This document shows, in pieces, positions 1 through 64,000 of a stretch of DNA of 64,000 nt. The translations under genes were made by a program, and so were the position numbers. Position 1 is the stretch's first letter; the number at the start of each line of letters is the position of its first letter. Under the pieces are notes generated by a model that worked only from the letters and a program-made list of their open reading frames with translations, was not told the origin of the DNA and ran no database searches. The stretch spans positions 65,104-129,103 of the forward strand of contig DASZRD010000007.1 of the NCBI GenBank assembly GCA_035549255.1. The letters are read 5' to 3'. Source of the DNA: Minisyncoccota bacterium. GTDB lineage: Bacteria > Patescibacteriota > Minisyncoccia > Phycocordibacterales > SBAW01.

Positions 1-353
1 ACCGCGAAGCCGGCCAGCGCCGCGGCGAGAGACAGCGCCGGCACATAGAGGCCGAAGACTATCCCGCCCGCGAGGCCCAGCACGAGCGCGTAGGCCGCAG
101 CACTCTCGCGCGAGACCTTGCCTGTCACGGTCGCGCGGTCCTTCGTGCGCGCCATGCGCGCGTCGATCTCGCGGTCGTAGATATTATTGAGCACGCACGC
201 GCTCCCGACGACGAGCGAGAGGCCGATGAGCATCGCGAGGAATACGAGCCAGTCGATATGGCCCTTGGCAGCAAAGAAGAACCCCGCGGCCGCGACAAGC
301 GCATTGCCGTAGATAATCCCCGGTTTAGTCAGCTCGTAATAGGCCTTAATCAT
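1..353 (-). CDS. cyoE: protoheme IX farnesyltransferase (heme O synthase), N-terminal part; runs off the window edge
   Basis: Minus-strand translation from an ATG overlapping the cyoD stop gives MIKAYYELTKPGIIYGNALVAAAGFFFAAKG...NNIYDREIDARMARTKDRA, typical of UbiA-family CyoE/CtaB. It sits last in the cyoABCDE order. Confidence 0.8.
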   Translation of the reverse strand, partial: MIKAYYELTKPGIIYGNALVAAAGFFFAAKGHIDWLVFLAMLIGLSLVVGSACVLNNIYDREIDARMARTKDRATVTGKVSRESAAAYALVLGLAGGIVFGLYVPALSLAAALAGFA

Positions 354-718
354 CAATCGTTCTCCGCCTGCGGCGTGATCGTGCCGCCAATGTACGTCTG
401 ATTGATGGAATCGTCCATCTGCATATTGGCGCTCAAGTTCTGCATGATCCAAAGCGTGCCACCGACCAATATGCAGACGACGATGAGCGCCAAAAAGAGC
501 GACGGCAGGTTGGAGCGATTGTCCTTCTCTCCCACATGGAGGAAGAAGATGAGCTGCACGGCAAGCTGTATTAGTGCGAAGATCGCAAATGCTATACCAA
601 GTTCAAGATGCGTCGGGAATCGGTGGTGGTTGTAGACATGGAGCCAGAGTAAAGCCGGCGCCGCGACGGTGAGCAGCACACACAGGATATATCCGATGAT
701 GTATGAGCGCAGAGTCAT
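353..718 (-). CDS. cyoD: cytochrome o ubiquinol oxidase subunit IV
   Basis: 121 aa with three TM helices, and matches the CyoD family. Its start overlaps the cyoC stop (ATGA). Confidence 0.85.
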   Translation of the reverse strand: MTLRSYIIGYILCVLLTVAAPALLWLHVYNHHRFPTHLELGIAFAIFALIQLAVQLIFFLHVGEKDNRSNLPSLFLALIVVCILVGGTLWIMQNLSANMQMDDSINQTYIGGTITPQAEND

Positions 719-1278
719 AACGCGGCGAAGAGGTACACGATCGTAAAGATGAATATCCAGATGAGGTCGAGGAAGTGCCAGAAGAGCGCCAGGCAGGTCA
801 ATTTGCGGTTGGTACTTTCGTTAAGCCCGCGCACGGCGACGTGCGCCATGACGACCAGCATCCAGACAGTGCCGAAGAGGACGTGGAGCCCGTGCGTGCC
901 GACGAGCGTGAAGAAGGATGACAACGCGGCGGAGGCGTTAGGGCCGTTATTTTCATATATGAGTTTGCCGAACTCGGATACTTCCATCCCGAGGAACGAG
1001 AACCCGAGGGCGAGCGTCGCCGCCAGGAATGCAAGCGTGAGCAGCCGATTATTCGCGCGCGCGAAGAGGAGCGAGAGGCCGATGGTGAGGCTCGAGGTTA
1101 AAAGGAGCATCGTTTCGGTGAGTACAAACGGGATATCAAGAAAGTCCCCTACCCCTGCGGCGCCGAAGGTGGCGCCGCGCAGCACCGCAAAGGTGGCGAA
1201 GAGGCCTGCGAAGAGGACGCAATCGCTCATGAGGTAGAGCCAGAAGCCGAAGGTTACTTTTGGAGTTTCTGCGTTCAT
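715..1278 (-). CDS. cyoC: cytochrome o ubiquinol oxidase subunit III
   Basis: 187 aa polytopic membrane protein with clear similarity to heme-copper oxidase subunit III (CyoC). Overlaps cyoB and cyoD. Confidence 0.9.
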
Positions 1279-3230
1279 GACTGTTTATAGGACGCTTCGA
1301 TGCGTGCCACCTCGCTGGAGGGGATCACATGCTCGATATGAGTACTCAGCGAGCGCGCAATAATGATAGCGATAATAATCGGCAGCGAAATCCCCGCAAG
1401 CCACCAAATGTGCCAGATCATAGCGAAGCCGAATGCTCCTGCGACGACGGCGATGACGAACCCGAGCGGCGTGTCGGTCGGCATGTGGATGTCTTCATAG
1501 GAGCCCTTCTGGAAAGATGTTCCTTCTTTTTTCATAATCCAGAACGCATCGCGGCCCGCCACCTGCGGAATATGCGCGAAGTTGTACGGCGGCGGGGGCG
1601 AGTGCGTCGCCCACTCGAGCGTGCGGCCATTCCACGGGTCGCCGCCCGCCGCGAGGCGCTCGCGATTGCGGATGCTCACGATCAGCTGGATGACCTGGAA
1701 GAGCACCCCGAGCCCGATGATGCAGGCACCGAGCGCGGCAACCACGAGCAAGGGGTGCCAGCCCATGGAGGGGTCGATCGTGTCGAGGCGGCGCGTCATG
1801 CCCATGATGCCGAGCGCGTAAAGCGGCATGAAGGCCGTGAGGAAGCCGATCACCCACGCCCAGAACGCGCGCTTGCCCCACGCTTCGTCGAGCCTGAAGC
1901 CCGCGAACTTGGGGAACCAGTACGAGATTCCCGCGAAGAAGCCGAAGAGCACGCCGCCGATCACCATGTTATGGAAGTGCGCCACGAGGAACTCGCTGTT
2001 GTGGAGCTCGAAGTCGGCGCCCGGCACCGCCATGAGCACGCCGGTCATGCCGCCGATGATGAAGGTCGAGATGAACCCCATGAACCAGAGCATCGGGGTC
2101 GAGAAGATGATCCTTCCCCGGAACATCGTGAAGAGCCAGTTGAATACCTTGACACCCGTCGGGATCGCGATCACCATCGTCATGATGCCGAAGAAAGCGT
2201 TTACGTCCGCACCCGCGCCCATAGTGAAGAAGTGGTGCACCCATACGACAAAGGAGAAGAAGACGATGCACATCGTCGCGATGACCATCGAGGTATAGCC
2301 GAAGAGCCGCTTTTGCGAGAATACGGGCACGAGCTCGGAGAAGAGGCCGAAGGCGGGCAGTATCAATATATAGACCTCCGGGTGGCCCCAGGCCCAGATG
2401 AGGTTGACGTACATCATGACGTTGCCGCCGAGGTCGGTCGTAAAGAAGTGCATGCCGAGCAGGCGGTCGAGGCTGAGCTCGCCGAGGGTCACCGTAAGGA
2501 TCGGGAATGCGAACACGACGAGGAGCATGGAGCCCAGAGCGGTCCAGACGAATATCGGCATCTGCATGAGCTTCATCCCCGGCGCGCGCATCTTGAGGAT
2601 GGTCGTGATGAAATTGATCCCGGCCATGAGCGTACCCGCGCCCGCGATCTGGAGCGCCCAGATCCAGTAATCGACGCCGACTCCCGGGCTGTATTGCAGC
2701 TCCGAGAGCGGCGGATATGCGAGCCAGCCGGTCGCGGCGAACTCCCCTGCCACGAGCGAGAAATTGATGAGCATCGCGGCAGCGGCCGTGAGCCAGAAGG
2801 AAACCGAGTTGAGGAATGGGAAGGCCACGTCGCGCGCGCCGATCTGGAGCGGCACCACGAGGTTGAGAAGGCCGAACATCATCGGCATCGCGACGAAGAA
2901 GATCATGATGACGCCATGCGCGGTGAATATCTGCGCGTAATGGTCGGCCGCGAGATAGCCGGTGCCGGGGCCCATACTGATGGCCTGCTGCGCGCGCATC
3001 ATCGCCGCGTCGGCGCCGCCCCGGAAGAGCATGATGAACGCAAGCACGAGGTACATGATACCGATCTTCTTGGCGTCGACGGTGACGATCCACTCGCGAT
3101 AGAGCTTCCCCCACGCCTTGAAGTACGTAATGAGGAGCACGGCGAAGACTCCGCCGCCGACCACCATAAGCTCGGGGATGGTCTCGATCGGCCCGTGTAT
3201 GAAAGATTGAAACGTCAGTAAGCCAAACAT
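1275..3230 (-). CDS. cyoB: cytochrome o ubiquinol oxidase subunit I
   Basis: 651 aa heme-copper oxidase subunit I with the motifs ...[14 protein letters not shown]... and HFHNMVIGG. Confidence 0.93.
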
Positions 3231-3231
3231 A

Positions 3232-4086
3232 TTACATGCGCATGCCGGGCATCGAGCTCATGTCTGTCCCCGGCACGCTCGGGGGCGACATGAATTGCAT
3301 AAGTATTTTATCGTACAGATCGTCGGCCACGCTTGCGTAGGAAAACGGTGCATCGATAGTACCAGGCTGCGCCAGAGATTGATAAGTCGGATAATTGAGC
3401 GCCATGACTCCTTCCTTGGTTTGGGCCACCCACGAGTCGAAGTCGCCCTGCGGCACGGCCGTGGCCTTGAAGCCCATCGAAGCGAAGCCGTCGCCGCTAT
3501 AGTTGGACGAATAGCCGCTATAGGTGCCCGGCGAGGACGCCATAAGGTTAAGCGTCGTTACCATGCCGCTCATGGCATAGATCTGCCCGCCCAATTGCGG
3601 GATCCAAAACGAGTTCATCGGCGCGTCGGCGGTGACCTTGAAGGTGATTGGGGTACCGACCGGGATCGTAAGGCCGCCCACTGTGGCAATCCCCTGCTCA
3701 GGGTAGATAAAGAGCCACTTCCACGGCAGCGCTACCACCTCGATCGTCATGCCCGGCGTATCGGAGGCGATGGGGTTGGGCGGGTTGAGCTCGTGAGTGC
3801 TCGTCCACGTGAGCGCCGCAAGCACCAGCACGATCTCGAGCGGTATCGCCCACCAGACAAGCTCGTCCATCTTGGAGTGCTCCCACTCGGGCATGTACTT
3901 CGCAGACGTGTTGCTCGCGCGGTATTTCCACGCAAAGAAAAAGATAAGGATGTAGACCGGCACCGCCACAATGAGCATAAGCTCAATCGTGTGGAGCATC
4001 AGCCCGCGCTCCGCTGTCCCGATAGGGCCCTGAGGATTGAGCATTACGAAAGTACCGGGCCAGTTCATGCTTTCATCATACCGCAT
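3232..4086 (-). CDS. cyoA: cytochrome o ubiquinol oxidase subunit II
   Basis: 284 aa with N-terminal TM helices plus a periplasmic cupredoxin-like domain lacking the CuA ligands, as in quinol oxidases. First gene of the operon. Confidence 0.88.
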
Positions 4087-4089
4087 CTC

Positions 4090-4125
4090 GGATAAAAAAG
4101 CCGTCCCTCCGAAGAGAGACGACTT
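4090..4125 (-). terminator. hairpin plus T-tract downstream of the HD hydrolase gene, immediately upstream of cyoA
   Basis: Minus-strand sequence AAGTCGTCTCTCTTCGGAGGGACGGCTTTTTTAT: a stem with one mismatch followed by a U-run. Confidence 0.4.
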
Positions 4126-4131
4126 GATGCC

Positions 4132-4701
4132 TTAGACAGCAGATTTCGGATAGATCCGATCCGCAGCCTTATAGGCCTTGCAGAACTCGACGTAGAGAAC
4201 CGGGCTCGCATCTTTGCATTCCTCGGCAATAAGCCGGGCCCCGTCGATGTAGTCGCGGCACTTCTGTGGCGTCCAGTCGACCGGAGGATCACTGGTGACC
4301 GACCGAACGTTCGAAGTCTGATCGGCAAGCTTCACCAGCTTGACGCTTTTATCTTTGTGAACGACACGCTGTGCTTGGAGCGTCTTACGCTCCAGTGTCG
4401 GCATGCCTGTGAAGTGCGGCGGGTCGGTGAGACCGTCAACCGTGTGCGCAACCTCCGCACCGAAGATCACTCTTATTTCCTCAAGAGTCGTCGAGGTATC
4501 TTCGACCGTATCGTGCAGCCACGCCGCCGCGATCTCCCATGGTGTACCGCCTGCCGCTTCAACAAGATCGGCCACATCTTTCAGATGAGTCCAGTAAGGA
4601 TCTTGTGCCTTGTTGGGCCGTTTGAGGCCTTCATGCGCCTTCTTAGCAAATTCGCGTGCAGCGGCGACCATCTCTTCTGCTTGCGACTGTTGTCCTCGCA
4701 T
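4132..4701 (-). CDS. HD-domain (p)ppGpp hydrolase-like protein (small alarmone hydrolase-like, HD_4)
   Basis: 189 aa with the motif HLKDVA...AAWLHDTVEDT...EEIRVIFGAEVAHTVDGLT, typical of the RelA/SpoT hydrolase HD domain. An AGGAGAA RBS sits 5 nt upstream of the ATG. Confidence 0.7.
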   Translation of the reverse strand: MRGQQSQAEEMVAAAREFAKKAHEGLKRPNKAQDPYWTHLKDVADLVEAAGGTPWEIAAAWLHDTVEDTSTTLEEIRVIFGAEVAHTVDGLTDPPHFTGMPTLERKTLQAQRVVHKDKSVKLVKLADQTSNVRSVTSDPPVDWTPQKCRDYIDGARLIAEECKDASPVLYVEFCKAYKAADRIYPKSAV

Positions 4702-4912
4702 TGAGGTTCTCCTGTGGTTGGTGTCCGATATTAAAATAGCACACTTTTATAGAAAAGTAAAAACTTATCGTTTTCGTGGCTACGACTCAAAATCTGCAGA
4801 TTTCCTGTCTTTTGTGGACCTGGCGAGAATCGGACTCGCGACTCGGCAATGCGAATGCCGCGTAATACCACTTTACTACAGGCCCTTGTCCAAAATTCCG
4901 TGACGGCCGGAG

Positions 4913-4983
4913 TCGGGGTGCCGAGAATCGAACTCGGATCTTACGCACCCGAAGCGTACATAATACCATTATACGACACCCCG
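4913..4983 (-). tRNA. tRNA-Pro (anticodon CGG)
   Basis: Perfect acceptor stem (CGGGGTG/CACCCCG), anticodon stem-loop (TACGC-TTCGGGT-GCGTA) and T arm (CCGAG-TTCGATT-CTCGG). The D-arm is atypical and AT-rich. No encoded CCA. Both flanks extend the acceptor stem by another 8 bp. Confidence 0.6.
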
Positions 4984-5346
4984 ACTCCGGCAACCACGAA
5001 AATCTTTGCTACTATAGCCCGAAAAATAAAAGAGGTCGAGCACGCTAATGCTCAACCTCATGGCGCTGGGAGAGTCTCAGGAGACTCTCAATTCGGGGGA
5101 TGTTGGTTGCTTGGGAATGCGCTTGCGGTCGGGCGGGCGCCTCAATGCCTCATCAAAGGCCCGCTGGCTCGAGCAATCAGGATCTTCGCAGATCCACTTC
5201 GCTCCAACAGGTATCCGTACTCTTCCACAATCGCACAGCCAGTGTTTTCTTTCCGACACGGTTCTTTCTCCGCATTTGCCAATCCGCCCCGTGCGCATTG
5301 GCTGTACAAAACTATACTCCAAAAAATATTTTTGTCGACTAGGATG

Positions 5347-5420
5347 TGCACCCTGGAAGGCTCGAACTCCCGACCTCGCCCGTGTGAAGGGCGCGCTCTA
5401 ACCAACTGAGCTAAGGGTGC
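5347..5420 (-). tRNA. tRNA-Val (anticodon CAC)
   Basis: Hand-folded cloverleaf: acceptor GCACCCT/AGGGTGC, D-stem GCTC/GAGC, anticodon loop TTCACAC, T-loop TTCGAGC. No encoded CCA. Confidence 0.8.
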
Positions 5421-5503
5421 CTTGGCCCGCCAAGGCGGACGTGCGCCCATACTACCGCACCTTCAGGTTTATTTCACGCAGGAAGTAGACTATTATTTAG
5501 TAT

Positions 5504-6013
5504 ATGCGCGGACAAACAAGCACGATCGTTGCAGTCATTATCATCATTATCCTTGTTCTCTTTGGCGCGTGGTGGATCTTCCTGGGCCCCGGCTCCTCGC
5601 CTTCAGTGCCGAGCGCCGCGGGCAATGCCGCGGATGAGGCCGCCGTGCGGCAGACAGTGACGAGCTTCGGCTCTCAGCTCCAGATGGTGTCGCTCATGGC
5701 AAGCACGAGCATCGTTGCCGATGCCATCGGCCAGTATTATGGCCCGTATGTCGACCCGACCTTGCTGCAGAGTTGGGAGGCCGACCCTACCAGCGCCCCG
5801 GGGCGAGAGACTTCGAGCCCGTGGCCCGACCATATCGACATCACCTCGCTCGTGAATAACCCCGACGGCAGCTACACCGTGCAGGGCAGCGTCGCCGAGG
5901 AGGCGAACGGCGCCCAAGGCACCACCACGGTCGACTCTTACCCTGTCTCCATGAATGTTGAGAACAGCGGCGGCGTGTGGCTGATCTCGAGCTATGCGCG
6001 CACGGATCAGTAA
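5504..6013 (+). CDS. hypothetical N-terminally membrane-anchored secreted protein
   Basis: 169 aa. An Ile/Val-rich TM helix (TIVAVIIIIILVLFGAWWIF) is followed by a Ser/Ala-rich linker. The N-terminus is paralogous to the ORF at 26957. Confidence 0.5.
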   Translation: MRGQTSTIVAVIIIIILVLFGAWWIFLGPGSSPSVPSAAGNAADEAAVRQTVTSFGSQLQMVSLMASTSIVADAIGQYYGPYVDPTLLQSWEADPTSAPGRETSSPWPDHIDITSLVNNPDGSYTVQGSVAEEANGAQGTTTVDSYPVSMNVENSGGVWLISSYARTDQ

Positions 6014-6084
6014 GCGGTTGACTTCTCTCGAAGTGAAAGGTTAAATAGCGACGGAAAGTCATTGGCACGCCAGAGGAGGTTCCG

Positions 6085-6717
6085 ATGCCGAATCGCGCTC
6101 CCTTCAACGAAGATGAAAGTCGGGTAGTTCTTGGCGCGCTTGCGCCGTATTACTTCACGACCTTCTATTGCAACGAATACAAGGAGGAGAGCGGCTCCTT
6201 CTTCCAGTTCGCCGGCCTGCCCAGGCTCGCTTTTGGCTCGGTGACTACAGCGCTGGAGGAGCGGGCGCGCGCAAGCGCCGACCAGATACGGATTTACTGC
6301 ATTCCGAGGTCCAGCCAAAGCTACGAGTATTTCGTCATCGCAGCCAACAGCAAGAACTACAGTGGCGAGCTGCTCTACGGCTACGGCGACAATCTCGCGC
6401 TTCCGCTTTCCGACCATATTCTCAAGCGCGCGGAGCTCGAAGCGCTGAAAGCGTGGTCGTGGAGGAGATATATCCGGTCGCAAGGAAAATACCCCTTCCT
6501 CATCTTCCTAGCATGGTCTGCAGTAATCATGTTCTCAGCGGACATGTACCTCACGCATGGAAGCGGCGGATGGGGCGAGTGGCTCTTCGCGGGCATACTC
6601 CTGATCGTGGGTGTCACGGGCCTCTGGGATATCCTGATAACCCAGCCCAAGACTCTTGCCGCCGAAAAAGCCCTGCTCAACAGCGCACTCATCAAGCTCG
6701 CAAAAAGTTCGCCGTAA
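6085..6717 (+). CDS. hypothetical membrane protein (two C-terminal TM helices)
   Basis: 210 aa ORF followed by a terminator hairpin. No recognisable domain. Confidence 0.45.
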   Translation: MPNRAPFNEDESRVVLGALAPYYFTTFYCNEYKEESGSFFQFAGLPRLAFGSVTTALEERARASADQIRIYCIPRSSQSYEYFVIAANSKNYSGELLYGYGDNLALPLSDHILKRAELEALKAWSWRRYIRSQGKYPFLIFLAWSAVIMFSADMYLTHGSGGWGEWLFAGILLIVGVTGLWDILITQPKTLAAEKALLNSALIKLAKSSP

Positions 6718-6721
6718 CGGC

Positions 6722-6757
6722 CGTGCCCTCTCTCTAGAGAGGGGGCGCTTTTCTATA
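6722..6757. terminator. bidirectional hairpin terminator
   Basis: GCCCTCTCTCTAGAGAGGGGGC followed by GCTTTTCTAT, lying between the ORF ending at 6717 and tRNA-Ala. Confidence 0.45.
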
Positions 6758-6760
6758 GTG

Positions 6761-6833
6761 TGGACCCAACCGGGATCGAACCGGTCACCTCCTCATTGCA
6801 AATGAGGCGCTCTACCAAATGAGCTATGGGCCC
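6761..6833 (-). tRNA. tRNA-Ala (anticodon TGC)
   Basis: Acceptor GGGCCCA with the G3:U70 Ala identity pair, anticodon loop TTTGCAA and discriminator A73. No encoded CCA. Confidence 0.85.
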
Positions 6834-6867
6834 AGCCAAAAGTTGCCAAGAACATCTTATTAAAACA

Positions 6868-7203
6868 TTATTTGCTTATTTCGTCTATCTTCGCCGCGAC
6901 GATGAAATCGTTCTCCGAGAGGCCGTCGATCGCGTGCGTGGTGAGCTCGACGCCGACGTCGCCGTAGGAGACGGTCATATCGGGATGATGGCCTTCTTCC
7001 TCGGCGATGGCCGCGACCTTGTTAACAAACTCCATCGTCTTCTTGAAATCCTTGAAGTGGAAGCTGCGCGCCAGTAGATGCCCCTCATCTATGAGCGCCC
7101 ACTCGGGGTTAAGCTCGGGCATGAGCTTCTGCGCCTCGTCATGCGGCATGGGCTTGGTGCCGCCTTCGCACGGCACACACTTTTTCTTGGCGAGATTACT
7201 CAT
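6868..7203 (-). CDS. 4a-hydroxytetrahydrobiopterin (pterin-4a-carbinolamine) dehydratase
   Basis: The sequence MSNLAKKKCVPCEGGTKPM...EGHHPDMTVSYGDVGVELTTH is a clear PCD/DCoH family match. The start was moved to the internal ATG, which overlaps the ddl stop by 8 nt. Confidence 0.8.
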   Translation of the reverse strand: MSNLAKKKCVPCEGGTKPMPHDEAQKLMPELNPEWALIDEGHLLARSFHFKDFKKTMEFVNKVAAIAEEEGHHPDMTVSYGDVGVELTTHAIDGLSENDFIVAAKIDEISK

Positions 7204-8197
7204 GGGAGACCGATAATAGCGTGCGCTTGCCGTCCTTGGCAAGGGTGACGACATGGTCGAGGAAGTGCGTGAGGCTGCTCCCTACCGCTGCGACTGCCTT
7301 GGGCAGGAGCGACTCGGCAGTAAGGCCAGGGAGCGTATTGACCTCGAGGAAATAGATCCCGCGGCGCGAAAGGATAAAGTCCGAGCGCGAATAATGCGAG
7401 AGGCCAAGGCCCTCATGTACGGCCTTGGCAAGCCGGATCAGCTCCTCCTTCTCGACAGCGGTGAAGTTGCCCGGCACGCGCTCGATCGTTTCGCCGCTGT
7501 ACTTTGCATGATAGTCGAAGAACGGCCTTGAAGCGGGCGGGATGATCTCGATCGGGAAAAGCGCGTAGGTCTTCTCTCCCCTGAAGTTGTCGATCACGCC
7601 CACGGTCGCCTCGCGGCCGCGGATGAATTCCTCGACAAGCACCTGTTCGGAAACTTTAAACGCTTCCTCGAGCGCGGATACGAGCATGTGGTAACTGTTT
7701 ACGATGGTCGTCGCGACTGATGAGCCACCGATCGCCGGCTTCACGACGACCGGGTGCGGGAACGATCTGAAGATAGCAAGCGCGAGCGCTTCCGTGTCGC
7801 CGTGAGCATCGCCGCGGCTCACCAGGATCGACCGCGGCGTCTTGATGTCGAATTTCTTTACGGCTTGCTTGGTGCGAGCTTTGTTGAACGCGAGCGCCGA
7901 TGCTGCGGCCCCCGAGCCGGTGTAGGGCACCGCCAGCGCGTCGAGTACCTTTTGCACTTCCCCGTCCTCGCCGTAGTGGCCGTGCATCGCATTGAGCACG
8001 ACATCGACGCCGCGTAATGCCTGCTCGGGCGACACGGCGACGCCGCGCGCGTGCCATTGGCCCGAGCGGTCGATAAAGATATCTCGCGGTTCGTATTTCG
8101 CGGTATCGAGCGCGCCGAGGACCGACGCGCCGCTTTTAAGCGACACCTCGTATTCGCTCGAAGGCCCGCCGCGAAGTACGCCGACCACGGTTCTCAT
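7196..8197 (-). CDS. ddl: D-alanine--D-alanine ligase
   Basis: 333 aa with an ATP-grasp fold and the N-terminal sequence MRTVVGVLRGGPSSEYEVSLKSG. Confidence 0.9.
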   Translation of the reverse strand: MRTVVGVLRGGPSSEYEVSLKSGASVLGALDTAKYEPRDIFIDRSGQWHARGVAVSPEQALRGVDVVLNAMHGHYGEDGEVQKVLDALAVPYTGSGAAASALAFNKARTKQAVKKFDIKTPRSILVSRGDAHGDTEALALAIFRSFPHPVVVKPAIGGSSVATTIVNSYHMLVSALEEAFKVSEQVLVEEFIRGREATVGVIDNFRGEKTYALFPIEIIPPASRPFFDYHAKYSGETIERVPGNFTAVEKEELIRLAKAVHEGLGLSHYSRSDFILSRRGIYFLEVNTLPGLTAESLLPKAVAAVGSSLTHFLDHVVTLAKDGKRTLLSVSHE

Positions 8198-8219
8198 GTA
8201 TACAGTATAACGCGCTTAT

Positions 8220-9503
8220 TTACTGGATGGTTGGCTCCGTCCAGGGGCGGTGCTTGAATTGCGCACGCGAGGTCTTGCGATGGTAGCCGATCGCAAAGCG
8301 GTGCGCCTCGGCATTGGCAAGGAGTATGTCGCGCTCGCGGCCCGAGATCAGTTCGCGGTCGCCGCGGATGTCGCGCGGGCGGTGCTTCTCATCCTTCACC
8401 ACACCCACGACCGGGATCGTCATGCCGTATTCCTCAAGCACTTTCTCTGCGGCGTTGATCTGTGCAGTCGAGCCATCGACCGCAATGAGCCGCGGCAGGG
8501 GCCATTCCTCGTGATTGAGGCGCCGCGCCAGCACCTCACGCAGCCCGCCCACATCGTCGCCAGGGCTGGCGGTGCGGATGCGGAATTTGCGATAATCGTT
8601 CTTCTGCGCCTCGCCATCCTCAACGACCGTCATAACGCCGACGTTCGATGTCCCGTGCAGGTGCGCCATATCGTACGCCTCGATGCGCGTAACGCCGAGC
8701 GTCAGCTTGGGCTTGCGATACTCTTCCTTGATAAGCGAGACGTCCTGGATGTGCTCGAGCGCAAATACCTGGCTGCGCAGGCGTGCCGCTTCCTCGAAGC
8801 GCTCTTCCTTGGCGGCCGCTTTCATCTCACGCTCGAGCGATTTGAGGAGTTCTTTTTTGTGGCCCTCGAAAAGGAGCACGAGGTGCTTAATGATGCGGCG
8901 ATATTCCTCCTTCCCCATTTCGCCGGTGCAGACGCCCGGGCAGAGCCCCAAGTGCGCGTTGAAGCAGGCTTTCGGCTTCTTGCCCTGCGCAATCATCTCT
9001 TCAGCAGGAACGCAGATGTCGCGGTACGGAAAGATCTTGCGGATGAGCTTCATTGCCGCGCGCAGCTGCAGCCCCTGCGGGAACGGGCCAAAGGTATAGG
9101 CGCGCGCTTTTTCGGGGAATTCTTCGTCAAGATTCTTGCCGCGCACGACAACCACGCGTGGATAATCTTCTTTCGTGATAACGACGTAATTGAAGCTCTT
9201 GTCGTCCTTGAGGAGCGTGTTGTAGGCAGGCTGGTGCGAGCGGATAAGGTTGGCTTCGAGTATGAGCGCTTCGAGCACCGAGTCGGTAGCCTTCCACTCA
9301 ACCGACTTGGCAAGTGAGAGCATCTCAACCAGGAGCGGCCCGCGGGTCGCAATAAGGTCATTGGCAAAATAGCTCCGCACGCGGTCGCGGAGGCTGGTCG
9401 CCTTGCCGATATAAAACACCTCCTTTCGGGGGCCCAAAAAGTAGTACACCCCTGGGCTGTCGGGCATCTCTTTTTTCAGCTGATTGTAGTCGTCGAGCGT
9501 CAT
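8220..9503 (-). CDS. uvrC: excinuclease ABC subunit C (short form, 427 aa)
   Basis: N-terminal GIY-YIG domain (GVYYFLGPRKEVFYIGKATSLRDRVRSYF) plus UvrC homology regions. It is shorter than the usual ~600 aa, so the C-terminal HhH region is probably reduced. Confidence 0.85.
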   Translation of the reverse strand: MTLDDYNQLKKEMPDSPGVYYFLGPRKEVFYIGKATSLRDRVRSYFANDLIATRGPLLVEMLSLAKSVEWKATDSVLEALILEANLIRSHQPAYNTLLKDDKSFNYVVITKEDYPRVVVVRGKNLDEEFPEKARAYTFGPFPQGLQLRAAMKLIRKIFPYRDICVPAEEMIAQGKKPKACFNAHLGLCPGVCTGEMGKEEYRRIIKHLVLLFEGHKKELLKSLEREMKAAAKEERFEEAARLRSQVFALEHIQDVSLIKEEYRKPKLTLGVTRIEAYDMAHLHGTSNVGVMTVVEDGEAQKNDYRKFRIRTASPGDDVGGLREVLARRLNHEEWPLPRLIAVDGSTAQINAAEKVLEEYGMTIPVVGVVKDEKHRPRDIRGDRELISGRERDILLANAEAHRFAIGYHRKTSRAQFKHRPWTEPTIQ

Positions 9504-9575
9504 TGCTTTGACATTATATCATATTCATGATAAAAAGTTTTCCAGCCGCTTCAGAGAACTTTCAGGGAGACAGCC

Positions 9576-9830
9576 ATGAGCGTTGAGACCGATACGAAAA
9601 TATTGATCGACCTGCTTGACCCGCCTCGCACCATATCCCACAACGAAGCCAGGACGCTTATCCGGGAACATATCCCGCCGCGGGATATCCGGCGTTTGCG
9701 GTACAAGCTCGAGACTATCAAGAACGACCCGGTCGCGCTCGAGCACGCGCGCGAGCGCGGGCCCGAGTGGCTTACGTCCAAAGACGGCCGGCAGTGGCTG
9801 GGCGAGCAAGCCAGGCAGCACGTGCATTGA
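9576..9830 (+). CDS. hypothetical small protein (84 aa)
   Basis: A GGGAGA SD sits 7 nt upstream of the ATG, and a strong terminator follows immediately. Confidence 0.45.
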   Translation: MSVETDTKILIDLLDPPRTISHNEARTLIREHIPPRDIRRLRYKLETIKNDPVALEHARERGPEWLTSKDGRQWLGEQARQHVH

Positions 9831-9837
9831 CGGCACG

Positions 9838-9868
9838 TTTGGCCGGACGATCCAGAGATCGTCCGGCC
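9838..9868. terminator. bidirectional intrinsic terminator between the convergent 9576 ORF and uvrA
   Basis: GGCCGGACGATC-CAGA-GATCGTCCGGCC followed by TTTTATTT. Confidence 0.5.
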
Positions 9869-9870
9869 TT

Positions 9871-12558
9871 TTATTTACCTTTGAGTACCTTGCGCAAATA
9901 GTTGCCGGTGTGCGAGGTCTTATGATTCGCTACGTCTTCAGGAGTCCCCTTCGCCACGAGCTTGCCGCCGCCTTCGCCGCCTTCGGGACCGAAGTCGAGC
10001 AGCCAGTCGGAGGTCTTTATCACGTCCATATTGTGCTCAATGAGCACAACCGAGTTTCCCGCCGCGACAAGGCGGTTGAGGATTTCAATTAGTTTGCGCA
10101 CGTCTTCATAGTGGAGCCCGACCGTCGGCTCATCGAGAAGATAAATCGTTTTCTGGAGATGCGGCTTATAGAGCTCCGCGCTGATCTTCACACGCTGTGC
10201 CTCGCCGCCCGAGAGCGTCGTCGCCGATTGGCCGAGTTTGAGGTAGCCGAGACCGACTTCGCCGAGCGTGCGCAGGCGGTCGTAGATCGCCGGAATGTCG
10301 TTGAAGAAGTCGAGCGCCTCCTCGACCGACATCTCGAGCACATCGTAGATGCTCTTCTTTTTGTATTTCACTTCGAGCGTCTCCTTCATAAACCGCTTGC
10401 CGTTGCAGACATCGCAGGTCACGTAGACGGTTGGTAAGAAGGCCATCTCGACGGCGATGACGCCGTTGCCCTCGCACGCCTCGCAGCGCCCGCCGCCGCG
10501 CGATTGCGGCACGTTGAAGGAGAAGCGGCTCGACTTCCAGCCGCGTGCCCGCGCCTCGATTGTCTCCGCGAAGAGGTCGCGGATAAAGGTGAAGGCGCCG
10601 GTGTAGGTCGCCGGGTTAGAACGCGGCGTCCGGCCGATCGGCGATTGGTCGATCAATATCGCACGGGAAAGATTCTCGAGCCCCTCGACGCTCGCGGCAT
10701 TGAAGACCCGGTTGGTGCGATAGCGCTTGTCGAAGCGCGCGCGCAGATTTTCGTAGAGGATTTCGTACAGGAAGGTCGACTTCCCCGAGCCCGAGACGCC
10801 GGTGATCGTGACGAGCCGCCCGAGCGGGATATCGACCGAGAGGTTCTCGATATTGAAGGCCTTGCCGCCCTTGATCTTGATCCAACCTTTGTCCTTGCTG
10901 CGCCTTTCGTCCGGCACTTCGATCGCCTTTTCGCCGCGCAGGTATGCGAGCGTGACGCTGCCGCTATCGTTCTTCTTTGCGGTGAGAAGCTTATCAAGCT
11001 CGCCTGCGACGACCACGTGCCCGCCGTGCACGCCCGCGCCCGGGCCGATATCGACGATATAATCACCGGAGTAAATCGTGTCTTCATCGTGCTCGACGAC
11101 GAGGATGGTATTGCCCAAGTCGCGCAGATTAACCAACGTCTTGATAAGGCGCTCATTGTCGCGCTGGTGGAGGCCGATCGTCGGCTCATCGAGCACATAG
11201 AGCGCACCCACGAGGCCGGAGCCAAGCTGCGACGCAAGCCGGATGCGCTGCGCTTCGCCGCCGGAGAGCGTATTGGCACGACGCTCGAGCGTAAGATAGT
11301 CGAGGCCGACGTCGAGCATGAATTTGAGCCGCGCGCAGATCTCCTTGATGACGGTCTTCGAGATCTCCTGATCTTTTTTAGAGAGATGGAGCGCGTTGAA
11401 ATACTCGTACGCGTCGGCGATCGAGAGCGAAGTGATCTCGACGATATTGTAGCGGCCTTCCTTGCGGCGCACGCTGGCCTCAGGTATGGGCTCGTTGGGG
11501 TCTCCGCCTCGGCTCGACGCCGAAGTCGAGACGGGCTTCACCTCCTTCTCAAGGAATACGTTGAGTGCTTCGGGGCGGAGCCTCGCGCCGTGGCACACCG
11601 GGCAGGGCTCCTCGCCCATGAAGTGCTTGGTGCCGAGGCCGTTGCACTCGGGGCACGCGCCGTACGGTGAGTTGAAGGAGAAGAGGCGCGGCTCAACCTC
11701 GGGGAATGAGAACCCGTCGTACGGGCACATGAACTTGGCCGAGATGAGCCGCTCGCCATGAGCGTCTTCAATTTTGACCAAGCCATCCGATGCCTCAAGC
11801 GCGCGCTCGACTGCTTCAGAAAGGCGCTCGAGCGCCGCCGCGGCGCGAGCCTGATTTTTTTGCGCAGGCGCAAAGTCTGTCACTAATATTTCATCGACCA
11901 GTGCGTCGATATCGTGCTTCTTGTATTTAGAAAGAATGACTTGTTCGCGCAGGTTCTTAACCTCGCCGTCGATCTTGGCACGCTCATAGCCCTTGCCGAG
12001 GAGATCATAGAGCAATTGATAGTACTCGCCCTTGCGGCCGACCACGAGCGGCGCATAAATCTTGACCGTATCTTCAGCGATCTCGACGCCCATGACCTTT
12101 TGCGTCTTCTTCGGCGGATGCGAGCCCACATTCTCGACGATGCTACTGATGATCTCTTCGTTGGAGAGCTTCTTGATCTCGCGGCCGCAGATGAGGCAGT
12201 GCGGCTTCCCCACGCGCGCGAAGAGGATGCGCATGTAGTCGTAGATTTCGGTAATGGTTGCCACCGTCGAGCGCGGATTATTGGAGCGCGACTTCTGATC
12301 GATCGAGATCGCGGGGCTCAAGCCCGTGATCTCCTCGACATCCGGCTTCTGCATCTGGCGGAGGAACTGTCGCGCGTAGGCGGAGAGCGATTCTACGTAG
12401 CGCCGCTGGCCCTCGGCGAAGATAGTGTCGAACGCCAAAGACGACTTCCCGCTCCCGGAAAGCCCCGTAAACAAGACCATCTTATTGCGCGGAATGCTCA
12501 ATGAGATGTTCTTGAGATTGTGGGTCTTGGCCCCTTTTATATGAATATAGTCTTCCAT
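9871..12558 (-). CDS. uvrA: excinuclease ABC subunit A
   Basis: Two ABC ATPase modules with zinc-finger insertions. The track ORF runs to 12747, but UvrA homology begins at [20 protein letters not shown], so the start was set at the internal ATG. Confidence 0.92.
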
Positions 12559-12599
12559 GGCAACGCTATAGCCCCACGGATCGCTCCGAGGGGTACCTA

Positions 12600-12640
12600 T
12601 ACACAAGTTTAGTATACCACAGAGGGCACATTCTATAAAA
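12600..12640 (-). promoter_or_regulatory. putative uvrA promoter
   Basis: On the minus strand: TTATAG, 16 nt, then an extended -10 TGGTATACT about 45 nt upstream of the uvrA ATG. Confidence 0.3.
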
Positions 12641-13194
12641 TAAAAGGCCCCCGCAACGTTGCAACGTCGCGAAGGGCCTTGTTCGACCTTACAGATCAGC
12701 ATGATGACGGAGTGTTCCGTCGTTGGACGGTCCTCCCGTCTCAGCATGACCTTTGGAAAGATCGCTGCTCAAAGCGTTGCGCTTCGAGCGTCGTCCACCT
12801 TCACCCTTTCGAGCTATCGTCTGCATCCATCGCTGGACACAAATGACTTTTCAAAAAAATAGAAGCTGTCCGACAGAACAAGATGTGGATTGCGGATGCC
12901 TCCGCTATCCGGATTGGCATTGCGCACTGCCATACCTATCTCATTCCGACCGTATTTGGGGTCATCTTGGATCCTTTTTGATCTCCCTTGCGGGACATCT
13001 GAAGAAAACAAGTCCAAATGGCCTATCGGCTCTCAGTAGAGCATCTCGCATTTCTGCGAAGTGCCCCGTGATGTGGCGTTCGGTATTACTACCTGTGCCG
13101 CGCCGGTAATGTAGGAGTTTACTCTTCCCGTAATGGAGAGCAAGTGAATAACGTATTTGGAAATACTTTTAAAATCTCGCAATATCTCTGGCCA

Positions 13195-15243
13195 TTATTT
13201 TCTGGCCTTTTTTGGTTTCTTTGAGCCACCTTCTCCAGTTAATGTATAGATCTCGTCTCTTATCAGTGCGGCGGTTTCGAAGTCGAGGTTCTTCACGGCT
13301 TCGGCCATGTCTTCGCGCTTCCCCGCGAGGAACTTGCGCGGGTTCTTCTTATACTCCTCCTTTTCTATCGCGATCATCTCGTTGACCGCCTTGCCGTGCT
13401 CGGTGCGGAGTTCCGCGGTGATGTCTTTAATAGCTTTCTTCACGCTCTGCGGCGTAATATTGTGCTCTTTATTGAACTTTGTCTGTATCTCTCGGCGGCG
13501 GTTGGTCTCGTCGACCGCTTTGCGTAGCGAGGGCGTCTCTTCGTCGGCATAGAGTATGACGCGGCCGCCGACGTTGCGCGCGGCGCGGCCGATCGTCTGT
13601 ATGAGCGACGTTTCGGAGCGCAGGAAGCCTTCCTTGTCAGCATCGAGTATGGCGACGAGCTCCACCTCGGGCAGGTCGAGCCCTTCGCGCAAGAGATTGA
13701 CGCCGACCAGCACGTCGTACTCGCCTTTGCGCAAGCTCGTGAGCGTCTCGATGCGCTCGAGCGTCTCTACATCGCTGTGAAGATACGCCGCCTTGTATCC
13801 CCGATCTTTAAGAAATTCTGCAAGATCCTCGGCCATCTTTTTGGTAAGGGTCGTAATAAGCACGCGTGCTCCGTGGTCGATTACCTTGGTCGCCTCCTCA
13901 AGCACGTCCTCCACCTGCCCCTTCTGGTCCATATCGCGGTTGCCGGTCACCGGTCGCACAATGATCTCAGGGTCGACAAGACCCGTCGGGCGGATGATCT
14001 GTTCCACGACATACGAGCCGCTCTTTTCCTTCTCGTAGGGCCCGGGTGTAGCCGACGTATAAATGACTTCTTTGACATCCTTTTCAAATTCCTCGAACTG
14101 GAGCGGGCGATTGTCGACCGCCGACGGCAGGCGGAAGCCGAAGTCGATCAGCGTATCCTTGCGCGCGCGGTCGCCTGCGTACATGCCGCCGATCTGCGGC
14201 ACGGTCACATGGCTCTCGTCGATTACCGTCAGGAAGTCAGGCGTACCGTCGGCCTTGTGCGGGAAATAATCGAGGAGCGTATAGGAAGGTTGGCCCGGCT
14301 TGCGGCCGTCGAAGTGCCGCGAATAATTCTCGATGCCATTGCAGTAGCCGATCTCGCGGATCATGGCGAGGTCGTGGTTAGTGCGGCGCTTGAGGCGCTC
14401 GGCCTCGAGCATCTTGCCCTGGCGGTTGAGGACCTCGAGCCGGTCAGTCAATTCGCTCTTGATGTCTTGGATCGCGCGATCGCGCTCGTCCTCGGGCGTC
14501 ACATAGTGCTTGGCCGGAAAGAGGAAGAGCGATGAAGATGATTCTTTCTCTGCGCGGGTAACGGCATCGATCACCCGTACGCGGCCAATGACATCACCCT
14601 CGAATTCGACACGATAGATAACGCGCTCGCCGGTTGGCATGATTTCAATACTGTTCCCCAGCGCGCGGAATTGCCCGGGCGAGAGGTCACCCGGCGTGCG
14701 CTCGAAGTAGAGCCGGATGAGGTCGCGAATGAGGTCTGCGCGATTGGACTTCACTCCCGCGCCCAGCTCGAGGTGCACCTTACGATACTCCTCCGGGCTC
14801 CCAAGCGAATAGATGCACGAGACCGACGCTACGATGATGACGTCGCGGCGCGTGAGCAACGCCTGGGTCGAGGCATGGCGCAAGCGGTCGATCTCTTCGT
14901 TGATCTGCGCCTCCTTCTCTATATACGTGTCGCTGTGCGGAATGTACGCCTCCGGCTGGTAGTAGTCGTAGTAGGAGACGAAGTAATGCACCGCGTTGTT
15001 GGGGAAAAATTCGCGGTACTCCTGCGCGAGCTGTGCGGCGAGCGTCTTGTTGTGCGCGATCACGAGGGTAGGCTTGTCGAATTGCTCGATCACGTTGGCG
15101 ATCGTGAAAGTCTTCCCCGAACCGGTGACGCCGAGGAGCGTCTGCTGCTCGACCCCGGCATTGATGTTTTTCATCAGCTGCTCGATAGCCTTCGGCTGGT
15201 CCCCTGCCGGCTGGTACTCTGATTTGAGCTTAAACGAAGCCAT
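13195..15243 (-). CDS. uvrB: excinuclease ABC subunit B
   Basis: 682 aa SF2 helicase-like protein containing the motif ...LLGVTGSGKTFTIANVI... and a C-terminal UvrB/UvrC interaction region. Confidence 0.93.
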   Translation of the reverse strand: MASFKLKSEYQPAGDQPKAIEQLMKNINAGVEQQTLLGVTGSGKTFTIANVIEQFDKPTLVIAHNKTLAAQLAQEYREFFPNNAVHYFVSYYDYYQPEAYIPHSDTYIEKEAQINEEIDRLRHASTQALLTRRDVIIVASVSCIYSLGSPEEYRKVHLELGAGVKSNRADLIRDLIRLYFERTPGDLSPGQFRALGNSIEIMPTGERVIYRVEFEGDVIGRVRVIDAVTRAEKESSSSLFLFPAKHYVTPEDERDRAIQDIKSELTDRLEVLNRQGKMLEAERLKRRTNHDLAMIREIGYCNGIENYSRHFDGRKPGQPSYTLLDYFPHKADGTPDFLTVIDESHVTVPQIGGMYAGDRARKDTLIDFGFRLPSAVDNRPLQFEEFEKDVKEVIYTSATPGPYEKEKSGSYVVEQIIRPTGLVDPEIIVRPVTGNRDMDQKGQVEDVLEEATKVIDHGARVLITTLTKKMAEDLAEFLKDRGYKAAYLHSDVETLERIETLTSLRKGEYDVLVGVNLLREGLDLPEVELVAILDADKEGFLRSETSLIQTIGRAARNVGGRVILYADEETPSLRKAVDETNRRREIQTKFNKEHNITPQSVKKAIKDITAELRTEHGKAVNEMIAIEKEEYKKNPRKFLAGKREDMAEAVKNLDFETAALIRDEIYTLTGEGGSKKPKKARK

Positions 15244-15278
15244 GTTATGGACATTCTACCATTTTTGTTATGAAAAAG

Positions 15279-15312
15279 AAAAAGGGCCGCTCGCGCGAGG
15301 CGGCGGCCCAAG
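15279..15312 (-). terminator. terminator downstream of tgt
   Basis: Minus-strand GGGCCGCCGCCTCGCGCGAGCGGCCC followed by TTTTTCTTTTTC. Confidence 0.45.
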
Positions 15313-15387
15313 GCTAGGGAGGAAACGCCCAAGGGGGGCATGCGGCGTCATTGCCGCTTCTTCACTATATGTGCACTTCACGAAAGA

Positions 15388-16605
15388 TCAATGTTTATAA
15401 CCCGCCAAAAACGCATCGCGGAATTTTTCGAAGGTGCCGTCAATGATCGCGTTACGGATGCGGCGCGTGAGGTCGGCGAGGAAATAAAGGTTGTGCTGGC
15501 TTGCAAGGATGGGCCCGAGCATCTCACCCGCGCGGAAGAGGTGATGCAAATAGCTTTTGGTATATCGCGCGCAGACTAGGCATGAGCACTCGGGGTCGAT
15601 CGATGTCTGATCTTCTTTAAATTCGGCGTTGGGAATTTGGATCTTGCCGCGATGCGTGTAGAGCCCGCCCGTGCGGCCGTTGCGGGTCGGCAGCACGCAG
15701 TCGAAGGTGTCGATGCCCGCCGCGGCACCAATAAAGAGATCTTCCGGCTCGCCGATGCCAAGCAAGTGCCGCGGCTTGTCCTTAGGCAGTTCCGCATTAA
15801 CCTTATCGAGGATGCCGAGGAGGTCGTGCTTGCTGAAGGAGCCGCCGATGCCGAAGCCGTCGAAGTCCATCGATGCGATCTCGCGCGCGCTTTCGATGCG
15901 CAGGTCGGCGAAGCGCCCGCCTTGCACGATGCCGTAGATCCCCTGCTTGGCGTTCATATCAATATTCTGTCGATGCGCGCGGAGGCTGCGCTCGGCCCAG
16001 CGGTGCGTGCGGTCCATCGCTTCCTTTTGGTACTCGTACTCGGCATTGGGTGCCGTGCACTCGTCGAAGGCGTAGATAATGTCGGCGCCGAGCGCATGCT
16101 GGATCTCGATCGAGCGCTCGGGCGTAAAGCGATGGAGGCTGCCATCGACATGCGAAGTGAAGGAAACGCCCTCTTCGTCGATCACTGCAAGTTTGCCGTG
16201 GCTTGTCGCCAAGTCCTCGTCGAAGATCGCGACGCCGGACTCGCGCGCGGCCTCTTCGGGCAAAAACTTCGACAACTTTTTCCCGAAGCCGACGCCGAGG
16301 CTGAATACCTGGAAGCCGCCCGAGTCGGTCATCGTGGGCCGCTCCCATGTCATAAACTTCCCTACGCCGCCGCCCTTCTCTACGATCTTCTCGCCTGGGC
16401 TGAGATAGAGATGATAAGTATTCGCAATGATGCCCTGCACCCCGAGATCTGCAAGACGCGCGGCCTCAACGCCTTTCACATCGGCCTTAGTCGCGACCGC
16501 AATAAAGGCGGGCGTCTGTATCTCGCCATGGGGCGTCTTCAAAATCCCGGCTCTCGCGAGAGAGCCGGGAAGTTCCTTCTCGATCGTGTAAGAGATCGGC
16601 CGCAT
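15388..16605 (-). CDS. tgt: queuine tRNA-ribosyltransferase (tRNA-guanine transglycosylase)
   Basis: 405 aa with a TIM-barrel Tgt fold (...LLGIGEPEDLF...) and a C-terminal zinc site (CSCLVCARYTKSYLHHL). Confidence 0.9.
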   Translation of the reverse strand: MRPISYTIEKELPGSLARAGILKTPHGEIQTPAFIAVATKADVKGVEAARLADLGVQGIIANTYHLYLSPGEKIVEKGGGVGKFMTWERPTMTDSGGFQVFSLGVGFGKKLSKFLPEEAARESGVAIFDEDLATSHGKLAVIDEEGVSFTSHVDGSLHRFTPERSIEIQHALGADIIYAFDECTAPNAEYEYQKEAMDRTHRWAERSLRAHRQNIDMNAKQGIYGIVQGGRFADLRIESAREIASMDFDGFGIGGSFSKHDLLGILDKVNAELPKDKPRHLLGIGEPEDLFIGAAAGIDTFDCVLPTRNGRTGGLYTHRGKIQIPNAEFKEDQTSIDPECSCLVCARYTKSYLHHLFRAGEMLGPILASQHNLYFLADLTRRIRNAIIDGTFEKFRDAFLAGYKH

Positions 16606-17084
16606 TATTGCTGCGCTGCCTGCGGCGTGTCTTTGAGAAGAGACACCTCGAAGATGAGCGTCGAGTTGCCGGGGATCGGCCCGTAATCCTGGCTGCCGTA
16701 GCCGAGGCTCGGCGGGATGATCAGCAGGCGCTTGCCACCGACCTTCATACCTTGAAGCCCCTGATCCCAGCCGGGGATCACGTTGCCCGCACCGAGTACG
16801 AAGGTGTACGGCGTCTTGCCGACCGAGGTGTCGAAGACCGTGCCGTCCTCGAGCTTGCCGGTATAATCGACCGTGATCGTGTCGCCCACCTGCGCTATAG
16901 CGCCGGTGCCGACCGTCTCATCCTGCACGACGAGCTGAGTCGCGCTCTCGTCGGGGGTCGTGCTCGACATATCCGAAGAAAGACTCATGCTTCCGAACGG
17001 ATTATTAAATATGAAGAAAAAAATGCCGACGACCGCGAGCGCAATGACGACTGCAATGCCGGTAATGAAGTTTTTCTTGGTCAT
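16605..17084 (-). CDS. FKBP-type peptidyl-prolyl cis-trans isomerase, membrane-anchored
   Basis: N-terminal TM helix plus an FKBP domain (...FVLGAGNVIPGWDQGLQGMKVGGKRLLIIPPSLGYG...). Confidence 0.85.
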   Translation of the reverse strand: MTKKNFITGIAVVIALAVVGIFFFIFNNPFGSMSLSSDMSSTTPDESATQLVVQDETVGTGAIAQVGDTITVDYTGKLEDGTVFDTSVGKTPYTFVLGAGNVIPGWDQGLQGMKVGGKRLLIIPPSLGYGSQDYGPIPGNSTLIFEVSLLKDTPQAAQQ

Positions 17085-17159
17085 ATAGCCACACGATACT
17101 CCCCTCGCGCCCCGCGAGCAACTCTGTTATCCCCGCGGTCGCTATAGTAGTATCAAGCC

Positions 17160-17612
17160 ATGCAGATCCCGCTGATCCAGCAAGAAAAAGACTACTATTG
17201 CGGCCCTGCGATCATTGAAATGATTCTCGGCGCGTACGGCAAGAACATAACTCAGGACGAGGCCGCAAAACGCGCGGGTACGACTGAAGCCGTGGGTACT
17301 TCGATAGCCGGGTTAGCGGGCGTACTTGCGCAAGAAAATTTTTCCGTCGATGCGGCAGAAAATCGCAGCGTTGCAGACATTCAGCAAGCCTTACAAAAAG
17401 GCGCCATTGTTATCGTCAATTATACCGAGCCGGTGTGGGAATGGGGGCACTACGCCATCGCCGAGAAAATAGAGAGCGGCATGATAACACTCATTGACCC
17501 GGATTCCCGCACCGGAAAGACGTCCATGCTGATGGAGGAATTCGAGCGCCGGTGGAAAGACCCGCTGTTTACCAAAGCGACCCGCTGGGCTGCGTTCGTG
17601 TCGGAAAAATAA
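17160..17612 (+). CDS. peptidase C39-like domain protein (standalone)
   Basis: 150 aa with a QQEKDYYCGPA motif resembling the C39 catalytic Q/C motif. No linked ABC transporter. Confidence 0.55.
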   Translation: MQIPLIQQEKDYYCGPAIIEMILGAYGKNITQDEAAKRAGTTEAVGTSIAGLAGVLAQENFSVDAAENRSVADIQQALQKGAIVIVNYTEPVWEWGHYAIAEKIESGMITLIDPDSRTGKTSMLMEEFERRWKDPLFTKATRWAAFVSEK

Positions 17613-18731
17613 TTACTGCCCGACACTTGCGGCGCTGGTCGAGATAAAGCCGCCGCTCGCGGGATACGCGCCGAAGACCGACGCGCTCTGATTGAGGTTT
17701 GTCTTGCCCGCGAAGGGCGTCTGCGCATTGAGGAAGATAAGCGCGATGGCGATCATGGCGACAACCGCGCCGCCAATCAGCATGTCGGTAGGCTGTATCT
17801 GGATATGGATAAAGAACGCGAGCGCGAGGCCGACCATGAGCACCACTGCGACGCCGGCAAGCACCCACTCGATTGAGGATGAGGGCTGCGTGTCGCCGCG
17901 CACCAGCTCACGCGCGAAGGAGCTCCATGGCGTGCTGCTGTGCGGTGAGACAGGTGCTGCAGCCGAGGTTTCTACCGGCGCACTTGGCGCGGCCGTAGTC
18001 GGCTCCGCTTGCGCTTCAGAGGTGTCCGCTGCGGCAGGCTGTGCATCGGTTGATGGCGCAGCTTCAGTCTCCGCGCCAGCCACCTGCGCGCCCGCCGGCG
18101 CCGCTTCTGACGCCGCTACCTGCTGCACGCCGCCGGCAGCCGTAGAAACCGACGAGCCCGCTTGTTTCGGCTCGCCGAAATATTGCACGACGTACGTCGC
18201 CGGCGCGCCCTGGTATATGCCTTGCGCCACACCGACGCCGATCTGCGTGTAGACCGGCTTCACGATATTGGCGCGATGGGTCGGCGACGCCATCCATGCA
18301 TTGACGACGTCGGAGGAGTCCTCAAACCGCACCGCGAGGTTCTCGCCCGCCGCCTGGTATGAATAGCCGTATTCGCTGATCCATGTCCACGGCTCCTTCC
18401 CGTCCGGCCCCACATGCGCGAAGTAGCCCTTCGCCGCCATATCCTCGGCCTTGGCTTGCGCGGCGGCGTCGAGATCGGCGTTTTCGGTCAATTGTCCGAC
18501 ATTATTGGTCGCGCGCTCGTCGTTGGTGAGTGCTATGACCTCGCCGGGCAAGACCGCCGCAACAAAATTAAATGCCGACTGCCGCGCGATAAGGTCAGCG
18601 ACGAACACTGCTTCGGAGGTAAGGACTACCGTGAGGAAAAAGAGGAGCCACGGTCGGCGGAGCATATGCGGGCGGTAGACATTGCGCTTGGAGGGTATGA
18701 AATGGTCCTTCAGTTTGCGCAGGAAATCCAT
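17613..18731 (-). CDS. CAP/SCP (PR-1-like) domain protein, membrane-anchored with an Ala/Pro/Thr-rich linker
   Basis: The sequence ...DLDAAAQAKAEDMAAKGYFAHVGPDGKEPWTW...GENLAVRF...AWMASPTHRANI is a CAP domain. An N-terminal TM helix is present. Confidence 0.75.
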   Translation of the reverse strand: MDFLRKLKDHFIPSKRNVYRPHMLRRPWLLFFLTVVLTSEAVFVADLIARQSAFNFVAAVLPGEVIALTNDERATNNVGQLTENADLDAAAQAKAEDMAAKGYFAHVGPDGKEPWTWISEYGYSYQAAGENLAVRFEDSSDVVNAWMASPTHRANIVKPVYTQIGVGVAQGIYQGAPATYVVQYFGEPKQAGSSVSTAAGGVQQVAASEAAPAGAQVAGAETEAAPSTDAQPAAADTSEAQAEPTTAAPSAPVETSAAAPVSPHSSTPWSSFARELVRGDTQPSSSIEWVLAGVAVVLMVGLALAFFIHIQIQPTDMLIGGAVVAMIAIALIFLNAQTPFAGKTNLNQSASVFGAYPASGGFISTSAASVGQ

Positions 18732-18745
18732 GGCATAATTCTAGC

Positions 18746-19549
18746 ATGAAGAAATCAGCCATTTTGGCTCTTTTTGGATTACTTATCCCCCTGTCCCTCC
18801 TGGCTGTGTACCCTGAGACAGCTCAAGGGGCCGGCTTCGCCAAAGAATCGCTCTTTCTCTCGAAGACTCCGGTAACCGAAGGCGACACCGTGCTCATCCA
18901 TACCGTCGTCTCCAACGACACCGGCGTCAATTTCTCCGGCGAGGTCATATTTAAAAACGGCGACGCCAAGATCGGGGGTGTGGCGGTGACCATAGCGGCG
19001 GGCGGCGCCAATGCGGTGTCGGTCTCCTGGAAGCCGGGCGCTGGCACGCACACGGTAACAGCAGAGCTCGACGGCGCCGACGGCGCGGTCGTGGAAAAAG
19101 AATCGGGAGTGTTCGTGATCAACCCCAAGCCACAGCCCGCCTCGCAAGGCGCGACAGAGGATGCGAGCGTCGAATCCTCGCAAGCGATCCAGAATGACAT
19201 CGCGCATTATTCCCCTACTGCGGCCTCTATAGCGCAGCCGGTCTTCTCAACGATAGATTCTGCGCGCAACAAAGCGGCGGACCTCCTCGACCAAGGTACG
19301 CAATGGGCCAGCCAGCAGTCAGGCGGCAAGTCGCCGGGACAAGTGCTCGGCGACGCGACGACGACTGTGTCGCTCAACCCGGTCGGCACCGCGTGGAAGC
19401 TCCTCGCGTCGGTTATCTATTACATCCTCACCTTCCTGCGCTATGTCGTCGGCCACGCGGGGATCTTCTACCCCGTCTTCGTCATCCTGTTCTTCTATAT
19501 ATTGTGGAGGACGTATAAGCGCTTCCGCCGGCCGAGATACAGCGTATAG
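18746..19549 (+). CDS. hypothetical secreted protein with C-terminal TM anchor
   Basis: Signal peptide (MKKSAILALFGLLIPLSLLA) plus a hydrophobic C-terminal segment. No known domain. Confidence 0.45.
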   Translation: MKKSAILALFGLLIPLSLLAVYPETAQGAGFAKESLFLSKTPVTEGDTVLIHTVVSNDTGVNFSGEVIFKNGDAKIGGVAVTIAAGGANAVSVSWKPGAGTHTVTAELDGADGAVVEKESGVFVINPKPQPASQGATEDASVESSQAIQNDIAHYSPTAASIAQPVFSTIDSARNKAADLLDQGTQWASQQSGGKSPGQVLGDATTTVSLNPVGTAWKLLASVIYYILTFLRYVVGHAGIFYPVFVILFFYILWRTYKRFRRPRYSV

Positions 19550-19573
19550 TCTCACCCTTACTCTTTTTCTGTA

Positions 19574-20005
19574 TTAGGCGTTTCGTTTTGCCGAGCGCCA
19601 GTGCCAGACGGCAAGGCTAAAGAGGACGAGCGTCGTCAGTGCCGAGATCGCGCAGTACATGCAGTAAGCATGGATCAAAGTACCTTGGATATAGAACTCG
19701 AAGATAAGCGAGAGCGCGAAGCCGATCGCGGTGTAGCCGAGCGTTGCGACGCTGAGCGTGCGCGAGCGCGGGTCCATCGCAAGGAGCACCATGAGCGCAA
19801 GCATATAGACATAGTAGACAAGCCCGATGTACGCGAGCGGCACGCCGAAGAAGTGCGAATACTGGCTCGTGAGCACGACCTCGCAGCCGCCGATGGCGCA
19901 ACTGGGCACCGCGTTGCTGTAAGCGAAGTATGAGAGGTAGAGCGTGTCGGCAAGCCCGACAAACGTGGCGGCAATAAGGTAAAACGGGGTCAGTAATTGC
20001 TTCAT
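19574..20005 (-). CDS. vitamin K epoxide reductase (VKOR) family protein
   Basis: 143 aa with four TM helices, a CxxC-like AIGGC pair and a CMYC motif, as in VKOR. Confidence 0.7.
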   Translation of the reverse strand: MKQLLTPFYLIAATFVGLADTLYLSYFAYSNAVPSCAIGGCEVVLTSQYSHFFGVPLAYIGLVYYVYMLALMVLLAMDPRSRTLSVATLGYTAIGFALSLIFEFYIQGTLIHAYCMYCAISALTTLVLFSLAVWHWRSAKRNA

Positions 20006-20017
20006 AAAATCACTATA

Positions 20018-20422
20018 TCACTTTCCCCGTTCGCGTTCATCTTCCCGATGGCGCACCTCCGCTTCATCCATGCCGAAGTGATGCGCGACCTCGTGCCAGA
20101 TCGTTTCGCGGATTACCTTGCGTACATTGGCTTCCCCGCCGCCAAATTCCATCGCCTCGTCCTCGATTGGCCATTGATAGAGCGTGATCGTGTCGGGCAA
20201 GACGTTGCCGACGCCGTAATAATCGCCGCGCGCGGTATGCGGAATGCCGCGATAGAGCCCGAGCAGGGTCTCGTTGTCTGCCAGCCCTTCTTCTCTCCGC
20301 ACTTCTTCCGACGGCTCGTCTTCCACAAGAAAAGCAACGTTCTCTACCTTGGAGCGGAATTTTTCCGGAATAGCGTCAGGAAATTCCTCCGCAACCAGCT
20401 TCTCAAACTCCTCGCGAGTCAT
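20018..20422 (-). CDS. metallopeptidase family protein (zincin-like, HExxH)
   Basis: 134 aa with a WHEVAHHFG motif, like the small bacterial 'metallopeptidase family' proteins. Confidence 0.7.
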   Translation of the reverse strand: MTREEFEKLVAEEFPDAIPEKFRSKVENVAFLVEDEPSEEVRREEGLADNETLLGLYRGIPHTARGDYYGVGNVLPDTITLYQWPIEDEAMEFGGGEANVRKVIRETIWHEVAHHFGMDEAEVRHREDERERGK

Positions 20423-20946
20423 TTGAGCAAATCCTTGAACTTCTCCTGTACCTTCTCTACCTTGGGAGCGATGATGACTTGGCAGTAGCCCGCGTCTTTG
20501 TGATTTTCGTAATACTTCTGGTGATAGTCTTCCGCTTTGTAGAAGTTCTTGAGCGGCGCGACGGTCGTGACGATCGGCTTCGTATATTTCTTCGCGATCA
20601 GTTTGATATAGTGCTCGGCCTTCTCCTTTTGTCGTTCGGTCGTATAAAAAATCGCCGAGTGGTACTGCGGGCCGACATCATTGCCCTGCCGGTTAGGCGT
20701 CGTCGGGTCATGCGTCTCGAAGAATACTTGCAGGATTTCCTCAAACGCCAAAAGGTCCGGATGGTACACGATGCGAATGACTTCGATATGCCCCGTGTCG
20801 CCGCCGCAGACTTGCTCATAGGTCGGGTTCGCTACGTGCCCGCCACTGTAGCCTGGCTCGACTGATACGATCCCCTTGAGCATGGTGAAGACCGCCTCCG
20901 TGCACCAGAAGCACCCTCCGCCCAAGACAATCTCCTCAGTATCCAT
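20419..20946 (-). CDS. msrA: peptide-methionine (S)-S-oxide reductase
   Basis: Contains the GGCFWC active site. The start was set at MDTEEIV because the upstream extension overlaps a terminator hairpin. Confidence 0.9.
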   Translation of the reverse strand: MDTEEIVLGGGCFWCTEAVFTMLKGIVSVEPGYSGGHVANPTYEQVCGGDTGHIEVIRIVYHPDLLAFEEILQVFFETHDPTTPNRQGNDVGPQYHSAIFYTTERQKEKAEHYIKLIAKKYTKPIVTTVAPLKNFYKAEDYHQKYYENHKDAGYCQVIIAPKVEKVQEKFKDLLK

Positions 20947-20956
20947 GAGGCAAGTA

Positions 20957-20985
20957 TAGCAAACCCCCGCCTTGGCGGGGGTTTG
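20957..20985 (-). terminator. terminator of the Ig-like protein gene
   Basis: Minus-strand GCAAACCCCCGCC-AAGG-CGGGGGTTTGC followed by TATACTT. Confidence 0.45.
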
Positions 20986-21017
20986 CACTCGCTCAAGAAC
21001 TCACCAATCGCGGATGA

Positions 21018-22247
21018 TTATCTATTGTTCTTATTGCCGAAGTTGAACCAGCTGCCGACGTTGCCGCCCCAGTGGAACCAGCCCCAATGATTGCCGTTAT
21101 TCCCGTTATTGCCAGAACCGTTGTCACCGCCGTGGCCATTGCCGCCTTGAGGCGTAGTGGTGGCCTTCTGCATATTGGCGAAGTTGACGACAGCTGACGT
21201 GTCGGAGGTGCTCAATACAACCTTGGTGTCAGAGCTGGTCTGATTCCAGCCTGTGGGCTCCTGCTCCTCGACGAAATAGGTCCCCGCTGCGAGGTTGCTG
21301 AAGGCATAATGGCCGTTGGCGTCGGTCGTCGCCGTCGCAGTTATGGGCGCGTTGTAACCCTTGCCGCTGTGGAGCCATACCGTCCAACCCGCGAGGCCCG
21401 GCTCGCTAGCGTCCTGCTTGTCGTTGCCGTTCTGGTCGTTATAGAACGTGCCGCTGATCGAGTAGGTACCCGGCGTCGTAGTCGGCGTTGAAGAGGTTGC
21501 TACCACCGTCAGTACGCTGCCTGAAGCGTTGCACGAGCTGGTCGCCGCAGCGTTATTGGCATCGCCCGAGTAGACAGCCTGCCAATAATACGTTCCTGGT
21601 GTGTTGAACTGGTACGATGCCGAGCTCGGGATCGAGCCGTTCATTACCGTCTGGGAGCCGGCATTGAGGTACGGCGCGGTGCACGCCGTATTGGAGTAGA
21701 CGTTGTACTGCACGCTGCCGCCCGCGGTCGTCGACGCGCCCAAGAAGGACGGCATCGCGTAGACGTAGCTGCCCGCCTGCACGCTGCTGTTAGAAAGCGA
21801 GAGCGAAAGCGTCGGCGCATACTGGGTCGCCTGCACAGCGACGCATGCGCCATTCGTCGTGCCGAAGTTCGTATCGCCGCTATAATGCACGAGATACGAA
21901 AGGCCGCCCGCCGGGAGTGTCGTCGTCGCCGACTGCGCCATGCCGCCCGCGAGCGCCACGCCCGTCTGCGTCAGCGGCGAGCCGGCGCAGCTCGTGCCGT
22001 TGTAGAGGCTGAAGTCGACCGTGCCGGTCGGCACCGTCGTCGTGGAGGAGGAGGCGATCGCGACGCTTGCCTGGAGCGGCGTGCCGACCATCGCCGACGT
22101 GATCGAGGCGTTGCTGCCGTTGACCACGGTCGTGGTCACGGTAGGCGCCGTGTCGGCCCTCGCCAGCGCGCTGATGCCAAGCAGCGCGGCAAGTGCGGCC
22201 GCCATGCCCGCAAGCGCGAACGGGAGCTTAGTTCGCATAGTACTCAT
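21018..22247 (-). CDS. secreted cell-surface protein with Ig-like domains and a C-terminal SdrD B-like/Cna-B-type domain
   Basis: Signal peptide, Thr/Ser-rich repeats, a ...TFYNDQNGNDKQDASEPGLAGWTVWL...GTYFVEEQEPTGW motif and a Gly/Asn-rich tail. Confidence 0.6.
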   Translation of the reverse strand: MSTMRTKLPFALAGMAAALAALLGISALARADTAPTVTTTVVNGSNASITSAMVGTPLQASVAIASSSTTTVPTGTVDFSLYNGTSCAGSPLTQTGVALAGGMAQSATTTLPAGGLSYLVHYSGDTNFGTTNGACVAVQATQYAPTLSLSLSNSSVQAGSYVYAMPSFLGASTTAGGSVQYNVYSNTACTAPYLNAGSQTVMNGSIPSSASYQFNTPGTYYWQAVYSGDANNAAATSSCNASGSVLTVVATSSTPTTTPGTYSISGTFYNDQNGNDKQDASEPGLAGWTVWLHSGKGYNAPITATATTDANGHYAFSNLAAGTYFVEEQEPTGWNQTSSDTKVVLSTSDTSAVVNFANMQKATTTPQGGNGHGGDNGSGNNGNNGNHWGWFHWGGNVGSWFNFGNKNNR

Positions 22248-22319
22248 GATAATGATTCCTATTTATGACTAATGCCCTTTCGCGCAGGGAGCGCACGGAC
22301 CGGTTGTCAATTGCGTACG

Positions 22320-22472
22320 TTACGCGATCGGGTTCTCACCTCTGATAAGACGGATGAGTACCGCTATTATGGCAATGACGAGTAAAATGTGGATGAAGCC
22401 GCCGAGCGTGTAGGAAGTAACGACGCCGAGCAGCCATAGAATCACGAGCAATACTGCGATAGTGACTAACAT
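22320..22472 (-). CDS. lmo0937-family small membrane protein (50 aa); not in the ORF track
   Basis: Translation MLVTIAVLLVILWLLGVVTSYTLGGFIHILLVIAIIAVLIRLIRGENPIA matches the conserved lmo0937 small-protein family. Confidence 0.6.
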   Translation of the reverse strand: MLVTIAVLLVILWLLGVVTSYTLGGFIHILLVIAIIAVLIRLIRGENPIA

Positions 22473-22548
22473 ACATCAAAAAGTTATCGGATAATCGCGC
22501 ACATCTCAGCATCGCGCGATGTGCATGATGAAATTATGAAGCGTTTAG

Positions 22549-23123
22549 CTAGTGCGCCCCCTTCTGCAGAGAAAACGTGAAGGCGTAGTGGTCAGGCGCG
22601 ATAGCCGTGCCCGCTGTTTTGCTTGGAGCAACTGCCGTGAGCGTGATAACTTCCCCGTACGCGACCGTGGCCGCTTTGCCGAGCGTGAATGTATCTTCGA
22701 TCGTGTTGACGCCGTCGGCGACGCGGGCGCGGACTTCTACCGTCCCGGCCCAGACGCACTGTACTCCGCTCGCGCAGCGGCTGTCCTGCACGACTTCAAG
22801 CGGCGTTACAGTCACGCCAAGCGCGGATGCCGGCTGGTTGATAGCCGCTGAAATCGTCGCGGTACCGGATACGGGCGTTGAGGATGATTCTCCCGGACAG
22901 GCGGCAAAGTGGCAGTCCGGCCCGGTGCGGCCGACATAGGTAACGCCGTCGGGGCAGAGCTTCGCTTCCATCGTGCAGGCGACCTGGGCGTCTCCTCCCG
23001 ATGGAAATCGCGGGATGCCGAGGAAGCTCCCGAACGGGTGGGTGGCAAACGCAAAGACGCCCGCGAGCGCGACGATACCGAGCACCAGCGCTGCAAGAGC
23101 ATAATGGCCGGCCGTGGTCATAT
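22549..23123 (-). CDS. hypothetical membrane-anchored Cys-containing protein
   Basis: The start was set at MTTAGHYALAALVLGIVALAG, a TM anchor. Four Cys residues fall in ...CTMEAKLCPDG...CHFAACPGE. The longer track ORF has an implausible N-terminus. Confidence 0.45.
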
Positions 23124-23159
23124 CACTGTATGACGCTAGTATAGCTCTTTTTATTACGA

Positions 23160-23369
23160 CTATTTGGAGTGGCTGCGCGAACGAGACGATGGGCGACGCG
23201 CCGGCACCTTGCCGCCTGCCTTCCTGGCCTCTGAGAGCCCGATCGCGACTGCCTGCTTGCGGCTCGTGACCTTTTTGCCGCTCCGGCCCGATGTGAGGCC
23301 GCCGTGCTTCCACTCATGCATGACCTTGCTCATCTTGCGCTGCGTCTTCTTGCCGTACTTTGTTGCCAT
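23160..23369 (-). CDS. small basic conserved hypothetical protein
   Basis: MATKYGKKTQRKMSKVMHEWKHGGLTSGRSGKKVTSRKQAVAIGLSEARKAGG... resembles a widespread small basic protein family. The start was set at MATKY. Confidence 0.5.
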   Translation of the reverse strand: MATKYGKKTQRKMSKVMHEWKHGGLTSGRSGKKVTSRKQAVAIGLSEARKAGGKVPARRPSSRSRSHSK

Positions 23370-23443
23370 AGAAATAACAATAGCGTTACACAATAAATAA
23401 TAGCGTAACGCTACGGCACCTCGGATGGAGAATCGATTAAGAA

Positions 23444-23641
23444 TTACTTCTTCTTGCGCGCGCCTCCGGAAAGGCCGCTATACACGCAGCGCAGGCAGGT
23501 CGTCTGCCCCGGGCGGGTCTTGATATAGCGGCCGCTGCACGACGGACAGACAAGCGTCGTCGTGCGGCGCTTGCGCTCGGTCCAATGGCCCCAGGTATTG
23601 GGCTTCTCGATATGCTCGCTGTCCTGCTTTTTGCCTTTCAT
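23444..23641 (-). CDS. hypothetical zinc-ribbon small protein
   Basis: 65 aa with CPSC...CLRC spacing. Confidence 0.4.
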   Translation of the reverse strand: MKGKKQDSEHIEKPNTWGHWTERKRRTTTLVCPSCSGRYIKTRPGQTTCLRCVYSGLSGGARKKK

Positions 23642-23678
23642 AATAAGCCGAAAACGGACTTACTATATAAGCTCTTTT

Positions 23679-23712
23679 CATATTTGTCAACAACCAACCC
23701 GTCTGCTATTCT
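23679..23712 (+). promoter_or_regulatory. sigma70-like promoter upstream of the tRNA-Gln fragment and GIY-YIG gene
   Basis: TTGTCA, 17 nt, TATTCT, ending about 8 nt before the tRNA 5' end. Confidence 0.4.
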
Positions 23713-23720
23713 CAACGTAT

Positions 23721-23782
23721 TGCCCGATCGCCCGTCTCGACTCGGCGTCGAGCCGAGGCGGATCTAATGGTAGGACAGCGGC
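23721..23782 (+). pseudogene. truncated 5' copy of tRNA-Gln (acceptor and D arm) interrupted by a 32-nt hairpin insert
   Basis: TGCCCGATCG[CCCGTCTCGACTCGGCGTCGAGCCGAGGCGGA]TCTAATGGTAGGACAGCGGC is the same as nt 1-30 of the intact tRNA-Gln downstream, except for the bracketed insert. Confidence 0.6.
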
Positions 23783-23785
23783 TAT

Positions 23786-24028
23786 ATGTTTTGGATCTAC
23801 GTTCTAAAATCCGAAAAATTCGATATCTCTTACGTGGGGTCCGCTGAAAATATAGAGCGTCGTCTTATCCAGCATAATAATGGAGTATCGAAGTTCACAA
23901 AGAAATATAGACCGTGGAAAGTAATCTATTCTGAGTCTTATACTACTCGTTCTGATGCTCTACAAAGAGAAAAATTCCTCAAATCAAAGAGTGGCAGAAA
24001 ATTTCTTAAAAGTGTAGTCTTTAAGTGA
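23786..24028 (+). CDS. GIY-YIG nuclease family protein (UPF0213 / YhbQ-YazA-like, COG2827)
   Basis: 80 aa (MFWIYVLKSEKFDISYVGSAENIERRLIQHNNG...KYRPWKVIY...REKFLKS). GC is about 35% against roughly 60% around it. Confidence 0.8.
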   Translation: MFWIYVLKSEKFDISYVGSAENIERRLIQHNNGVSKFTKKYRPWKVIYSESYTTRSDALQREKFLKSKSGRKFLKSVVFK

Positions 24029-24029
24029 T

Positions 24030-24104
24030 TGCCCGATCGTCTAATGGTAGGACAGCGGCCTTTGAAGCCGTTAATTGGGGTTCGAATCCCTGTCGGGCAG
24101 CCAG
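24030..24104 (+). tRNA. tRNA-Gln (anticodon TTG), CCA encoded
   Basis: U1:A72, anticodon loop CTTTGAA, T arm TGGGG-TTCGAAT-CCCTG, discriminator G and a terminal CCA. Confidence 0.85.
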
Positions 24105-24124
24105 TTTGAGATAGGCTCTCGCGC

Positions 24125-26500
24125 TTGAGTCGGGTTCATAACCGACCTGAAATATTTCTGCCGCGGGTGTATGGTCAGAGTATGGAGTTCCCGGGCCTTA
24201 CGACCGCCGCTGCAGAAGCGTACCAGCGCGAGCACGGCTATAACGAAATAGTAGAAAAGCAGGAGTCGCTGGCGCATAAGATCATGCGCCGGAGCGTCTC
24301 TCCTGTCTCCGCGATGCTGCTCTTTGCCGCAGCCCTATCATTTATAAGCGGAAAAATCTTCGACGGGTGCTTCATTCTTTTCCTCCTTGCACTCAACGTA
24401 GGTGTTACGGTTTGGCAGGAGCATAAGGCGGATACGGCGATCGAGAAGCTCAACGAACACCTCGCGACCGCTGTGCGTGTGCTGCGCGACGGGGCATTGC
24501 AGACGCTCTCTGCCCGGCTCCTCGTTCCGGGAGACGTGGTCGAACTGCGCGCGGGCGATATCGTGCCCGCTGATGCCCGTGCAGAATCGGTGAACGGCGC
24601 GAGCGCGAACGAAGCCGCTCTTACCGGCGAATCCCTTCCGAAAGAAAAGAATGCCGGCGATACGCTTTATTCGGGGTCCTTTCTCGCAGCGGGGCTTGCC
24701 ACGGTCCGCATCACGAAGACAGGAAGCACGACGTATTTCGGCAGGACGATCGCCGCCGTGGATACGACTCCGCGCAAGAGTGCGCTCGAGAAGGACATCC
24801 TGCGCATCTCGAAATTCCTGTCGCTGCTCGCCGTAGGCGCAGTGTTGCTCCTCACTGCCGTATCCCTTTACCACCGCGTCGCCTGGACGGATATGCTGCG
24901 GCTCGATCTTTCATTGGCTATCGCAGGTGTGCCTATCAGTCTTCCCGCTGTGATGACACTCATCATCGCGCTCGGTGTAGTGGGGCTCTCGAAGAAAGGC
25001 GCGGTCGTCCGGCGGCTCTCCGCGCTCGAGGAGCTCGCCAATGCGGACCTCCTCCTCACGGACAAAACGGGGACGCTCACCAAGAACCATATCAAGGTGA
25101 ACGAGGTGCGGACATACGGGTCCTGGGATGAGGCAGGCGCACGGCGCATGGCCGCGCTTGTGGCCGCCGCCGATCCCTCGAATGCGATAAACCGGGCGCT
25201 CGCAGGCGCGGGGGCGCAGCCAGAAATCGTGCGCTATGTGCCCGCAGATTCGGAACGCAAGCGCAGCACGCTCGCATATCGGGAAAACGGCCGCGTGCAG
25301 ACGGTTTCTCTCGGCGCTCCTCAGGCGATTATGGCACTGTGCCGCATGCCAGACGACGCACAGAGGCGGTTCTATGACGACGTGGACGCGCTCGCGAAGG
25401 GCGGCTACCGCGCACTTGCGCTCGCCGTCGCGGACGGGGAACAAGAAAGGGATATGGATCTCGCGGGGCTCTTTGCCCTCTCTGACGAGCTGCGCGAGGA
25501 CGCGAGCGACGTCGTGCGTTTCCTCGATGAAAACGGCATCGAAGTGGTGATGGTCACGGGGGACAATCGCGCAATTGCACGGGAGATTGCCGGCAAGCTC
25601 GGCGTTACGGGCGGCGCCATCGTGGCCCGCGATGCGCTTCTTGCCCGTGGCGTAGATTCGCTCACTGCCGCGTCCTTCCGCGATACGCGCGCGTTCGCCG
25701 AAATACTTCCTGAAGACAAATACGCGCTCGTCGCGCAAGCGAAGCGATTCTTCACGGTAGCGACGAACGGAGACGGGGTGAATGATCTGCCGGCGCTGAA
25801 GGCCGCGAACGTGAGCTTTGCGGTGAAGGATGCGGTGGATGCTCTCAAGGGCGCGGCGGATATCGTGCTTGTCTCGAGTGGCATTGCCGTTATGAAGGAT
25901 GCATTCATCGAGGGGCGCCGCATCTTCGCGCGCCTCTACACGTATTCCTTATACCGAATTTCGGAGAGCTTTCGTCTCATCGTCACTATCATCGTGCTCG
26001 GGGTGGCGACGGGCACCTACCCCCTTTCCCCGCTTCAGCTCATTCTTATCGCGCTTTTGAACGATATACCTATCATCTCGCTTGCTACCGACCGCGTGAA
26101 GGCGGCGCATCGCCCGTCAAAGATAGATGTGAGAAAACAGTTCTCGCAGAGCTTGCGGTACGGCGCGATCGGCGTTCTCAACAGCTTGATCTTGTTCTTC
26201 TTTGCAACCGGCTATCTGCACCTCCCGCTTCCCGTTGTCGAGACTCTTTTCTTCCTGAAGCTCACCATCTCCGGCCATCTGCTCATCTATGTCGCACATA
26301 CCAAGGAGCGTTGGTGGCGATACCTGCCGAGCCGAGCAGTTATCGTCGCCACGAGCCTTACCCAGGCCGCAGCGACCGGGCTCGCCATTACGGGCTTTCT
26401 TATGCCGGCCGCCATATCATGGAAGCTCGCTCTTTTCGCATGGATATGGTCGTTCTTCTTCATGCAGATCGGAGAAGCGGTAAAGGCGCGTTCGTCATGA
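24125..26500 (+). CDS. P-type ATPase, plasma-membrane H+/Mg2+-type (P3-like)
   Basis: Contains DKTGTLT, TGDN and GDGVNDLPALKAANV motifs. The true start is probably the internal MEFPG near 24183, because the track start is a TTG that abuts tRNA-Gln. Confidence 0.9.
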   Translation: MSRVHNRPEIFLPRVYGQSMEFPGLTTAAAEAYQREHGYNEIVEKQESLAHKIMRRSVSPVSAMLLFAAALSFISGKIFDGCFILFLLALNVGVTVWQEHKADTAIEKLNEHLATAVRVLRDGALQTLSARLLVPGDVVELRAGDIVPADARAESVNGASANEAALTGESLPKEKNAGDTLYSGSFLAAGLATVRITKTGSTTYFGRTIAAVDTTPRKSALEKDILRISKFLSLLAVGAVLLLTAVSLYHRVAWTDMLRLDLSLAIAGVPISLPAVMTLIIALGVVGLSKKGAVVRRLSALEELANADLLLTDKTGTLTKNHIKVNEVRTYGSWDEAGARRMAALVAAADPSNAINRALAGAGAQPEIVRYVPADSERKRSTLAYRENGRVQTVSLGAPQAIMALCRMPDDAQRRFYDDVDALAKGGYRALALAVADGEQERDMDLAGLFALSDELREDASDVVRFLDENGIEVVMVTGDNRAIAREIAGKLGVTGGAIVARDALLARGVDSLTAASFRDTRAFAEILPEDKYALVAQAKRFFTVATNGDGVNDLPALKAANVSFAVKDAVDALKGAADIVLVSSGIAVMKDAFIEGRRIFARLYTYSLYRISESFRLIVTIIVLGVATGTYPLSPLQLILIALLNDIPIISLATDRVKAAHRPSKIDVRKQFSQSLRYGAIGVLNSLILFFFATGYLHLPLPVVETLFFLKLTISGHLLIYVAHTKERWWRYLPSRAVIVATSLTQAAATGLAITGFLMPAAISWKLALFAWIWSFFFMQIGEAVKARSS

Positions 26501-26559
26501 TAAGTCGGTGCTTACATGACCCTATATAATAATTGAAAGAGTCGAGGTTGGTTCTACGC

Positions 26560-26592
26560 AACAGCCCCCACCAGGCGGGGGCTGTTGCTCGA
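26560..26592. terminator. GC-rich hairpin downstream of the ATPase gene (no clear U-tract)
   Basis: CAACAGCCCCC-ACCAGGC-GGGGGCTGTTG. Confidence 0.35.
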
Positions 26593-26780
26593 TACACCAT
26601 GAGCGCCAACCTAGCGATCATCATCGCTGCGGAAGGTGCCATCGCTGTTGCGGTCGGGCGTATTGCCCTGGTTACCTGACGAGCGATTGGTGTTATTGGA
26701 AGAGCGGCTAGATGATGCGCCCGAACGATTGTCGTGATCATTGTTGTGTGCCATACGTTTATACGTTAGCTTTTTTAATG

Positions 26781-26815
26781 CCTCCGCCCCGACAAGCGGC
26801 TGCCCAAAAGTATAC
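26781..26815 (+). promoter_or_regulatory. promoter-like motif shared with the tRNA-Tyr upstream region
   Basis: CCGACAAGCGGCTGCCCAAAAGTATACGG here, against CTGACAAGAGGCTGCAAAACGTGTAGAGTATGG at 46990. Confidence 0.35.
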
Positions 26816-26956
26816 GGAGCGGAGCGGGAAAATTGGATGAACTCCCGTCCTTGACTGACGATCGGCTCCGCAGCGATAATAATTAAGGCTTCACGAACGC
26901 TTCAGACAAGAAGCGGTATGAAGTAGGAGTGTTCGATTAACGGTTAATTTTAGTAT

Positions 26957-27520
26957 ATGACACAGAGAAATATCGTCATAACAGTCATTGTGATCATCAT
27001 CGTGGTGCTTGGCGGATGGTGGCTCATTTCAAGCCAGGGCGCAGGGGGCACCGGCACGACCGCCAGCAGCACGGCGATGGGCGGCGAGGCCTCGAGCACG
27101 ACTACGGGCGGGACCGCCGGCAGCACGACCGCGGGCAGCTCGGAGAGCCTTAAAACTGTCACGGCGCAGGGCGGCAATTATACGTGTTCGCTCTACACCA
27201 TGACTGACGCGGGAGTGACGCGCGGCACGATCTACGGCTCGGGCGGCAAGACGCGCCTCGACCTTACCTTCCAGGCGACCAACGGCACGAGTGTCATCAC
27301 GCACATCATCCGCAGCAACGGCACGTCGTACACGTGGGTAGACGGGAATCAGGCGGGCTTCAAGTCGTCGATTACGTCTTCGAGCCCGATCATCAGCCAG
27401 CCGCAGGGCGGCGTCATCTCTGACGACAGCAGCGTCGCCTCCGACTGCCATCCGTGGGTGCCGGATACGACCGAGTTCGTCCCTCCGACGCAGATCAACT
27501 TCGTATCCCAGAATTCCTAG
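26957..27520 (+). CDS. hypothetical N-terminally anchored Ser/Thr/Gly-rich secreted protein
   Basis: 187 aa. An Ile/Val TM helix (IVITVIVIIIVVLGGWWLI) is followed by a low-complexity linker. Confidence 0.45.
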   Translation: MTQRNIVITVIVIIIVVLGGWWLISSQGAGGTGTTASSTAMGGEASSTTTGGTAGSTTAGSSESLKTVTAQGGNYTCSLYTMTDAGVTRGTIYGSGGKTRLDLTFQATNGTSVITHIIRSNGTSYTWVDGNQAGFKSSITSSSPIISQPQGGVISDDSSVASDCHPWVPDTTEFVPPTQINFVSQNS

Positions 27521-27535
27521 CGCATACGGGATAAA

Positions 27536-27565
27536 ACGCCGGCCTTACGAGGCCGGCGTTTTCGT
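27536..27565. terminator. bidirectional intrinsic terminator
   Basis: AAAACGCCGGCC-TTACG-AGGCCGGCGTTTT: a perfect stem flanked on both sides by A- and T-runs. Confidence 0.55.
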
Positions 27566-28620
27566 TATGCCTGCAGTCGGTATATCGCGAGCTCGAGCGG
27601 GAGTTCGGGCAGGGGCGCGCGGGGAGTCTCGACAAGCGCGGTGATAAGCTCCGCAAGCAGCGCGGAGTTTATCTCTTTCCCTTCGGAGCCAGCAAGCTTT
27701 TGCATCAGTACGAGGTCATCCTCGCCGAACTGCTCCCCGAGCTCCGCTTTAAGCTTAGGCGCGTAGCGCAAGAGGAGTATGCCGCGGATCTTGGCGATCG
27801 CCAGCAGGAGGAAAACCCGCGCTTCCGCGCCAGCCTTGAGCGCCGCATGGAACGCGGCGAGTGCGGCCTCGGGGTCCTTGCGCGCTGCGCCCGACACGAA
27901 GTCATTAACGAGGCTTCCCTGCGGCGCACCGACGACACGGGCGACTTCCTCCTCGCCGAGCTTGCCGCCATCGCTTACGGTGAGGGCCTTCTGAAGCACG
28001 CCCAGCGTGTCGCGGAAGGAACCGTCGCCCATGAGCGCGATCAATTCTGCTCCGGCGGGCGCGAGCGCCACGCCTTCTTTTTTCGCGACATCCGCTACGA
28101 GCTTCTTGAGTATTTCCTGCGACGGCTTCTTGAACTGGAAGACCTGGCAGCGCGAGCGGATGGTCTCCGGCACGCGGTCAAGCTCGGTGGTTGCCAGCAC
28201 GAAGACGGCGTGCGCCGGCGGCTCTTCAAGCGTCTTTAAAAACGCGCCCCACGCGTCCTTCGTGAGCGCATGCGCCTCGTCAATTATGTAAAATTTATAC
28301 TTCGAGCTAAATGGCAGCGTCGCAACACCCTCGCGCAGTTCTCTGATCTCATCGATGCCGCGGTTGCTCGCGGCATCCATCTCGTAGATATCCTCGTCTT
28401 GGGTACCCACCGCGCGCGCAAGTATGCGCGCCATCGAGGTCTTGCCCGTGCCGCGCCCGCCCGCGAAGAGGTATGCATGCGCGATGTCGCCCTTCTTGAC
28501 TGCCGCTTCGAGCACCGAGACCACTTCCTCCTGCCCGCGCACGTCCTTAAATGCCGCCGGCCGATACGCGCGATAGAGCGCCATAGGCGCCTGCGTCTCC
28601 TCTTTGGCCCCTTTTGCCAT
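27565..28620 (-). CDS. dnaX: DNA polymerase III subunit gamma/tau (short, about 351 aa)
   Basis: AAA+ motif ...YLFAGGRGTGKTSMARILARAVGT.... The start was set at MAKGAKEE. The track ORF's 42-aa extension would overlap the next gene. Confidence 0.85.
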   Translation of the reverse strand: MAKGAKEETQAPMALYRAYRPAAFKDVRGQEEVVSVLEAAVKKGDIAHAYLFAGGRGTGKTSMARILARAVGTQDEDIYEMDAASNRGIDEIRELREGVATLPFSSKYKFYIIDEAHALTKDAWGAFLKTLEEPPAHAVFVLATTELDRVPETIRSRCQVFQFKKPSQEILKKLVADVAKKEGVALAPAGAELIALMGDGSFRDTLGVLQKALTVSDGGKLGEEEVARVVGAPQGSLVNDFVSGAARKDPEAALAAFHAALKAGAEARVFLLLAIAKIRGILLLRYAPKLKAELGEQFGEDDLVLMQKLAGSEGKEINSALLAELITALVETPRAPLPELPLELAIYRLQA

Positions 28621-28646
28621 GGGCTTCAGTATACAAGAGTTACGAG

Positions 28647-29051
28647 CTAGCGTCTCTTCGAGGCTGTCGCCGCTTTTCTCGCGGCGCGCTTGGCTTTGCT
28701 TGCGCCCTTTGTGGCGCCTTTCTGCGCCGCCTGCATATGCGCCCACGCGCTCTTGAAATCCTTCATCATGTGGCTCATCTGCTGCGCCGACGCGCCCGCT
28801 TTGCTGCCGTAATTTTGCACGACCTGCTCCGCAAGGGCGAGGTACTGCGCCTTATCGATATCATTGAGCTTCTCTACCGCATCGAGGACTTCCGCGCGCG
28901 CCTTGAGCATCCAGCTCTTGGCCATCTTGCGATGCTGGGTGGAGTGCTTGGCGCCATAGAGCCAATACGCCGCGGCGCCAGTGGCCGCGACAGCCGCGAG
29001 CCCCGCGCCTACTCCCACCGACATGCCCATCCCATTCGATTTATTTGCCAT
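28647..29051 (-). CDS. hypothetical protein, TM segment plus Lys/Ala-rich region
   Basis: 134 aa. Composition only. Confidence 0.4.
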   Translation of the reverse strand: MANKSNGMGMSVGVGAGLAAVAATGAAAYWLYGAKHSTQHRKMAKSWMLKARAEVLDAVEKLNDIDKAQYLALAEQVVQNYGSKAGASAQQMSHMMKDFKSAWAHMQAAQKGATKGASKAKRAARKAATASKRR

Positions 29052-29119
29052 ACCATTCGTTATTTTTAGTGCGTACCGTTATTAATGAATTACACGCTTA
29101 CCACCATACAAGAGCAAAA

Positions 29120-29434
29120 CTATGCTTCCGGTGAAGGCGGGTGCTTGCGAACGACTCTGCGCCGTGCCGGAGAACGTGCTGCCCGCTCAAGCCATCCAAG
29201 GACGATATCGATAAGCATCTTGCCCTTGGTCCCTTCCTGCCTCAGCGTCATACGCAGATCCTCAAAATCCTTTTCGACCTCGCCGCTGGCCTTGCAGATG
29301 CGAGCAACTACCTTGCGCAAGTCGCGCGCTGCCGGAATGAGGTAGTACAGGAGAATAAGAACTCCGATAGTAACGAGTATGACCGCGATCGAGGTTATGA
29401 AGAAGAAAATATCCGCATGCACGACTTCGGTCAT
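29120..29434 (-). CDS. hypothetical single-pass membrane protein
   Basis: 104 aa with an N-terminal TM helix. Confidence 0.4.
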   Translation of the reverse strand: MTEVVHADIFFFITSIAVILVTIGVLILLYYLIPAARDLRKVVARICKASGEVEKDFEDLRMTLRQEGTKGKMLIDIVLGWLERAARSPARRRVVRKHPPSPEA

Positions 29435-29441
29435 GCGTTCA

Positions 29442-30419
29442 TTATAGCGCAGATATAAAATTGGATACTACTTTTTCGACTTCCGCCGCGGTATTGCACT
29501 CCATCAGCTTCACACGCAACTCCTTGGCACCGTCGAAGCCTTCGGCATACGCCTTGAAATGCTTTTTCATGATGGCGAAGCTCTTGATGTCGCCGAGCAG
29601 TTCTTCGTAAAGCTTGGTGTGCTCAACAAGTATTCGGAGCCGCTCTTCTGGCGACTTCTGCTCTTCCGTAAAGAGCCATGGCGTGCCGAAAACGCCGCGG
29701 CCGATCATGACGCCGTCGGCCCCCGACTCTGCCGCGCGAGCACGCGCCTCTTCGACATTCTTTACATCGCCGTTGCCGACAATAAGTGTTTTACTCCCGA
29801 GTTCGTTACGAATTTCTACCGCGCGCTTAATACGATCCCAATGCGCGTTGACCAGCGACATTTCCTTACGCGTCCGCGCATGCAGGATAAGCGCTACCGG
29901 CTCGGCTTTGAGGATTTCCGGCAGCCATTCTTCAAGAATGTCTTTGTTATAACCCAAGCGGGTTTTTACCGATACCGGCAGATCGGGCGCGCCGCGCTTT
30001 GCCGCGGCGACCAGCTCGCGCGCACGCTCGGGGTTGAGGATAAGCTTTGCCCCCGCGCCCTGCTTCTCAATCGCATCGGCCGGGCAGCCCATATTTATGT
30101 CGATGCCGTCGAAGCCCATCTCAGCTGCGAGCGCCGCAGCCTTCCCCATGTGCTCGGGTGTTGAGGTAAAGAATTGCGCGACGATCGGCCGCTCGGCATC
30201 CGTGAACACAAGGTCGCGCATCAGCTTCTTCCTCCCTTCCTCGGGCGCCAGCGCAAGCCCGTCGGCCGAGACGAACTCGGTATATATCACATGCGGCCCT
30301 GCGGGCTTGGAATACTTGGCGATGATGCGCCTGAAGGCCGGGTCGGTAACGTCCGCCATCGGCGCGAGCACGAAAAACGGCTTCGGGAGGCGGTGCCAGA
30401 AGGTCTGTGGAGACGTCAT
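29442..30419 (-). CDS. dus: tRNA-dihydrouridine synthase
   Basis: FMN TIM-barrel with the motif ...FFVLAPMADVTDPAFRRII... and a Dus C-terminal helical domain. Confidence 0.88.
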   Translation of the reverse strand: MTSPQTFWHRLPKPFFVLAPMADVTDPAFRRIIAKYSKPAGPHVIYTEFVSADGLALAPEEGRKKLMRDLVFTDAERPIVAQFFTSTPEHMGKAAALAAEMGFDGIDINMGCPADAIEKQGAGAKLILNPERARELVAAAKRGAPDLPVSVKTRLGYNKDILEEWLPEILKAEPVALILHARTRKEMSLVNAHWDRIKRAVEIRNELGSKTLIVGNGDVKNVEEARARAAESGADGVMIGRGVFGTPWLFTEEQKSPEERLRILVEHTKLYEELLGDIKSFAIMKKHFKAYAEGFDGAKELRVKLMECNTAAEVEKVVSNFISAL

Positions 30420-30479
30420 TTGACAAGGCTAACGACTAGCAGTCTAATAGTCAACTGGAAATAGAACGAGGAAGCGCCC

Positions 30480-30761
30480 ATGAAATACGACCTTGGCGGT
30501 GCGACGGTGCAGACGCGCCGCCAGCGTACGCCCGCGGAAGTACGGCTGGATGAAACGCTCCGGCACGCAGCAGGAAGCAAGCCTGTCTGCTATACCTGGA
30601 ATCCGGATTGCCTCGGCATTCCCCAGCTGCGGGACAACTTCGTCCCAGAATTGGAGGAGCCGAAAGTGACGAAGATTGGATCATGGTGGAAGCGGCTTAG
30701 ACGCCTCTTCGGGGCCAGCGCCAAAGAATCGCATTCCGATGCCGGTTTTGCGGAAAAGTGA
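30480..30761 (+). CDS. hypothetical small protein (93 aa)
   Basis: An AGGAAG SD sits about 7 nt upstream, and a strong terminator follows. Confidence 0.45.
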   Translation: MKYDLGGATVQTRRQRTPAEVRLDETLRHAAGSKPVCYTWNPDCLGIPQLRDNFVPELEEPKVTKIGSWWKRLRRLFGASAKESHSDAGFAEK

Positions 30762-30767
30762 ACCGAT

Positions 30768-30806
30768 ATGGCCCGCAGCGACATGTATGTCGCTGCGGGC
30801 CTTTTA
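30768..30806. terminator. intrinsic terminator
   Basis: GGCCCGCAGCGACATGTATGTCGCTGCGGGCC followed by TTTTA. Confidence 0.55.
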
Positions 30807-30808
30807 TA

Positions 30809-31621
30809 TTACTGCCTGAGTTTATAGTACAGCCGGTCGCCGAAACGCAGATCGAGATACTCGAAGTCGGAGAGCTTGTGCGCGGTAAAGGGCGCCGCGG
30901 CGAGCGCAAGCGAGAAGCGCTGCACCACGTCGGCGCCGCTATCCATGAGCGAGTAGCGCAGTACGAACCCGTCATTAAAGTGTACGACGCCGGTATCGGG
31001 AGTTATTTCCACCGCCACGATATCTTCCCTGGCAGCGCCGGCGAGCGCCGATTCAAGCGCCGCGAGCCCCTGGAAGCTCTCCGGCGTCATGAACTGCTTG
31101 GGGTAGGCCGCCTTGAGCGCGCCGTAATATCGCACATACACCTGGCCGGCGAAATCCGCCGCAGGCGCATACACCGCGCCGCTGTCGTCCATCAGTGAGC
31201 AGGGCGAGGATGACGCGGCCGACTCGCCGCACCACAGCGCCGCGGGCGCGCGCTCCGTGACGGTGATCGAAAGCGCGGCCAGGTTCTGGGAATAGATGCC
31301 CACGGTCTTGAATATCGGGAATTGCCGCATGAGCGACGCCCGCAGCTCTTCTCGCGGGTAGAGGAATGCATTGTCGCGCGGGAAGATATACCATTGCTCT
31401 CCCGCAAGCTCGCTTTGGGCGGCAGTACGGACGGTATCGAGGTTGACCGACGATACGCCTTCGATATCGATGGTCTGAATGCGAACCACCGGCAGCCACA
31501 TGAGCCCCACGGCTGCCCCTGCTACGGTCACCAGAAGCGCCGCGGCAACAATCATCAGCCGAACGCGGCGCTTGCGGCGGCGCGCGCGGACTCGTGAGGC
31601 CGGCAGCTCAACGCGAGCCAT
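30809..31621 (-). CDS. ftsQ: cell division protein FtsQ/DivIB-like (POTRA)
   Basis: Basic N-terminus, one TM helix and a POTRA-like region (...VVRIQTIDIEGVSSVNLDTVRTAAQ...). Confidence 0.7.
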   Translation of the reverse strand: MARVELPASRVRARRRKRRVRLMIVAAALLVTVAGAAVGLMWLPVVRIQTIDIEGVSSVNLDTVRTAAQSELAGEQWYIFPRDNAFLYPREELRASLMRQFPIFKTVGIYSQNLAALSITVTERAPAALWCGESAASSSPCSLMDDSGAVYAPAADFAGQVYVRYYGALKAAYPKQFMTPESFQGLAALESALAGAAREDIVAVEITPDTGVVHFNDGFVLRYSLMDSGADVVQRFSLALAAAPFTAHKLSDFEYLDLRFGDRLYYKLRQ

Positions 31622-31624
31622 ACC

Positions 31625-32914
31625 TCAGCCTTGCTTCGTTATGATTTCCTTGCCGAGGTAGGATTGGAGGACGTCCGGTACGCGGATCGAGCCATCCGCT
31701 TGCTGATAATTTTCGATAATTGCAATAAGCGTGCGGCCCATCGCGTATGCGGTTGCGTCGTTCATGTGGATTGTTTCAATCGAGCCGTCGTTTCGCTTTA
31801 CTCGCGTATTGAGACGACGCGCTTGAAAGCCGCCGACGTAGTCAGCGCTGTTTGTTTCTCTATACGTATTTTGCCCCGGCATCCACGTCTCGATGTCGAT
31901 TTGTCGTTGGTCGGGGAAGCCCATGTCGCCGGTGCAGACGAGCACCACCTGATACGGCAGCTTGAGCGCCTGCAGCAGATGTTCTTGTATGGCAACCATA
32001 AAATCCTGCTCGGCAATGCCGTCTTCCGGCCTTACAAATGTCTCCATCTCGATTTTGTCGAACTGATGCTGGCGCAAGATTCCCTTGGTGTCTTTGCCGT
32101 AGGAACCCGCCTCGCGGCGAAACGCGCTTGAGTAGCCCACATACCGCAGTGGCAGCAGATCTTCTTTTACGGTCTCATCCATATGCAGAGGCCCGAGCGT
32201 ATGTTCGGCAGAGCCTATCATCATGGTTTCGTCTTCGGGGAAAAGGTAATGTTCTTCGGGTGTAAGGAAGCGCGCCATTCGGATCTGCACCTGCTTTTTA
32301 ACAATCATCGGCACGATAGCCGGTAGAAAAGGTTTGTCGCTCACCGAAAGCCCGGCACTTTTAATTATTTCTGCGAGCTTTTCGCGCGAGGTAAGCACGC
32401 TCATCGCATAGTGAATGAGTGCAAATTGCATGAGCGCTAAATCGCCGAGGAGGTACGTAAAGCGGGCACCCGAGACTTCGGCAGCCTTTTCATTATTAAT
32501 GATCCCAAGCTCGCGGCCCAGATCCCAATGCGCTTTGGGCGTAAAATCAAAAGTGGGTTTGTCTCCCCACTGGCGCACGACTTTGTTGCCCGACTCATCG
32601 GGACCAACGGGTGTGTCGGCAGAAGGAATGTTCGGGATTTTGACGAGCATACTTACGAGCTCCTTCTCAAGGGCTTGGTACTTCTCCTCGGCAGCCTTGA
32701 GCGACTCTTTGAGTGCCTTGCCTGCCTCGGCATCGCGCGCGGCAGCCGCCTCGTTGCGCTTCTTGTTGATGTCGCTAATCTCGCCCGCGAGCGACTTGCG
32801 CTCATCGGCAAGCGCGAGTACACGGTCGAGGTCGACAGCGCCTTCGCGGTTCTTGTTCTTAAGCGCGGCGCGAACGATGTCTGGATTTTCCCGGATGAAG
32901 GTGATATCTAACAT
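31625..32914 (-). CDS. serS: serine--tRNA ligase
   Basis: 429 aa with an N-terminal coiled coil and a class II aaRS core. Confidence 0.93.
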   Translation of the reverse strand: MLDITFIRENPDIVRAALKNKNREGAVDLDRVLALADERKSLAGEISDINKKRNEAAAARDAEAGKALKESLKAAEEKYQALEKELVSMLVKIPNIPSADTPVGPDESGNKVVRQWGDKPTFDFTPKAHWDLGRELGIINNEKAAEVSGARFTYLLGDLALMQFALIHYAMSVLTSREKLAEIIKSAGLSVSDKPFLPAIVPMIVKKQVQIRMARFLTPEEHYLFPEDETMMIGSAEHTLGPLHMDETVKEDLLPLRYVGYSSAFRREAGSYGKDTKGILRQHQFDKIEMETFVRPEDGIAEQDFMVAIQEHLLQALKLPYQVVLVCTGDMGFPDQRQIDIETWMPGQNTYRETNSADYVGGFQARRLNTRVKRNDGSIETIHMNDATAYAMGRTLIAIIENYQQADGSIRVPDVLQSYLGKEIITKQG

Positions 32915-32939
32915 AGGTGCGGAATATCCATAGCGTACA

Positions 32940-33800
32940 ATGACTTTCCCTCTGCGACAACTGCCCCGGGACGAATTTCCTGAACTGCTTGAGGAAATCC
33001 CAGGGAAACCGAAGACTCTTTATATCCGCGGCACGCTCCCGCCGCGCGACTCTCTATTACTGTGCATGGTCGGCTCGCGCGCAACGACACCCTACGGCCG
33101 CCGCATGTGCCAGAGCCTCGTTGCTGGTCTCGCGCGCTATCCCGTCGCCATAGTTTCCGGCATGGCACTTGGGATCGACAGCGAGGCGCACAAGGCGGCG
33201 CTCGATGTCGGCCTCTCAACCATCGCCGTACTCCCCTCGTCGGCAGACGACGCGAGCCTCTATCCCTCGAGTAATAAAGCACTCGCGCAAAGAATACTTG
33301 TGCAAGGCGGCGCGCTCATAAGCGAATACAAAACTCCTTTCAAGGCGGCGCAGTACTCCTTCGCGCAGCGCAACCGCGTGATGGCCGGCATGTCCAAGGC
33401 AACGCTTATCATCGAGGCAGGAGAAAAATCGGGTACGTTAATTACTTCTCGGCTTGCGCTCGATTTCAACCGCGAGGTGCTGTGCGTGCCGCACGAGCTC
33501 GGCCGCGAAACCGGCGAGGGCGCCAACCGTCTTATCAGAGAGGGTGCCACTCTGGTGCGTGACAGTAATGACATCCTCGAGGCGCTTGGTATTAAGCCTG
33601 AGGGTCCGACCCAAGCACTGCTTCCGACTGACCTCACCGAGACTGAGGCAAAAATTCTCAAGGCACTCTCCGAAGCGCTCGTACGCGACGAGGTCATCGA
33701 GGCGGCGGAGCTCTCCGCACAAGACGCTAATATAGCCCTTTCTTCCCTCCTTATTCGCGGGCTCATTACCGAGCGCCTTGGCAAGATCGAACGAGTGTGA
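32940..33800 (+). CDS. dprA: DNA-processing protein DprA (Smf)
   Basis: Rossmann-like DprA domain ...GMALGIDSEAHKAALDVGLSTIAVL.... Confidence 0.88.
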   Translation: MTFPLRQLPRDEFPELLEEIPGKPKTLYIRGTLPPRDSLLLCMVGSRATTPYGRRMCQSLVAGLARYPVAIVSGMALGIDSEAHKAALDVGLSTIAVLPSSADDASLYPSSNKALAQRILVQGGALISEYKTPFKAAQYSFAQRNRVMAGMSKATLIIEAGEKSGTLITSRLALDFNREVLCVPHELGRETGEGANRLIREGATLVRDSNDILEALGIKPEGPTQALLPTDLTETEAKILKALSEALVRDEVIEAAELSAQDANIALSSLLIRGLITERLGKIERV

Positions 33801-33839
33801 GATTGTGAAGCCGGAGAGGTCATTCAGAAAGGATTTCGG

Positions 33840-34424
33840 ATGTCTGACAAATCAGAGTATGGGCTGAAGTGGTGGAAATCTCTCTCTGACGAGCAAAGAG
33901 CGAAGGAGCTGGAACACCGCTTCGCCGCCGGCGAAAGCAATACCAAGATAGCCGAGCATTACAGCATCACTTCAGGGATGGTCGCGGGACAGCGCCACAA
34001 GCGCAACAAGCTCCTGCATCCCGAGCGATATGACGAAAAGGGCAAGCCCAAGCAGGACGGCAGGCGACGGAGCGAGGCACGCGCCGCGGCAGCAAAAAAG
34101 CCTCCTCCGAAAGCCCAAAATCCCAGGCTGATGTTGCATCGCATCAAGGAGCGCCGCAAGGCCCCAGAAAAGAACCCTCCAAAGAGGCCTCGCAGCTCGA
34201 TGATGGCACGTACCTTCGACGAGTTCCGACCCCCGACCGAGCGTCGGGGCGAGCCGAAGCGACCTAAGCGGGCCGTGCCGGTCCGATCGGTAGAGGCGGC
34301 GGCGCAGCCGGAGAGATCCAGACGCCGGGCTTTGGAACGCAGCCGCGCGTTCCCGACTTCGGAGGAATCAGGTCTGCCCATAGACGTCCTCCGTGATATT
34401 GAAAAAGCCTTTTACAAGGACTGA
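33840..34424 (+). CDS. basic protein with a GcrA-like N-terminal HTH
   Basis: GLKWWKSLSDEQRAKELEHRFAAGESNTKIAEHYSITSGMVAGQRHKRNKL resembles the GcrA N-terminus. The rest is Lys/Arg/Pro-rich and disordered. Confidence 0.45.
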   Translation: MSDKSEYGLKWWKSLSDEQRAKELEHRFAAGESNTKIAEHYSITSGMVAGQRHKRNKLLHPERYDEKGKPKQDGRRRSEARAAAAKKPPPKAQNPRLMLHRIKERRKAPEKNPPKRPRSSMMARTFDEFRPPTERRGEPKRPKRAVPVRSVEAAAQPERSRRRALERSRAFPTSEESGLPIDVLRDIEKAFYKD

Positions 34425-34426
34425 TC

Positions 34427-34465
34427 CATGCCCCGCACGGCTCGTAAGCTGCGCGGGGCATCATT
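34427..34465 (+). terminator. intrinsic terminator
   Basis: ATGCCCCGCACGGCTCGTAAGCTGCGCGGGGCAT followed by CATTTTG. Confidence 0.5.
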
Positions 34466-34511
34466 TTGCAAAAATTTCAACTTCGTTGTAGAAATTTGAT
34501 ACACTATATAT

Positions 34512-36731
34512 ATGAAGCTCGTTATCGTAGAGTCGCCGGCCAAGGCGAAGACTATTGAGAAGTACCTCGGCGACATCGACAAGTCCGAGAAGTTCGTCGT
34601 GCGCGCCTCCGTAGGCCATGTGCGCGATTTGCCGAAGTCCAACAAAAAGGCGATCGACATCCCCGCCGGCTTCGTGCCGCACTACGAGGTCGTGGCCGGC
34701 AAGCAGAAGGTCATCGACGACCTTGAGGACATCGCCAAGAAAGCCGACGAGGTGATCCTCGCGACCGACCCCGACCGCGAGGGCGAGGCAATCGCCTGGC
34801 ACATCGCGCAGGAATTGAAGTTAAAGAAACCCGAGCGCATCGTCTTCCACGAGATTACGCCGGAAGCGATCGAGGAGGCGCTTGCGCACCCACGTGGTAT
34901 CGATGAGCATCTTCGCTATGCGCAAGAGGCTCGAAGAGTGCTCGACCGTTTGGTAGGCTACGACCTCTCTGGATTAATCTGGAAGAAGGTTCGCTACGGC
35001 CTCTCGGCCGGCCGCGTGCAATCCCCCGCGCTGCGCATCCTCATGGAGCGCGAGCGCGAGATCAGAGCGTTCAAGCCCGAAACCTTTTACGTAATCACGG
35101 CAAAGACCGCGACCCCGCGCAAAGACGCGCTCGACGTCATCTGCGTTGAAGAGCCGCGCGACAAAAAAGTCGCCGAGGATATCATCGCCGCAGTTAAGAA
35201 AGACGGGCTCACTGTTGCCGATGTGACGGAAAGCGAGATGAAGCGCGCACCACGTGCGCCCTTCACTACCTCTACCCTCCAGCAAGCAGCATCGACACGC
35301 CTCGGCTTCTCGCCCTCCAATACCATGCGCATTGCGCAGAAGCTCTACGAGGCTGGCCATATCACCTACATGCGCACCGACTCGACCAACCTCGCCGCGC
35401 CCGCGCGCGCGAGCATGCTCGGCCTCATTGAGAAGAAGTTCGGCAAGAACTATGCGCAGCCGCATACCTTCGCCGCGAAGTCCAAGAACGCTCAAGAAGC
35501 GCACGAGGCGATCCGCCCGACGCATATCGAGAAGGAGACGGTCGCCGGCACGCCCGAGCAGAAGCGGCTTTACGAACTCATTTGGAAGCGCGCCGTAGCG
35601 AGCCAGATGGCCGACGCGAAGCTCCTCAAGACCAAGATCTTGGCAGAGACTACAGATAAAAAAATCCCGCAATTTGCGGCCAACGGCTCGCGTGTGATCT
35701 TCGATGGCTGGCTCAAGGCCGACCCCGCCGCGCGCGGCGAGGATGTCGAGCTGCCTGTAGCAAAGTCCGGCGAAGAGCTCGACGTAAAGGATGTCTCGAT
35801 GGAAGAGAAGCAGACTACCCCGCCCAATCGCTACACCGAAGCGGGCTTGATCAAAGAGCTCGAGAAGCGCGGCATCGGGCGTCCCTCGACCTACGCGAGC
35901 ATTATGAAGACGCTCAACGACCGCGGCTATGTTACGAAGGAAGGCAAGACGCTCATCCCAACCGACACTGGCGACGTTGTATCGACCTTCCTCGAGGACA
36001 ACTTCCCCACCTATATCAGCGACACCTTCACCGCTGAGATGGAAGACGAGCTCGACGAGATCGCGCAGGGCAAACGCGAGTATGCCAAAACGCTCGGCGA
36101 CTTCTACACGCCGTTTCTTAAGGAAGTAAAAAATAAAGACAAAGAGGCGGGTAAGATCACCGACCTCGGGCCCGCGCCAGCAGAATTCCCTTGCCCGGTG
36201 TGCGGCAGCCCGATGGTCTATAAGCTCTCGCGGCAAGGCAAGTTTATGTCGTGTACGCGCTTCCCCGACTGCCTTGGCGCGCGCACGGAGGCTGGCGAAG
36301 TAATCTCTAATGAGCCGCAGAAGCCACTTGGCAACTACACCAACGGCGAGCCGATCTATGTGCTCAACGGCCGCTTCGGCCCGTATGTGCAGGTGGGCGA
36401 AGTGCTCAAGGGCAAGGAAGCCAAGGGCAAAGAGAAGCCGCGCCGCGCATCAATCCCTAAAGGCAAGCTGCCCGAGGAAGTAACACTTGAAGACGCGCTT
36501 CACTATCTCAGCCTCCCGCGCGAGTTAGGCACGCATCCTGACACCGGCGAGACAATCATGGCTAATGTCGGCCGCTTCGGCCCCTACATCGCGCACAATA
36601 CCAAACCGAAGCCCGACTTCCGCAGCCTCAAGACTGACGATGTGTATACGATCACGCTCGACAGAGCGCTTGAAATATTGAAAGAAGAAAAGAAGCGCCG
36701 CGGCTTCGCAAGAAAAAAGAAGGAGGAGTAG
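34512..36731 (+). CDS. topA: DNA topoisomerase I
   Basis: TOPRIM plus Topo IA core and C-terminal zinc-ribbon regions. 739 aa. Confidence 0.93.
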   Translation: MKLVIVESPAKAKTIEKYLGDIDKSEKFVVRASVGHVRDLPKSNKKAIDIPAGFVPHYEVVAGKQKVIDDLEDIAKKADEVILATDPDREGEAIAWHIAQELKLKKPERIVFHEITPEAIEEALAHPRGIDEHLRYAQEARRVLDRLVGYDLSGLIWKKVRYGLSAGRVQSPALRILMEREREIRAFKPETFYVITAKTATPRKDALDVICVEEPRDKKVAEDIIAAVKKDGLTVADVTESEMKRAPRAPFTTSTLQQAASTRLGFSPSNTMRIAQKLYEAGHITYMRTDSTNLAAPARASMLGLIEKKFGKNYAQPHTFAAKSKNAQEAHEAIRPTHIEKETVAGTPEQKRLYELIWKRAVASQMADAKLLKTKILAETTDKKIPQFAANGSRVIFDGWLKADPAARGEDVELPVAKSGEELDVKDVSMEEKQTTPPNRYTEAGLIKELEKRGIGRPSTYASIMKTLNDRGYVTKEGKTLIPTDTGDVVSTFLEDNFPTYISDTFTAEMEDELDEIAQGKREYAKTLGDFYTPFLKEVKNKDKEAGKITDLGPAPAEFPCPVCGSPMVYKLSRQGKFMSCTRFPDCLGARTEAGEVISNEPQKPLGNYTNGEPIYVLNGRFGPYVQVGEVLKGKEAKGKEKPRRASIPKGKLPEEVTLEDALHYLSLPRELGTHPDTGETIMANVGRFGPYIAHNTKPKPDFRSLKTDDVYTITLDRALEILKEEKKRRGFARKKKEE

Positions 36732-36786
36732 AAACAGAAAACCGCCTCACCTCAGAGACGATCCTCTGCGGTTGGCGGTTGTTGGG

Positions 36787-37122
36787 CTAGCTTGGCCAGT
36801 GGACTCCTTTCACCTGTGCGGGGAAAATCGAAAAAGATTTAAGCTCGTCCTTGTACCAGCCTTGATCCAAGGCAAAGAGCTCATAGTTTTCAGCAGTCAT
36901 CTCGAAGGAAAGTTCGATATTACCGGAACCAAAGTCGTGAGTTACCTCCTTGACCCTGGCTTCGACAAATACCAACTTGCCACCTGACTTCTCGGCCTCA
37001 AGAAGGCAGAGTTCCCCGATGCGAGGAACCACAGACCACTTGACCTTCTTGCTGAGCGTACCCACGTCATATTCGGGACGTTCATCCGAACCAAGCCTGA
37101 TCTGGAGAAGAAGCTTCGCCAT
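36787..37122 (-). CDS. hypothetical protein (111 aa)
   Basis: ORF only. No recognisable domain. Confidence 0.4.
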   Translation of the reverse strand: MAKLLLQIRLGSDERPEYDVGTLSKKVKWSVVPRIGELCLLEAEKSGGKLVFVEARVKEVTHDFGSGNIELSFEMTAENYELFALDQGWYKDELKSFSIFPAQVKGVHWPS

Positions 37123-37226
37123 TGCAGTACGTGCTCCGTGTTAGTTAATGACCATTCAAGAAAAGTATACTAGAAACAACATAAAGGTCAATACGTCAAG
37201 AGACGCCTTAAAATAAGGCTCAAATC

Positions 37227-38777
37227 GTGGTAAAATACGCTTCTATGTCAGCACAGGAGATTATCGCAAAGATGAGCTCCCCTACCCCCGAGGACAAAAC
37301 TCTGGTCGAGAAGGCCTATAATTTCGCCGCAGAGGCGCACAAAGACCACAAGCGGTTCTCCGGCGAGCCGTACATCACGCACCTTGCGGCCACCGCCGAG
37401 TCGCTCGCCGAGCTTGGCATGAGCGCCAAAACTGTCGCCGCAGGGCTTCTCCATGACTCGATCGAAGACATGGGGGTAAAACCAGAAACGATCGAAAAAG
37501 AATTTGGCAAGGAAGTGCTCTTCCTCATCGAGGGCGTCACCAAGCTCGGGCACCTCAAGTATCGCGGCGCGGAGCGCCATCGCGAATCTCTGCGCAAGCT
37601 CCTTGTAGCAACCGGCAAAGACGTGCGCGTGCTCATCATCAAATTGATGGATCGGCTGCACAACATGCGCACGCTCGAGTACGTACCGGAGGAGAAGCGC
37701 AAGAGGATCGCTCTGGAGACGCTCGAGATTTATGCGGCGATCGCGCATCGGCTCGGCATGGGGCTCGTGCGCCGCGAGCTCGAGGACCTCGCCTTCAGGT
37801 GGGCGTACCCCGAGGAGTACGCCGAGGCTCAGAAGCTCCTCACGACTAAGACGAAAGAGACGCAAGAGCGCCTCAAGGAGATGACGCGCACGCTCAAGAA
37901 GGAATTGGCGAAGAACGATATCAGGAATTTCGAAACCGATTACCGCGTGAAGGGGCTCTGGAGCCTGTGGCAGAAGCTCAAGCGCAAGGGCGGCGACATC
38001 GCCAAGGTCTACGACATCGCGGCGCTGCGCGTCATGGTGAACGACGCGGCCGATTGCTATCGAGTATTAGGATTGGTCAACAACCTCTGGCAGCCGCTCC
38101 CGAACAAGATCAAAGACTACATTGCCTTCCCCAAACCCAACGGCTATCAATCGCTCCACACGACTGTCTTTGCGGGCGACGGCGGCATTGTCGAGGTGCA
38201 GATTAGAACGCGCGACATGCATCGCGAGGCACAGTTCGGCATCGCGGCGCACGTGATCTACAAAGAGCGCAACGGCGCGGGCGCGCAAGGGAGAGGCTCG
38301 AGCTTCGACTGGATACGCTCGCTTCTGCCCGGCTTCCGCCGCGCTGCCAAAGCGGAAGCACCACAAGAAGAAAAGACGGGCCGCGCGCGCTACAGCTCGG
38401 CCACGGTGCCCGACTGGCTCTCGGGGCTTGAGGACGAGCTCGATGACCCCGACTTCGACACCGCGGTGCGCAGCGACATCTTCTCGCATCGCGTGTTTAT
38501 CTTTACGCCGCACGGCGACGTAGTCGACCTCCCTGCCAAGGCCACGCCCATCGACTTCGCGTATGCTATACACTCCGACTTGGGCGACCATGTATCGGGT
38601 GCCAAGGTCAATGGCAAGCTCGTACCACTCGACACCGAGCTCCACAACGGCGACATCGTCGAGATCCAGACCAAGAAGAACGCCTGGCCCACCTCAAAGT
38701 GGCTCGACTTCGCCAAGACCACGCTCGCACGCCGCCACATCCGCAACCGGCTGGAAGGCGAGCAGAAAATTAAATAG
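37227..38777 (+). CDS. rel: bifunctional (p)ppGpp synthetase/hydrolase (RelA/SpoT homolog, short 516-aa form)
   Basis: HD hydrolase domain, RelA/SpoT synthetase domain and TGS domain. The track start is a GTG; the ATG at 37245 (MSAQEI) is an alternative start. Confidence 0.9.
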   Translation: MVKYASMSAQEIIAKMSSPTPEDKTLVEKAYNFAAEAHKDHKRFSGEPYITHLAATAESLAELGMSAKTVAAGLLHDSIEDMGVKPETIEKEFGKEVLFLIEGVTKLGHLKYRGAERHRESLRKLLVATGKDVRVLIIKLMDRLHNMRTLEYVPEEKRKRIALETLEIYAAIAHRLGMGLVRRELEDLAFRWAYPEEYAEAQKLLTTKTKETQERLKEMTRTLKKELAKNDIRNFETDYRVKGLWSLWQKLKRKGGDIAKVYDIAALRVMVNDAADCYRVLGLVNNLWQPLPNKIKDYIAFPKPNGYQSLHTTVFAGDGGIVEVQIRTRDMHREAQFGIAAHVIYKERNGAGAQGRGSSFDWIRSLLPGFRRAAKAEAPQEEKTGRARYSSATVPDWLSGLEDELDDPDFDTAVRSDIFSHRVFIFTPHGDVVDLPAKATPIDFAYAIHSDLGDHVSGAKVNGKLVPLDTELHNGDIVEIQTKKNAWPTSKWLDFAKTTLARRHIRNRLEGEQKIK

Positions 38778-39837
38778 AAAAACTCGAGGGGTCGAAGGAA
38801 TTCTCGTCTGCTTTCTTTTCTTCCCCTGTGCGATCATCCAAATTGTTCGAAAGCGAATCCTGTTCAGGAAAATGGTCTGGTTGAGCCGACCCAGACGGTG
38901 ACCCGAGGACCTTTTCCTGAGCAGGATTTGCTGGAGTTTGGTCATTTTGCCCAGCAAGTTGCTGCTCCGCTCCAGTTGCAGGATTCTGTGGAGCTTCTTT
39001 CATCTGCGCGATGCGCGAGGCGAGATTGTAGAAGATACCTTTCAGGTCTTCCTCGTTCATAAAGTCGATTGAGAGCTTGCCGCCGCGCTCTTTGGTCTCG
39101 ATAGCGACACGCGTACCGAGCGCCTCGGTTAACTCCTTCTCCATTTCCAAAATCTCGGGCGCATAGAGATATTCCTTTTTGCGCACGCGGTCGAAGGCGA
39201 TCCTGCGCGCGATCGCCTCGGTGTCGCGCACCGTGAGGCGCTTGAGGAGGATTTCACGGAAGAGCGTCCCCTGCTCCTGCGGCCGCTCGCTGAGCATGAG
39301 GAGCGGCCTGGTGTGGCCTTCGTTGATCTTGCCGTCGGCGAGCGCTTGCTGCATTTCTTCGGGAAGCCCGAGCAGGCGGATCGTGTTGGAGACATACACG
39401 CGGCTCATGCCGATCTTCTCGCCGATCTCGCTGTGCTTGAAGCCAAATTGCTTGTGGAGCTGATCGAAGGCCTTTGCGCGGTCGATAGGGTTGAGGTCCT
39501 CGCGCTGCAAGTTCTCGATGATCGCAAGCTCGAGCTTGGTCTTGTCGTCGTCGAATCCCTCGCGCATGAGGACCGGCACTTGAGAGATGCCTGCGAGCTT
39601 AGAGGCGCGGAGCCTGCGTTCGCCGGCGATAAGCTCGTACTCGGTCGCGATGCCGCCGTCCTCCTTCTGGATTTCTTTGCGCGAGACCGTGAGCGGCTGG
39701 ATCACGCCATACTGCCTGATCGACTTTGCCAGCTCCTGGAGCTTTCCCTCATCAAACTCTTTGCGGGGCTGGAAAGGGTTGGGCTTGATCTTGTCGACCT
39801 CGACCCAGAAAATCGCATTGTTGTAAAAGCCTGCCAT
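38770..39837 (-). CDS. parB: ParB/Spo0J-like partition protein with a long disordered C-terminal tail
   Basis: ParB N domain and HTH (...IQPLTVSRKE...GERRLRASKLAG...). The start was set at MAGFYNN because the longer track ORF overlaps tRNA-Leu. No adjacent parA. Confidence 0.85.
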   Translation of the reverse strand: MAGFYNNAIFWVEVDKIKPNPFQPRKEFDEGKLQELAKSIRQYGVIQPLTVSRKEIQKEDGGIATEYELIAGERRLRASKLAGISQVPVLMREGFDDDKTKLELAIIENLQREDLNPIDRAKAFDQLHKQFGFKHSEIGEKIGMSRVYVSNTIRLLGLPEEMQQALADGKINEGHTRPLLMLSERPQEQGTLFREILLKRLTVRDTEAIARRIAFDRVRKKEYLYAPEILEMEKELTEALGTRVAIETKERGGKLSIDFMNEEDLKGIFYNLASRIAQMKEAPQNPATGAEQQLAGQNDQTPANPAQEKVLGSPSGSAQPDHFPEQDSLSNNLDDRTGEEKKADENSFDPSSFSI

Positions 39838-39866
39838 AGGCGATATTCTAACACGAGTCCTCATAC

Positions 39867-39950
39867 GCCGGGGTGGCGGAATTGGTAGACGCACGGGACT
39901 CAAAATCCCGCGATGGCAACATCATGAGAGTTCGATTCTCTCCCCCGGCA
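39867..39950 (+). tRNA. tRNA-Leu (anticodon CAA)
   Basis: Class II tRNA: GCCGGGGTGGCGGAATTGGTAGACGC..., anticodon loop CTCAAAA, long variable arm. No encoded CCA. Confidence 0.85.
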
Positions 39951-40016
39951 CACATTCTTTATTTTATTCCGGCAACATGTTAGTGTCCGTCTTGGCACAG
40001 TACCAAGGAGGTTCGT

Positions 40017-40745
40017 ATGGCCGAAGCCAGAAGTCGCATCATCTTCGCTCACGATAAGGACATATTCACCAAGGAGGACCAAGCGCGGTACAAATCCTTC
40101 CGCCGGCATATCGGCTGGATCAAAGTCGGCCTCCAGGCAATGACGCATGAGGACCGCAACGGCGTTTCTGCCGCGACGAGGCTGCGCAAGTGGGCGCTCG
40201 CGCAGGGCTTCGACGTCATGTGGGACATGAAGCTCGACGATATTCCCAACACGACCGGCAACGCCGTGCGCAATATCGCCGCCCACGGCTCCAGCCTCAT
40301 CACCTTGCATGCGTCTGCGGGCAAGCCGGCTATGGCCGCCGCCGCGGAAGCGCTTGCGCAATCTGGCAAGAGGGCGGCGCTCCTGGCAGTCACCGTGCTT
40401 ACCTCGATCAACAAGAAGGAGTGCGTTTCGATCTTCGGCGATTCGCCCGGCCCCAAAGTCGTGCAATTCGCCAGAGACGCGATCGCAATGGGAGTCACCG
40501 GCCTCGTATGCTCTCCGCAAGAGCTGCGGGCGCTTGAGCAGGCCGACCTCTCGCATGAGCTGATGCTAGTCGTGCCGGGCGTACGGCCCGCGTGGGCATC
40601 GGCGCACGATCAGAAACGCATCATGACTCCGGCGCAAGCGATACGCGCTGGGGCGGACCTGCTTGTCATCGGGCGGCCGATCTCAGAGCATCGCAACCCG
40701 CAGGAAGCCGCACGGCTGATCTGGGAAGAGATCGAATCCGTATAA
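40017..40745 (+). CDS. pyrF: orotidine 5'-phosphate decarboxylase
   Basis: ...IIFAHDKD...MWDMKLDDIPNTTGNAV..., the OMPdecase signature. Confidence 0.85.
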   Translation: MAEARSRIIFAHDKDIFTKEDQARYKSFRRHIGWIKVGLQAMTHEDRNGVSAATRLRKWALAQGFDVMWDMKLDDIPNTTGNAVRNIAAHGSSLITLHASAGKPAMAAAAEALAQSGKRAALLAVTVLTSINKKECVSIFGDSPGPKVVQFARDAIAMGVTGLVCSPQELRALEQADLSHELMLVVPGVRPAWASAHDQKRIMTPAQAIRAGADLLVIGRPISEHRNPQEAARLIWEEIESV

Positions 40746-40746
40746 C

Positions 40747-40795
40747 AGCGCGCTCCGCCGACGATGGTCGGCGGAGCGCTTTCTTTTTTATCTAA
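40747..40795 (+). terminator. intrinsic terminator
   Basis: GCGCTCCGCCGAC-GATG-GTCGGCGGAGCGC followed by TTTCTTTTTTAT. Confidence 0.6.
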
Positions 40796-40840
40796 ACATA
40801 GTAAGGTAAGAGCGGTTTTGTTCCACTGGGAGGACCTAGC

Positions 40841-41512
40841 ATGATAGACCTCGACACGCTCGCACTGCGTCTGTTCGAATTGGGCGCAGTGAAGATCGAC
40901 ACTGAAGTAGGCTTCAGACTGAAGCTTCATGAGACCAACCCCGGCGTTCCGCTTTCGCCCATCTACCTCAACTTGCGCACACCAGAGAACCCGAAGCCGG
41001 GGCCGCTGACGCCCGAGCTGGTGCAGGATATGGGCACATTGCTTTGGAAAGAAGCAATCCGTATCGGCTTTCGCTTCAACGCGATCGCCGGCCTACCGAA
41101 CGCCGGCACACCGCTCGCGGAAGCCATGAAGCGCGCAGCCTACATCGGCGGCCTCTATCTCCCCACAATTTCTCTCAACAAAGCGGAGACTGCGCAAGGG
41201 CGCCGGATCGATGGCATTGCCGACTATGGGGGCGCCTCTAAGAACGACAGAGTGCTCATCATTGACGACCTCATTACGCGCGGCGACAGCAAGAACGAAG
41301 GCATCGAAGCTCTGCGCACTGATGGCTTCGAGGTGACTGATGTGCTCGTTCTTGTCGATCGCGAGCAAGGCGGCGCCGAGGATCTGAAGACATTCGGCGT
41401 AAAGCTCCATAGCATCATCACGCTCGACTCGATTCTTATCAAGCTCCATCGTTATGATAGGATCAGTGAGCGGCAGCTGGAGACGATTCTCCGGTATCTT
41501 GGCAGAAAGTAA
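40841..41512 (+). CDS. pyrE: orotate phosphoribosyltransferase
   Basis: Type I PRTase motif VLIIDDLITRGDSK. Confidence 0.85.
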   Translation: MIDLDTLALRLFELGAVKIDTEVGFRLKLHETNPGVPLSPIYLNLRTPENPKPGPLTPELVQDMGTLLWKEAIRIGFRFNAIAGLPNAGTPLAEAMKRAAYIGGLYLPTISLNKAETAQGRRIDGIADYGGASKNDRVLIIDDLITRGDSKNEGIEALRTDGFEVTDVLVLVDREQGGAEDLKTFGVKLHSIITLDSILIKLHRYDRISERQLETILRYLGRK

Positions 41513-41530
41513 TACTAGAAATGACTCTCG

Positions 41531-41568
41531 GCCGCCTTATTGGCGGCCGTTTCTTTTTTCATATAAAT
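41531..41568 (+). terminator. intrinsic terminator
   Basis: CGGCCGCC-TTATT-GGCGGCCG followed by TTTCTTTTTTCAT. Confidence 0.55.
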
Positions 41569-41584
41569 CCGCTACATTGGCTTT

Positions 41585-42625
41585 GTGCAAAAGCAACCAG
41601 TGATCGCGATCGTAGGCCCTACGGCGTCAGGCAAGTCCTCGCTGGGCATTTATCTTGCACAAAAATTGGGTGGAGAAGTAATTTCTGCCGACTCGCGACA
41701 AGTCTATAAAGGCCTCAATATCGGTACCGGCAAAGTGACCAAGAAAGAGATGGCAGGTATTCCCCATCACCTATTAGACGTCGCCTCGCCCAAGCGGCAG
41801 TTCACAGTCGATCAGTTTGTTAAGTTGGGCACCAAGGCCATTAAAGATATCTTACAACGCGGCCATACGCCGATCATTGTCGGCGGCACCGGGCTCTATG
41901 TCGATATGCTCTTAGGCCGCATGTCCTACCCTGAAGTGCCGCCTAATCCAGCGCTGCGCAAACGGCTCGAGAAAAAGAGTACTGAACACCTCTTCGTCAT
42001 GCTCGAAAAGCTCGACCCAGCTCGTGCAAGAACTATAGACGCCAAAAACCCGCGCCGCCTCGTGCGCGCGGTCGAGATCGCCAAAGCGTTGGGTAAGAAT
42101 TCTTTTCCGACTGCGGAACAAAAATACGACGTGTTCTGGCTCGGGCTCAATCCCGACGACGCGACGCTCAAAAAGAACATCCATATGCGTCTCACAGCGC
42201 GCATGAAGACCGGCATGGTTGCCGAGGCCAGGCGGCTCCACGCGCACGGCCTCTCCTACAAGCGCATGCGCGAGCTCGGGCTCGAGTATCGATTCTTGGC
42301 TGACTATCTCGAAACTAAATTAGATAAAGAAGAATTCGAAGAAAGTCTTGAACGCGCGATCTGGCAGTATGCCAAGCGCCAGCGGACGTGGTTCAAGCGC
42401 AACATGGATATCCATTGGATACAGAGCAAAACGGAGGCTCTGCAGCTGGTAAAACACTTCGCGGGCGGGCGCAGGGACAGGAAGATCGAAATTGTCACAA
42501 CGGCAAACGAGGCAAGTCGCGCAGCATCCCATCGCCGTTCGTGGATGCCGCCGATGAAAAGCGAGCAATCAAGATCATCGAGAGCATCTTGGAATTCGGT
42601 GCGCAGCGAACGCCGCAGGTCGTGA
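41585..42625 (+). CDS. miaA: tRNA dimethylallyltransferase
   Basis: ...IAIVGPTASGKSSLGIYLAQKLGGEVISADSRQVYKGLNIGTGK.... The C-terminal 40 aa or so look like extension or read-through. Confidence 0.88.
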   Translation: MQKQPVIAIVGPTASGKSSLGIYLAQKLGGEVISADSRQVYKGLNIGTGKVTKKEMAGIPHHLLDVASPKRQFTVDQFVKLGTKAIKDILQRGHTPIIVGGTGLYVDMLLGRMSYPEVPPNPALRKRLEKKSTEHLFVMLEKLDPARARTIDAKNPRRLVRAVEIAKALGKNSFPTAEQKYDVFWLGLNPDDATLKKNIHMRLTARMKTGMVAEARRLHAHGLSYKRMRELGLEYRFLADYLETKLDKEEFEESLERAIWQYAKRQRTWFKRNMDIHWIQSKTEALQLVKHFAGGRRDRKIEIVTTANEASRAASHRRSWMPPMKSEQSRSSRASWNSVRSERRRS

Positions 42626-42640
42626 AGCTGCTCGATGACA

Positions 42641-42841
42641 TCAAGGAGCTGGAGCAGATGGAGAAGGATCGCTTGGCGGAGGAGCAACTTCTGGCAGCAT
42701 AGCGTCCACGGCAGCTAGCAATCGATAAAAAGACAGTAAGCGCTCCGCAGCCTCACGCGCTTCCTCGCGGCCCAACTTCTTCTTGTAGTGGCGTTTGCAG
42801 AGGGCGATGAACTCGTCGAGTTGTCGATCGGTCAATTCCAT
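42641..42841 (-). CDS. hypothetical small protein (66 aa) downstream of the UvrD-like helicase
   Basis: ORF co-oriented with the helicase, 75 nt downstream of it. Helical N-terminus and a Pro/Ser-rich tail. Confidence 0.35.
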   Translation of the reverse strand: MELTDRQLDEFIALCKRHYKKKLGREEAREAAERLLSFYRLLAAVDAMLPEVAPPPSDPSPSAPAP

Positions 42842-42915
42842 GAGCGATCATTGTGAGTCCTCGCGACTCTGGGCGCAAGGCAAGGAAAGCTGGGATCATC
42901 AATCACCAAATCTCG

Positions 42916-44544
42916 CTATTTCCGAGCTTCCGATGCTCGCCAGTAAGCAGCGTCAACCTTGATCGAGTTGAAGCGCCGCGCCGTTATCCAGCGCAAAAAC
43001 GGCGACGGCGCTTTCACCTGGGTGCCGGCGAATCGTCTAGTGAGAACTATCGTGCACTTCTTCTTGGTCCGCGTCAGACCAACGAGGAACTTGCATATCT
43101 CCATGTCGGTGACGTTATTGGCCTGCCTCGGCAGGTCGCCCTCTTGGAGGCCCAGCAAGAAGACATGCTGCGCAGTCAAACCCTTCGCGCTTTCATAGGA
43201 CCGAGTCTGAATGTTCATCACGGACTTGGGCGCTTCTTTCTCCTCGATGACCGGCGGCACGAATTCGGCCACCTCCTTCAGCACGGCGGCTCGCAGATCT
43301 TCCGGCAACACTTCTGACAAAGAGAGTGCCTTCTCCGCAGCCAGGCGAATGGATTTCATGCGGGTTTCGCGATCGCCAAGGCTAAGGATGATCCTCCATG
43401 CCAAATTGGAGTGCGGATTGTCCTTCAACATCTTAAGCGCAAGCTCGCGAGGACTCTCTTTATCTCCGTCTTCATCGGCCAACAGACCGACGCTTCGGAG
43501 GTGATCTTCCACTTGGGGAAGGTAGGGCTTGCTACCGATTATGAGCGCCACCGGCTCATGGTTCTTTTCCGCTTCCGCGATGTCCTCGGCAGATATCGCG
43601 CGCAGGCGCTCCTCGATAAATCGACCTATGTAGTTTGCCGCATTGGACTGAACGCTGGTCGTGACCAAATCAATGGTTGGATATGTCTGGCTGTCAGGCC
43701 CCTTCATCGGCTCGTAGAAACGAAAAGGCTTTTCGATCCGACCCGCCAGCTTCTTTAGGTCCTTTGCGACCGTCAGCACTTCGTTCACAGCGTCCACGAT
43801 CACCTGCGTGCAGCGCATGCAGAACGGCAAATGAAAATGCTCGTAGTCTGTACCGGCGTAGTGTTTGCGAATGTGGTCCCAACTGGCATTCCGCAGATTG
43901 CCATAGAGGGCTTGATCGTCATCTCCGGCGAGCACGATCGGGCCTGCCTCAGCGAGATACGCGATCACCTCCGCTTCCATCGCGTTGAAGTCTTGGAACT
44001 CGTCAACTAGCGTCAATCTCGGCGTCGGAACTGACTTCCGGTCTTTCTTGAATCCCAATAGCACCCGATAGACACCGTCATCGAAATCAACGGCGTCGTA
44101 GAAATCGCAGCGCTCCATATAGTAGGCGCCGAGTTCGTCGGAGCATTCGAGTTTGCGCATCAACGCGATAAATGCTGGTGCCGCGCCACCTCGAAGGATC
44201 TCCCAATCCTCGCTGATAAACGAGCGAAGGCCGGGGTAGCAGATGAAGTCGGTCGAAAGGCCACCCCGCAAGTTCGCATCGCGATGGAGAAGCGACTGGG
44301 AATAACCGTGAAGCGTGAACACCTTTGCCGAGTCGCCGAGGCTTCGTTCAAGGTCCTCCTTAAGCGAATTGACGAACGTGAGTACGAGACGATCGTCGGC
44401 GCCGCCACCTGCTCGCTCTAAGAGTTTCTTGAAGAGGTACGTCTTCCCTGAACCTGGGCCCGCCACCACTAGCTTCTTCGCGCTGGTCGACTCTAGCGCC
44501 TTATCCGTCGCTGCCTTCAATTCCGCTGCTGGATCTTCCTCCAT
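42916..44544 (-). CDS. UvrD/Rep-family (SF1) helicase-like protein, standalone 542-aa form
   Basis: Walker A motif VVAGPGSGKT, motif II LVDEFQDFN, motif III AGDDDQALYG and motif VI GLTRTKKK. No fused nuclease. Confidence 0.75.
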   Translation of the reverse strand: MEEDPAAELKAATDKALESTSAKKLVVAGPGSGKTYLFKKLLERAGGGADDRLVLTFVNSLKEDLERSLGDSAKVFTLHGYSQSLLHRDANLRGGLSTDFICYPGLRSFISEDWEILRGGAAPAFIALMRKLECSDELGAYYMERCDFYDAVDFDDGVYRVLLGFKKDRKSVPTPRLTLVDEFQDFNAMEAEVIAYLAEAGPIVLAGDDDQALYGNLRNASWDHIRKHYAGTDYEHFHLPFCMRCTQVIVDAVNEVLTVAKDLKKLAGRIEKPFRFYEPMKGPDSQTYPTIDLVTTSVQSNAANYIGRFIEERLRAISAEDIAEAEKNHEPVALIIGSKPYLPQVEDHLRSVGLLADEDGDKESPRELALKMLKDNPHSNLAWRIILSLGDRETRMKSIRLAAEKALSLSEVLPEDLRAAVLKEVAEFVPPVIEEKEAPKSVMNIQTRSYESAKGLTAQHVFLLGLQEGDLPRQANNVTDMEICKFLVGLTRTKKKCTIVLTRRFAGTQVKAPSPFLRWITARRFNSIKVDAAYWRASEARK

Positions 44545-44733
44545 ACCAGCATTGTACGAAGCCGAGAGGCGTACACCAAGGACGTGCTGCGGCCATGGTT
44601 AGTTTAACGAGTCGACAAAGGGATTGACGCCTGATCGAACTCGACTCGTCGTGTGCGCAGCGAGGAAAAGTGACTCAACGACACCTTTCGTTGTTGCGAG
44701 CAAGGCAGGAGAAATTGTCGTTATGGCAAACTG

Positions 44734-44804
44734 CGGGCGCTGAGGGAATCGAACCCCCACTAACGGTTTTGGAGACCGTTGTTCTACCACTAAACTAAGC
44801 GCCC
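44734..44804 (-). tRNA. tRNA-Trp (anticodon CCA)
   Basis: Anticodon loop CTCCAAA, acceptor GGGCGCT/AGCGCCC, discriminator G. Immediately downstream of rpmG, as in the conserved cluster. Confidence 0.8.
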
Positions 44805-44827
44805 GTGAGGCCAGTATAGCGAAAAAC

Positions 44828-44986
44828 CTACTTCTTCGCCTCTTTATGTACCGTTTGAGCCCGGCACCATTTGCAGTACTTCTTGAGCTCTATCTTGCGC
44901 TCAACGAGCTTCTTGTTCTTGGAGCTCCAATAATTGATGCGCTTGCACTTCTGGCATTGCAGCTTTATGAGTCGATCCTGTGACAT
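44828..44986 (-). CDS. rpmG: 50S ribosomal protein L33
   Basis: MSQDRLIKLQCQKCKRINYWSSKNKKLVERKIELKKYCKWCRAQTVHKEAKK. The start was set at MSQD. Confidence 0.85.
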   Translation of the reverse strand: MSQDRLIKLQCQKCKRINYWSSKNKKLVERKIELKKYCKWCRAQTVHKEAKK

Positions 44987-45026
44987 GACCAAAAGACTAT
45001 ATCCTACAAAGCAGAAGTGCGCAACT

Positions 45027-45620
45027 CTAGAGCGTCGTCGCCCCGGGGCAGAAGCTGAAGCGCAGATCGATGCCTGAGTACGTCTGATCAACCGAGTATG
45101 GCACGCTCATCGTGTAGTTAAGCGCGCACATTTGATCCTGCGAAATGCCGTACTGGCTCATGAGATACTGTTCCACCGCTACGCGCGTGTCGGCAATCGG
45201 CTCCTGCAAAAGGCTTATGTTGAAATACTGCGTCTGATCGATATAGAGGATGAGGAATGGCGGATTAGGCAGAGACATCGGATCAGTACTGCTTGCCTGC
45301 CCAACATGATAGCCGAGATAATAATAGCCCGATGCCGGATACGCGCCGGTCTCTGTGTTGGCGATAACGTCCTTTGGCGCCCAGTCCGATGCTTGGCCGT
45401 TGGTGCCGGAACTCGTACCAGAGGTACTGCCCTGTGCCGGGACTTCGACCTGGCCGGTGGGCCCGCCGGTGTCGCCGGGGAGTATCGATACGGGCGTATT
45501 GCCGTCCTGATTTGCGGCGGGAGCGGCATTCCCCCGCAGCAAGCCGATTACGACAAGCGCCCCAAGAAGAATCATGACGATTGCAGCGAGGCTTGCGGCT
45601 ATAAGCGTTATCTTTTGCAT
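45027..45620 (-). CDS. hypothetical secreted protein
   Basis: N-terminal TM helix or signal peptide followed by a Thr/Ser/Gly-rich region. 197 aa. Confidence 0.45.
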   Translation of the reverse strand: MQKITLIAASLAAIVMILLGALVVIGLLRGNAAPAANQDGNTPVSILPGDTGGPTGQVEVPAQGSTSGTSSGTNGQASDWAPKDVIANTETGAYPASGYYYLGYHVGQASSTDPMSLPNPPFLILYIDQTQYFNISLLQEPIADTRVAVEQYLMSQYGISQDQMCALNYTMSVPYSVDQTYSGIDLRFSFCPGATTL

Positions 45621-45626
45621 ATCGTA

Positions 45627-46955
45627 TTAGTTACCCGGGTCATACTGAGCGACGCAGCTTGCCGCCTTGGCATTGCAGCCGGGGCATGTCCAGTCGCTGT
45701 AAGGAGACTGCCCAGCGGCAAGACGTTGCTGAGAAAGATTATAAGCGGCCTGCGCATTGCAATTGGGGTCGTTACAGGATGTTGCCGAAGAACAGGTACC
45801 CGAATGAAGACTCGAGTTGTTCCAATTCCCCTGCAGTATCTGGAAGGTACCACACGCGGTTGATCCTTTTGGACTTGGAATGTAAGGCTGGCCGCTGCTC
45901 TCGGTCATCGCGATACAGGACATCGTGTTCGCCTGTGCGCTGGTATAGCCGATACTCTGCAGAAAGCTTACGCTGCAAGCGGAATCTCCCGTCGGACATT
46001 GCACCCCGCCGCTCGCAGCCGCTCCGGCGACGTAGCTCGTACAGTAGTATTGGCCATCCGAACCTTGATAACCGCCCGATTTGCACTGGCTAGGGTCGCT
46101 TATTGCGACCGGTGTTGGAGAAGTGACTACAGTCTGCGGAGGCGGCAAAATTTCTCCGATAAGATCCGAGATGGTCTTGGTATTATCGGGTGTCGTGCCG
46201 GGGCGTTGCGAGGGGTCGGTGCATGTCACCTGATTCCATCCTTTCCAATAGTCTTCACTCAGTATGGAATGAAGGACGGTCTCGATGATGAGATACGAGC
46301 CGAGCGTAATGACGAACCCAAAGATCACGTTGCGGAAAATGCTCTTGGCTCTAGAAATATTTTCCGCCCCTCCCATTGCGGAAGTGAAGTAGAGCACGCC
46401 TGCGTAGGCGAAGAGCGCCATAGCAATCGGTATCGAGACCTCGATAAGAAAGTTGATGATGCGGTTGAGTAGATCGACTATGTTGCAGGCATTGCAGCTC
46501 GTTGCAGCTTCGTTATACGCCGCAGTGCCGGGTGTGAGGCCTGTTGTGACGCCACACGGTACGAGCCCACTCGATGAGATTGAACCACTAGATCCCAATG
46601 TGTCAGCATAAGAAGAATTAGAAGACGGTGAATTTGATGACGATCCGCCGCTAGTAATTGTGAACGAGGAAGAACAAGTAGTGGTCCCTCCTGGGCCCCA
46701 GAATGTGCCGATAATTTGTGTCGACTGAGTCGGATAAAGCATTGTTGACCCACTAGGGCTCACTGATCCAACACCAGTAATAAAGCCAGCCGAAGTGCTC
46801 GTACTCTGCCATACCAGCGTAAAAGCATTCCCCTGATTAATAATGGCCTCTTGAGGGGTCAGGCTGCACGAGGGCAACGTGTCAGCATGAACGGCGTGTG
46901 GTACACCGATTATAAAAAGAAGCGCAAGTCCTCCCAGCAAGACCCGTACCTTCAT
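45627..46955 (-). CDS. secreted T4SS-pilin-like (TrbC/VirB2-like) domain fused to a C-terminal lysozyme-like/lytic-transglycosylase-like domain
   Basis: The start was set at MKVRVLLGG, a signal peptide, because the longer ORF would overlap tRNA-Tyr. The central two-TM pilin-like segment (...NIVDLLNRIINFLIEVSIPIAMALFAYAGVLYF...) is paralogous to the 58385-59842 genes. The C-terminus has ...MTESSGQP...GTFQIL. Confidence 0.55.
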   Translation of the reverse strand: MKVRVLLGGLALLFIIGVPHAVHADTLPSCSLTPQEAIINQGNAFTLVWQSTSTSAGFITGVGSVSPSGSTMLYPTQSTQIIGTFWGPGGTTTCSSSFTITSGGSSSNSPSSNSSYADTLGSSGSISSSGLVPCGVTTGLTPGTAAYNEAATSCNACNIVDLLNRIINFLIEVSIPIAMALFAYAGVLYFTSAMGGAENISRAKSIFRNVIFGFVITLGSYLIIETVLHSILSEDYWKGWNQVTCTDPSQRPGTTPDNTKTISDLIGEILPPPQTVVTSPTPVAISDPSQCKSGGYQGSDGQYYCTSYVAGAAASGGVQCPTGDSACSVSFLQSIGYTSAQANTMSCIAMTESSGQPYIPSPKGSTACGTFQILQGNWNNSSLHSGTCSSATSCNDPNCNAQAAYNLSQQRLAAGQSPYSDWTCPGCNAKAASCVAQYDPGN

Positions 46956-46989
46956 ATACGCTTTATAGTACCATCTGTTTTTCCGCTCC

Positions 46990-47030
46990 TGACAAGAGGC
47001 TGCAAAACGTGTAGAGTATGGAGTGTTCGC
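46990..47030 (+). promoter_or_regulatory. tRNA-Tyr promoter; its -35 hexamer region is shared palindromically with the divergent promoter of the 46955 gene
   Basis: The plus strand has TGACAA, 17 nt, TAGAGT. The minus strand has TTGTCA, about 17 nt, TACTAT. Confidence 0.4.
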
Positions 47031-47037
47031 CACCTAT

Positions 47038-47121
47038 GCGTCGGTGGTAGAGTGGTCAATTACAACAGACTGTAAATCTGTCGCCCATTGGGCTACGCAG
47101 GTTCGAATCCTGCCCGGCGCA
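47038..47121 (+). tRNA. tRNA-Tyr (anticodon GTA)
   Basis: Anticodon stem-loop CAGA-CTGTAAA-TCTG, a long variable arm, T arm GCAGG-TTCGAAT-CCTGC, acceptor GCGTCGG/CCGGCGC and discriminator A. Confidence 0.75.
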
Positions 47122-47170
47122 CTAAAGAAAAATCCCCTCGGCGGGGATTTTCTTTTTATATTATTCAATT

Positions 47171-49888
<2,718 letters not shown>

Positions 49889-49905
49889 AGAGAGACTCTA
49901 GGTTA

Positions 49906-50733
49906 TTACGGGCTTGCGGGCGTTGAGGTTGCAGCGGCAGGCGCCGAGGGAGCGGCGAGGACGGTATAGAACGTGGCTCCCGCCTGCGCCGAATCTCCGG
50001 TCGTGATGCCGATCACCTCGCCGAAGATGGTCATGAGGAGCGCACCCGGCGTCTGTGCCGCGACCGTGGCATCAATCAGACCGGGCGAATCCTTGTCGGG
50101 GAGCGAGGCGATAACGCCGCTGCCGACACGGTCGCTCCCGGCGCCGGTAATCGCGATGACGGATTGCCCGAGCGCAAGCTTACCGGCAGAGGCGAGCGTA
50201 GCGGCCGCGAAGCCGGTTGACGTGCCGACCGAGATATCCACGACCGCGACCGAGCTGCTTGCCGAGCCGCTTCGCACGGTTGCCGGCACGCGATCACCCG
50301 ACGCAAGGATCGCCTCGAAGGATGTCGCGCTCGACGCCGCAAGAGAGCTCCGGTCGGCGACGGCCGTGCCCTTGCTGTCCACGATGACGCCTCTCGTAAT
50401 AAGAGTGTCGTCTCCCGCGGCGACAATCCGTACAATGCTCTTCTGCACCGTCGCGATCGACTGGGCCGTGAGGTCGTCGTCTTTGACTACTACCGTCTTC
50501 TCGGTCGTTGCGGCAGCGGCTGAAGCGCTCTGCGTGGCCGGGATGACTGTCTGAACCGTATGCTCGACGATCTGGTTGACCACCCGGGTGACCCCCGCCG
50601 GAGCCTGATCCATGAGAGAAACGGTTACGATCCCGGTGGCGATCGAGGTAACAAATGACACAAGCAGCGTAAGGAGTACGATCTGATGCTTGGTCAATTG
50701 TTCGAGATTCATACGTCGAATATAGTATACCAC
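49906..50733 (-). CDS. membrane-anchored trypsin-like (HtrA-like) domain protein, possibly catalytically degenerate
   Basis: TM helix plus a β-rich region with weak chymotrypsin-fold similarity (...IVRIVAAGDDTLITRGVIVD...). Catalytic triad not evident. Confidence 0.45.
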   Translation of the reverse strand: MVYYIRRMNLEQLTKHQIVLLTLLVSFVTSIATGIVTVSLMDQAPAGVTRVVNQIVEHTVQTVIPATQSASAAAATTEKTVVVKDDDLTAQSIATVQKSIVRIVAAGDDTLITRGVIVDSKGTAVADRSSLAASSATSFEAILASGDRVPATVRSGSASSSVAVVDISVGTSTGFAAATLASAGKLALGQSVIAITGAGSDRVGSGVIASLPDKDSPGLIDATVAAQTPGALLMTIFGEVIGITTGDSAQAGATFYTVLAAPSAPAAATSTPASP

Positions 50734-50800
50734 TCAAAAAGAAAACCGCCAAACGGGCGCGAGCCCGTCTGGCGGTTCATGAGGTTTTGGTAGCGGAGGA

Positions 50801-52621
<1,821 letters not shown>

Positions 52622-52708
52622 GGGTTTTATCTCCTTTAGATCTGTGTGAATGTACCTTCCATCCGTGATAACGGATGGAACAACCGCGCGTTACAGTACT
52701 ACACCTTT

Positions 52709-53902
52709 TTAGCTTTGGCGATAGCGCGCTACGACCTTTTCTAAGGCCTTCACAATGTGTTCAGTATCGCTTCGCGTCGCAGTTGGCAGCAAAGTCATGC
52801 GGATAGAATCTTTGGCCTTCTCGGGGCTAAGGCCGATCGCTGCGAGCACGTGCGAGGGCGCCTCGTCGTCGGTGTCGCAGGCCGAGCGGGTCGAGGCGGC
52901 GACGCCGTGCGCGTCGAGCGCCACCACTGCCATGTCGCCGTTGAGGCCCGGGATACAAATATTAATATTGTTGGCGACGCGGTTCTCCCACGCAGGGCCA
53001 TTGAGCGAAACTTCGGAGACTGCGCGCTTAATTTCCTCAAAAAGATACCGGCGCACTTCTGCCATATTCTTAGAATTCTCCTCGGCATTCTTCTGCGCGT
53101 CTTCAAGCGCTACGGCAAAGCTGCCAATGAGCGCTACATTTTCCGTCCCGCTGCGCAAACCTCGCTCTTGCCCGCCGCCATATATATAAGGAGTAAGCGT
53201 GATGCCGCGTCGCGCATACAGGAGCCCAACGCCGCGCGGGCCACCCAGCTTTTGCCCGTCGAGCGTCATAAGGTCGACGCCAAGATGATCGACCTTGAGC
53301 GGCAGCCACAGCGGCGCTTGAGAAGCATCAACATGAAAATAAATATGCCGCTTCTCACCCTGAGCTTGTCGAAGGGTGCGTGCATGTCTAATTTCTTTGG
53401 CAATCTCACGAATATCCTGGATCGTGCCGATCTCGCTGTTGATCATTTGGATTGAGACCAGCGATGTATCAGACGCCAGAGCTTCGCGCAGCATCTTGAG
53501 GTCGATCCTCCCTTCTGCATCAACCGGCAATTCTGTTATCTTTGTACCTTCTTGCGCGAGTGCCCGCAGCGGCTCAAGCACCGATGAGTGCTCAATAGCA
53601 GAAGTTATCGCATGCGTACTTTTCGTGCCGCCCAACGTACCAAAGATCGCGAGATTATTCGCCTCGGTGCCGCCGCTCGTGAAGATTATCTCGTCCGCAT
53701 GTGCGCCAAGCGTCCCTGCGACCTTTTCGCGCGCACCATCAAGCTCCTTTTTTGCCGCAAGAGCCTCGCTGTGAAGTGCGCTCGGGTTGCCATAGAACTC
53801 GATAAGCCGTATAAGCTCGCGTTTAGCGTGCGAAGTCATCGGCATCGATGCCGCCGCATCGGCATATATTCGACTTTTCCCAAAAAAAGAAAACGATTCC
53901 AT
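52709..53902 (-). CDS. iscS: cysteine desulfurase (class V aminotransferase, IscS/NifS-like)
   Basis: ...IYADAAASMPMT...FTSGGTEANNLAI.... The start was set at MESFSFF. The 208-aa upstream extension in the track ORF has no homology support. Confidence 0.88.
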   Translation of the reverse strand: MESFSFFGKSRIYADAAASMPMTSHAKRELIRLIEFYGNPSALHSEALAAKKELDGAREKVAGTLGAHADEIIFTSGGTEANNLAIFGTLGGTKSTHAITSAIEHSSVLEPLRALAQEGTKITELPVDAEGRIDLKMLREALASDTSLVSIQMINSEIGTIQDIREIAKEIRHARTLRQAQGEKRHIYFHVDASQAPLWLPLKVDHLGVDLMTLDGQKLGGPRGVGLLYARRGITLTPYIYGGGQERGLRSGTENVALIGSFAVALEDAQKNAEENSKNMAEVRRYLFEEIKRAVSEVSLNGPAWENRVANNINICIPGLNGDMAVVALDAHGVAASTRSACDTDDEAPSHVLAAIGLSPEKAKDSIRMTLLPTATRSDTEHIVKALEKVVARYRQS

Positions 53903-53932
53903 ATACCCTGAATCTACTATATACTGTGCCCA

Positions 53933-55459
53933 ATGTCGCCAGAAGCCGCCACAACGGGGGCCCGCCCCCCGATCGTTGCTATTGTAGGGCACATCGACCA
54001 CGGCAAGTCGACGCTTCTTGACTATATCCGCAAAAGCAACGTCGTCGCCGGCGAAGCGGGCGGCATCACGCAGCACCTCTCGGCGTATGAGGCCGTGCAC
54101 AAGAACGCGACCGGCGAACACACCATTACTTTCCTCGACACGCCGGGCCACGAGGCGTTTACCAAGATGCGCTCGCGCGGGCTCGAGGTCGCCGACGTCG
54201 CGATCTTGGTTGTCTCTGCGGAAGAAGGCGTGAAGCCGCAGACCGTGGAGGCGCTCAAGCTTATTGAAGAAACAAAGATTCCCTACATCGTCGCATTTAC
54301 GAAGATCGACAAGCCTAATGCCAACCTCGAAAAGGCCAAGATGTCGATGCTCGAGCATAATGTCTTCCTCGAGGGGCTCGGCGGTGAAGTGCCGTTCATC
54401 CCCGTATCGGGAAAAACCGGCGAGGGCATCCCCGAACTCCTCGACCTCATACTCCTCGCCGCGGAACTCGAGGGCATAACGAGCGACCCTAAGAAACCGG
54501 GCACCGGCGTCGTGATCGAGGCACACGTCGATAACAAGCGCGGCAACACAGCAACGCTTATTATTCTCGACGGCTCTATAAAGAGCGGGCAGTTCGTCGT
54601 CGCCGGCGAGGCCATGGCGCCCACGCGCATCATGGAGAACTTCCTCGGTAAAGCAGTAAAAGAGGCGCGCGCCGGGAGTCCTATCGGCATCGTCGGCTTC
54701 TCCGTCCTGCCGTCAGTCGGCGCGCACTGGCAGACAGTGGAGAAAAAGAAGGATGCCGAAGCTATGGCGGAAGAGGCGCGCCTCGCCAACAAGAAGCCGA
54801 CCAAGAATGTCAGCACCGCGCCCAGTGAAGGAGAGGAGGAAAAATTGCATGTGATCCTCCCACTCGTCATCAAGACCGATGTCGCCGGCACCGCCGACGC
54901 GGTCATGCACGAGCTCGATAAGCTGCCGCAAGATGAGCGTCTTGAAGTACGTATCGTTTCGAAGGGTGTCGGCCCCGTAAACGAGGGCGACATCAAGCTC
55001 GCCGGCTCGGGCACGACGCCGGGCATCGTGGTTGGCTTTAACGTAAAGCAAGAGCCCGTGTCGCGTGAGATGGCCGAGCGGCTCCAGGTAGCGGTCGGCA
55101 CCTTCGATATCATTTACAAACTCTCCGAATGGCTCGGCGAGGAACTCCTCAAGCGCCAGCCGCGCGAGCGCACCGAAGAGCTCAGCGGTTCCGCAAAGGT
55201 CCTTAAAGTTTTCAGCACCACCAAGGGCAAAGTAGTGCTGGGCGGCCGGGTCGAGGAGGGCGAGCTCAAGGAAGGCGCTGAAGTGAAGATCATGCGCCGG
55301 GATCTCGAGCTTGGGCGCGGTACCATTACCTCGCTTCAGTCGCAGAAGACGCCGGTCAAGAAGATCGAGAGCGGAAGCGAGTTCGGCATGCAGCTCAAGA
55401 CCTCTGCCGAGCCCGCAGCGGGCGACCTTATTCAGGCATTCAACATCGTCTTCAAATAA
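53933..55459 (+). CDS. infB: translation initiation factor IF-2 (short 508-aa form, G-domain onward)
   Basis: GTPase motifs [12 protein letters not shown] and DTPGH, plus IF-2 C-terminal domains. Confidence 0.88.
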
Positions 55460-55461
55460 TA

Positions 55462-55787
55462 TGCAGGATAACCACCACGACCGGTTGGAGAATGCGCTGC
55501 GCGAAGGCGCGGCGGAGTTCCTCGCGCGCGAAGCGAACAGAACTTCGCTTGTGACCGTCACGCGCGTGATGTTAAGCGAAGACACCAAGCGCGCGCATAT
55601 TTTTATTACCGTACTTCCCGACTCGGCCGAGGAAGGCGCGCTCCAGTTCGCTAATCGCAACCGCACCGAATTGCGCGACTTCCTGAAGTCGCGCATCAAA
55701 GGCGGCATCCCGGGCGACATAATCTTCGAGATCGACTTAGGCGAGAAGAACCGCCAGCGGCTCGACGAACTCAGCCAAGAACGCTAG
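55462..55787 (+). CDS. rbfA: ribosome-binding factor A
   Basis: KH-like RbfA fold directly after infB, the conserved infB-rbfA order. Confidence 0.8.
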
Positions 55788-55818
55788 AGTAGAGAAACGC
55801 CCGCTCATGGCGAGGCAT

Positions 55819-55893
55819 GGCCACGTGGCGAAGAAGCAACGCGGCGGTCTGCAAAACCGCTATGCGAGGGTGCGAATCCCTCCGTGGCCTCCA
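55819..55893 (+). tRNA. tRNA-Cys (anticodon GCA), CCA encoded
   Basis: Acceptor GGCCACG/CGTGGCC, anticodon stem-loop GCGGT-CTGCAAA-ACCGC, T arm GAGGG-TGCGAAT-CCCTC, and a U73 discriminator (a Cys identity element) followed by CCA. Confidence 0.7.
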
Positions 55894-55897
55894 GGCG

Positions 55898-55980
55898 GCC
55901 GGGGTGATGGAATGGTAGACATAGGGGACTTAAAATCCCCAGGCCGCAAGGCCATGAGAGTTCGACTCTCTCCCCCGGCA
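55898..55980 (+). tRNA. tRNA-Leu (anticodon TAA)
   Basis: Class II: GCCGGGGTGATGGAATGGTAGAC..., anticodon loop CTTAAAA, long variable arm. Confidence 0.85.
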
Positions 55981-56010
55981 CATTGTCCCCCGCGCGCTTT
56001 TATTGTATTT

Positions 56011-56083
56011 TGGTTGATACGCGCCCATAGCTCAGTTGGTAGAGCTGCTCCCTCTTAAGGAGAAGGTCGTAGGTTCGAATCCT
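56011..56083 (+). tRNA. tRNA-Lys (anticodon CTT)
   Basis: GCGCCCATAGCTCAGTTGGTAGAGC..., anticodon loop CTCTTAA, T-loop TTCGAAT. Confidence 0.8.
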
Positions 56084-56103
56084 ACTGGGCGCACACGCGA
56101 GAC

Positions 56104-56185
56104 GCTGGGGTGGCGGAATTGGTATACGCACGTGCCTTAGGAGCACGCGGGGCAACCCATGGAGGTTCAAGTCCTCTCCCCAGCA
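56104..56185 (+). tRNA. tRNA-Leu (anticodon TAG)
   Basis: GCTGGGGTGGCGGAATTGGTATACGC..., anticodon loop CTTAGGA, long variable arm, T-loop TTCAAGT. Confidence 0.8.
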
Positions 56186-56338
56186 CAAAAGCCTAATTGA
56201 TCCGATTTTTAGCCTGAATTTTGTAAGGTTTTTTGTACTTGACAAAATAGTACTAAATATGATATAATAGCAGACGGAGCATGGGCTACTCATGTCCGTG
56301 CAACAGATTCATCGAAATAAAACCATGGAGTATCAGAA

Positions 56339-57508
56339 ATGATCTCATTCGCACTAAACGCAGCAGGGATGATGACCGCCCTCGCGATCCTCTTCCTACT
56401 GACTGTCTATCTACTCGCAAAATTGAATCTCTTCTTCACCATCCTCGAAGAAGGAACCGCAGTAGCGATCATGAGGAGCGCCGGCGGCTTCGATCACTTC
56501 ATCATGAAGTGGAACGGGCACTACCTCAACGACCCGCGCCAGCCGTGGTACAACCCGGGACCTTCCGCATGGGAAGTGCTCGGGGTACATCCGGATAATG
56601 CGGACCAGCCGCCTTCCATCTATCGCTTCCCCGTCTACTGGCTGGCGCCCGTGTGGCGGATGCTGGAGCACTTCGGCATCTACTACTACGGCCTGTACCC
56701 GTTCAAGCAGGTGCACTCGTACACCTTTGACTGGACGGAGCAGCGGATCAAGGAAGGAACCAACGACTATGAGCCGTGGCACCGCGTCGCGCGGACCTCG
56801 TTCATCTACGTCAAGCGGTTCTCTTACTGGGTCCGCCTGCTGGCAGCCGAGGACGAAGACAACATTCCTCTCGACCTCGATTACCTACTCACCGTCATGG
56901 TGAATAACCCGTACAAAGCACTCTTCAGCATCGGCGACTGGCTCGCCCGCACCATCGCGGACGCCAACAACCGGGCCAAGACCTTTACGGGCGCAAGCAC
57001 CTTCGAGGATATGACCAAGGAGCGCACGAAGAGGGATCAAGCCCAGGTCAACGAGTTCTCCAGCAATGTGCTCCAGATAAACGACAACGTCTGGACGGAG
57101 CACGGACTTGGGGGGACTCGCGAGAGCTATGGCGTCACGGTGGCGGCAGTCTCGCTCGTCGAGGTCGCACTCGCCGGCGAGAACCGCCAGGTGCTCGCTG
57201 CGGCTACGACTGCTAAGATCGTGGCCAAGAAGAATGCCGAAGCGGCAGTCGAGACGGCCGAAGGTGCGGCAAAGGCAGTGAAGATTGCTGCCGATGCGGA
57301 AAAATATGCCGTCGACACCGTGTACTCGGAGATCGAGCGCCACGGAGCCGAAGGCATTGCCATCCGCCAACTTGATTCGATCGTGAAGGCCGGCGACAAA
57401 GGCAACCAGATCATCTGGGCTAATAACCCGATCCTAGATGCCGTACGGGAGTTCATGCGGGGCTTCCGTACTACTCCTCCCTCTCCGCCTTCCGCAACAA
57501 ACTCATAA
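56339..57508 (+). CDS. divergent SPFH/band-7 (stomatin/flotillin-like) membrane protein
   Basis: N-terminal TM helix, then ...FTILEEGTAVAIMRSAGG... (SPFH-like β start) and a C-terminal coiled Ala/Lys/Glu-rich segment (...IVAKKNAEAAVETAEGAAKAVKIAADAEKYAV...). Confidence 0.4.
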   Translation: MISFALNAAGMMTALAILFLLTVYLLAKLNLFFTILEEGTAVAIMRSAGGFDHFIMKWNGHYLNDPRQPWYNPGPSAWEVLGVHPDNADQPPSIYRFPVYWLAPVWRMLEHFGIYYYGLYPFKQVHSYTFDWTEQRIKEGTNDYEPWHRVARTSFIYVKRFSYWVRLLAAEDEDNIPLDLDYLLTVMVNNPYKALFSIGDWLARTIADANNRAKTFTGASTFEDMTKERTKRDQAQVNEFSSNVLQINDNVWTEHGLGGTRESYGVTVAAVSLVEVALAGENRQVLAAATTAKIVAKKNAEAAVETAEGAAKAVKIAADAEKYAVDTVYSEIERHGAEGIAIRQLDSIVKAGDKGNQIIWANNPILDAVREFMRGFRTTPPSPPSATNS

Positions 57509-57520
57509 GGAGAAATAATC

Positions 57521-58315
57521 ATGTGGTTGTGGCTATGGGTGCCGATCATCCTTGCTTTGTTGGGAGTCGGTACTCTAGTCGCGCTCATACAGGCCAAAGA
57601 GGCTAGTGAGCGCGATGCTCGGAGGAAACTTGCCCAAAAGGAAAAGTCCCCTGCCGAAAAAGACCAGAAGAAAAAGGCCGATTCTCCAGGCATCTGGCAA
57701 AGGCTGCAAGGCCCTGCCGTCTTCTTCCTCGTGCTTACCACGCTGTGGTTCGTTATCTGGGAGTGGATGCCAAACGCGCCGATCTTCACCACAATTGAAG
57801 GTCGGTTCCACATCGGCTTCTACTACTTCCTGGTCGTACTTCTGGGCCTGATCGACATCACCCAGAAGGACAGGAGGACCAGGCGGACGGCCCTGATCAT
57901 GATGTTCGCCATCTTCTGCATCGTGGGCGTGCGCAGTAGTATGCTCTTCCATACCAGCGGAGTCGGGGCAGCGGGATTGCAGGGCTTCACCGCTCCCGTG
58001 CAGCCCGCAGTCTACTCCCCCGGCGAGGAAGTGATCTCCACCGGTCCAAGGTGCGACAACGTTACGCGGACCGTGAAGTTCGAGGCCGGTTTCCACCCCG
58101 GCCACGCGGGCTGCAACGCCAGTTGGACCATCAGCGATGAGAGCCCGACTAATTGCCTTATCCCCATAGACGGGGACGGGCAGCCGGCGTTGGGCTACGC
58201 TGACGGAGAACCGATTGAGGTCTGCAAGGGCGGAGAAAATGCACTTGTCGGCCACAGTATCTCCGGGTGGCGAATGACGAGCGAGACATTGCTCGAACTT
58301 CGTTACCATTCGTGA
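57521..58315 (+). CDS. polytopic membrane protein with a Cys-containing C-terminal domain (possible NfeD-like partner of the SPFH protein)
   Basis: 264 aa with four predicted TM helices. Co-oriented with the SPFH gene, separated by 13 nt. Confidence 0.4.
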   Translation: MWLWLWVPIILALLGVGTLVALIQAKEASERDARRKLAQKEKSPAEKDQKKKADSPGIWQRLQGPAVFFLVLTTLWFVIWEWMPNAPIFTTIEGRFHIGFYYFLVVLLGLIDITQKDRRTRRTALIMMFAIFCIVGVRSSMLFHTSGVGAAGLQGFTAPVQPAVYSPGEEVISTGPRCDNVTRTVKFEAGFHPGHAGCNASWTISDESPTNCLIPIDGDGQPALGYADGEPIEVCKGGENALVGHSISGWRMTSETLLELRYHS

Positions 58316-58329
58316 TCAACGATCTGTCA

Positions 58330-58372
58330 GTACATCAAAAAAGCGCGACCCTTCGGGGCCGCGCTTTTATTT
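58330..58372. terminator. bidirectional intrinsic terminator
   Basis: AAAAAAGCGCGACCC-TTCG-GGGCCGCGCTTTTATTTTTAT. Confidence 0.55.
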
Positions 58373-58384
58373 TTATATACTTAT

Positions 58385-58717
58385 TTAATGCAGATACTGC
58401 GTCGCCTGGGGCCCCAGCGTATTAGCGACGATATTGAGTATGGCATAGGCGGAAACCATGATAAACATGCCAAGTATCCCGTAGAGCATATGCCGCTTGC
58501 CCTTGTCGCGTTCACCCGCCTCGCTCGAGAGCGCCATCAGAAACTCGACGATGCCGTAGACGAAGAATAGCAGCCCCGCAGCAAAGACAAGCGCAATAAT
58601 GGGATTTATCACAACGCGGGTAAGGCACGCTGCGAACTGCGTTGCACCCTGGAGGCATGCGCCCGAAGCATTGCCGAATGTGCTTACCGTAGCCGCAGCG
58701 GATTGCGTGACGTCCAT
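58385..58717 (-). CDS. T4SS-pilin-like (TrbC/VirB2-like) small membrane protein, paralog 1
   Basis: 110 aa with two TM helices and a shared pattern ...L(I/V)xFxxGxVxFIMxxGE...(W/Y)GI(L/I).... Confidence 0.6.
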   Translation of the reverse strand: MDVTQSAAATVSTFGNASGACLQGATQFAACLTRVVINPIIALVFAAGLLFFVYGIVEFLMALSSEAGERDKGKRHMLYGILGMFIMVSAYAILNIVANTLGPQATQYLH

Positions 58718-58734
58718 AGGACTTTGGGAACCAA

Positions 58735-59025
58735 TTACTGATTGAGCTCGACTTGCGGAGGAGGGAGGGCTGCGCCGCTGCCGACGCCAAGCGTGTTCTG
58801 CACCAGGCGGATAATGCCCCAGATCGATACCATAACGAAGAGCGCGGTAATACCGGCGATCATGACATTGCGCCCTTGAGCGTGGCTTTCTCCGGCGCTC
58901 ATGATGTACTGTACAAGCCCCCAGAAAAAGACAACGAGCGCAAACGCTATGAGAAGCGGGATGAGCGAGTTGAGCGTATTGCCTGCAAAATTGATGAGGC
59001 CCTGAAGATTATTGCCGGTAGCCAT
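58735..59025 (-). CDS. T4SS-pilin-like small membrane protein, paralog 2
   Basis: 96 aa, NSLIPLLIAFALVVFFWGLVQYIMSAGESHAQGRNVMIAGITALFVMVSIWGIIRL. Confidence 0.6.
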   Translation of the reverse strand: MATGNNLQGLINFAGNTLNSLIPLLIAFALVVFFWGLVQYIMSAGESHAQGRNVMIAGITALFVMVSIWGIIRLVQNTLGVGSGAALPPPQVELNQ

Positions 59026-59100
59026 AGAAAGATTAATTAACTATATAATAACTCTAGCAGGCCACCTTATGTGCACAAGGAAGCCATGTGGATAGCATTT

Positions 59101-59367
59101 CTATGTGCCCATTGCGCCCAGGAGCGTATTTTGGAGTATGGCGAGTATACCCCAGATAGAGAAGAGCACGAAAAGCGCGATAATCCCCCACACCATAGCG
59201 TCGCGTTCAGCGGCTCCGCCGACGCTCTCGCCCGATTTCATAATAAAGCGCACCGCTCCCCACATGAATACTACGATCGCAAATGCTACGAGGACCGGTA
59301 TCGTGAGATTTATGATGCCGATCGCATACGAGACGACATCGGCAAAAGTTGAATTGTTTGAGAGCAT
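59101..59367 (-). CDS. T4SS-pilin-like small membrane protein, paralog 3
   Basis: 88 aa, IINLTIPVLVAFAIVVFMWGAVRFIMKSGESVGGAAERDAMVWGIIALFVLFSIWGIL. Confidence 0.6.
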   Translation of the reverse strand: MLSNNSTFADVVSYAIGIINLTIPVLVAFAIVVFMWGAVRFIMKSGESVGGAAERDAMVWGIIALFVLFSIWGILAILQNTLLGAMGT

Positions 59368-59368
59368 G

Positions 59369-59842
59369 TTAACAAGAATTGATGCCCTGGACGCCTAAGT
59401 TGCGAAGCGTATTGATGATGACGCTTGCGATAAGAGAGGCGCCGAGGAAAATCGCGATGCCAATAATGACGTGGTAGAAGTTGGTCTTGGCTTCGCCGAG
59501 CTCGCCTGGGTTCCCCTGCGCAATGATGAATTTGAAGCCCGCCCAGATGATAAAGAGTATGGCGACGGGTATGCCAATTACCATAACGGCATTGAGGAGT
59601 GCAAGCATGAGCTGGCACACGCTGGTGATGCTACCGAGCGGGTTCTCGAGGCAATTGCTACCGCTGGGACAGGAAGAATTAGAAGCATTCTGGCTAACAA
59701 TAGTATTGTTCCCCTGCTGGACTATGGGGGTATCGACTGCGAGATGCGTTCCTGCTGCTGTGCTCACCGCGGGGATCAGCATCACGAGAAGGCTCACGAG
59801 CGTGAGAATGACATCCCGATATATGACAAAAAATCTTTTCAT
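59369..59842 (-). CDS. T4SS-pilin-like protein with a longer N-terminal extracellular region, paralog 4
   Basis: 157 aa. The C-terminal half has the same two-TM pilin-like pattern. A signal or TM segment lies at the N-terminus. Confidence 0.55.
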   Translation of the reverse strand: MKRFFVIYRDVILTLVSLLVMLIPAVSTAAGTHLAVDTPIVQQGNNTIVSQNASNSSCPSGSNCLENPLGSITSVCQLMLALLNAVMVIGIPVAILFIIWAGFKFIIAQGNPGELGEAKTNFYHVIIGIAIFLGASLIASVIINTLRNLGVQGINSC

Positions 59843-59845
59843 TTA

Positions 59846-61144
59846 TTATTGTGTCGGGAGAAGATGTGAAAGCGATTGGCCTGCTTCCTCGATCGCCGTC
59901 GCAGGCGTCGAGGCTCCGCTCACCACCGATTCTATCATGGTCTCGAAGATGCTATCAGAATCGGCGGGCGAAGGATCAAGCCAGCTCTGCGAGATGAGCG
60001 CCGACTGCACGAAGACGGCCGCGGCCGCGGAACCCGAGGTATCGACAGCAACGTCGCGGCGCACCGGCGGGAGGCTGAGCGCGCCGGCGATAAGGCCGAC
60101 CGCGCTCTTGGCCGAGAGCTTCTGCGCGATCGCGAGCGCGCCCTGCACGTTCTTGGCGCTGCGCGCGATCGCGAGGCCTACGACCCGGCCGAAGGTTACC
60201 TGCGAGGAGTTGCCGGCGATCTGCGGCAGAGGCGCGACGCCGAAGCGCAAGTTGGGGTTCGCTTGCGCCAAGCTGCCGTACTCGCTCGCGAAGCCGAAAT
60301 ACATGGCGACGTCTCCCGCGGCAAAGGCGTCCGATGCCGACGGGAGCGAGCGATTCCATGAATAGCTGGTCTTGGTGGGATTGGCGAACTCGGTATAGAA
60401 GCGCAGCGCTGACTCGGCGGGGTTGTCGGTCTGATTCTGCGCCCCGAGGCTAAGCGTCACCACCGGAGCGCCCCCGCTGTTGCGGGCAACGATCGTATCG
60501 CCCACTTGCATGAATAGCGCCGCGAGTATGGCCTTGGCGTCGGGAATATTCCCCCACTCGCCGAGCGCAACGGCGCTTCTCTGCACCGCCGAGCGGTTGT
60601 CGAGCGCGGTGATCTTGGGCGCGAGCGTCAAAAGGTCGTTCCAGGCCGAGGGCGGCGAGGCCACTCCCGCCGAAGCGAAGAGGTCGCGGTTGTAGTACAT
60701 GACCAAGGGGTCGATGGTAAACGGCAGCGCGAGCGTGCCTTGCGAAGTGAGAAAGACGTCGCCCGCATCCACGAACGAGGATTGGTACGCGCCCTGGGAG
60801 ACAATGCTGTAGGGTATGGTGAGCACTTTGTCCGAGAATGACAGCGTGTCTTCGCCGGGCATGAGGAAGAGGTCGGGGCCCGTGCCGGCAGCCATCGCGT
60901 TGATAAGGTCCTGCTCGTAGGTAGCCGGGCTCTTCTGAACGTAACTTACACTTTGAAAAGATTTGTCTTGCCCCTCGAGCGTATCAAGCAGGCCTTGCAT
61001 GGTCTGGCGGTCAAGCGTGCCCCAGATGACGACCGGGCCGACGCCTTTGGTACCCAGCACGCCGCCGAACGCGGCAAAGACGCCGATGCCGATAAGAATA
61101 AGCGAAGAAAATATTCCAAGAACGATTATCTGGAACGTGGACAT
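59846..61144 (-). CDS. membrane-anchored extracellular solute-binding protein (ABC-type SBP family 1-like), no adjacent permease or ATPase
   Basis: 432 aa with an N-terminal TM helix and an SBP_bac_1-like fold signature (...PDLFLMPGEDTLSF...). Confidence 0.6.
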   Translation of the reverse strand: MSTFQIIVLGIFSSLILIGIGVFAAFGGVLGTKGVGPVVIWGTLDRQTMQGLLDTLEGQDKSFQSVSYVQKSPATYEQDLINAMAAGTGPDLFLMPGEDTLSFSDKVLTIPYSIVSQGAYQSSFVDAGDVFLTSQGTLALPFTIDPLVMYYNRDLFASAGVASPPSAWNDLLTLAPKITALDNRSAVQRSAVALGEWGNIPDAKAILAALFMQVGDTIVARNSGGAPVVTLSLGAQNQTDNPAESALRFYTEFANPTKTSYSWNRSLPSASDAFAAGDVAMYFGFASEYGSLAQANPNLRFGVAPLPQIAGNSSQVTFGRVVGLAIARSAKNVQGALAIAQKLSAKSAVGLIAGALSLPPVRRDVAVDTSGSAAAAVFVQSALISQSWLDPSPADSDSIFETMIESVVSGASTPATAIEEAGQSLSHLLPTQ

Positions 61145-61173
61145 GGCCAGGGTTTACTTCATCATGCCCCCAA

Positions 61174-61719
61174 TCAGGCTTTTTTGCGAACGACAAATCC
61201 CCAATGATAGCCGCCGGCATGGAGCGCGCCCAGCGTGTCGAAGCCGTGCGACTCGAGGAGCTTCTTCCCGGCCTGGGCATCGAGCACATGGTCGGAGTGC
61301 GGCCCCATGCCGCCGAAGGAGCCTTGCCAGTCGATGACGACGCCGCGGCCGGTCTTCTTCATGATGCGGCGCATCTCGGCCAGCGCCTCGCCGCGCTCCT
61401 TGAGCATGAACAGCACGTTGGCGAGTATGACCATGTCGAAGTGGTTCTCGGGGAGCGGCGTGCCGCCGATCGCCTCGATATCGCCGCGGATAACCTCGAC
61501 GTTGGCGAGCCCCTCGGCGCTCGCGAGATTCTTGATCCTCGGCAGCAGGTCGCGATTGATATCAACCGCCCAGACCACCCCGCCTTCGCCCACTTCGCGG
61601 GCCGCCGCGCGGGTAAAAAAGCCCGACCCGGCGCCCAAGTCGGCTACCTGCATGCCCTCGTGAATGCCCGCCGCGCGCAGCGCGGCGGCCGGATGCAAAA
61701 AAGCGGTGGATTCCACCAC
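61174..61719 (-). CDS. class I SAM-dependent methyltransferase
   Basis: Motif I VADLGAGSGFF, with further methyltransferase motifs. Confidence 0.8.
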   Translation of the reverse strand: MVESTAFLHPAAALRAAGIHEGMQVADLGAGSGFFTRAAAREVGEGGVVWAVDINRDLLPRIKNLASAEGLANVEVIRGDIEAIGGTPLPENHFDMVILANVLFMLKERGEALAEMRRIMKKTGRGVVIDWQGSFGGMGPHSDHVLDAQAGKKLLESHGFDTLGALHAGGYHWGFVVRKKA

Positions 61720-61966
61720 TTTAGTTTATCACCAAAATTCCGCAAACCTCGCTAACCCAGGAGGAACGAGCCGACGCACGCATAGCCGACCACCACAACC
61801 GCCGTCAGCACAATGAGGCTGATCTCGGCGCCGTAACTATCCTTAACTTTGCGTATCTTGGCTTTCATACTCGCAGTGACGGTATACGAGTGAAAACCTT
61901 ACAACGGTGCAAAAAGAAACCGCCGGCGCGTCATGGACGCGCCGGCGGCTGGTAGCGAGCGGGGTA

Positions 61967-62146
61967 TTACCACGACCCCAAGAAACGCGGCGGGTAGGCG
62001 CGTTTGGCAGCCTCGACCTGCCGTTTGCGCGCATGCTGCCGTTGAGCCTCCTCGGCGGCCCGCCGCTCTTCGTGAGAGACGGTTACGACCATTCGGTCGC
62101 CGCGGCGGCGCGCCTTGGCGCGCAGCTTCTGCTTGCGTGTGGACAT
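61967..62146 (-). CDS. small basic hypothetical protein (59 aa)
   Basis: An AGGAGG SD sits 6 nt upstream of the MSTRKQKL start. Confidence 0.45.
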   Translation of the reverse strand: MSTRKQKLRAKARRRGDRMVVTVSHEERRAAEEAQRQHARKRQVEAAKRAYPPRFLGSW

Positions 62147-62233
62147 AGAACCTCCTGCTGCTTGCTCCAAGAATCAAAATAACACATAAATTTTTTAACG
62201 CAATACCCGCCGCGTTAAGCGGCGGGTCGTGGC

Positions 62234-62440
62234 TCATTTCAAGCGATCGAAACCGATCGTCCTTCCCAGCAGCTGCCGGGTAGCCTCATCAAGGCGCCAC
62301 AGGGGCACCCTAGTGTAGAATTGCGGATCGCTCATGGCCGTCCTGGCCAATGCCGACGGCCGGGCCTCCGGCTTGCCTGACGGCCGATCCTCGTTGTTGA
62401 TCGGAAAGTCGTAATCGTCGAAGTCCCTTCTCTCTGCCAT
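62234..62440 (-). CDS. hypothetical small protein (68 aa)
   Basis: A GGGAGGAA SD lies upstream of the ATG. Confidence 0.4.
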   Translation of the reverse strand: MAERRDFDDYDFPINNEDRPSGKPEARPSALARTAMSDPQFYTRVPLWRLDEATRQLLGRTIGFDRLK

Positions 62441-62472
62441 AGGTTCCTCCCAGTGCCGCCCTCTGGCCGGAG

Positions 62473-62886
62473 TTATAGCACTTTCTCCCGAGCGGCGCGA
62501 GCATCCTTAAAAACATATGCTTCGATGCCGAGCGCGCAGGCGCCCTCGACGTTGACCGCTTTGTCGTCGAAAAATACGCACTCCTCGGCTTCAAGATCGT
62601 TCTCTTCGAGAATCTGTTCATAGGCTTGGCGGTCGGGCTTGGCAAAGCCAGTATCGGAAGAAAAATAGAGCTTGTCGAAGAGCGCGAGCGATGGGTACTT
62701 TTTAATAAAGTGCTGCGCGTTGTAGACGTAAATATTGGAGAGTAAGAAGAGCTTCACGCCTTGTGCCTTCAATTCTTTAACTAAAGCGACCGTCTCGCGG
62801 TCCTCGCGCTCGAAGATAAACCCGTTGCGGCGCAAGAGTACGCCATACATGTCGAATATCACCGCCTTTTTCATAGCAATCGGCAT
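62473..62886 (-). CDS. HAD-superfamily hydrolase (subfamily IA-like)
   Basis: DxYGV motif (VIFDMYGVLL), a LLSN motif and FFDD at motif IV. Confidence 0.75.
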   Translation of the reverse strand: MPIAMKKAVIFDMYGVLLRRNGFIFEREDRETVALVKELKAQGVKLFLLSNIYVYNAQHFIKKYPSLALFDKLYFSSDTGFAKPDRQAYEQILEENDLEAEECVFFDDKAVNVEGACALGIEAYVFKDARAAREKVL

Positions 62887-62944
62887 TTCAAAAATAGCAC
62901 AAAAAGAACCCCCGCCGCAGTCAGACTGCGGCGGGGTCTGCGGC

Positions 62945-63244
62945 CTACGGCCGGTTATGCTCCATGAGCTCCTCGAGCGTGTACCAACCCGCGAAGCTGA
63001 GGCACATCTGCACGGCGGTGAAGTGCCGGTTGGCCTTACCCCACTTCTGCGGGTCGCGAGCGAACTGCTTCACGCCCTCGCACAGGTAGTGCGCGTGGGT
63101 GAGCATCTCCGCCTTGTCGAGGGACGAGAAGCTGCACTTGGGGCTCATGCGAAGCGGAGGTATGTCGGCGGCGCGCAGGCGCGCCTCATACCCCTCGATA
63201 ATCGAGATCATCTTGTCGGGCGTCATGCGCTTCTCCTTTGCCAA
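62945..63244 (-). CDS. hypothetical protein (99 aa)
   Basis: ORF only. Confidence 0.35.
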   Translation of the reverse strand: MAKEKRMTPDKMISIIEGYEARLRAADIPPLRMSPKCSFSSLDKAEMLTHAHYLCEGVKQFARDPQKWGKANRHFTAVQMCLSFAGWYTLEELMEHNRP

Positions 63245-63320
63245 GAACAGGTTCCAAAAAGGTTATAGCATACCTGCAAAAATAAAACCCGCCGCGATCC
63301 AATCGCGGCGAGTTATGGCG

Positions 63321-63521
63321 CTACTCGAATTTCAATTTCCGCCCGGCGGCCTTCTCAATCATCGCCTTGACATCAGGCGTGATCTCGACCAGGGGTTCCA
63401 GCTTATTTTTCTTGATCCCTCTACGGAAGGCTTCTCTCCGCCATCTTCTGATGTCTTCTGGAGTAACTTTGACCGACCAGGGCGCCTGGCCAAATCGCGC
63501 CTTCCCAAATGGATAACTCAT
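63321..63521 (-). CDS. hypothetical small protein (66 aa)
   Basis: ORF only. Confidence 0.3.
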   Translation of the reverse strand: MSYPFGKARFGQAPWSVKVTPEDIRRWRREAFRRGIKKNKLEPLVEITPDVKAMIEKAAGRKLKFE

Positions 63522-63594
63522 AGGGCTACCTCCTTTCTGTCTATCTAAAGTCTATATCTTCTTAAACTTAATGCCAATAAAGCACCCGCGGTTA

Positions 63595-63960
63595 TTATTT
63601 ATCGTCGAAATCTTTTGCGACTAAGAGATGTATATGAAAGTGTCCTGGAATAGATTTCTGCTTCTCGGTTGCTTCAATCATAAACTGATATGACCCTTGG
63701 ATATCATCGCTGTGTTTGATTGCAAGAAGTTCACTTTTTTCTTCCTCGGTAAGGCCAAGTTCATTGGTATGCCGTAGAGGCAGGAGCATCTCGTGCCTTT
63801 GAGCAATACGGTCGAACGGAAATTTATTATCTGTTATTTTCCAATACGTATACTTTTTGAGCGGTTCAGCCTCGCAGAGCGGGCAACCATGATCGAGCCC
63901 GCCCTGCTCGCGGTAATCCTTATACTTCTGCGTCATCTTGCGCGTGCGTAAGCTACCCAT
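63595..63960 (-). CDS. HIT (histidine triad)-like protein with an N-terminal CxxC
   Basis: C-terminal HFHIHLL (HxHxHxx triad) and an N-terminal CPLCE. Confidence 0.5.
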   Translation of the reverse strand: MGSLRTRKMTQKYKDYREQGGLDHGCPLCEAEPLKKYTYWKITDNKFPFDRIAQRHEMLLPLRHTNELGLTEEEKSELLAIKHSDDIQGSYQFMIEATEKQKSIPGHFHIHLLVAKDFDDK

Positions 63961-64000
63961 AAAGACAGTATATGAAGAAATAAATTATTCTCAAAATTAA

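Follow-up and report, generated by a model that had tools for sequence, protein, structure and literature searches.

The usual picture of CPR bacteria is one of fermentative anaerobes that lack an electron transport chain. Cyo operons are already published for CPR genomes, namely of Parcubacteria, Saccharibacteria and Doudnabacteria (Nelson & Stegen 2015, PMC4508563; Beam et al. 2020, PMC7507113; Nicolas et al. 2021, PMC8407418). The window, by which we mean the whole stretch of 64,000 nucleotides analysed here, carries the same operon and a CyoB of the same clade (67-74% identity). The described CPR operons likewise have no quinone-biosynthesis genes nearby, and the same proteobacterial origin was inferred for them. 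Nothing essential differs; the window represents another genome of the same kind and is one more example of a combination reported since 2015, rather than a discovery. Our additions to the published work are the clade-wide conservation of the quinol site, the synteny of the cyo and ATP synthase genes, and the strict linkage of the operon to X184, an orphan membrane protein.

The window proteins were compared with those of E. coli cytochrome bo3 (cyoABCDE; PDB 1FFT, 6WTI, 7CUB, 8F68), and the identities were 62% for CyoB, 47% for CyoA, 50% for CyoC, 42% for CyoD and 41% for CyoE. Four differences from the E. coli system were found. Neither a lipoprotein signal peptide nor a lipobox was found in the window CyoA, and E. 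coli residues ~14-24, which include the lipobox, were left unaligned; the window CyoE is shorter at its C-terminus; the host has a reduced CPR genome without visible quinone or haem synthesis (~80 kb); and X184 always trails the operon. Like the window enzyme, the aa3-600 menaquinol oxidase of B. subtilis (QoxABCD; PDB 6KOB/6KOC) oxidises quinol, belongs to the A-type haem-copper oxidases and has no CuA, and its QoxB is the next-best solved relative of the window CyoB (E about 1e-201, with 56% of core positions identical). However, the window proteins fell below the curated Qox cut-offs, and QoxB carries Glu where E. coli has Q101, a position at which the CPR enzyme keeps the Gln of the ubiquinol enzyme. 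A further system compared was the chain of oxidative protein folding that leads from DsbB or VKOR through quinone to a terminal oxidase (E. coli DsbA/DsbB, Actinomyces MdbA/VKOR, Synechococcus VKOR 3KP9). The window encodes both membrane steps of this chain, although no DsbA/MdbA-like partner was identified in it and its VKOR gene is not adjacent to cyo. The features are given below in window coordinates.

1..353, minus strand: cyoE, haem O synthase, 5' part only (117 of 229 codons in the window)
353..718, minus strand: cyoD, oxidase subunit IV, 121 aa (Pfam COX4_pro, TIGR02847)
715..1278, minus strand: cyoC, oxidase subunit III, 187 aa (TIGR02842)
1275..3230, minus strand: cyoB, catalytic subunit I, 651 aa (TIGR02843)
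3232..4086, minus strand: cyoA, subunit II, 284 aa from the longest ORF (TIGR01433, Pfam COX2 and COX_ARM)
4098..4125, minus strand: terminator-like hairpin with a 12-bp stem and a T run (consensus scan only)
19574..20005, minus strand: VKOR-family thiol:quinone oxidoreductase, 143 aa (Pfam VKOR PF07884)
58385-59842: T4SS_pilin genes, a CPR-like trait

The gene order, cyoA-B-C-D-E, is that of E. coli. An earlier, sequence-only reading of this DNA had described all five genes as intact and coupled by ATGA and TGATG overlaps. The genes cyoA, cyoB, cyoC and cyoD are complete in the window, but cyoE starts at 353 and leaves the window at base 1, so that it is whole on the contig only. Similarly, the coupling holds for three junctions, with ATGA overlaps at cyoB/cyoC and cyoC/cyoD and TGATG at cyoD/cyoE, but the cyoA/cyoB junction reads TAA-T-ATG, with a 1-nt spacer. 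The NCBI start of cyoA, at 4044, gives a protein of 270 aa. The hairpin at 4098..4125 sits between the upstream HD-domain gene and cyoA and is probably the 5' limit of the cyo transcription unit; a consensus scan upstream of cyoA returned no convincing candidate for a sigma-70-type promoter.

Three of the four oxidase subunits exceeded the cut-offs of their curated models: CyoB with 1036.5 bits against TIGR02843 (cut-off 1020.35), CyoA with 289.1 bits against TIGR01433 (cut-off 266.2; Pfam COX2 and COX_ARM also matched), and CyoC with 228.8 bits against TIGR02842 (cut-off 223.75). CyoD reached 76.3 bits against TIGR02847, just under the cut-off of 81.45, and 32.5 bits against Pfam COX4_pro, over the cut-off of 28.9. 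The best solved structure for CyoB was E. coli bo3 (1FFT/8F68; E about 5e-272), and the QoxB and CtaD models stayed below their own cut-offs on this protein. CyoA has a cupredoxin domain without Cys-x3-Cys and a COX_ARM tail, with zero cysteines in its whole sequence; therefore, it cannot hold CuA. An aa3-type cytochrome c oxidase with CuA was ruled out by this absence of cysteine and by the CoxB and CtaD models, which scored far below their cut-offs on the window proteins. The earlier statement that CyoA lacks the CuA ligands, as fits a quinol oxidase, was thus borne out.

For the functional residues, 24 positions were checked in the window CyoB, and all were as in E. coli. They include the six His ligands (H106/H421 of the low-spin haem, H419 of the high-spin haem, and H284/H333/H334 of CuB), the cross-linked Tyr288 (Y288), the D-channel residues D135, N124, N142 and E286, the K-channel residues K362 and T359, R481 and R482, and the quinol-site residues R71, D75, H98 and Q101. 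Seventeen catalytic, channel and quinol-site positions were also checked across the CPR clade, and each was kept in 126-127 of 127 CyoB sequences (R71, D75, H98 and Q101 in 127, 127, 126 and 127, respectively). A ubiquinol-type site that is invariant across the clade argues for a real quinol substrate and hints at a ubiquinone-producing partner.

We read the locus, with a probability of about 0.6, as a real cytochrome bo3-type ubiquinol:O2 oxidoreductase (A-type haem-copper oxidase, CyoABCD) that is probably functional and, together with CyoE, resident in a Paceibacterota genome. Electrons would come from quinol, most likely ubiquinol, which is probably not made by the cell and would be scavenged from a host or neighbour. 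O2 would be reduced to water and protons would be pumped, lowering local O2 and feeding proton-motive force to the nearby ATP synthase. An apparently competent, predicted proton-pumping quinol oxidase bears on how some CPR bacteria cope with or profit from oxygen, and also on what they need from their hosts, namely quinone, haem and copper, a question that earlier papers have already raised.

The VKOR gene is a candidate for the supply of quinol to the oxidase. Its product scored 76.3 bits against PF07884 (cut-off 27.5), and the Cys pair of its 'SCAIGGC' loop and its 'CMYC' motif align with the four catalytic cysteines of Synechococcus VKOR (4NV2/3KP9). The minimal chain would run from exported protein thiols through VKOR, quinone and Cyo to O2, similar to the path through DsbB, quinone and oxidase in E. 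coli, and further dehydrogenases may lie elsewhere in the genome. The closest VKOR homologues often occur on the same contigs as CyoB or X184 matches. The connection is nevertheless circumstantial, because VKOR is widespread in CPR with or without cyo (PMC6744442) and because the gene lies 15.5 kb from the cyo operon and shares no operon with it. Only a minority of CPR genomes have been reported to carry cyo (PMC6744442; PMC9938205). The earlier claim that 64 kb held no other respiratory or quinone-biosynthesis genes holds only in part, since VKOR is one quinone-dependent enzyme in the window and an F-type ATP synthase operon lies outside it, past the window start. No quinone-biosynthesis, NADH dehydrogenase or haem-biosynthesis gene was seen in ~80 kb of the contig (positions 31289-111158). 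A UbiE-like methyltransferase at 61174-61719 was rejected as a quinone-biosynthesis gene, as it is a generic class I enzyme with 69.7 bits against the UbiE cut-off of 378. In other CPR cyo loci, quinone-linked enzymes adjoin the operon: an NDH-2-like protein and a FAD-linked oxidase in L019, and a cytochrome b561 in L016. The MsrA-zincin-VKOR trio of the window was also considered as a module shared with L016, where MsrA, a 131-aa ORF and cytochrome b561 lie upstream of cyo, and this was rejected because the middle genes are not homologous.

The sequence-only reading had noted that a terminal quinol oxidase with no quinone pathway in sight has been discussed for some Parcubacteria as a device for O2 scavenging. 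The operon does encode a bo3-type enzyme without CuA, and this reading, with scavenging as a possible role, was already given for such CPR genomes in the literature (PMC4508563, PMC8407418, PMC9938205), but scavenging as the sole function is not established. If the oxidase only removed O2 in a fermentative anaerobe, with no meaningful energy conservation, the lack of other respiratory complexes in the readable ~80 kb would be expected, and this is the usual interpretation of CPR cyo operons (PMC9938205; discussed in PMC4508563); as the other parts of a respiratory chain are absent, the published consensus leans to detoxification (PMC9938205). Against it, the residues that proton pumping requires, those of the D-channel and K-channel and E286, are conserved in 126-127 of 127 CPR sequences, and the operon lies repeatedly beside the F-type ATP synthase operon. 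In the window's contig, that operon begins about 4.6 kb beyond the window start, and at least 9 other metagenome loci have atpB within 7 kb of the cyo genes. The shared CPR gene order is uvrA-uvrC-ddl-pterin dehydratase ... cyoABCDE, a convergent orphan membrane gene and the F-type ATP synthase operon, and it was found in L087 (Adlerbacteria), L088, L089 and L090. Moreover, quinol oxidation of the bo3 type is electrogenic even without proton pumping. We therefore consider O2 removal alone an unlikely account, though one of some weight. On the predicted proton channels, the quinol site and the recurrent ATP synthase neighbourhood, we lean towards an energy-conserving enzyme.

A second alternative is that the operon is a decaying relic without function. 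The part of CyoE inside the window matched Pfam UbiA (1.1e-24) and the NCBIfam heme o synthase model NF003348 (1.4e-38, model positions 2-117 of 292). The complete gene (12878-13567 of locus L001 on the contig) encodes 229 aa, compared with 296 in E. coli; it aligns to E. coli residues 1-230, and the last ~65 residues are missing. In addition, the syntenic relative L088 has no cyoE adjoining cyoD. The supply of haem O is uncertain for these two reasons, and the absence of a visible quinone or haem pathway in ~80 kb of the contig would also suit a relic. However, a CyoE of ~230 aa is the norm of the CPR clade and not a single truncation, the reading frames are all open and translationally coupled, and, although the sequences diverge by about 30% overall, the window and 126-127 of 127 relatives keep the functional residues that were checked. 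We regard decay as very improbable.

The preferred reading, a functional bo3-type oxidase, also requires that the operon belongs to its genome. The host is a Paceibacterota (CPR) bacterium. A protein identical to the window CyoB occurs in GCA_964442315.1, where NCBI gives its source as 'Candidatus Paceibacterota bacterium', and three further window proteins have exact matches on contig CAYTYW010000007.1 of this assembly, collinear with the window, which corresponds to positions 40015-104014 of that contig. For CyoB, X184 and VKOR, the closest homologues that carry a source name are CPR, almost all of them in the case of CyoB. The window also contains T4SS_pilin genes, and its IF-2 (508 aa), UvrC (427 aa) and DnaX (351 aa in the NCBI call, 393 aa from the longest ORF) are short. 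Together with the protein matches to the Paceibacterota MAG, these confirmed the previous impression of a reduced, CPR-like genome.

It had further been proposed to test for transfer from Proteobacteria by a phylogeny of CyoB and to compare operon GC and codon usage with the genome average. A tree of CyoB was built, and the operon was compared with the window. The operon has a GC of 0.597, against about 0.58 for the window. The codon-usage correlation of its genes with other window genes is 0.68-0.96, compared with 0.66-0.97 for the other 44 genes, and that of cyoB is among the highest in the window. With GC and codon usage both native, recent horizontal transfer of the operon was rejected. 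The tree was a simple neighbour-joining distance tree of 151 sequences with B. subtilis QoxB as its root, and the pattern scan had biased the sample. CPR CyoB was nested within proteobacterial bo3 in 95/100 bootstraps; strict monophyly of CPR CyoB was weak (29/100), and only the nesting is robust. This nesting, the native codon usage and the synteny common to CPR genomes fit an old, not recent, transfer from Proteobacteria. An origin of CPR cyo in Proteobacteria was likewise concluded by Beam et al. 2020 (PMC7507113) and by Nicolas et al. 2021 (PMC8407418). The operon would have been gained long ago from a proteobacterium by an ancestor of the CPR lineage, and may since have been kept under selection. 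That it is instead a proteobacterial fragment mis-assembled or mis-binned into a CPR genome is hardly credible, even with a CyoB 61-65% identical to proteobacterial CyoB and nested among them, because it is flanked on either side by CPR-type genes within a contig of 111.8 kb, matches its neighbours in GC and codon usage, has as its 120 best CyoB relatives (68-74% identity) proteins that, where named, are almost all from Paceibacterota, Adlerbacteria or Parcubacteria, and keeps the same flanking genes in independent CPR assemblies, Nelson & Stegen having made the same checks for C7867-007, our locus L006 (PMC4508563).

The strict X184-cyo linkage may be the one new point. The X184 gene lies about 280 nt beyond the window start and encodes ~180 aa with five predicted helices. 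It was found tail-to-tail with the end of the cyo operon in 56/56 loci examined, with cyoE in 55 and with cyoD in L088, and its 3' end overlaps the cyo 3' end in 36 of 40 loci (median overlap 58 nt). No relative was detectable outside the cyo loci examined. All that Nicolas et al. 2021 (PMC8407418) say on the matter is that some cyo loci have 'a conserved hypothetical protein'. We put forward, as a doubtful proposal, that the transferable unit has six genes, cyoABCDE plus X184, and that X184 is a CPR-specific accessory factor with whose help a symbiont auxotrophic for haem and quinone can use a borrowed oxidase. X184 is a concrete candidate for the 'missing' component, and if the proposal is true, it would make up a self-contained minimal aerobic chain with VKOR and the neighbouring ATP synthase. 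X184 could act in the uptake or insertion of scavenged haem, copper or quinone, or be an extra subunit or an electron-entry module. Its residues H100, H103 and H167 are invariant or near-invariant, and a positive-inside estimate predicts them near the cytoplasmic face.

Reports of cyoABCDE in reduced genomes of the Candidate Phyla Radiation (CPR) that lack a visible quinone pathway date back to 2015 and have recurred since (PMC4508563, PMC7507113, PMC8407418), and the published coverage includes operon synteny, CyoB phylogeny and the debate over O2 scavenging versus respiration. The window is a further instance of this known situation; one published genome, C7867-007, is locus L006 among the cyo loci compared here. 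From sequence, the best-supported reading is a functional proton-pumping ubiquinol oxidase that would operate on scavenged cofactors. The sequence-only reading recognized the known CPR quinol oxidase, but it took a truncated cyoE and one gene junction wrongly and overlooked a thiol:quinone oxidoreductase (VKOR).

The operon and the hairpin preceding it are arranged as follows.

4125-4098, minus strand: terminator-like hairpin (12-bp stem and T run) between the upstream HD-domain gene and cyoA
4086-3232, minus strand: cyoA, 284 aa (270 aa in the NCBI gene call, with its start at 4044)
3230-1275, minus strand: cyoB, 651 aa
1278-715, minus strand: cyoC, 187 aa
718-353, minus strand: cyoD, 121 aa
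353 to beyond base 1, minus strand: cyoE, 117 codons inside the window

All five genes had been described as intact and coupled by ATGA and TGATG overlaps. The genes cyoA to cyoD are complete in the window, but cyoE is truncated by its edge and is whole only on the source contig (229 aa; 12878-13567 of L001, the source-contig locus that includes DNA beyond the window start). The coupling stands for cyoB/cyoC and cyoC/cyoD, both with an ATGA overlap, and for cyoD/cyoE, joined by TGATG; the cyoA/cyoB junction, TAA-T-ATG, has a 1-nt spacer and no overlap. Directly upstream of cyoA lies the gene of an HD-only RelA/SpoT-type protein of 189 aa (4132-4701, minus strand), which is small-alarmone-hydrolase-like. 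A second RelA/SpoT protein, of 510 aa, is encoded at 37227-38777 (plus strand).

The oxidase subunits were assigned with the NCBI curated equivalog models for cytochrome o ubiquinol oxidase. CyoA (289.1 against a cut-off of 266.2), CyoB (1036.5 against 1020.35) and CyoC (228.8 against 223.75) exceeded the cut-offs, and CyoD scored slightly below its own (76.3 against 81.45) and passed Pfam COX4_pro. Against the Qox and cytochrome c oxidase models, CyoA, CyoB and CyoC fell short of the cut-offs, and haem O synthase models matched the cyoE fragment along its entire length. The top solved structure for CyoB was E. coli bo3 (E ~5e-272), followed by B. subtilis aa3-600. Identity to the E. coli proteins, represented by locus L020, was 47% for CyoA, 62% for CyoB, 50% for CyoC, 42% for CyoD and 41% for CyoE. 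The clade CyoE, of ~230 aa, retains the part aligned to E. coli residues 1-230 and is ~65 residues shorter at the C-terminus. The expected lack of CuA ligands in CyoA was borne out, since the protein contains no cysteine; it therefore has neither CuA nor a lipoprotein signal peptide of the E. coli CyoA type.

The functional residues of the window CyoB are the same as in E. coli: the haem b ligands H106 and H421, the haem o3 ligand H419, the CuB ligands H284, H333 and H334, together with Y288, the D-channel residues D135, N124, N142 and E286, the K-channel residues K362 and T359, R481 and R482, and the quinol-site residues R71, D75, H98 and Q101. Across the CPR clade, 17 of 17 functional positions, the four quinol-site residues included, were kept in 126 or 127 of 127 CyoB sequences. 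This conservation speaks for selective maintenance of genuine quinol oxidation and proton pumping. The Q101 position is Gln in CPR CyoB, matching the E. coli ubiquinol oxidase, and Glu in the B. subtilis menaquinol oxidase; together with the clade-wide conservation, this hints at a ubiquinol-like substrate. The oxidase would both consume O2 and help sustain the membrane potential on which the neighbouring ATP synthase draws.

We then considered whether the operon is native or foreign. Compared against the window, its composition is in line with its neighbours: GC is 0.597 versus ~0.58, and the synonymous codon usage of the four cyo genes and that of the remaining window are correlated at r = 0.68-0.96 (0.66-0.97 for the other 44 window genes), with cyoB among the highest. 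The surroundings include X184, our label for an orphan membrane protein.

L001 13510-14064 (contig 39181-39735; ~280 nt past window base 1), minus strand: X184, 184 aa, convergent with cyoE

The order uvrA-uvrC-ddl-pterin dehydratase, then cyoABCD(E), then the atp operon is common to independent CPR assemblies. Locus L087 (Adlerbacteria) and the CPR locus L088 have the same arrangement around cyo, and L090, also CPR, ends inside uvrC, so that uvrA falls outside its sequence. In a further CPR locus, L089, the cyo/X184 block is inverted within unchanged flanks, and the block thus behaves like a cassette. The ATP synthase operon (L001 17835-21956) lies a few kb from this block, as it does near cyo/X184 in L087, L088, L089, L090 and at least nine metagenome loci.

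The best 120 CyoB relatives share 68-74% identity, and the named ones are almost all Paceibacterota, Adlerbacteria or Parcubacteria; identity to proteobacterial CyoB is 60-65%. Transfer from Proteobacteria, which had been raised from the sequence, agrees with the CyoB phylogeny. In a neighbour-joining tree of 151 sequences and 494 columns with B. subtilis QoxB as the root, a simple method applied to a sample biased by the pattern scan, 95 of 100 bootstraps placed CPR CyoB within the proteobacterial bo3 radiation, and strict CPR monophyly was weak (29 of 100). Beam et al. 2020 (PMC7507113) and Nicolas et al. 2021 (PMC8407418) agree with this nesting. A recent transfer is rejected, and a contaminant is very unlikely, given the native GC and codon usage, the recurring CPR neighbourhood and the CPR relatives. 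We infer instead an old acquisition from Proteobacteria, probably now fully ameliorated and maintained.

The host was predicted to be CPR-like, and the source genome and its gene content confirm it. CyoB is identical to a protein of 'Candidatus Paceibacterota bacterium' (NCBI assembly GCA_964442315.1, contig CAYTYW010000007.1 of 111,824 bp, on which the window spans 40015-104014), gene calls along the source contig give a CPR-typical repertoire, and IF-2 (508 aa), UvrC (427 aa) and DnaX (351 aa) are of reduced length. Many contig proteins received no family assignment.

58385-59842: T4SS_pilin genes
4814-6833, 24030-24103, 39867-39951, 44733-44804, 47038-47122 and 55819-56186: tRNA genes

The 12 tRNA genes per 64 kb, four of them clustered at 55.8-56.2 kb, represent a high density, consistent with a very small genome. 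An Rfam suhB/mmgR match (RF00519) covers the full model at 15270-15346 (minus strand), between tgt and uvrB (57.5 bits, gathering score 41; E = 3e-9 over the whole window). It comprises a small hairpin, a CCUCCC motif and a terminator stem-loop, and may be a mere terminator look-alike. This sRNA family was described from Alphaproteobacteria.

In the readable ~80 kb of the contig, no genes for quinone biosynthesis, NADH dehydrogenase or haem biosynthesis were found. A 181-aa methyltransferase was rejected as UbiE, as the match was weak and the protein generic. The claim that no other respiratory or quinone genes are present is qualified by an F-type ATP synthase operon starting ~4.6 kb past the window start and by one gene within the window.

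19574-20005, minus strand: VKOR-family thiol:quinone oxidoreductase (Pfam score 76.3 bits, cut-off 27.5)

All four catalytic cysteines of the Synechococcus VKOR are present, as the loop Cys pair and the CMYC motif. The VKOR is stand-alone; a zincin-like protein (20018-20422) and MsrA (20419-20988) are encoded upstream on the same strand, and neighbouring genes specify secreted CAP-domain and Ig-like proteins. A 791-aa P-type ATPase (24125-26500, plus strand) has as its best model the plasma-membrane proton-efflux type IIIA (TIGR01647; 584 bits, cut-off 615), and might provide this small genome with a second proton translocator.

For such CPR genomes no quinone synthesis has been reported, and uptake from a partner has been proposed (PMC4508563, PMC8407418). 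A minimal chain might run from protein thiols through VKOR and quinone to Cyo and O2, analogous to DsbB-quinone-oxidase. Of the closest VKOR homologues, 16 lie on contigs of 30 kb or longer; by a comparison of contig-length fingerprints across the search lists, 10 of the 16 have a CyoB or X184 match on the same contig, which shows that cyo-bearing relatives carry VKOR too. Because VKOR is in any case widely distributed among CPR (PMC6744442), the link is not specific. Two CPR cyo loci without X184 have other quinone-linked neighbours: the Saccharibacteria locus L019 (14003-17887) encodes an NDH-2-like Pyr_redox_2 protein and an FAD-linked (D-lactate dehydrogenase-like) oxidase beside cyo, and L016 (5410-6934) a cytochrome b561 adjoining MsrA.

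X184 is the only element here for which we could not find a description in the literature; Nicolas et al. (PMC8407418) note no more than 'a conserved hypothetical protein' at some of the CPR cyo loci. The protein has no Pfam or NCBIfam match, and its AlphaFold2 model, of moderate confidence (five helices, pLDDT 70.6), has no PDB fold match. Its homologues number 208 among 5.8 billion proteins, the named ones all CPR, and a profile search of 1.84 billion representatives yielded no more than 15 clusters. X184 is restricted to cyo-bearing CPR, and its linkage to cyo is the part worth following up. JGI metagenomes contained 61 X184 loci. In 47 of them the sequence extends 700 nt or more downstream from X184, and every one of these 47 has cyo genes next, in opposite orientation and beginning with cyoE. 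In 9 of 9 loci from other sources, X184 stands after the cyo operon and in opposite orientation to it, beside cyoE in eight and cyoD in one. X184 is therefore convergent with the operon end in all 56 loci checked (cyoE in 55), the exception in partner being L088 (12486-13391), where X184 directly follows cyoABCD and cyoE is missing beside cyoD. The 3' ends of X184 and cyo overlap in 36 of 40 loci (median, 58 nt). The invariant or near-invariant X184 residues are R37, H100, H103, W114, W115, N119, N131, P163, Y164 and H167.

Follow-up and report, generated by a model that had tools for sequence, protein, structure and literature searches.

Organization of the tRNA-Gln locus

Within the window, i.e. 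the whole 64,000-nt stretch of DNA analysed in this study, the plus strand carries an intact tRNA-Gln(UUG) gene with an encoded CCA (24030–24103), recognised by both ARAGORN and Rfam (61.7 bits). Directly upstream on the same strand lies the gene of an 80-aa stand-alone GIY-YIG nuclease consisting of the catalytic domain only (23786–24028; Pfam PF01541), whose stop codon ends 1 nt before the tRNA. This gene is itself preceded, again on the plus strand, by a dead copy of the tRNA-Gln split into two pieces. The first (23719–23730) joins the 2 nt preceding the tRNA to its nucleotides 1–10 (ATTGCCCGATCG; tRNA part at 23721–23730) and forms a 12-nt exact match to 24028–24039, while the second (23763–23782) corresponds to nucleotides 11–30 and is identical to 24040–24059 at 20/20 positions, both tRNA parts being 100% identical to the intact copy. 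Between nucleotides 10 and 11, a 32-nt GC-rich hairpin insert (CCCGTCTCGACTCGGCGTCGAGCCGAGGCGGA; 23731–23762, plus strand) was recognised from its sequence and fold. The dead copy terminates at C30, the final base of the 5′ strand of the anticodon stem. An initial sequence-only reading of the locus had described this duplication of nucleotides 1–30 and its cut-off point, together with a low-GC GIY-YIG ORF packed against the intact tRNA-Gln, and all of these held. Since none of the 11 other tRNAs of the window was accompanied by a nearby partial copy, the tRNA-Gln fragment is not a chance repeat.

The promoter announced by the same reading, a sigma-70-like TTGTCA-17-TATTCT with a TG before the -10 element, is present at 23684–23712 (plus strand) as a consensus match only (9/12), ending 8 nt upstream of the tRNA fragment. 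It is presumed to be the native promoter of the tRNA-Gln, now driving the fragment, the ORF and the tRNA. One of its hexamers is also common to a divergent match on the minus strand (11/12; 23690–23662), located ahead of a 65-aa Zn-ribbon gene. Within the second piece of the dead copy, GGTAGGAC provides an AGGA Shine-Dalgarno-like motif 10 nt 5′ of the ATG. Downstream of the tRNA, a terminator-like hairpin followed by a T-rich tail (24130–24160, plus strand; pattern match only) probably closes the transcription unit formed by the fragment, the ORF and the tRNA. Since the downstream ATPase in its database version (P0012, 772 aa) does not reach the length of the ORF listed from 24125, the start of this gene should be located downstream of the 24130–24160 hairpin.

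The single 80-aa ORF is the whole content of the insert, which holds no tyrosine or serine recombinase. Rfam families matched neither the tRNA fragment nor the hairpin, and a search of positions 23000–24600 with the group I intron covariance model (Intron_gpI) returned no match at E ≤ 1, while the same search detected introns in two related loci (L069 and L077).

A single-domain nuclease of the UPF0213/SLX1 type

The GC content of the ORF (35.4%) departs from that of the window (57.9%), as does its GC3 (35%) from that of the neighbouring ATPase gene (71%). Its product matches the Pfam GIY-YIG domain over residues 1–71 (PF01541; 64.6 bits, cut-off 22.6, E = 1.1e-17), and Y5, Y16, G18, R26, H30 and E62 are invariant in an alignment of 11 sequences. 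An AF2 model (pLDDT 94) predicted strands at residues 2–9, 15–20 and 44–52 and helices at 23–31, 55–66 and 68–77, i.e. a three-stranded sheet flanked by helices as in the GIY-YIG superfamily, and Foldseek matches of this model were GIY-YIG domains only, including 7CQ3 (TM 0.71, rmsd 1.3 Å). The nearest solved relatives were 1ZG2 (E = 2.7e-11), 1YWL (4.6e-11) and SLX1 (3.4e-06), ahead of I-TevI (0.008), and UvrC was matched by fold only (E > 1). The protein belongs to the UPF0213/SLX1-type branch, to which it is nearer than to other GIY-YIG branches. The model of group I intron endonucleases (TIGR01453) gave 19 bits (E = 0.0011) against a cut-off of 56. Entirely made up of the GIY-YIG domain, the 80-aa protein has no residue left for a DNA-binding domain and lacks the C-terminal zinc-finger domain of SLX1-type proteins.

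With a dN/dS of 0.12 relative to its closest relative (L001), the protein is under purifying selection, and it is part of a family of 6,955 clusters at E ≤ 1e-10. The sequence-only reading had proposed a search for phage or CPR relatives: many relatives were found in bacteria, CPR included, and a phage origin was rejected, with only 2 weak matches in 2.9 million viral contigs and zero PHROGs match. An affiliation with defence systems was likewise discarded, the best PADLOC hit (E = 6e-4) spanning 35 residues only.

Recurrence of the layout across bacteria

We examined the 80 best of at least 552 relatives, on contigs representing one genome per species. A same-strand tRNA was located within 150 nt of the ORF in 67/80 of them and an opposite-strand tRNA in 0/80, against a background of 2.2%. 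The 13 others were associated with tmRNA (2), with a tRNA-Asn carrying a group I intron (3), with a degenerate tRNA (1), with tandem arrays adjoining a tRNA (3) or with a tRNA 180–280 nt away (2), or were lodged inside a recombinase gene (2). The shared anatomy is that of a ~250-nt bare GIY-YIG gene between two tRNA copies, one intact and one dead, the latter being cut off on its ORF-facing side and interrupted by conserved GC-rich palindromic hairpins. These partial copies are located across the ORF from the intact tRNA, begin at nucleotide 1 in about three quarters of the cases with a downstream tRNA (~30/40), and match the intact copy at ~98–100% identity wherever they align cleanly. The duplicated piece ranges from 10 to >80 nt, sometimes with 100–130 nt of flank, and its boundary from the D-loop to the T-arm. 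Depending on the member, the dead copy represents the 5′ or the 3′ part of the tRNA, and both layouts occur inside one protein clade.

The fragment-ORF-tRNA layout was recovered at >12 tRNA types in several phyla, for instance at a tRNA-Phe (L015), at a tRNA-Arg in 3 tandem units (L004) and, with the same hairpin, at the tRNA-Gln of L001. The family extends over CPR/Patescibacteria, Bacteroidota, Ignavibacteria, Nitrospirota and Omnitrophota, with thousands of protein clusters at 50% identity. The sequence-only reading held that conservation of this arrangement across distant relatives would speak for an old fixed state. Such fixation was not observed: distant organisms do have the arrangement, but in a scattered fashion and beside other tRNAs. 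An assembly artefact was dismissed, as independent assemblies show the layout, one of them a single contig of 1.1 Mb (L015). Protein lineages were coupled to tRNA type across phyla in 34/68 cases, for 10.8 ± 3.5 expected, a value reached by 0/1000 permutations.

Tandem arrays were directly observed in L006 and L004, the units of the latter differing by 4–6 of 264 nt, and a 489-nt cycle made of the ORF, a hairpin-bearing 3′ fragment of tRNA-Met and flanking sequence was present in seven independent assemblies, ERZ27289492 and ERZ941577 among them. Decay forms also exist, as hairpin-bearing fragments devoid of ORF (L143). In L069, L077 and L085, the nuclease gene is immediately followed by a tRNA-Asn, the intact copy of which bears a group I intron in its anticodon loop, and the dead copy stops exactly at the intron insertion site, a hint that the intron may confer immunity on the intact tRNA-Asn. 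Furthermore, lineage-specific substitutions are common to both tRNA copies (window versus L001, L043 versus L061), which would support an ongoing exchange of sequence between them.

Palindromic hairpins in dead tRNA copies

Folded as DNA, the 32-nt insert of the window forms an 8-bp outer stem with one G-T pair and a 4-bp inner stem (-10.9 kcal/mol, z = -2.4), the CTCGGC/GCCGAG stem being an alternative pairing within it. The earlier description of a 32-nt insert after nucleotide 10 was accurate, that of a perfect hairpin was not. The closest relative (L001) has this very insert, likewise after nucleotide 10; related forms were seen in L022, L029, L033 and L038, and the insert is read through in protein P0003 as RLDSASSRGG. 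Across the family, the dead tRNA copies are interrupted by conserved palindromic hairpins, TCCGCC-N3-GGCGGA and CCTGCCTGCCGGCAGGCAGG, as clean insertions located mostly within or beside the D, anticodon and T loops. TCCGCC-N3-GGCGGA reaches 0.50/kb near the ORFs versus 0.007/kb elsewhere, CCTGCC..GGCAGG was counted 29 times near ORFs and 0 times far from them, and perfect outer pairing surrounds 76 of 100 GCC-N3-GGC cores near ORFs, with at least 10 stem types, versus 4 of 53 elsewhere.

With regard to small palindromic repeat elements (REP/MITE-like), which are dispersed in many copies over a genome, the hairpin of the window has two copies in the 64 kb, and the canonical hairpins of the 80 related loci are almost confined to the cassettes. 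The second copy of the window hairpin (11503–11535, minus strand), recognised by sequence match, is 33 nt long owing to one extra T and lies in frame within a uvrA-like ORF, in a segment of ~25–30 aa that solved UvrA proteins lack. This copy is evidence that the hairpin is able to occur outside the cassette, and L031 likewise has a solo hairpin, at the end of a gene for a MATE transporter.

G-T and A-C mismatches, counted as a signature of selection at the RNA level (sense strand), amounted to 20 versus 31, a noisy signal. The fold of the whole transcript is mildly more stable than shuffled sequences (z = -2.2), mainly through pairing of the duplicated acceptor strand with the tRNA 3′ end; there is therefore no case for the self-processing that the sequence-only reading had suggested looking for. 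A "poison pill" role, by which the hairpins would render every deletion product a dead tRNA, was also rejected as not general, several loci retaining 28–37 nt of uninterrupted 5′ homology or 100–130 nt of duplicated flank.

Site occupancy and age

Among 60 metagenomic loci sharing the same tRNA-Gln 5′ sequence, 59 were empty, including one (L168) whose tRNA is identical at 74/74 positions. Occupancy by the cassette is sporadic. An empty site with the same flanking genes, as the sequence-only reading had suggested looking for, was not found in the close relatives of the window, synteny breaking at the cassette, and an exact search for the promoter joined to an uninterrupted tRNA gave no match. 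P-type ATPases related to the downstream one (P0013, P0014, P0022) were found in unrelated neighbourhoods, while relatives of the upstream Zn-ribbon gene (L223–L225) keep the Zn-ribbon/DUF6496 side and have a DEAD-box helicase at the place of the cassette, with no tRNA-Gln.

The closest relative, L001 (72% aa identity; same hairpin, same tRNA, same low GC), resides in a host of 55% GC. Because its dS to the window reaches ~1.7, this hairpin-bearing tRNA-Gln lineage is old. The locus had been seen as a recent insertion or duplication at a tRNA locus, or as a cassette using the tRNA promoter: its character as an inserted, mobile-type cassette is supported by the 59/60 empty loci, the >12 tRNA types and the tandem arrays, whereas this divergence lends its recency no support.

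A probable selfish cassette

We consider, with a probability of about 0.6, that the locus belongs to a large family of miniature selfish, homing-type cassettes residing in tRNA genes, the dynamics of which are reconstructed from static sequences. The intact copy, here the downstream tRNA-Gln, would keep the host supplied, while the dead 5′ fragment would retain the native tRNA promoter and, as suggested by its geometry, serve as 5′ UTR and ribosome-binding site. The same geometry suggests a common transcript for nuclease and tRNA, from which tRNA processing would free the nuclease part. The nuclease would then break or nick tRNA-gene DNA, and recombinational repair off the cassette-bearing copy would install or re-duplicate the cassette, the conserved tRNA sequence itself providing the homology for repair. 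Such homology would explain why protein lineages keep one tRNA type even across phyla. The hairpins would be integral cis elements; our best guesses are that they interrupt the nuclease target or the homology in the dead copy, or that this nuclease, of an SLX1-like structure-specific type, acts on them as substrates.

Several points count against the selfish cassette. An 80-aa catalytic domain without a DNA-binding domain leaves the targeting of tRNA genes unaccounted for, and no single simple mechanism predicts the wide length range of the duplicated tRNA piece. In addition, the close relatives of the window yielded no empty site flanked by the same genes, the intact neighbouring tRNA would stay a target in most loci, and the age of the tRNA-Gln lineage (dS ~1.7) possibly reflects long residence and little movement.

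More tentatively, these cassettes might form a new class of bacterial mobile elements, in which a bare structure-specific GIY-YIG nuclease would recognise hairpin-forming tRNA-gene DNA and mobilise itself, together with palindromic hairpins of 15–30 nt, into tRNA loops. The near-universal tRNA sequence would then act as a landing pad portable across phyla, and the hairpins as cis sites for recognition, immunity or deletion protection. Searchable full-text literature yielded no description of such tRNA cassettes, hairpin sequences included. If the selfish-cassette reading is correct, they would rank among the smallest self-perpetuating bacterial gene cassettes, with ~250 nt of foreign DNA and a borrowed tRNA sequence, provide a concrete biological context for part of the large UPF0213-like stand-alone GIY-YIG family, account for one class of truncated tRNA genes and of odd "tRNA" predictions met in genome annotation, and illustrate how an element crosses phylum boundaries with the most conserved genes as homology. 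Conserved palindromes of 15–20 nt and an 80-aa enzyme also make an unusually tractable in vitro system.

Alternative explanations

In a circle or cut-and-paste model, which we hold to be rather unlikely, a unit made of the ORF and the hairpin-bearing tRNA fragment would integrate and excise at tRNA genes by recombination, the hairpins being recognition sites of the nuclease, functionally comparable to integron attC sites, and the solo hairpins minimal self-inserting derivatives. A single crossover with a circle carrying tRNA(1..x) would give dead(1..x)-ORF-intact, and a circle carrying a 3′ part intact-ORF-dead(y..end), in line with the presence of both layouts within one protein clade. The 489-nt cycle of the seven assemblies also fits this model, but chromosomal tandem arrays (L006, L004) account for it equally well. 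Clean hairpin insertions, solo copies in the uvrA-like ORF (11503–11535) and in the L031 MATE transporter gene, and a protein closest to SLX1, a cutter of branched and stem-loop DNA, are further arguments in its favour; yet a GIY-YIG hydrolase cannot join DNA, so that host ligation or recombination would still be required, and a hairpin at nucleotides 10–21 leaves a very short stretch for a viable crossover.

It is very improbable that the nuclease gene derives from an intron-encoded homing endonuclease, once housed in a group I intron of the anticodon loop, whose ribozyme was lost and whose 5′ exon copy was left behind. The dead copy of the tRNA-Asn clade stops at the group I intron site and three loci retain the intron, the fragment of the window ends beside the anticodon loop, and TIGR01453 is weakly matched (E = 0.0011, far under its cut-off). 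However, the window region contains no detectable ribozyme (E ≤ 1), the downstream tRNA is complete so that the ORF lies outside the tRNA, the boundary of the dead copy varies from D-loop to T-arm across the family, and the protein is far nearer UPF0213/SLX1 than I-TevI (E = 2.7e-11 versus 0.008).

Purifying selection, the very large size of the family (6,955 clusters at E ≤ 1e-10), the near-absence from viral contigs and the existence of UPF0213 proteins encoded by ordinary chromosomal genes in Bacillus and Enterococcus would all suit a host gene, i.e. a small UPF0213-type nuclease encoded in tRNA operons with a role in DNA repair or tRNA-gene maintenance. We give this reading scant credence: only 1/60 of otherwise identical tRNA-Gln 5′ sequences is occupied, >12 tRNA types are concerned, a dead tRNA copy and hairpins are always alongside, units are amplified in tandem, the GC is far off that of the host, and protein lineages cross phyla together with their tRNA type.

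Finally, a classical integrase-mediated island reduced to its cargo, the nuclease gene, would agree with the complete and partial tRNA copies at the insert ends, a known signature of integrated elements (PMC9897764), and with the targeting of tmRNA in the family, but is extremely improbable given the absence of integrase, the duplication of the 5′ rather than the 3′ part of the tRNA in the window (other members do repeat the 3′ part), and a ~250–300-nt insert whose ORF is packed against the tRNA in 67/80 loci, which is not expected from random decay of large islands.

Comparison with known systems

The Seg family of T-even phages consists of free-standing GIY-YIG homing endonuclease genes, of which SegB lies inside the T4 tRNA gene cluster; these genes are sporadic and thought to spread via break repair with co-conversion of flanks. 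The selfish cassette resembles them in its GIY-YIG gene located between or beside tRNA genes and outside any intron, and in its sporadic distribution. By contrast, Seg proteins are ~200–250 aa long and possess a DNA-binding domain, whereas the cassette protein is an 80-aa catalytic domain only, chromosomal, nearly absent from viral contigs and nearer UPF0213/SLX1 than I-TevI. To our knowledge, Seg genes are accompanied neither by partial tRNA duplication nor by hairpin inserts.

UPF0213 proteins (BH0048, PDB 1ZG2; EF2693, PDB 1YWL) are the best sequence and fold matches and share the same single-domain size, but the solved proteins have no reported tRNA-linked context, and the match says little on mechanism beyond a possible preference for structured DNA. 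SLX1 cuts branched and stem-loop DNA; unlike it, the cassette protein has neither a second (zinc-finger) domain nor an SLX4 partner.

Tsurumaki et al. (2024, PMC11270868) described GIY-YIG genes in rRNA genes of CPR bacteria, carried by insertions belonging to neither the group I nor the group II introns and placed at the top or the base of stem-loops. The bacterial group and the presence of GIY-YIG genes within structured-RNA genes are common to both systems; rRNA, however, tolerates insertions and no duplication was described (PMC11270868), whereas here the target is a tRNA whose function is kept by partial duplication. Integrase-borne islands and prophages also use tRNA and tmRNA genes, an intact and a partial tRNA copy flanking inserts of 9–100 kb (Williams 2002; reviewed in PMC9897764). 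The cassette differs from them by the lack of integrase, its size of ~0.3 kb, the duplication of either the 5′ or the 3′ tRNA part, and a partial copy full of hairpins.

In the collaborative homing of cyanophage psbA, which Zeng, Bonocora and Shub are said to have described in 2009, a free-standing endonuclease gene reportedly adjoins a gene whose intron interrupts the endonuclease target. L069, L077 and L085 are alike, with a nuclease gene upstream of an intron-bearing tRNA-Asn, whereas most family members, the window included, have no intron in the intact tRNA.

Fungal mitochondria harbour, as in Allomyces atp6, a mobile GIY-YIG ORF whose insertion comes with a duplicated piece of the host gene that makes this gene whole again, the ORF being fused in frame to a protein gene. 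Yeast GC clusters, which are GC-rich double-hairpin elements, are short mobile palindromic hairpins, found at such junctions and able to land in coding regions. We know of no sequence relation between these mitochondrial hairpins and those of the cassettes. GIY-YIG ORFs with a duplicated gene piece, and GC-rich hairpins, are features of the mitochondrial systems as well as of the cassettes, the latter in bacteria instead of organelles.

A GIY-YIG gene between two copies of a tRNA-Gln gene

All the elements that the sequence-only reading had described at this locus were present. An intact tRNA-Gln(UUG) gene with an encoded CCA (24030-24103, + strand; ARAGORN and Rfam) is preceded by a partial "dead" copy of its nt 1-30, split into two pieces (nt 1-10 at 23721-23730 and nt 11-30 at 23763-23782, both +) that each match the intact copy with 0 mismatches. 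The repeat also takes in the 2 nt preceding the tRNA and ends with C30, the 3'-most base of the anticodon stem's 5' strand, exactly where the cut had been placed; no partial copy was found near any of the other 11 tRNAs of the window. The two pieces are parted by a 32-nt insert (23731-23762, +), previously described as a perfect hairpin after nt 10: the insert is there, but its DNA fold, with outer and inner stems of 8 and 4 bp (-10.9 kcal/mol, z = -2.4), is good rather than perfect. The GIY-YIG ORF follows (23786-24028, +; Pfam E = 1.1e-17), with the announced 80 aa and low GC content (35.4% vs 57.9% in the whole window; GC3 of 35% vs 71% in the next gene), and the gap between the end of its stop codon and the tRNA, expected at 1-2 nt, measured 1 nt. 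The promoter reported before the fragment, TTGTCA-17-TATTCT, was recovered with an upstream TG as a promoter-like pattern match only, ending 8 nt 5' of the fragment, and a terminator-like hairpin lies 3' of the tRNA, likewise as a pattern match only. The earlier interpretation, either an insertion or duplication at a tRNA locus or a cassette using the tRNA promoter, is supported.

Other features of the window were recorded. Divergent promoter-like sites sharing one hexamer (23662-23712) lie between the cassette and a 65-aa Zn-ribbon gene. A second low-GC patch (63400-63700, ~39-43% GC) lies close to the window end beside small ORFs of 66 aa (63321-63521) and 121 aa (63595-63960). In addition, a gathering-level Rfam match (15270-15346, -) corresponds to suhB/mmgR (RF00519, 57.5 bits), an sRNA family known from alpha-proteobacteria and unexpected in a Paceibacterota genome.

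Recurrence at many tRNA genes and in several phyla

A one-genome-per-species scan recovered at least 552 relatives of the protein, the best 80 of which, selected on protein similarity regardless of context, were analysed. A same-strand tRNA lies within 150 nt of the ORF in 67 of these 80 loci and an opposite-strand tRNA in 0, while 2.2% of the flanking positions are this close to a tRNA. The tRNA is downstream of the ORF in 40 loci, mostly starting between 37 nt before and 15 nt after the stop codon, which therefore often falls within the tRNA; it is upstream in 21, with a gap of merely 1-5 nt in some, and on both sides in 6. The 13 remaining loci comprise two with an upstream tmRNA, three with a downstream intron-bearing tRNA-Asn, one overlapping a degenerate tRNA, three inner units of tRNA-adjacent tandem arrays, two with a tRNA 180-280 nt off and two within a tyrosine recombinase gene. 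In the tmRNA-linked subclade, the GIY-YIG gene is located 3' of the tmRNA gene (locus L053, 1684-2081; L082, 1988-2375). The three tRNA-Asn(GUU) genes, from three CPR genomes (L069, 1385-1690; L077, 2850-3150; L085, past 2737), were missed by ARAGORN because their anticodon loop is split by a group I intron (Rfam, 82 bits in L069 and 41 bits in L077; by eye in L085); the cassette lies just upstream and its dead 5' copy stops exactly at the intron insertion site. In the Verrucomicrobia loci L049 and L051, the ORFs (264-536 and 1195-1479) sit within a tyrosine recombinase gene, with recombinase motifs on either side, and are bordered by CACGT-type hairpins. In a related CPR subclade (L030, L041, L059, L060 and L075), CCACGT..ACGTGG hairpins border an ORF located between tRNA-Arg and tRNA-His, and no dead tRNA copy was found in these five loci.

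Across the 80 loci, the ORF nearly always has a partial copy of the adjacent tRNA on its other side. Loci with the intact tRNA downstream duplicate its 5' part, the copy starting at nt 1 in roughly three out of four and ending anywhere from the D-loop to the T-arm; those with the intact tRNA upstream duplicate the 3' part. Dead and intact copies are ~98-100% identical where the alignment is clean. For instance, the closest relative (L001, 72% aa identity) holds the window's hairpin at the identical position of its tRNA-Gln fragment, and L015, on a 1.1-Mb contig, presents nt 1-20 of tRNA-Phe, the 16-nt palindrome CCTGCCTGCCGGCAGG, nt 21-32 and then an ORF whose stop codon falls within the intact tRNA-Phe. 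L004 carries three tandem units and a partial fourth, each made of the tRNA-Arg upstream region, a 5' fragment with an inverted-repeat-flanked insert and the ORF; the array is closed by an intact tRNA-Arg, and its three ORF copies differ at only 4-6 of 264 nt.

The tRNA types include Gln, Leu, Ser, Asn, Arg, Lys, His, Met, Val, Pro, Cys, Ile and Phe, and the hosts include CPR lineages, Bacteroidota, Ignavibacteria, Nitrospirota and Omnitrophota, among others. Among 1.84 billion cluster representatives, a profile search matched 6,955 clusters at E <= 1e-10, many of the longer ones looking like gene calls through hairpins or fused tandem copies. As for the phage or CPR relatives that the sequence-only reading had proposed to look for, CPR homologues occur beside tRNAs, viral contigs contain next to no family members, and the window protein had no meaningful match in PHROGs, NCBIfam or PADLOC.

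A minimal nuclease domain under selection

The AlphaFold model (pLDDT 94) is a plain GIY-YIG domain without further parts. By profile, its nearest solved relatives are the UPF0213 proteins BH0048 (1ZG2, E = 2.7e-11) and EF2693 (1YWL), then SLX1 (3.4e-06), the I-TevI match being marginal (0.008); Foldseek concurs (SLX1 TM 0.71, rmsd 1.3 A). Catalytic residues are invariant in the aligned family members, and the window and L001 genes show a dN/dS of 0.12, indicating a protein maintained by selection, and a dS of ~1.7, indicating that the lineage is not young. Both genes have 35-37% GC in hosts of 55-58% GC; family-wide, the ORF is usually a few points lower in GC than its flanks.

Shared palindromes in the dead copies

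The inserts of the dead copies are non-random sequence and part of the cassette system. The same few GC-rich palindromes (TCCGCC-N3-GGCGGA, TCAGCC-N3-GGCTGA, TGCGCC-N3-GGCGCA and the 20-nt perfect palindrome CCTGCCTGCCGGCAGGCAGG) recur across unrelated hosts and unrelated tRNAs, often as tandem pairs. In the 80 loci, the surroundings of the ORFs (-350 to +450 nt) contain 40 copies of TCCGCC-N3-GGCGGA and the remaining sequence 2 (0.50 vs 0.007 per kb); for CCTGCC..GGCAGG the counts are 29 and 0, and 52 of the loci have at least one canonical hairpin. The outer three pairs are perfect around 76 of 100 GCC-N3-GGC cores near ORFs vs 4 of 53 elsewhere, with at least 10 outer stems and 22 loops; such varied sequences with perfect outer complementarity indicate that pairing or dyad symmetry is conserved. 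Inserts are mostly clean, of 15, 19-20 or 30 nt, and located chiefly in or beside the D-loop, anticodon loop and T-loop, by approximate region assignment.

The window's 32-mer is a longer variant with the outer stem CCGTCTCG/CGAGGCGG, common to a Saccharibacteria/Paceibacterota tRNA-Gln group (loci L001, L022, L029, L033 and L038, and the related protein P0003). L142, from a separate GIY-YIG lineage at the same tRNA-Gln, carries CCTGCCTGCGCAGGCAGG after G10, the same place as in the window. Hairpins also occur outside tRNA copies. A 33-nt copy (11503-11535, -) lies in frame within the window's uvrA-like ORF (9871-12747, -), in a segment of ~25-30 aa absent from solved UvrA proteins, and in L031 a solo TCCGCCAGAGGCGGA (4949-4963) forms the final codons (SARGG) of a MATE-type transporter ORF, with the cassette 2.4 kb away and no tRNA nearby. 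The window UvrA also seemingly lacks the region matching 2R6F residues ~304-415.

Fidelity to tRNA type and substitutions shared by the two copies

A neighbour-joining tree groups the proteins according to the amino acid of the neighbouring tRNA and not the host, one Leu group uniting Ignavibacteria, Bacteroidota and CPR. In 34 of 68 cases, a protein's closest relative from another broad taxon is at a same-amino-acid tRNA, vs 10.8 +/- 3.5 expected under label permutation (0 of 1000 permutations reached 34). Single clades can contain both tRNA-before and tRNA-after layouts. Lineage-specific substitutions are common to dead and intact copies (GCCCGA and C27 in the window, GGGGTA and A27 in L001; ACTGG in L043 vs ATTAG in L061, with hairpin type and position alike), which argues for ongoing exchange or local re-creation while the hairpin stays in one copy. 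In L001, the 5' acceptor strand of the tRNA-Gln (3262-3335), UGGGGUA in both copies, cannot pair with the 3' UCGGGCA, and the Rfam match spans model positions 7-64 only. The alternatives are a tRNA made chimeric by co-conversion and an assembly that is itself chimeric; L002 and L003 confirm the 5' part alone.

Signs of gain, loss and amplification

Occupancy is sporadic: among 60 metagenome loci with exact tRNA-Gln nt 1-24 and sufficient upstream sequence, 59 have no upstream GIY-YIG gene and 1 is occupied (L142). In the comparison with empty sites that had been suggested, a tRNA-Gln identical to the window's over 74 of 74 nt has no upstream cassette (L168), and three others 2 nt off are likewise empty (L119, L124 and L170). 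No empty site with the window's flanking genes was found in close relatives of its organism. In three related Paceibacterota genomes (L223-L225), synteny is kept on the Zn-ribbon/DUF6496 side and broken exactly at the cassette, a DEAD-box helicase gene lying directly upstream of the Zn-ribbon gene in its place.

About 10 loci (L104, L107, L116 and L121 among them) carry ORF-less tRNA-Gln 5' fragments 110-160 nt upstream of the intact gene, and L143 a three-hairpin 5' fragment ahead of an intact tRNA-Gln, also ORF-less; the ORF-less fragments look like decay products. In L104, tRNA nt 6-18 are additionally present in inverted orientation. At least 9 loci contain tandem arrays. Furthermore, seven short contigs from seven independent assemblies (L008-L014) each consist of a 489-nt unit (ORF, hairpin-bearing tRNA-Met 3' fragment and flank) whose ends overlap by exactly the assembler k-mer (141, 127 or 55), indicating a tandem array or a free circle.

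A break-repair model and its main rival

The anatomy of the cassette, its recurrence, its sporadic occupancy, the selection on its protein and its tight coupling to hairpins and tRNA type are established, and we interpret it as a mobile or selfish tRNA-linked family (probability of about 0.85). The full explanation, including a repair-based mechanism, is less certain, at somewhat better than an even bet.

From the geometry, the dead 5' fragment would keep the native promoter and serve as 5' UTR, with an AGGA motif 10 nt ahead of the ATG; ORF and tRNA would share one transcript from which RNase P processing would free the tRNA, and a stop codon within the tRNA would make translation and processing compete. 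The nuclease would break or nick tRNA-gene DNA, and repair off a cassette-bearing copy, guided by homology in the tRNA sequence, would install the cassette, while a broken end pairing out of register with the dead copy would add a tandem unit. Break-repair of this kind would produce the pair of intact and partial tRNAs, the variable duplication length, the tandem arrays, the sequence exchange between copies and the attachment of lineages to a single tRNA type even across phyla. These same products are predicted by its main rival, in which a small circle made of the ORF and a tRNA fragment integrates by single crossover. Among the main weaknesses of the explanation, it is not obvious how an 80-aa domain would recognise its site, and the intact tRNA would stay cleavable in most loci. 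The hairpins may interrupt the nuclease's target; in favour of this, the group I intron of the intact copy in the three tRNA-Asn loci lies at the dead copy's end site. They may instead interrupt homology between the tRNA copies, or be structured DNA recognised by an SLX1-like enzyme.

Comparison with known systems

No prior description of the cassette, hairpin sequences included, was found in the full-text literature, a coverage that leaves out most subscription journals. Among the nearest concepts are collaborative homing, free-standing homing endonuclease genes of the GIY-YIG type, for example T4 SegB in a phage tRNA cluster, and the fungal mitochondrial GIY-YIG ORFs accompanied by partial gene duplication, together with GC-rich hairpin elements. 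Equally near are GIY-YIG genes that CPR rRNA genes contain in non-intron insertions (PMC11270868) and integrase-borne islands, which leave a partial tRNA copy behind (PMC9897764). A study of Patescibacteria counts GIY-YIG proteins among the genes that these bacteria are predicted to pass on to others (PMC12455944), which fits the distribution of the family. The cassette fails defining features of each nearest concept, having no DNA-binding domain, integrase or ribozyme and not being phage-borne, and it adds conserved palindromes in dead-copy loops, duplication of either tRNA end and cross-phylum spread. We rate it as a homing-type selfish nuclease gene, a variant on that theme, which could be categorically new if the hairpins prove to be the recognition sites of the element.

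Follow-up and report, generated by a model that had tools for sequence, protein, structure and literature searches.

What four small membrane proteins encoded in a row beside a solute-binding protein might build is the question raised by a 64-kb stretch of DNA (hereafter the window) from a Candidatus Paceibacterota metagenome-assembled genome. The original prediction had recognized here a tandem array of paralogues resembling type IV secretion system (T4SS) pilins, including a family known from Patescibacteria, followed by an anchored solute-binding-like protein. The organism is indeed a patescibacterium, and all five open reading frames are present on the minus strand. The solute-binding protein (SBP) does adjoin the pilins, but transcription runs in the sense opposite to that proposed, with the SBP first and the pilins after it. 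The explanation that we favour, with a probability of roughly 55%, is that these genes belong to a vertically inherited operon, the products of which would be assembled by a T4SS into a heteromeric VirB2-type surface filament or conduit, with the SBP as its ligand-binding component.

The whole operon runs from position 61719 to position 58385 on the minus strand and encodes a methyltransferase (61174–61719, 181 residues), the SBP, which is a TM-anchored protein of the MalE/UgpB type (59846–61144, 432 residues), and four two-TM proteins, namely pilin 1 (59369–59842, 157 residues), pilin 2 (59101–59367, 88 residues), pilin 3 (58735–59025, 96 residues) and pilin 4 (58385–58717, 110 residues). Successive gaps from the SBP to pilin 4 measure 3, 1, 75 and 17 nt, the stop codon of the SBP gene lying 3 nt ahead of the start of pilin 1 and pilin 2 starting 1 nt past the stop of pilin 1. 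The earlier description of the array as having almost no intergenic space is thus accurate for three of these gaps but not for the 75-nt spacer between pilins 2 and 3. In relatives, start and stop codons of the module genes overlap (by 4 nt) or sit 1–3 nt apart. Downstream of pilin 4, the operon is closed by an intrinsic terminator (58337–58368, minus strand) made up of a 13-bp GC-rich stem and a U run, with a folding energy of −27.9 kcal/mol (z = −6.4 relative to shuffled sequences). A generic promoter and terminator scan missed both this terminator and a conserved element in the 75-nt spacer; the former emerged from RNA folding against shuffles, the latter from the alignment of loci.

Profile searches and structure prediction were the checks that the original prediction had proposed, and the former point to pilins. 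Each of the four proteins independently matches PF18895 (T4SS_pilin), with 40.7, 26.6, 24.9 and 30.0 bits for pilins 1 to 4 (E-values 2.5e-10 to 2.2e-5); relative to the gathering cut-off of 26.6 bits, pilin 2 lies exactly on the threshold and pilin 3 falls 1.7 bits under it. Judged by these scores, chance cannot account for four neighbouring genes that all match a single family. Pilin 3 also matches a family HMM with an E-value of 3e-19, this HMM having been built in part from pilins 2–4 of the window itself, and its core shares up to 47% identity with pilin 2. Pairwise identities of pilins 2–4 to pilin 1 are 19–23%. Pilin 1, which NCBI names 'pilin', reaches 24.4 bits against PF04956 (TrbC/VirB2), for which the cut-off is 27.9; among family members in relatives, all 49 match PF18895 and 43 match PF04956 (best E-value 3.2e-10). 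On this profile evidence, all four belong to the VirB2/TrbC pilin superfamily, as had been proposed. The conserved core put forward at the same time (FxWGxVxFIM..GES...WGII) fits pilins 2 and 3 well but pilins 1 and 4 only loosely.

Hydropathy analysis delineates two hydrophobic segments in each of the four pilins (8–45 and 56–86 in pilin 2; 27–67 and 76–102 in pilin 4, which also carries cysteines at residues 21 and 31 in its N-terminal tail), and the hairpin loops carry K, R, E or D residues. The AlphaFold2 model of pilin 1 contains helices at 2–28, 75–107 and 112–148, that is, a signal helix followed by a helical hairpin, the helices of the latter being modelled at pLDDT 86–91. Pilin 1 would accordingly consist of a Sec-type signal peptide with a KR-rich start, a hydrophobic core and a predicted STA-A cleavage site, a disordered extracellular stretch, an NPLG motif and a two-helix VirB2-like hairpin. 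Signal peptides are found in none of pilins 2–4, and Foldseek matched the pilin 1 model to no PDB structure at a significant level (best E-value 3.8); both observations count against the explanation that we favour, as does the score of pilin 3 under the Pfam threshold. A profile search of the PDB with pilin 1 yielded only NuoK, at an E-value of 0.6, and neither search retrieved a solved pilin structure. The modelled fold of pilin 1 could be that of a pilin hairpin, without being diagnostic of one.

The diversification of the paralogues had been taken to suggest antigenic or functional variation, and Quinonero-Coronel et al. (2025, PMC12102498) propose antigenic or host-range variation as a general role of pilin arrays, with the VirB2 arrays of Bartonella and Anaplasma as an analogy. 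If this applied here, the copies would be interchangeable and fast-diversifying; their low mutual identity (averages of 16–40%) and the extracellular N-terminal stretch of pilin 1, which varies in length and sequence among orthologues, would fit. However, in nine genomes the best cross-genome match of every pilin (36 of 36) lies at the same array position, with a mean identity of 44–62% between same-position copies, and copy number is mostly fixed, with four pilins in 19 of 40 loci and five in eight. By these matches, the pilins form four ancient, non-redundant, position-specific orthologous groups in fixed order rather than interchangeable variants. The test for positive selection that the original prediction had called for revealed purifying selection instead: gene-wide dN/dS relative to L011 is 0.135, 0.057, 0.007 and 0.044 for pilins 1 to 4, as compared with 0.090 for the SBP, 0.073 for IF-2 and 0.138 for RbfA. 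On these gene-wide values all four pilins evolve under purifying selection and do not exceed the housekeeping genes, a result that speaks against antigenic variation; at the present locus, this explanation is already largely refuted, and we consider it very improbable. The fixed four-subunit composition argues instead for a defined hetero-polymer. In distant relatives the pilins have expanded to 6–8 copies.

The spacer between pilins 2 and 3 contains a conserved element (59051–59094, minus strand) composed of TATCCACA at 59087–59094, CTTGTG at 59074–59079 and an extended −10 motif, TGCTAGAGT, at 59051–59059. An alignment of 26 loci shows no variation in either TATCCACA or TGnTAnAnT, which lie 27–28 nt apart, the arrangement in the window being TATCCACA-N27-TGnTAnAnT. 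The 8-mer occurs once in the 64-kb window; of 59 loci, 51 have it within the array, as against a background density of 0.0075 per kb. It corresponds to eight of the nine positions of the DnaA box TTATCCACA; preceded by C, A, T or G depending on the locus, it retains eight of nine box positions, and all nine in some loci. Hairpins in the spacer had looked covarying by eye, but RNAalifold found no consensus pair in 26 sequences of it, so that an element acting at the DNA level is preferred to an RNA structure. From its sequence, the element is promoter-like and would constitute an internal promoter preceding pilin 3, possibly controlled through the DnaA-box-like 8-mer by DnaA or by another regulator. 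Pilin 3 is also the most conserved subunit, its protein being essentially the same as the L011 orthologue at a dS of 0.71. Because of this near-absolute conservation and its own conserved promoter-like element, pilin 3 is a candidate for the major structural subunit.

A further conserved feature concerns pilin 1, in the orthologues of which Cys76 is present in 43 of 46 cases and Cys157 in 42 of 46, usually spaced by 81 residues. The two cysteines co-vary, three orthologues being devoid of any cysteine. A disulfide between Cys76 and Cys157 is predicted to staple together the ends of the pilin 1 hairpin, and the presence of a VKOR homologue in the window speaks for such a bond.

The SBP consists of a TM helix (residues 3–26) followed by a type II periplasmic-binding fold matching SBP_bac_8 (E-value 1.7e-21, 77.7 bits) and SBP_bac_1 (3.1e-20, 73.8 bits), which bears out the anchored solute-binding protein announced earlier. 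Its AlphaFold2 model (pLDDT 87, pTM 0.85) is closest in the PDB to oligosaccharide-binding proteins (Foldseek E-value 5e-22, TM-score 0.66–0.74), and the best PDB sequence match is the manno-oligosaccharide binder 4r9f. Across orthologues of 24–88% identity 46 residues are invariant, many of them aromatic, including W41, Y76, Y150, W168, Y250, Y261, W263 and W388; this conservation is indirect evidence that the cleft between the two lobes may bind a small molecule. The TM helix is conserved as much as the globular part. In distant orthologues, an apparent lipoprotein-type signal peptide replaces it, which counts against the favoured explanation and implies that an interaction between SBP and pilins cannot depend on the helix; an intramembrane contact of the SBP through this segment was dropped accordingly. 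The absence of an ABC permease or ATPase nearby, noted from the start, was borne out: annotation of the 10 kb around the module in six genomes contains neither ABC_tran nor BPD_transp families, and the LSGG signature of ABC ATPases occurs in the 64-kb window only in UvrA.

In all 22 distinct Patescibacteria genome loci with an SBP score above 215 bits (25–88% SBP identity), a pilin gene directly follows the SBP orthologue, and in metagenomes a pilin lies within 350 nt downstream of the SBP in 66 of 67 evaluable loci. At the distant loci L018 and L025, Pfam confirms that a pilin adjoins the SBP. For the SBP-adjacent pilin of distant loci, the position-specific HMM scores lie too near one another to assign it to pilin 1, and they lean towards the pilin 2/3 type. 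The linkage between SBP and pilins across genomes had escaped the original prediction. The methyltransferase, a small cytoplasmic class I SAM-dependent enzyme matching Methyltransf_31/11/25 (E-value 2.6e-20), has as its closest solved relative the uncharacterized SAM methyltransferase 3dh0 (7e-19). Among the evaluable Patescibacteria genome loci, 24 of 25 have an orthologue (166–312 bits), as do 55 of 58 metagenome loci; it lies either directly upstream of the SBP or about 1.1–2.7 kb downstream of the SBP–pilin pair; none was found at SBP loci outside the Patescibacteria.

Could the SBP and the methyltransferase nevertheless be unrelated genes kept by gene order beside an ordinary T4SS component, the SBP serving a distant ABC importer? 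The SBP has a normal sugar-binding fold, and the neighbourhood of the module (gyrA, rbfA, infB and clpB) is syntenic among close relatives, so that some of the conservation may simply reflect inherited order. Yet the SBP–pilin adjacency persists at 25–31% SBP identity, where the neighbours are wholly different (SMC and ComM), whereas SBP relatives outside the Patescibacteria never have a pilin neighbour (0 of 36 loci). The tight spacing or overlap of start and stop codons and the methyltransferase, which shifts position yet stays in the module, likewise argue against chance neighbourhood and make this possibility distinctly unlikely. As judged from these linkage counts, the SBP is the most constant partner of the pilins across a wide clade and not an incidental neighbour.

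The search for VirB4 and VirB6 partners, also proposed with the original prediction, came back empty. Neither in the 64-kb window, for which the search included Pfam annotation of ten selected proteins, nor in about 14 kb of further contig was a gene for VirB4, VirB6, VirB3/PrgI or VirD4 found. Pfam annotation of six related genomes revealed no recurrent VirB4, VirB6 or VirD4 family within ±10 kb of the module. At 13 loci of more distant relationship, none was recurrent among the 25 most frequent of the 50 families that their 43 large ORFs matched. The lack of T4SS genes near the module counts against the explanation that we favour. VirB4 is present in most Paceibacteria genomes listed in Table S1 of PMC12102498; the same table gives as VirB4-negative an incomplete 540-kb draft from the Adlerbacteria (L009) that carries the same operon, a further point against our explanation.

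These observations leave room for a device independent of any T4SS, in which the hairpins would form a hetero-oligomeric pore or docking platform in the membrane, to which the SBP delivers its ligand. This would amount to a new SBP-dependent uptake or sensing system, with the methyltransferase acting on the imported molecule. It would accommodate the lack of a T4SS ATPase near the module in any locus examined, the VirB4-negative carrier genome and an SBP with no ABC partner nearby, as well as the fixed set and order of strongly constrained subunits, the co-conservation of the methyltransferase and a coupling between SBP and pilin that is more constant than any link to T4SS genes. On the other hand, the homology to TrbC/VirB2 pilins is clear, the 6–8 copies of distant relatives suit a variable-subunit filament better than a fixed pore, and the module encodes no energizing component. 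Moreover, members of the same family in Southlakia epibionticum lie inside the T4SS cluster and are essential together with it (Wang et al. 2023, PMC10633639). On balance, we regard a T4SS-independent device as rather unlikely.

Under the preferred explanation, assembly by a T4SS, the module would be an operon of the chromosome, passed on vertically among Patescibacteria of the Paceibacteria type. Each pilin would span the only membrane of the cell as a helical hairpin, its two ends facing outwards and its short charged loop facing inwards, pilin 1 entering via Sec with cleavage of its signal peptide and having its ends tied by the Cys76–Cys157 disulfide. A patescibacterial monoderm-type T4SS encoded elsewhere (VirB4, VirB6, PrgI and others) would then extract the pilins and polymerize them, giving a heteromeric filament or conduit at the surface, probably with pilin 3 as the major subunit. 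The tethered SBP, of oligosaccharide/glycerophosphodiester type and translationally coupled to pilin 1, would be the ligand-binding component, and would either recognize a glycan or capture a small molecule, in both cases of host origin. Attachment of the array to host cells is a function suggested by the literature.

It is tempting to go further and to view the module as an unrecognized acquisition apparatus shared across the Parcubacteria/Paceibacteria: a host-contacting four-subunit filament or conduit, at the base of which a glycan, glycerophosphodiester or lipid head-group from the host would be taken up by the SBP, the methyltransferase would modify this cargo and the DnaA-box-like promoter would tie the major subunits to the cell cycle. 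Solved conjugative pili contain one phospholipid per subunit. Such a scheme is distinctly doubtful as a whole; if true, T4SS-type pilins would gain a nutrient-scavenging role, with the SBP as the defining component. Patescibacteria, which depend on host cells, account for much of uncultured bacterial diversity. The soluble SBP domain, amenable to expression and ligand screening, the predicted disulfide closure and the conserved promoter element offer testable handles, and if SBP and pilins truly act together, the purpose of the structure could be read directly from the ligand of the SBP.

Tandem arrays of VirB2-like pilins have already been described from Patescibacteria, with 441 arrays of 2–11 genes in 383 assemblies (PMC12102498) and an essential series of six pilins, SEML1_0014–0019, in S. 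epibionticum (PMC10633639); the core of the original prediction is thus a rediscovery. The T4SS and the pilin series are essential in the one patescibacterial species tested (PMC10633639, PMC12857230). The present array shares with the published ones the Pfam family, the tandem layout, the monoderm patescibacterial lineage and a low identity between copies (about 25% in PMC12102498, 16–40% here). It differs from them in several respects: it lies between housekeeping genes rather than in a T4SS cluster, neither VirB4 nor VirB6 having been found over tens of kb; genes for a methyltransferase and a tethered SBP precede the pilins; and its copies are fixed orthologous groups under purifying selection. 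The main text of PMC12102498 contains neither 'solute' nor 'substrate-binding', that of PMC10633639 neither 'solute-binding' nor 'substrate-binding', and the matches in the supplement of the latter all lie outside the T4SS cluster. Our incomplete coverage of the literature returned no paper linking an SBP to pilins in Patescibacteria, which is weak evidence of novelty; the fixed partnership of the pilin array with an SBP and a methyltransferase appears to be undescribed.

The two-helix membrane hairpin with a short loop is common to the present pilins, to VirB2 of the Agrobacterium T-pilus and to TrbC of RP4, and similarity to the latter two is detectable at the level of sequence profiles through PF04956. 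The signal peptide of pilin 1 is likewise shared with VirB2 and TrbC, unlike pilins 2–4, which lack one. VirB2 and TrbC are cyclized head to tail by a peptide bond, to which the disulfide closure predicted from the cysteine pair of pilin 1 would be analogous. VirB2 and TrbC belong to T4SSs of diderm bacteria, whereas the present host is monoderm and the array has no adjoining virB operon. As for the SBP, a tethered or periplasmic protein of this fold whose function is linked to a T4SS, and not to an ABC operon of its own, recalls the pheromone-binding lipoproteins PrgZ and TraC of pCF10 and pAD1 and the Agrobacterium sugar-binding protein ChvE, which signals to VirA; these proteins act with a T4SS in a capacity other than that of transport components. 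PrgZ, however, is a peptide binder of the SBP_bac_5 family that relies on the Opp permease, whereas the gene for ChvE forms part of a sugar ABC operon and its product works via a sensor kinase; translational coupling to a pilin gene is not known for either. Finally, Bartonella and Anaplasma (cited in PMC12102498) also possess several divergent VirB2 copies in a row, but each copy described here is of ancient origin, tied to its position and under strong constraint, contrary to what would be expected of a variation system.

The operon lies on the minus strand, and its first gene in transcription order encodes a SAM-dependent methyltransferase (181 aa; 61174–61719), followed by the tethered solute-binding protein, or SBP (432 aa; 59846–61144), and by pilins 1 (157 aa; 59369–59842), 2 (88 aa; 59101–59367), 3 (96 aa; 58735–59025) and 4 (110 aa; 58385–58717). 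From the methyltransferase to pilin 4, successive genes are 29, 3, 1, 75 and 17 nt apart, and the operon ends in a GC-rich hairpin of 13 bp with a U run behind it (free energy −27.9 kcal/mol, z = −6.4). By exact protein match, the window belongs to contig CAYTYW010000007.1 of GCA_964442315.1, a Candidatus Paceibacterota (Patescibacteria) MAG. The original prediction of four small co-directional genes adjoined by an SBP is confirmed, but its order, in which the array was 'followed by' the SBP, is reversed: in transcription the SBP precedes the pilins. The best-supported interpretation is that the operon would encode four different subunits, all of the VirB2 superfamily, for a single heteromeric surface structure, with pilin 3 as the likely major subunit, and that the tethered SBP would be its constant functional partner, serving either as a host-glycan receptor or to capture a small molecule from the host. 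Two plus-strand genes converge with the operon at 56339–58315, encoding an SPFH/Band-7-like protein (389 aa, 24.4 bits) and a 264-aa membrane protein matching no family; similar-sized genes of poorly conserved sequence occupy the same place in 6/6 annotated relatives.

The predicted assignment of the four small proteins to the T4SS-pilin and TrbC/VirB2 families is supported by HMM searches. All four match PF18895 (T4SS_pilin), with 40.7, 26.6, 24.9 and 30.0 bits for pilins 1 to 4 (cut-off 26.6), and pilin 1, which NCBI names 'pilin', also matches PF04956 (TrbC/VirB2) at 24.4 bits; weak NCBIfam matches point to a Mycoplasma ICE pilin-like family. Since 49/49 aligned relatives and paralogs match PF18895 and 43/49 match PF04956 (best E 3.2e-10), the VirB2/TrbC link stands on more than one borderline score. 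In each pilin, a short charged loop lies between two hydrophobic segments. For pilin 1, AlphaFold (mean pLDDT 75.5; 86–91 in the hairpin) predicts a signal helix (residues 2–28), a disordered stretch and two helices (75–107 and 112–148). This model fits a pilin hairpin without being diagnostic of one: the best Foldseek match in the PDB had an E of 3.8, and a sequence profile of the pilin matched only NuoK there (E 0.6). Elsewhere in the window, the minus strand at 45627–47033 encodes a 468-aa protein that starts with a hydrophobic segment and contains a region rich in Cys and Ser, a T4SS_pilin domain (22.5 bits) and, at the C-terminus, a lysozyme-like SLT_3/SLT domain (37.7 bits). It provides the window's fifth pilin domain, in a fusion of a VirB2-like hairpin with a cell-wall hydrolase of VirB1 type. 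Its neighbours are tRNA genes and a gene for a 197-aa protein that matches no family, and here too no T4SS ATPase lies close by.

Homologues of pilin 1 or the SBP led to the module in four further NCBI/ENA/JGI genomes, and it is also present in numerous species representatives and metagenome contigs. Among nine genomes with four-gene arrays (SBP identity 53–88%), the best cross-genome match of every pilin was at the same array position (36/36), mean identity being 44–62% at the same position versus 16–40% between paralogs. Relative to L011, the closest genome, Nei–Gojobori dN/dS was 0.135, 0.057, 0.007 and 0.044 for pilins 1 to 4, 0.090 for the SBP, 0.073 for IF-2 and 0.138 for RbfA, figures that are rough because, for several genes, dS approaches or exceeds 1. 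Pilin 3 and its L011 counterpart are practically the same protein (rounded amino-acid identity 1.00; dN 0.005, dS 0.71). The positional matches and low dN/dS together indicate that the four genes are old, non-redundant and strongly constrained. It had been proposed that the paralogs serve antigenic variation, and such a role has been suggested, along with host-range variation, for Patescibacteria pilin arrays in general (PMC12102498). For the present array this explanation is poorly supported: best matches are position-specific throughout, and the rough dN/dS values of 0.007–0.135 point to constraint. Such a fixed, constrained four-gene set is the opposite of an antigenic-variation array.

The 70–90-nt spacer between pilins 2 and 3 carries TATCCACA (59087–59094, minus strand), present once in the 64 kb, and, at a fixed 27–28 nt beyond it, the extended −10-like motif TGnTAnAnT (59051–59059, minus strand). 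Neither motif varies across 26 aligned loci, in contrast to the sequence that separates them, and the 8-mer occurs within the array in 51/59 loci, whereas 1.46 Mb of other sequence contain it 11 times. TATCCACA agrees with 8/9 positions of the DnaA box; its binder may be DnaA or another factor. No conserved RNA structure was found in the spacer, and we read the element as a putative promoter inside the operon that would serve pilins 3 and 4, with a regulator site upstream of it. This promoter, together with the near-absolute conservation of pilin 3, makes that pilin the likely major subunit.

Profile matches and the predicted structure identify the SBP as a true type II binding protein (SBP_bac_8 and SBP_bac_1, E ~1e-21). 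Its AF2 model (pLDDT 87, pTM 0.85) has an N-terminal TM helix at residues 3–26 and most resembles malto-, manno- and cyclodextrin-binding proteins (E 5e-22, TM 0.66–0.74); the best PDB sequence match is a manno-oligosaccharide binder. As first noted, no ABC transporter genes were found beside it, either in the window or at the loci of annotated relatives. The SBP and the methyltransferase could be unrelated neighbours of the pilins, but this is poorly supported by the results of custom HMMs for the three families, run on six-frame ORFs of all retrieved loci. A pilin gene lies directly 3′ of the SBP gene in all 22 distinct Patescibacteria genome loci with an SBP score above 215 bits (SBP identity 88% to 25%), and at none of 36 SBP matches of other phyla (<55 bits), which served as a negative control. 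Close relatives have the SBP and 4–6 tandem pilins; the majority of distant relatives (25–31% SBP identity) have the SBP and one pilin, then 2–8 kb of unrelated genes and an array of 6–8 pilins. In two distant loci the SBP-adjacent genes are PF18895 members by Pfam (41.3 and 35.2 bits). From 80 metagenome contigs retrieved with a diverse SBP alignment, 67 had enough downstream sequence; pilins lay within 350 nt downstream of the SBP in 66 of these, 62 satisfying a strict 150-nt criterion, and arrays of four were commonest (19 loci), followed by five (8 loci). A methyltransferase orthologue, situated just upstream of the SBP or ~1.1–2.7 kb downstream of the SBP–pilin pair, was present in 24/25 evaluable genome loci and 55/58 metagenome loci. 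The neighbours in the close group (gyrA, rbfA, infB, clpB) are entirely unlike those in the distant group (SMC, ComM, an HTH_25 protein, GT2), so that inheritance of gene order does not by itself account for the trio.

In an alignment of SBP orthologues, the distant members (loci L017–L026) have, in place of the conserved TM anchor (MSTFQIIVLG...FGG), a short hydrophobic signal ending in G-C that looks lipoprotein-like, and an insertion of ~24 residues after residue 113. The family thus appears to keep membrane tethering while changing its means. The 6–8 pilins lying 2–8 kb downstream of the SBP–pilin pair in L017, L018 (16742–19542), L019, L021, L022, L024 and L025 bear signal peptides; these arrays are preceded, on the opposite strand, by genes for a 500–650-aa protein without Pfam match and a GT2 glycosyltransferase.

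The main rival explanation is a T4SS-independent module that would act as a novel SBP-dependent device in the membrane. The search for T4SS partners gave no VirB4, VirB6, VirB3/PrgI or VirD4 among the scanned window proteins or in ~14 kb more of the contig, and none recurred near the module in any other locus examined. This consistent distance from T4SS genes keeps the rival plausible, as does one carrier, the draft genome of locus L009, listed as VirB4-negative in a survey that records VirB4 in most Paceibacteria, several Adlerbacteria included (PMC12102498, Table S1). Nevertheless, homology and the Saccharibacteria data make assembly by a monoderm-type T4SS encoded elsewhere the most economical assumption.

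Other features of the window deserve mention. A complete cytochrome bo3-type quinol oxidase operon (COX2, COX1, COX3, COX4_pro and a UbiA-family heme O synthase) occupies 3–4086 (minus strand) and continues outside the window at 9187–13567 of locus L147, with an F-type ATP synthase operon nearby; this is unusual in Patescibacteria, generally described as lacking a respiratory chain (PMC10633639). Also unexpected is a match to RF00519 (suhB/mmgR, an alphaproteobacterial sRNA family; 57.5 bits, gathering score 41) between uvrB and tgt (15270–15346, minus strand). An 80-aa ORF beside tRNA-Gln (23786–24028, plus strand) looks by eye like a GIY-YIG nuclease; its GC is 0.35–0.37 at all three codon positions versus ~0.75 at the third position in its neighbours, and it may have been acquired recently. 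Predicted surface or secreted proteins cluster at 17160–22247 (a stand-alone 150-aa Peptidase_C39-like protein, a CAP-domain protein with a TM tail, Big_3_5 and SdrD_B/SpaA-type proteins and a VKOR homologue), and a 1144-aa SpaA/SdrD-like protein is encoded just outside the window (L147, 14267–17701).

Tandem VirB2-like arrays are already known from Patescibacteria (441 arrays of 2–11 genes in 383 assemblies, mean identity 25%; Quinonero-Coronel et al. 2025, PMC12102498), so the core of the original prediction was correct but a rediscovery. In Southlakia epibionticum a pilin series within a T4SS cluster is essential (Wang et al. 2023, PMC10633639), and T4SS-type systems of Patescibacteria have been termed unique among monoderms (2025 review, PMC12857230). 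Neither main text (PMC12102498, PMC10633639) mentions a solute- or substrate-binding protein, the substrate-binding matches in the supplements of PMC10633639 all lie outside its T4SS cluster, and our literature search found no SBP–pilin link in Patescibacteria. The methyltransferase–SBP–pilin architecture, the fixed subunit set, the promoter element and a cysteine pair in pilin 1 appear to be undescribed so far, and each is directly testable.

The first of these cysteines, Cys76, just before the first hairpin helix, is present in 43/46 pilin 1 orthologues, and Cys157, at the extreme C-terminus, in 42/46. Their spacing is usually 81 residues, and the pair co-varies; three orthologues have no cysteine at all. 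The two positions should be close if both hairpin ends are outside the cell, and a Cys76–Cys157 disulfide is therefore predicted to close the pilin 1 hairpin. A homologue of VKOR, a disulfide-generating enzyme, is encoded in the window (19574–20005). VirB2 and TrbC are cyclised by a peptide bond, to which disulfide closure in pilin 1 would be a functional parallel.
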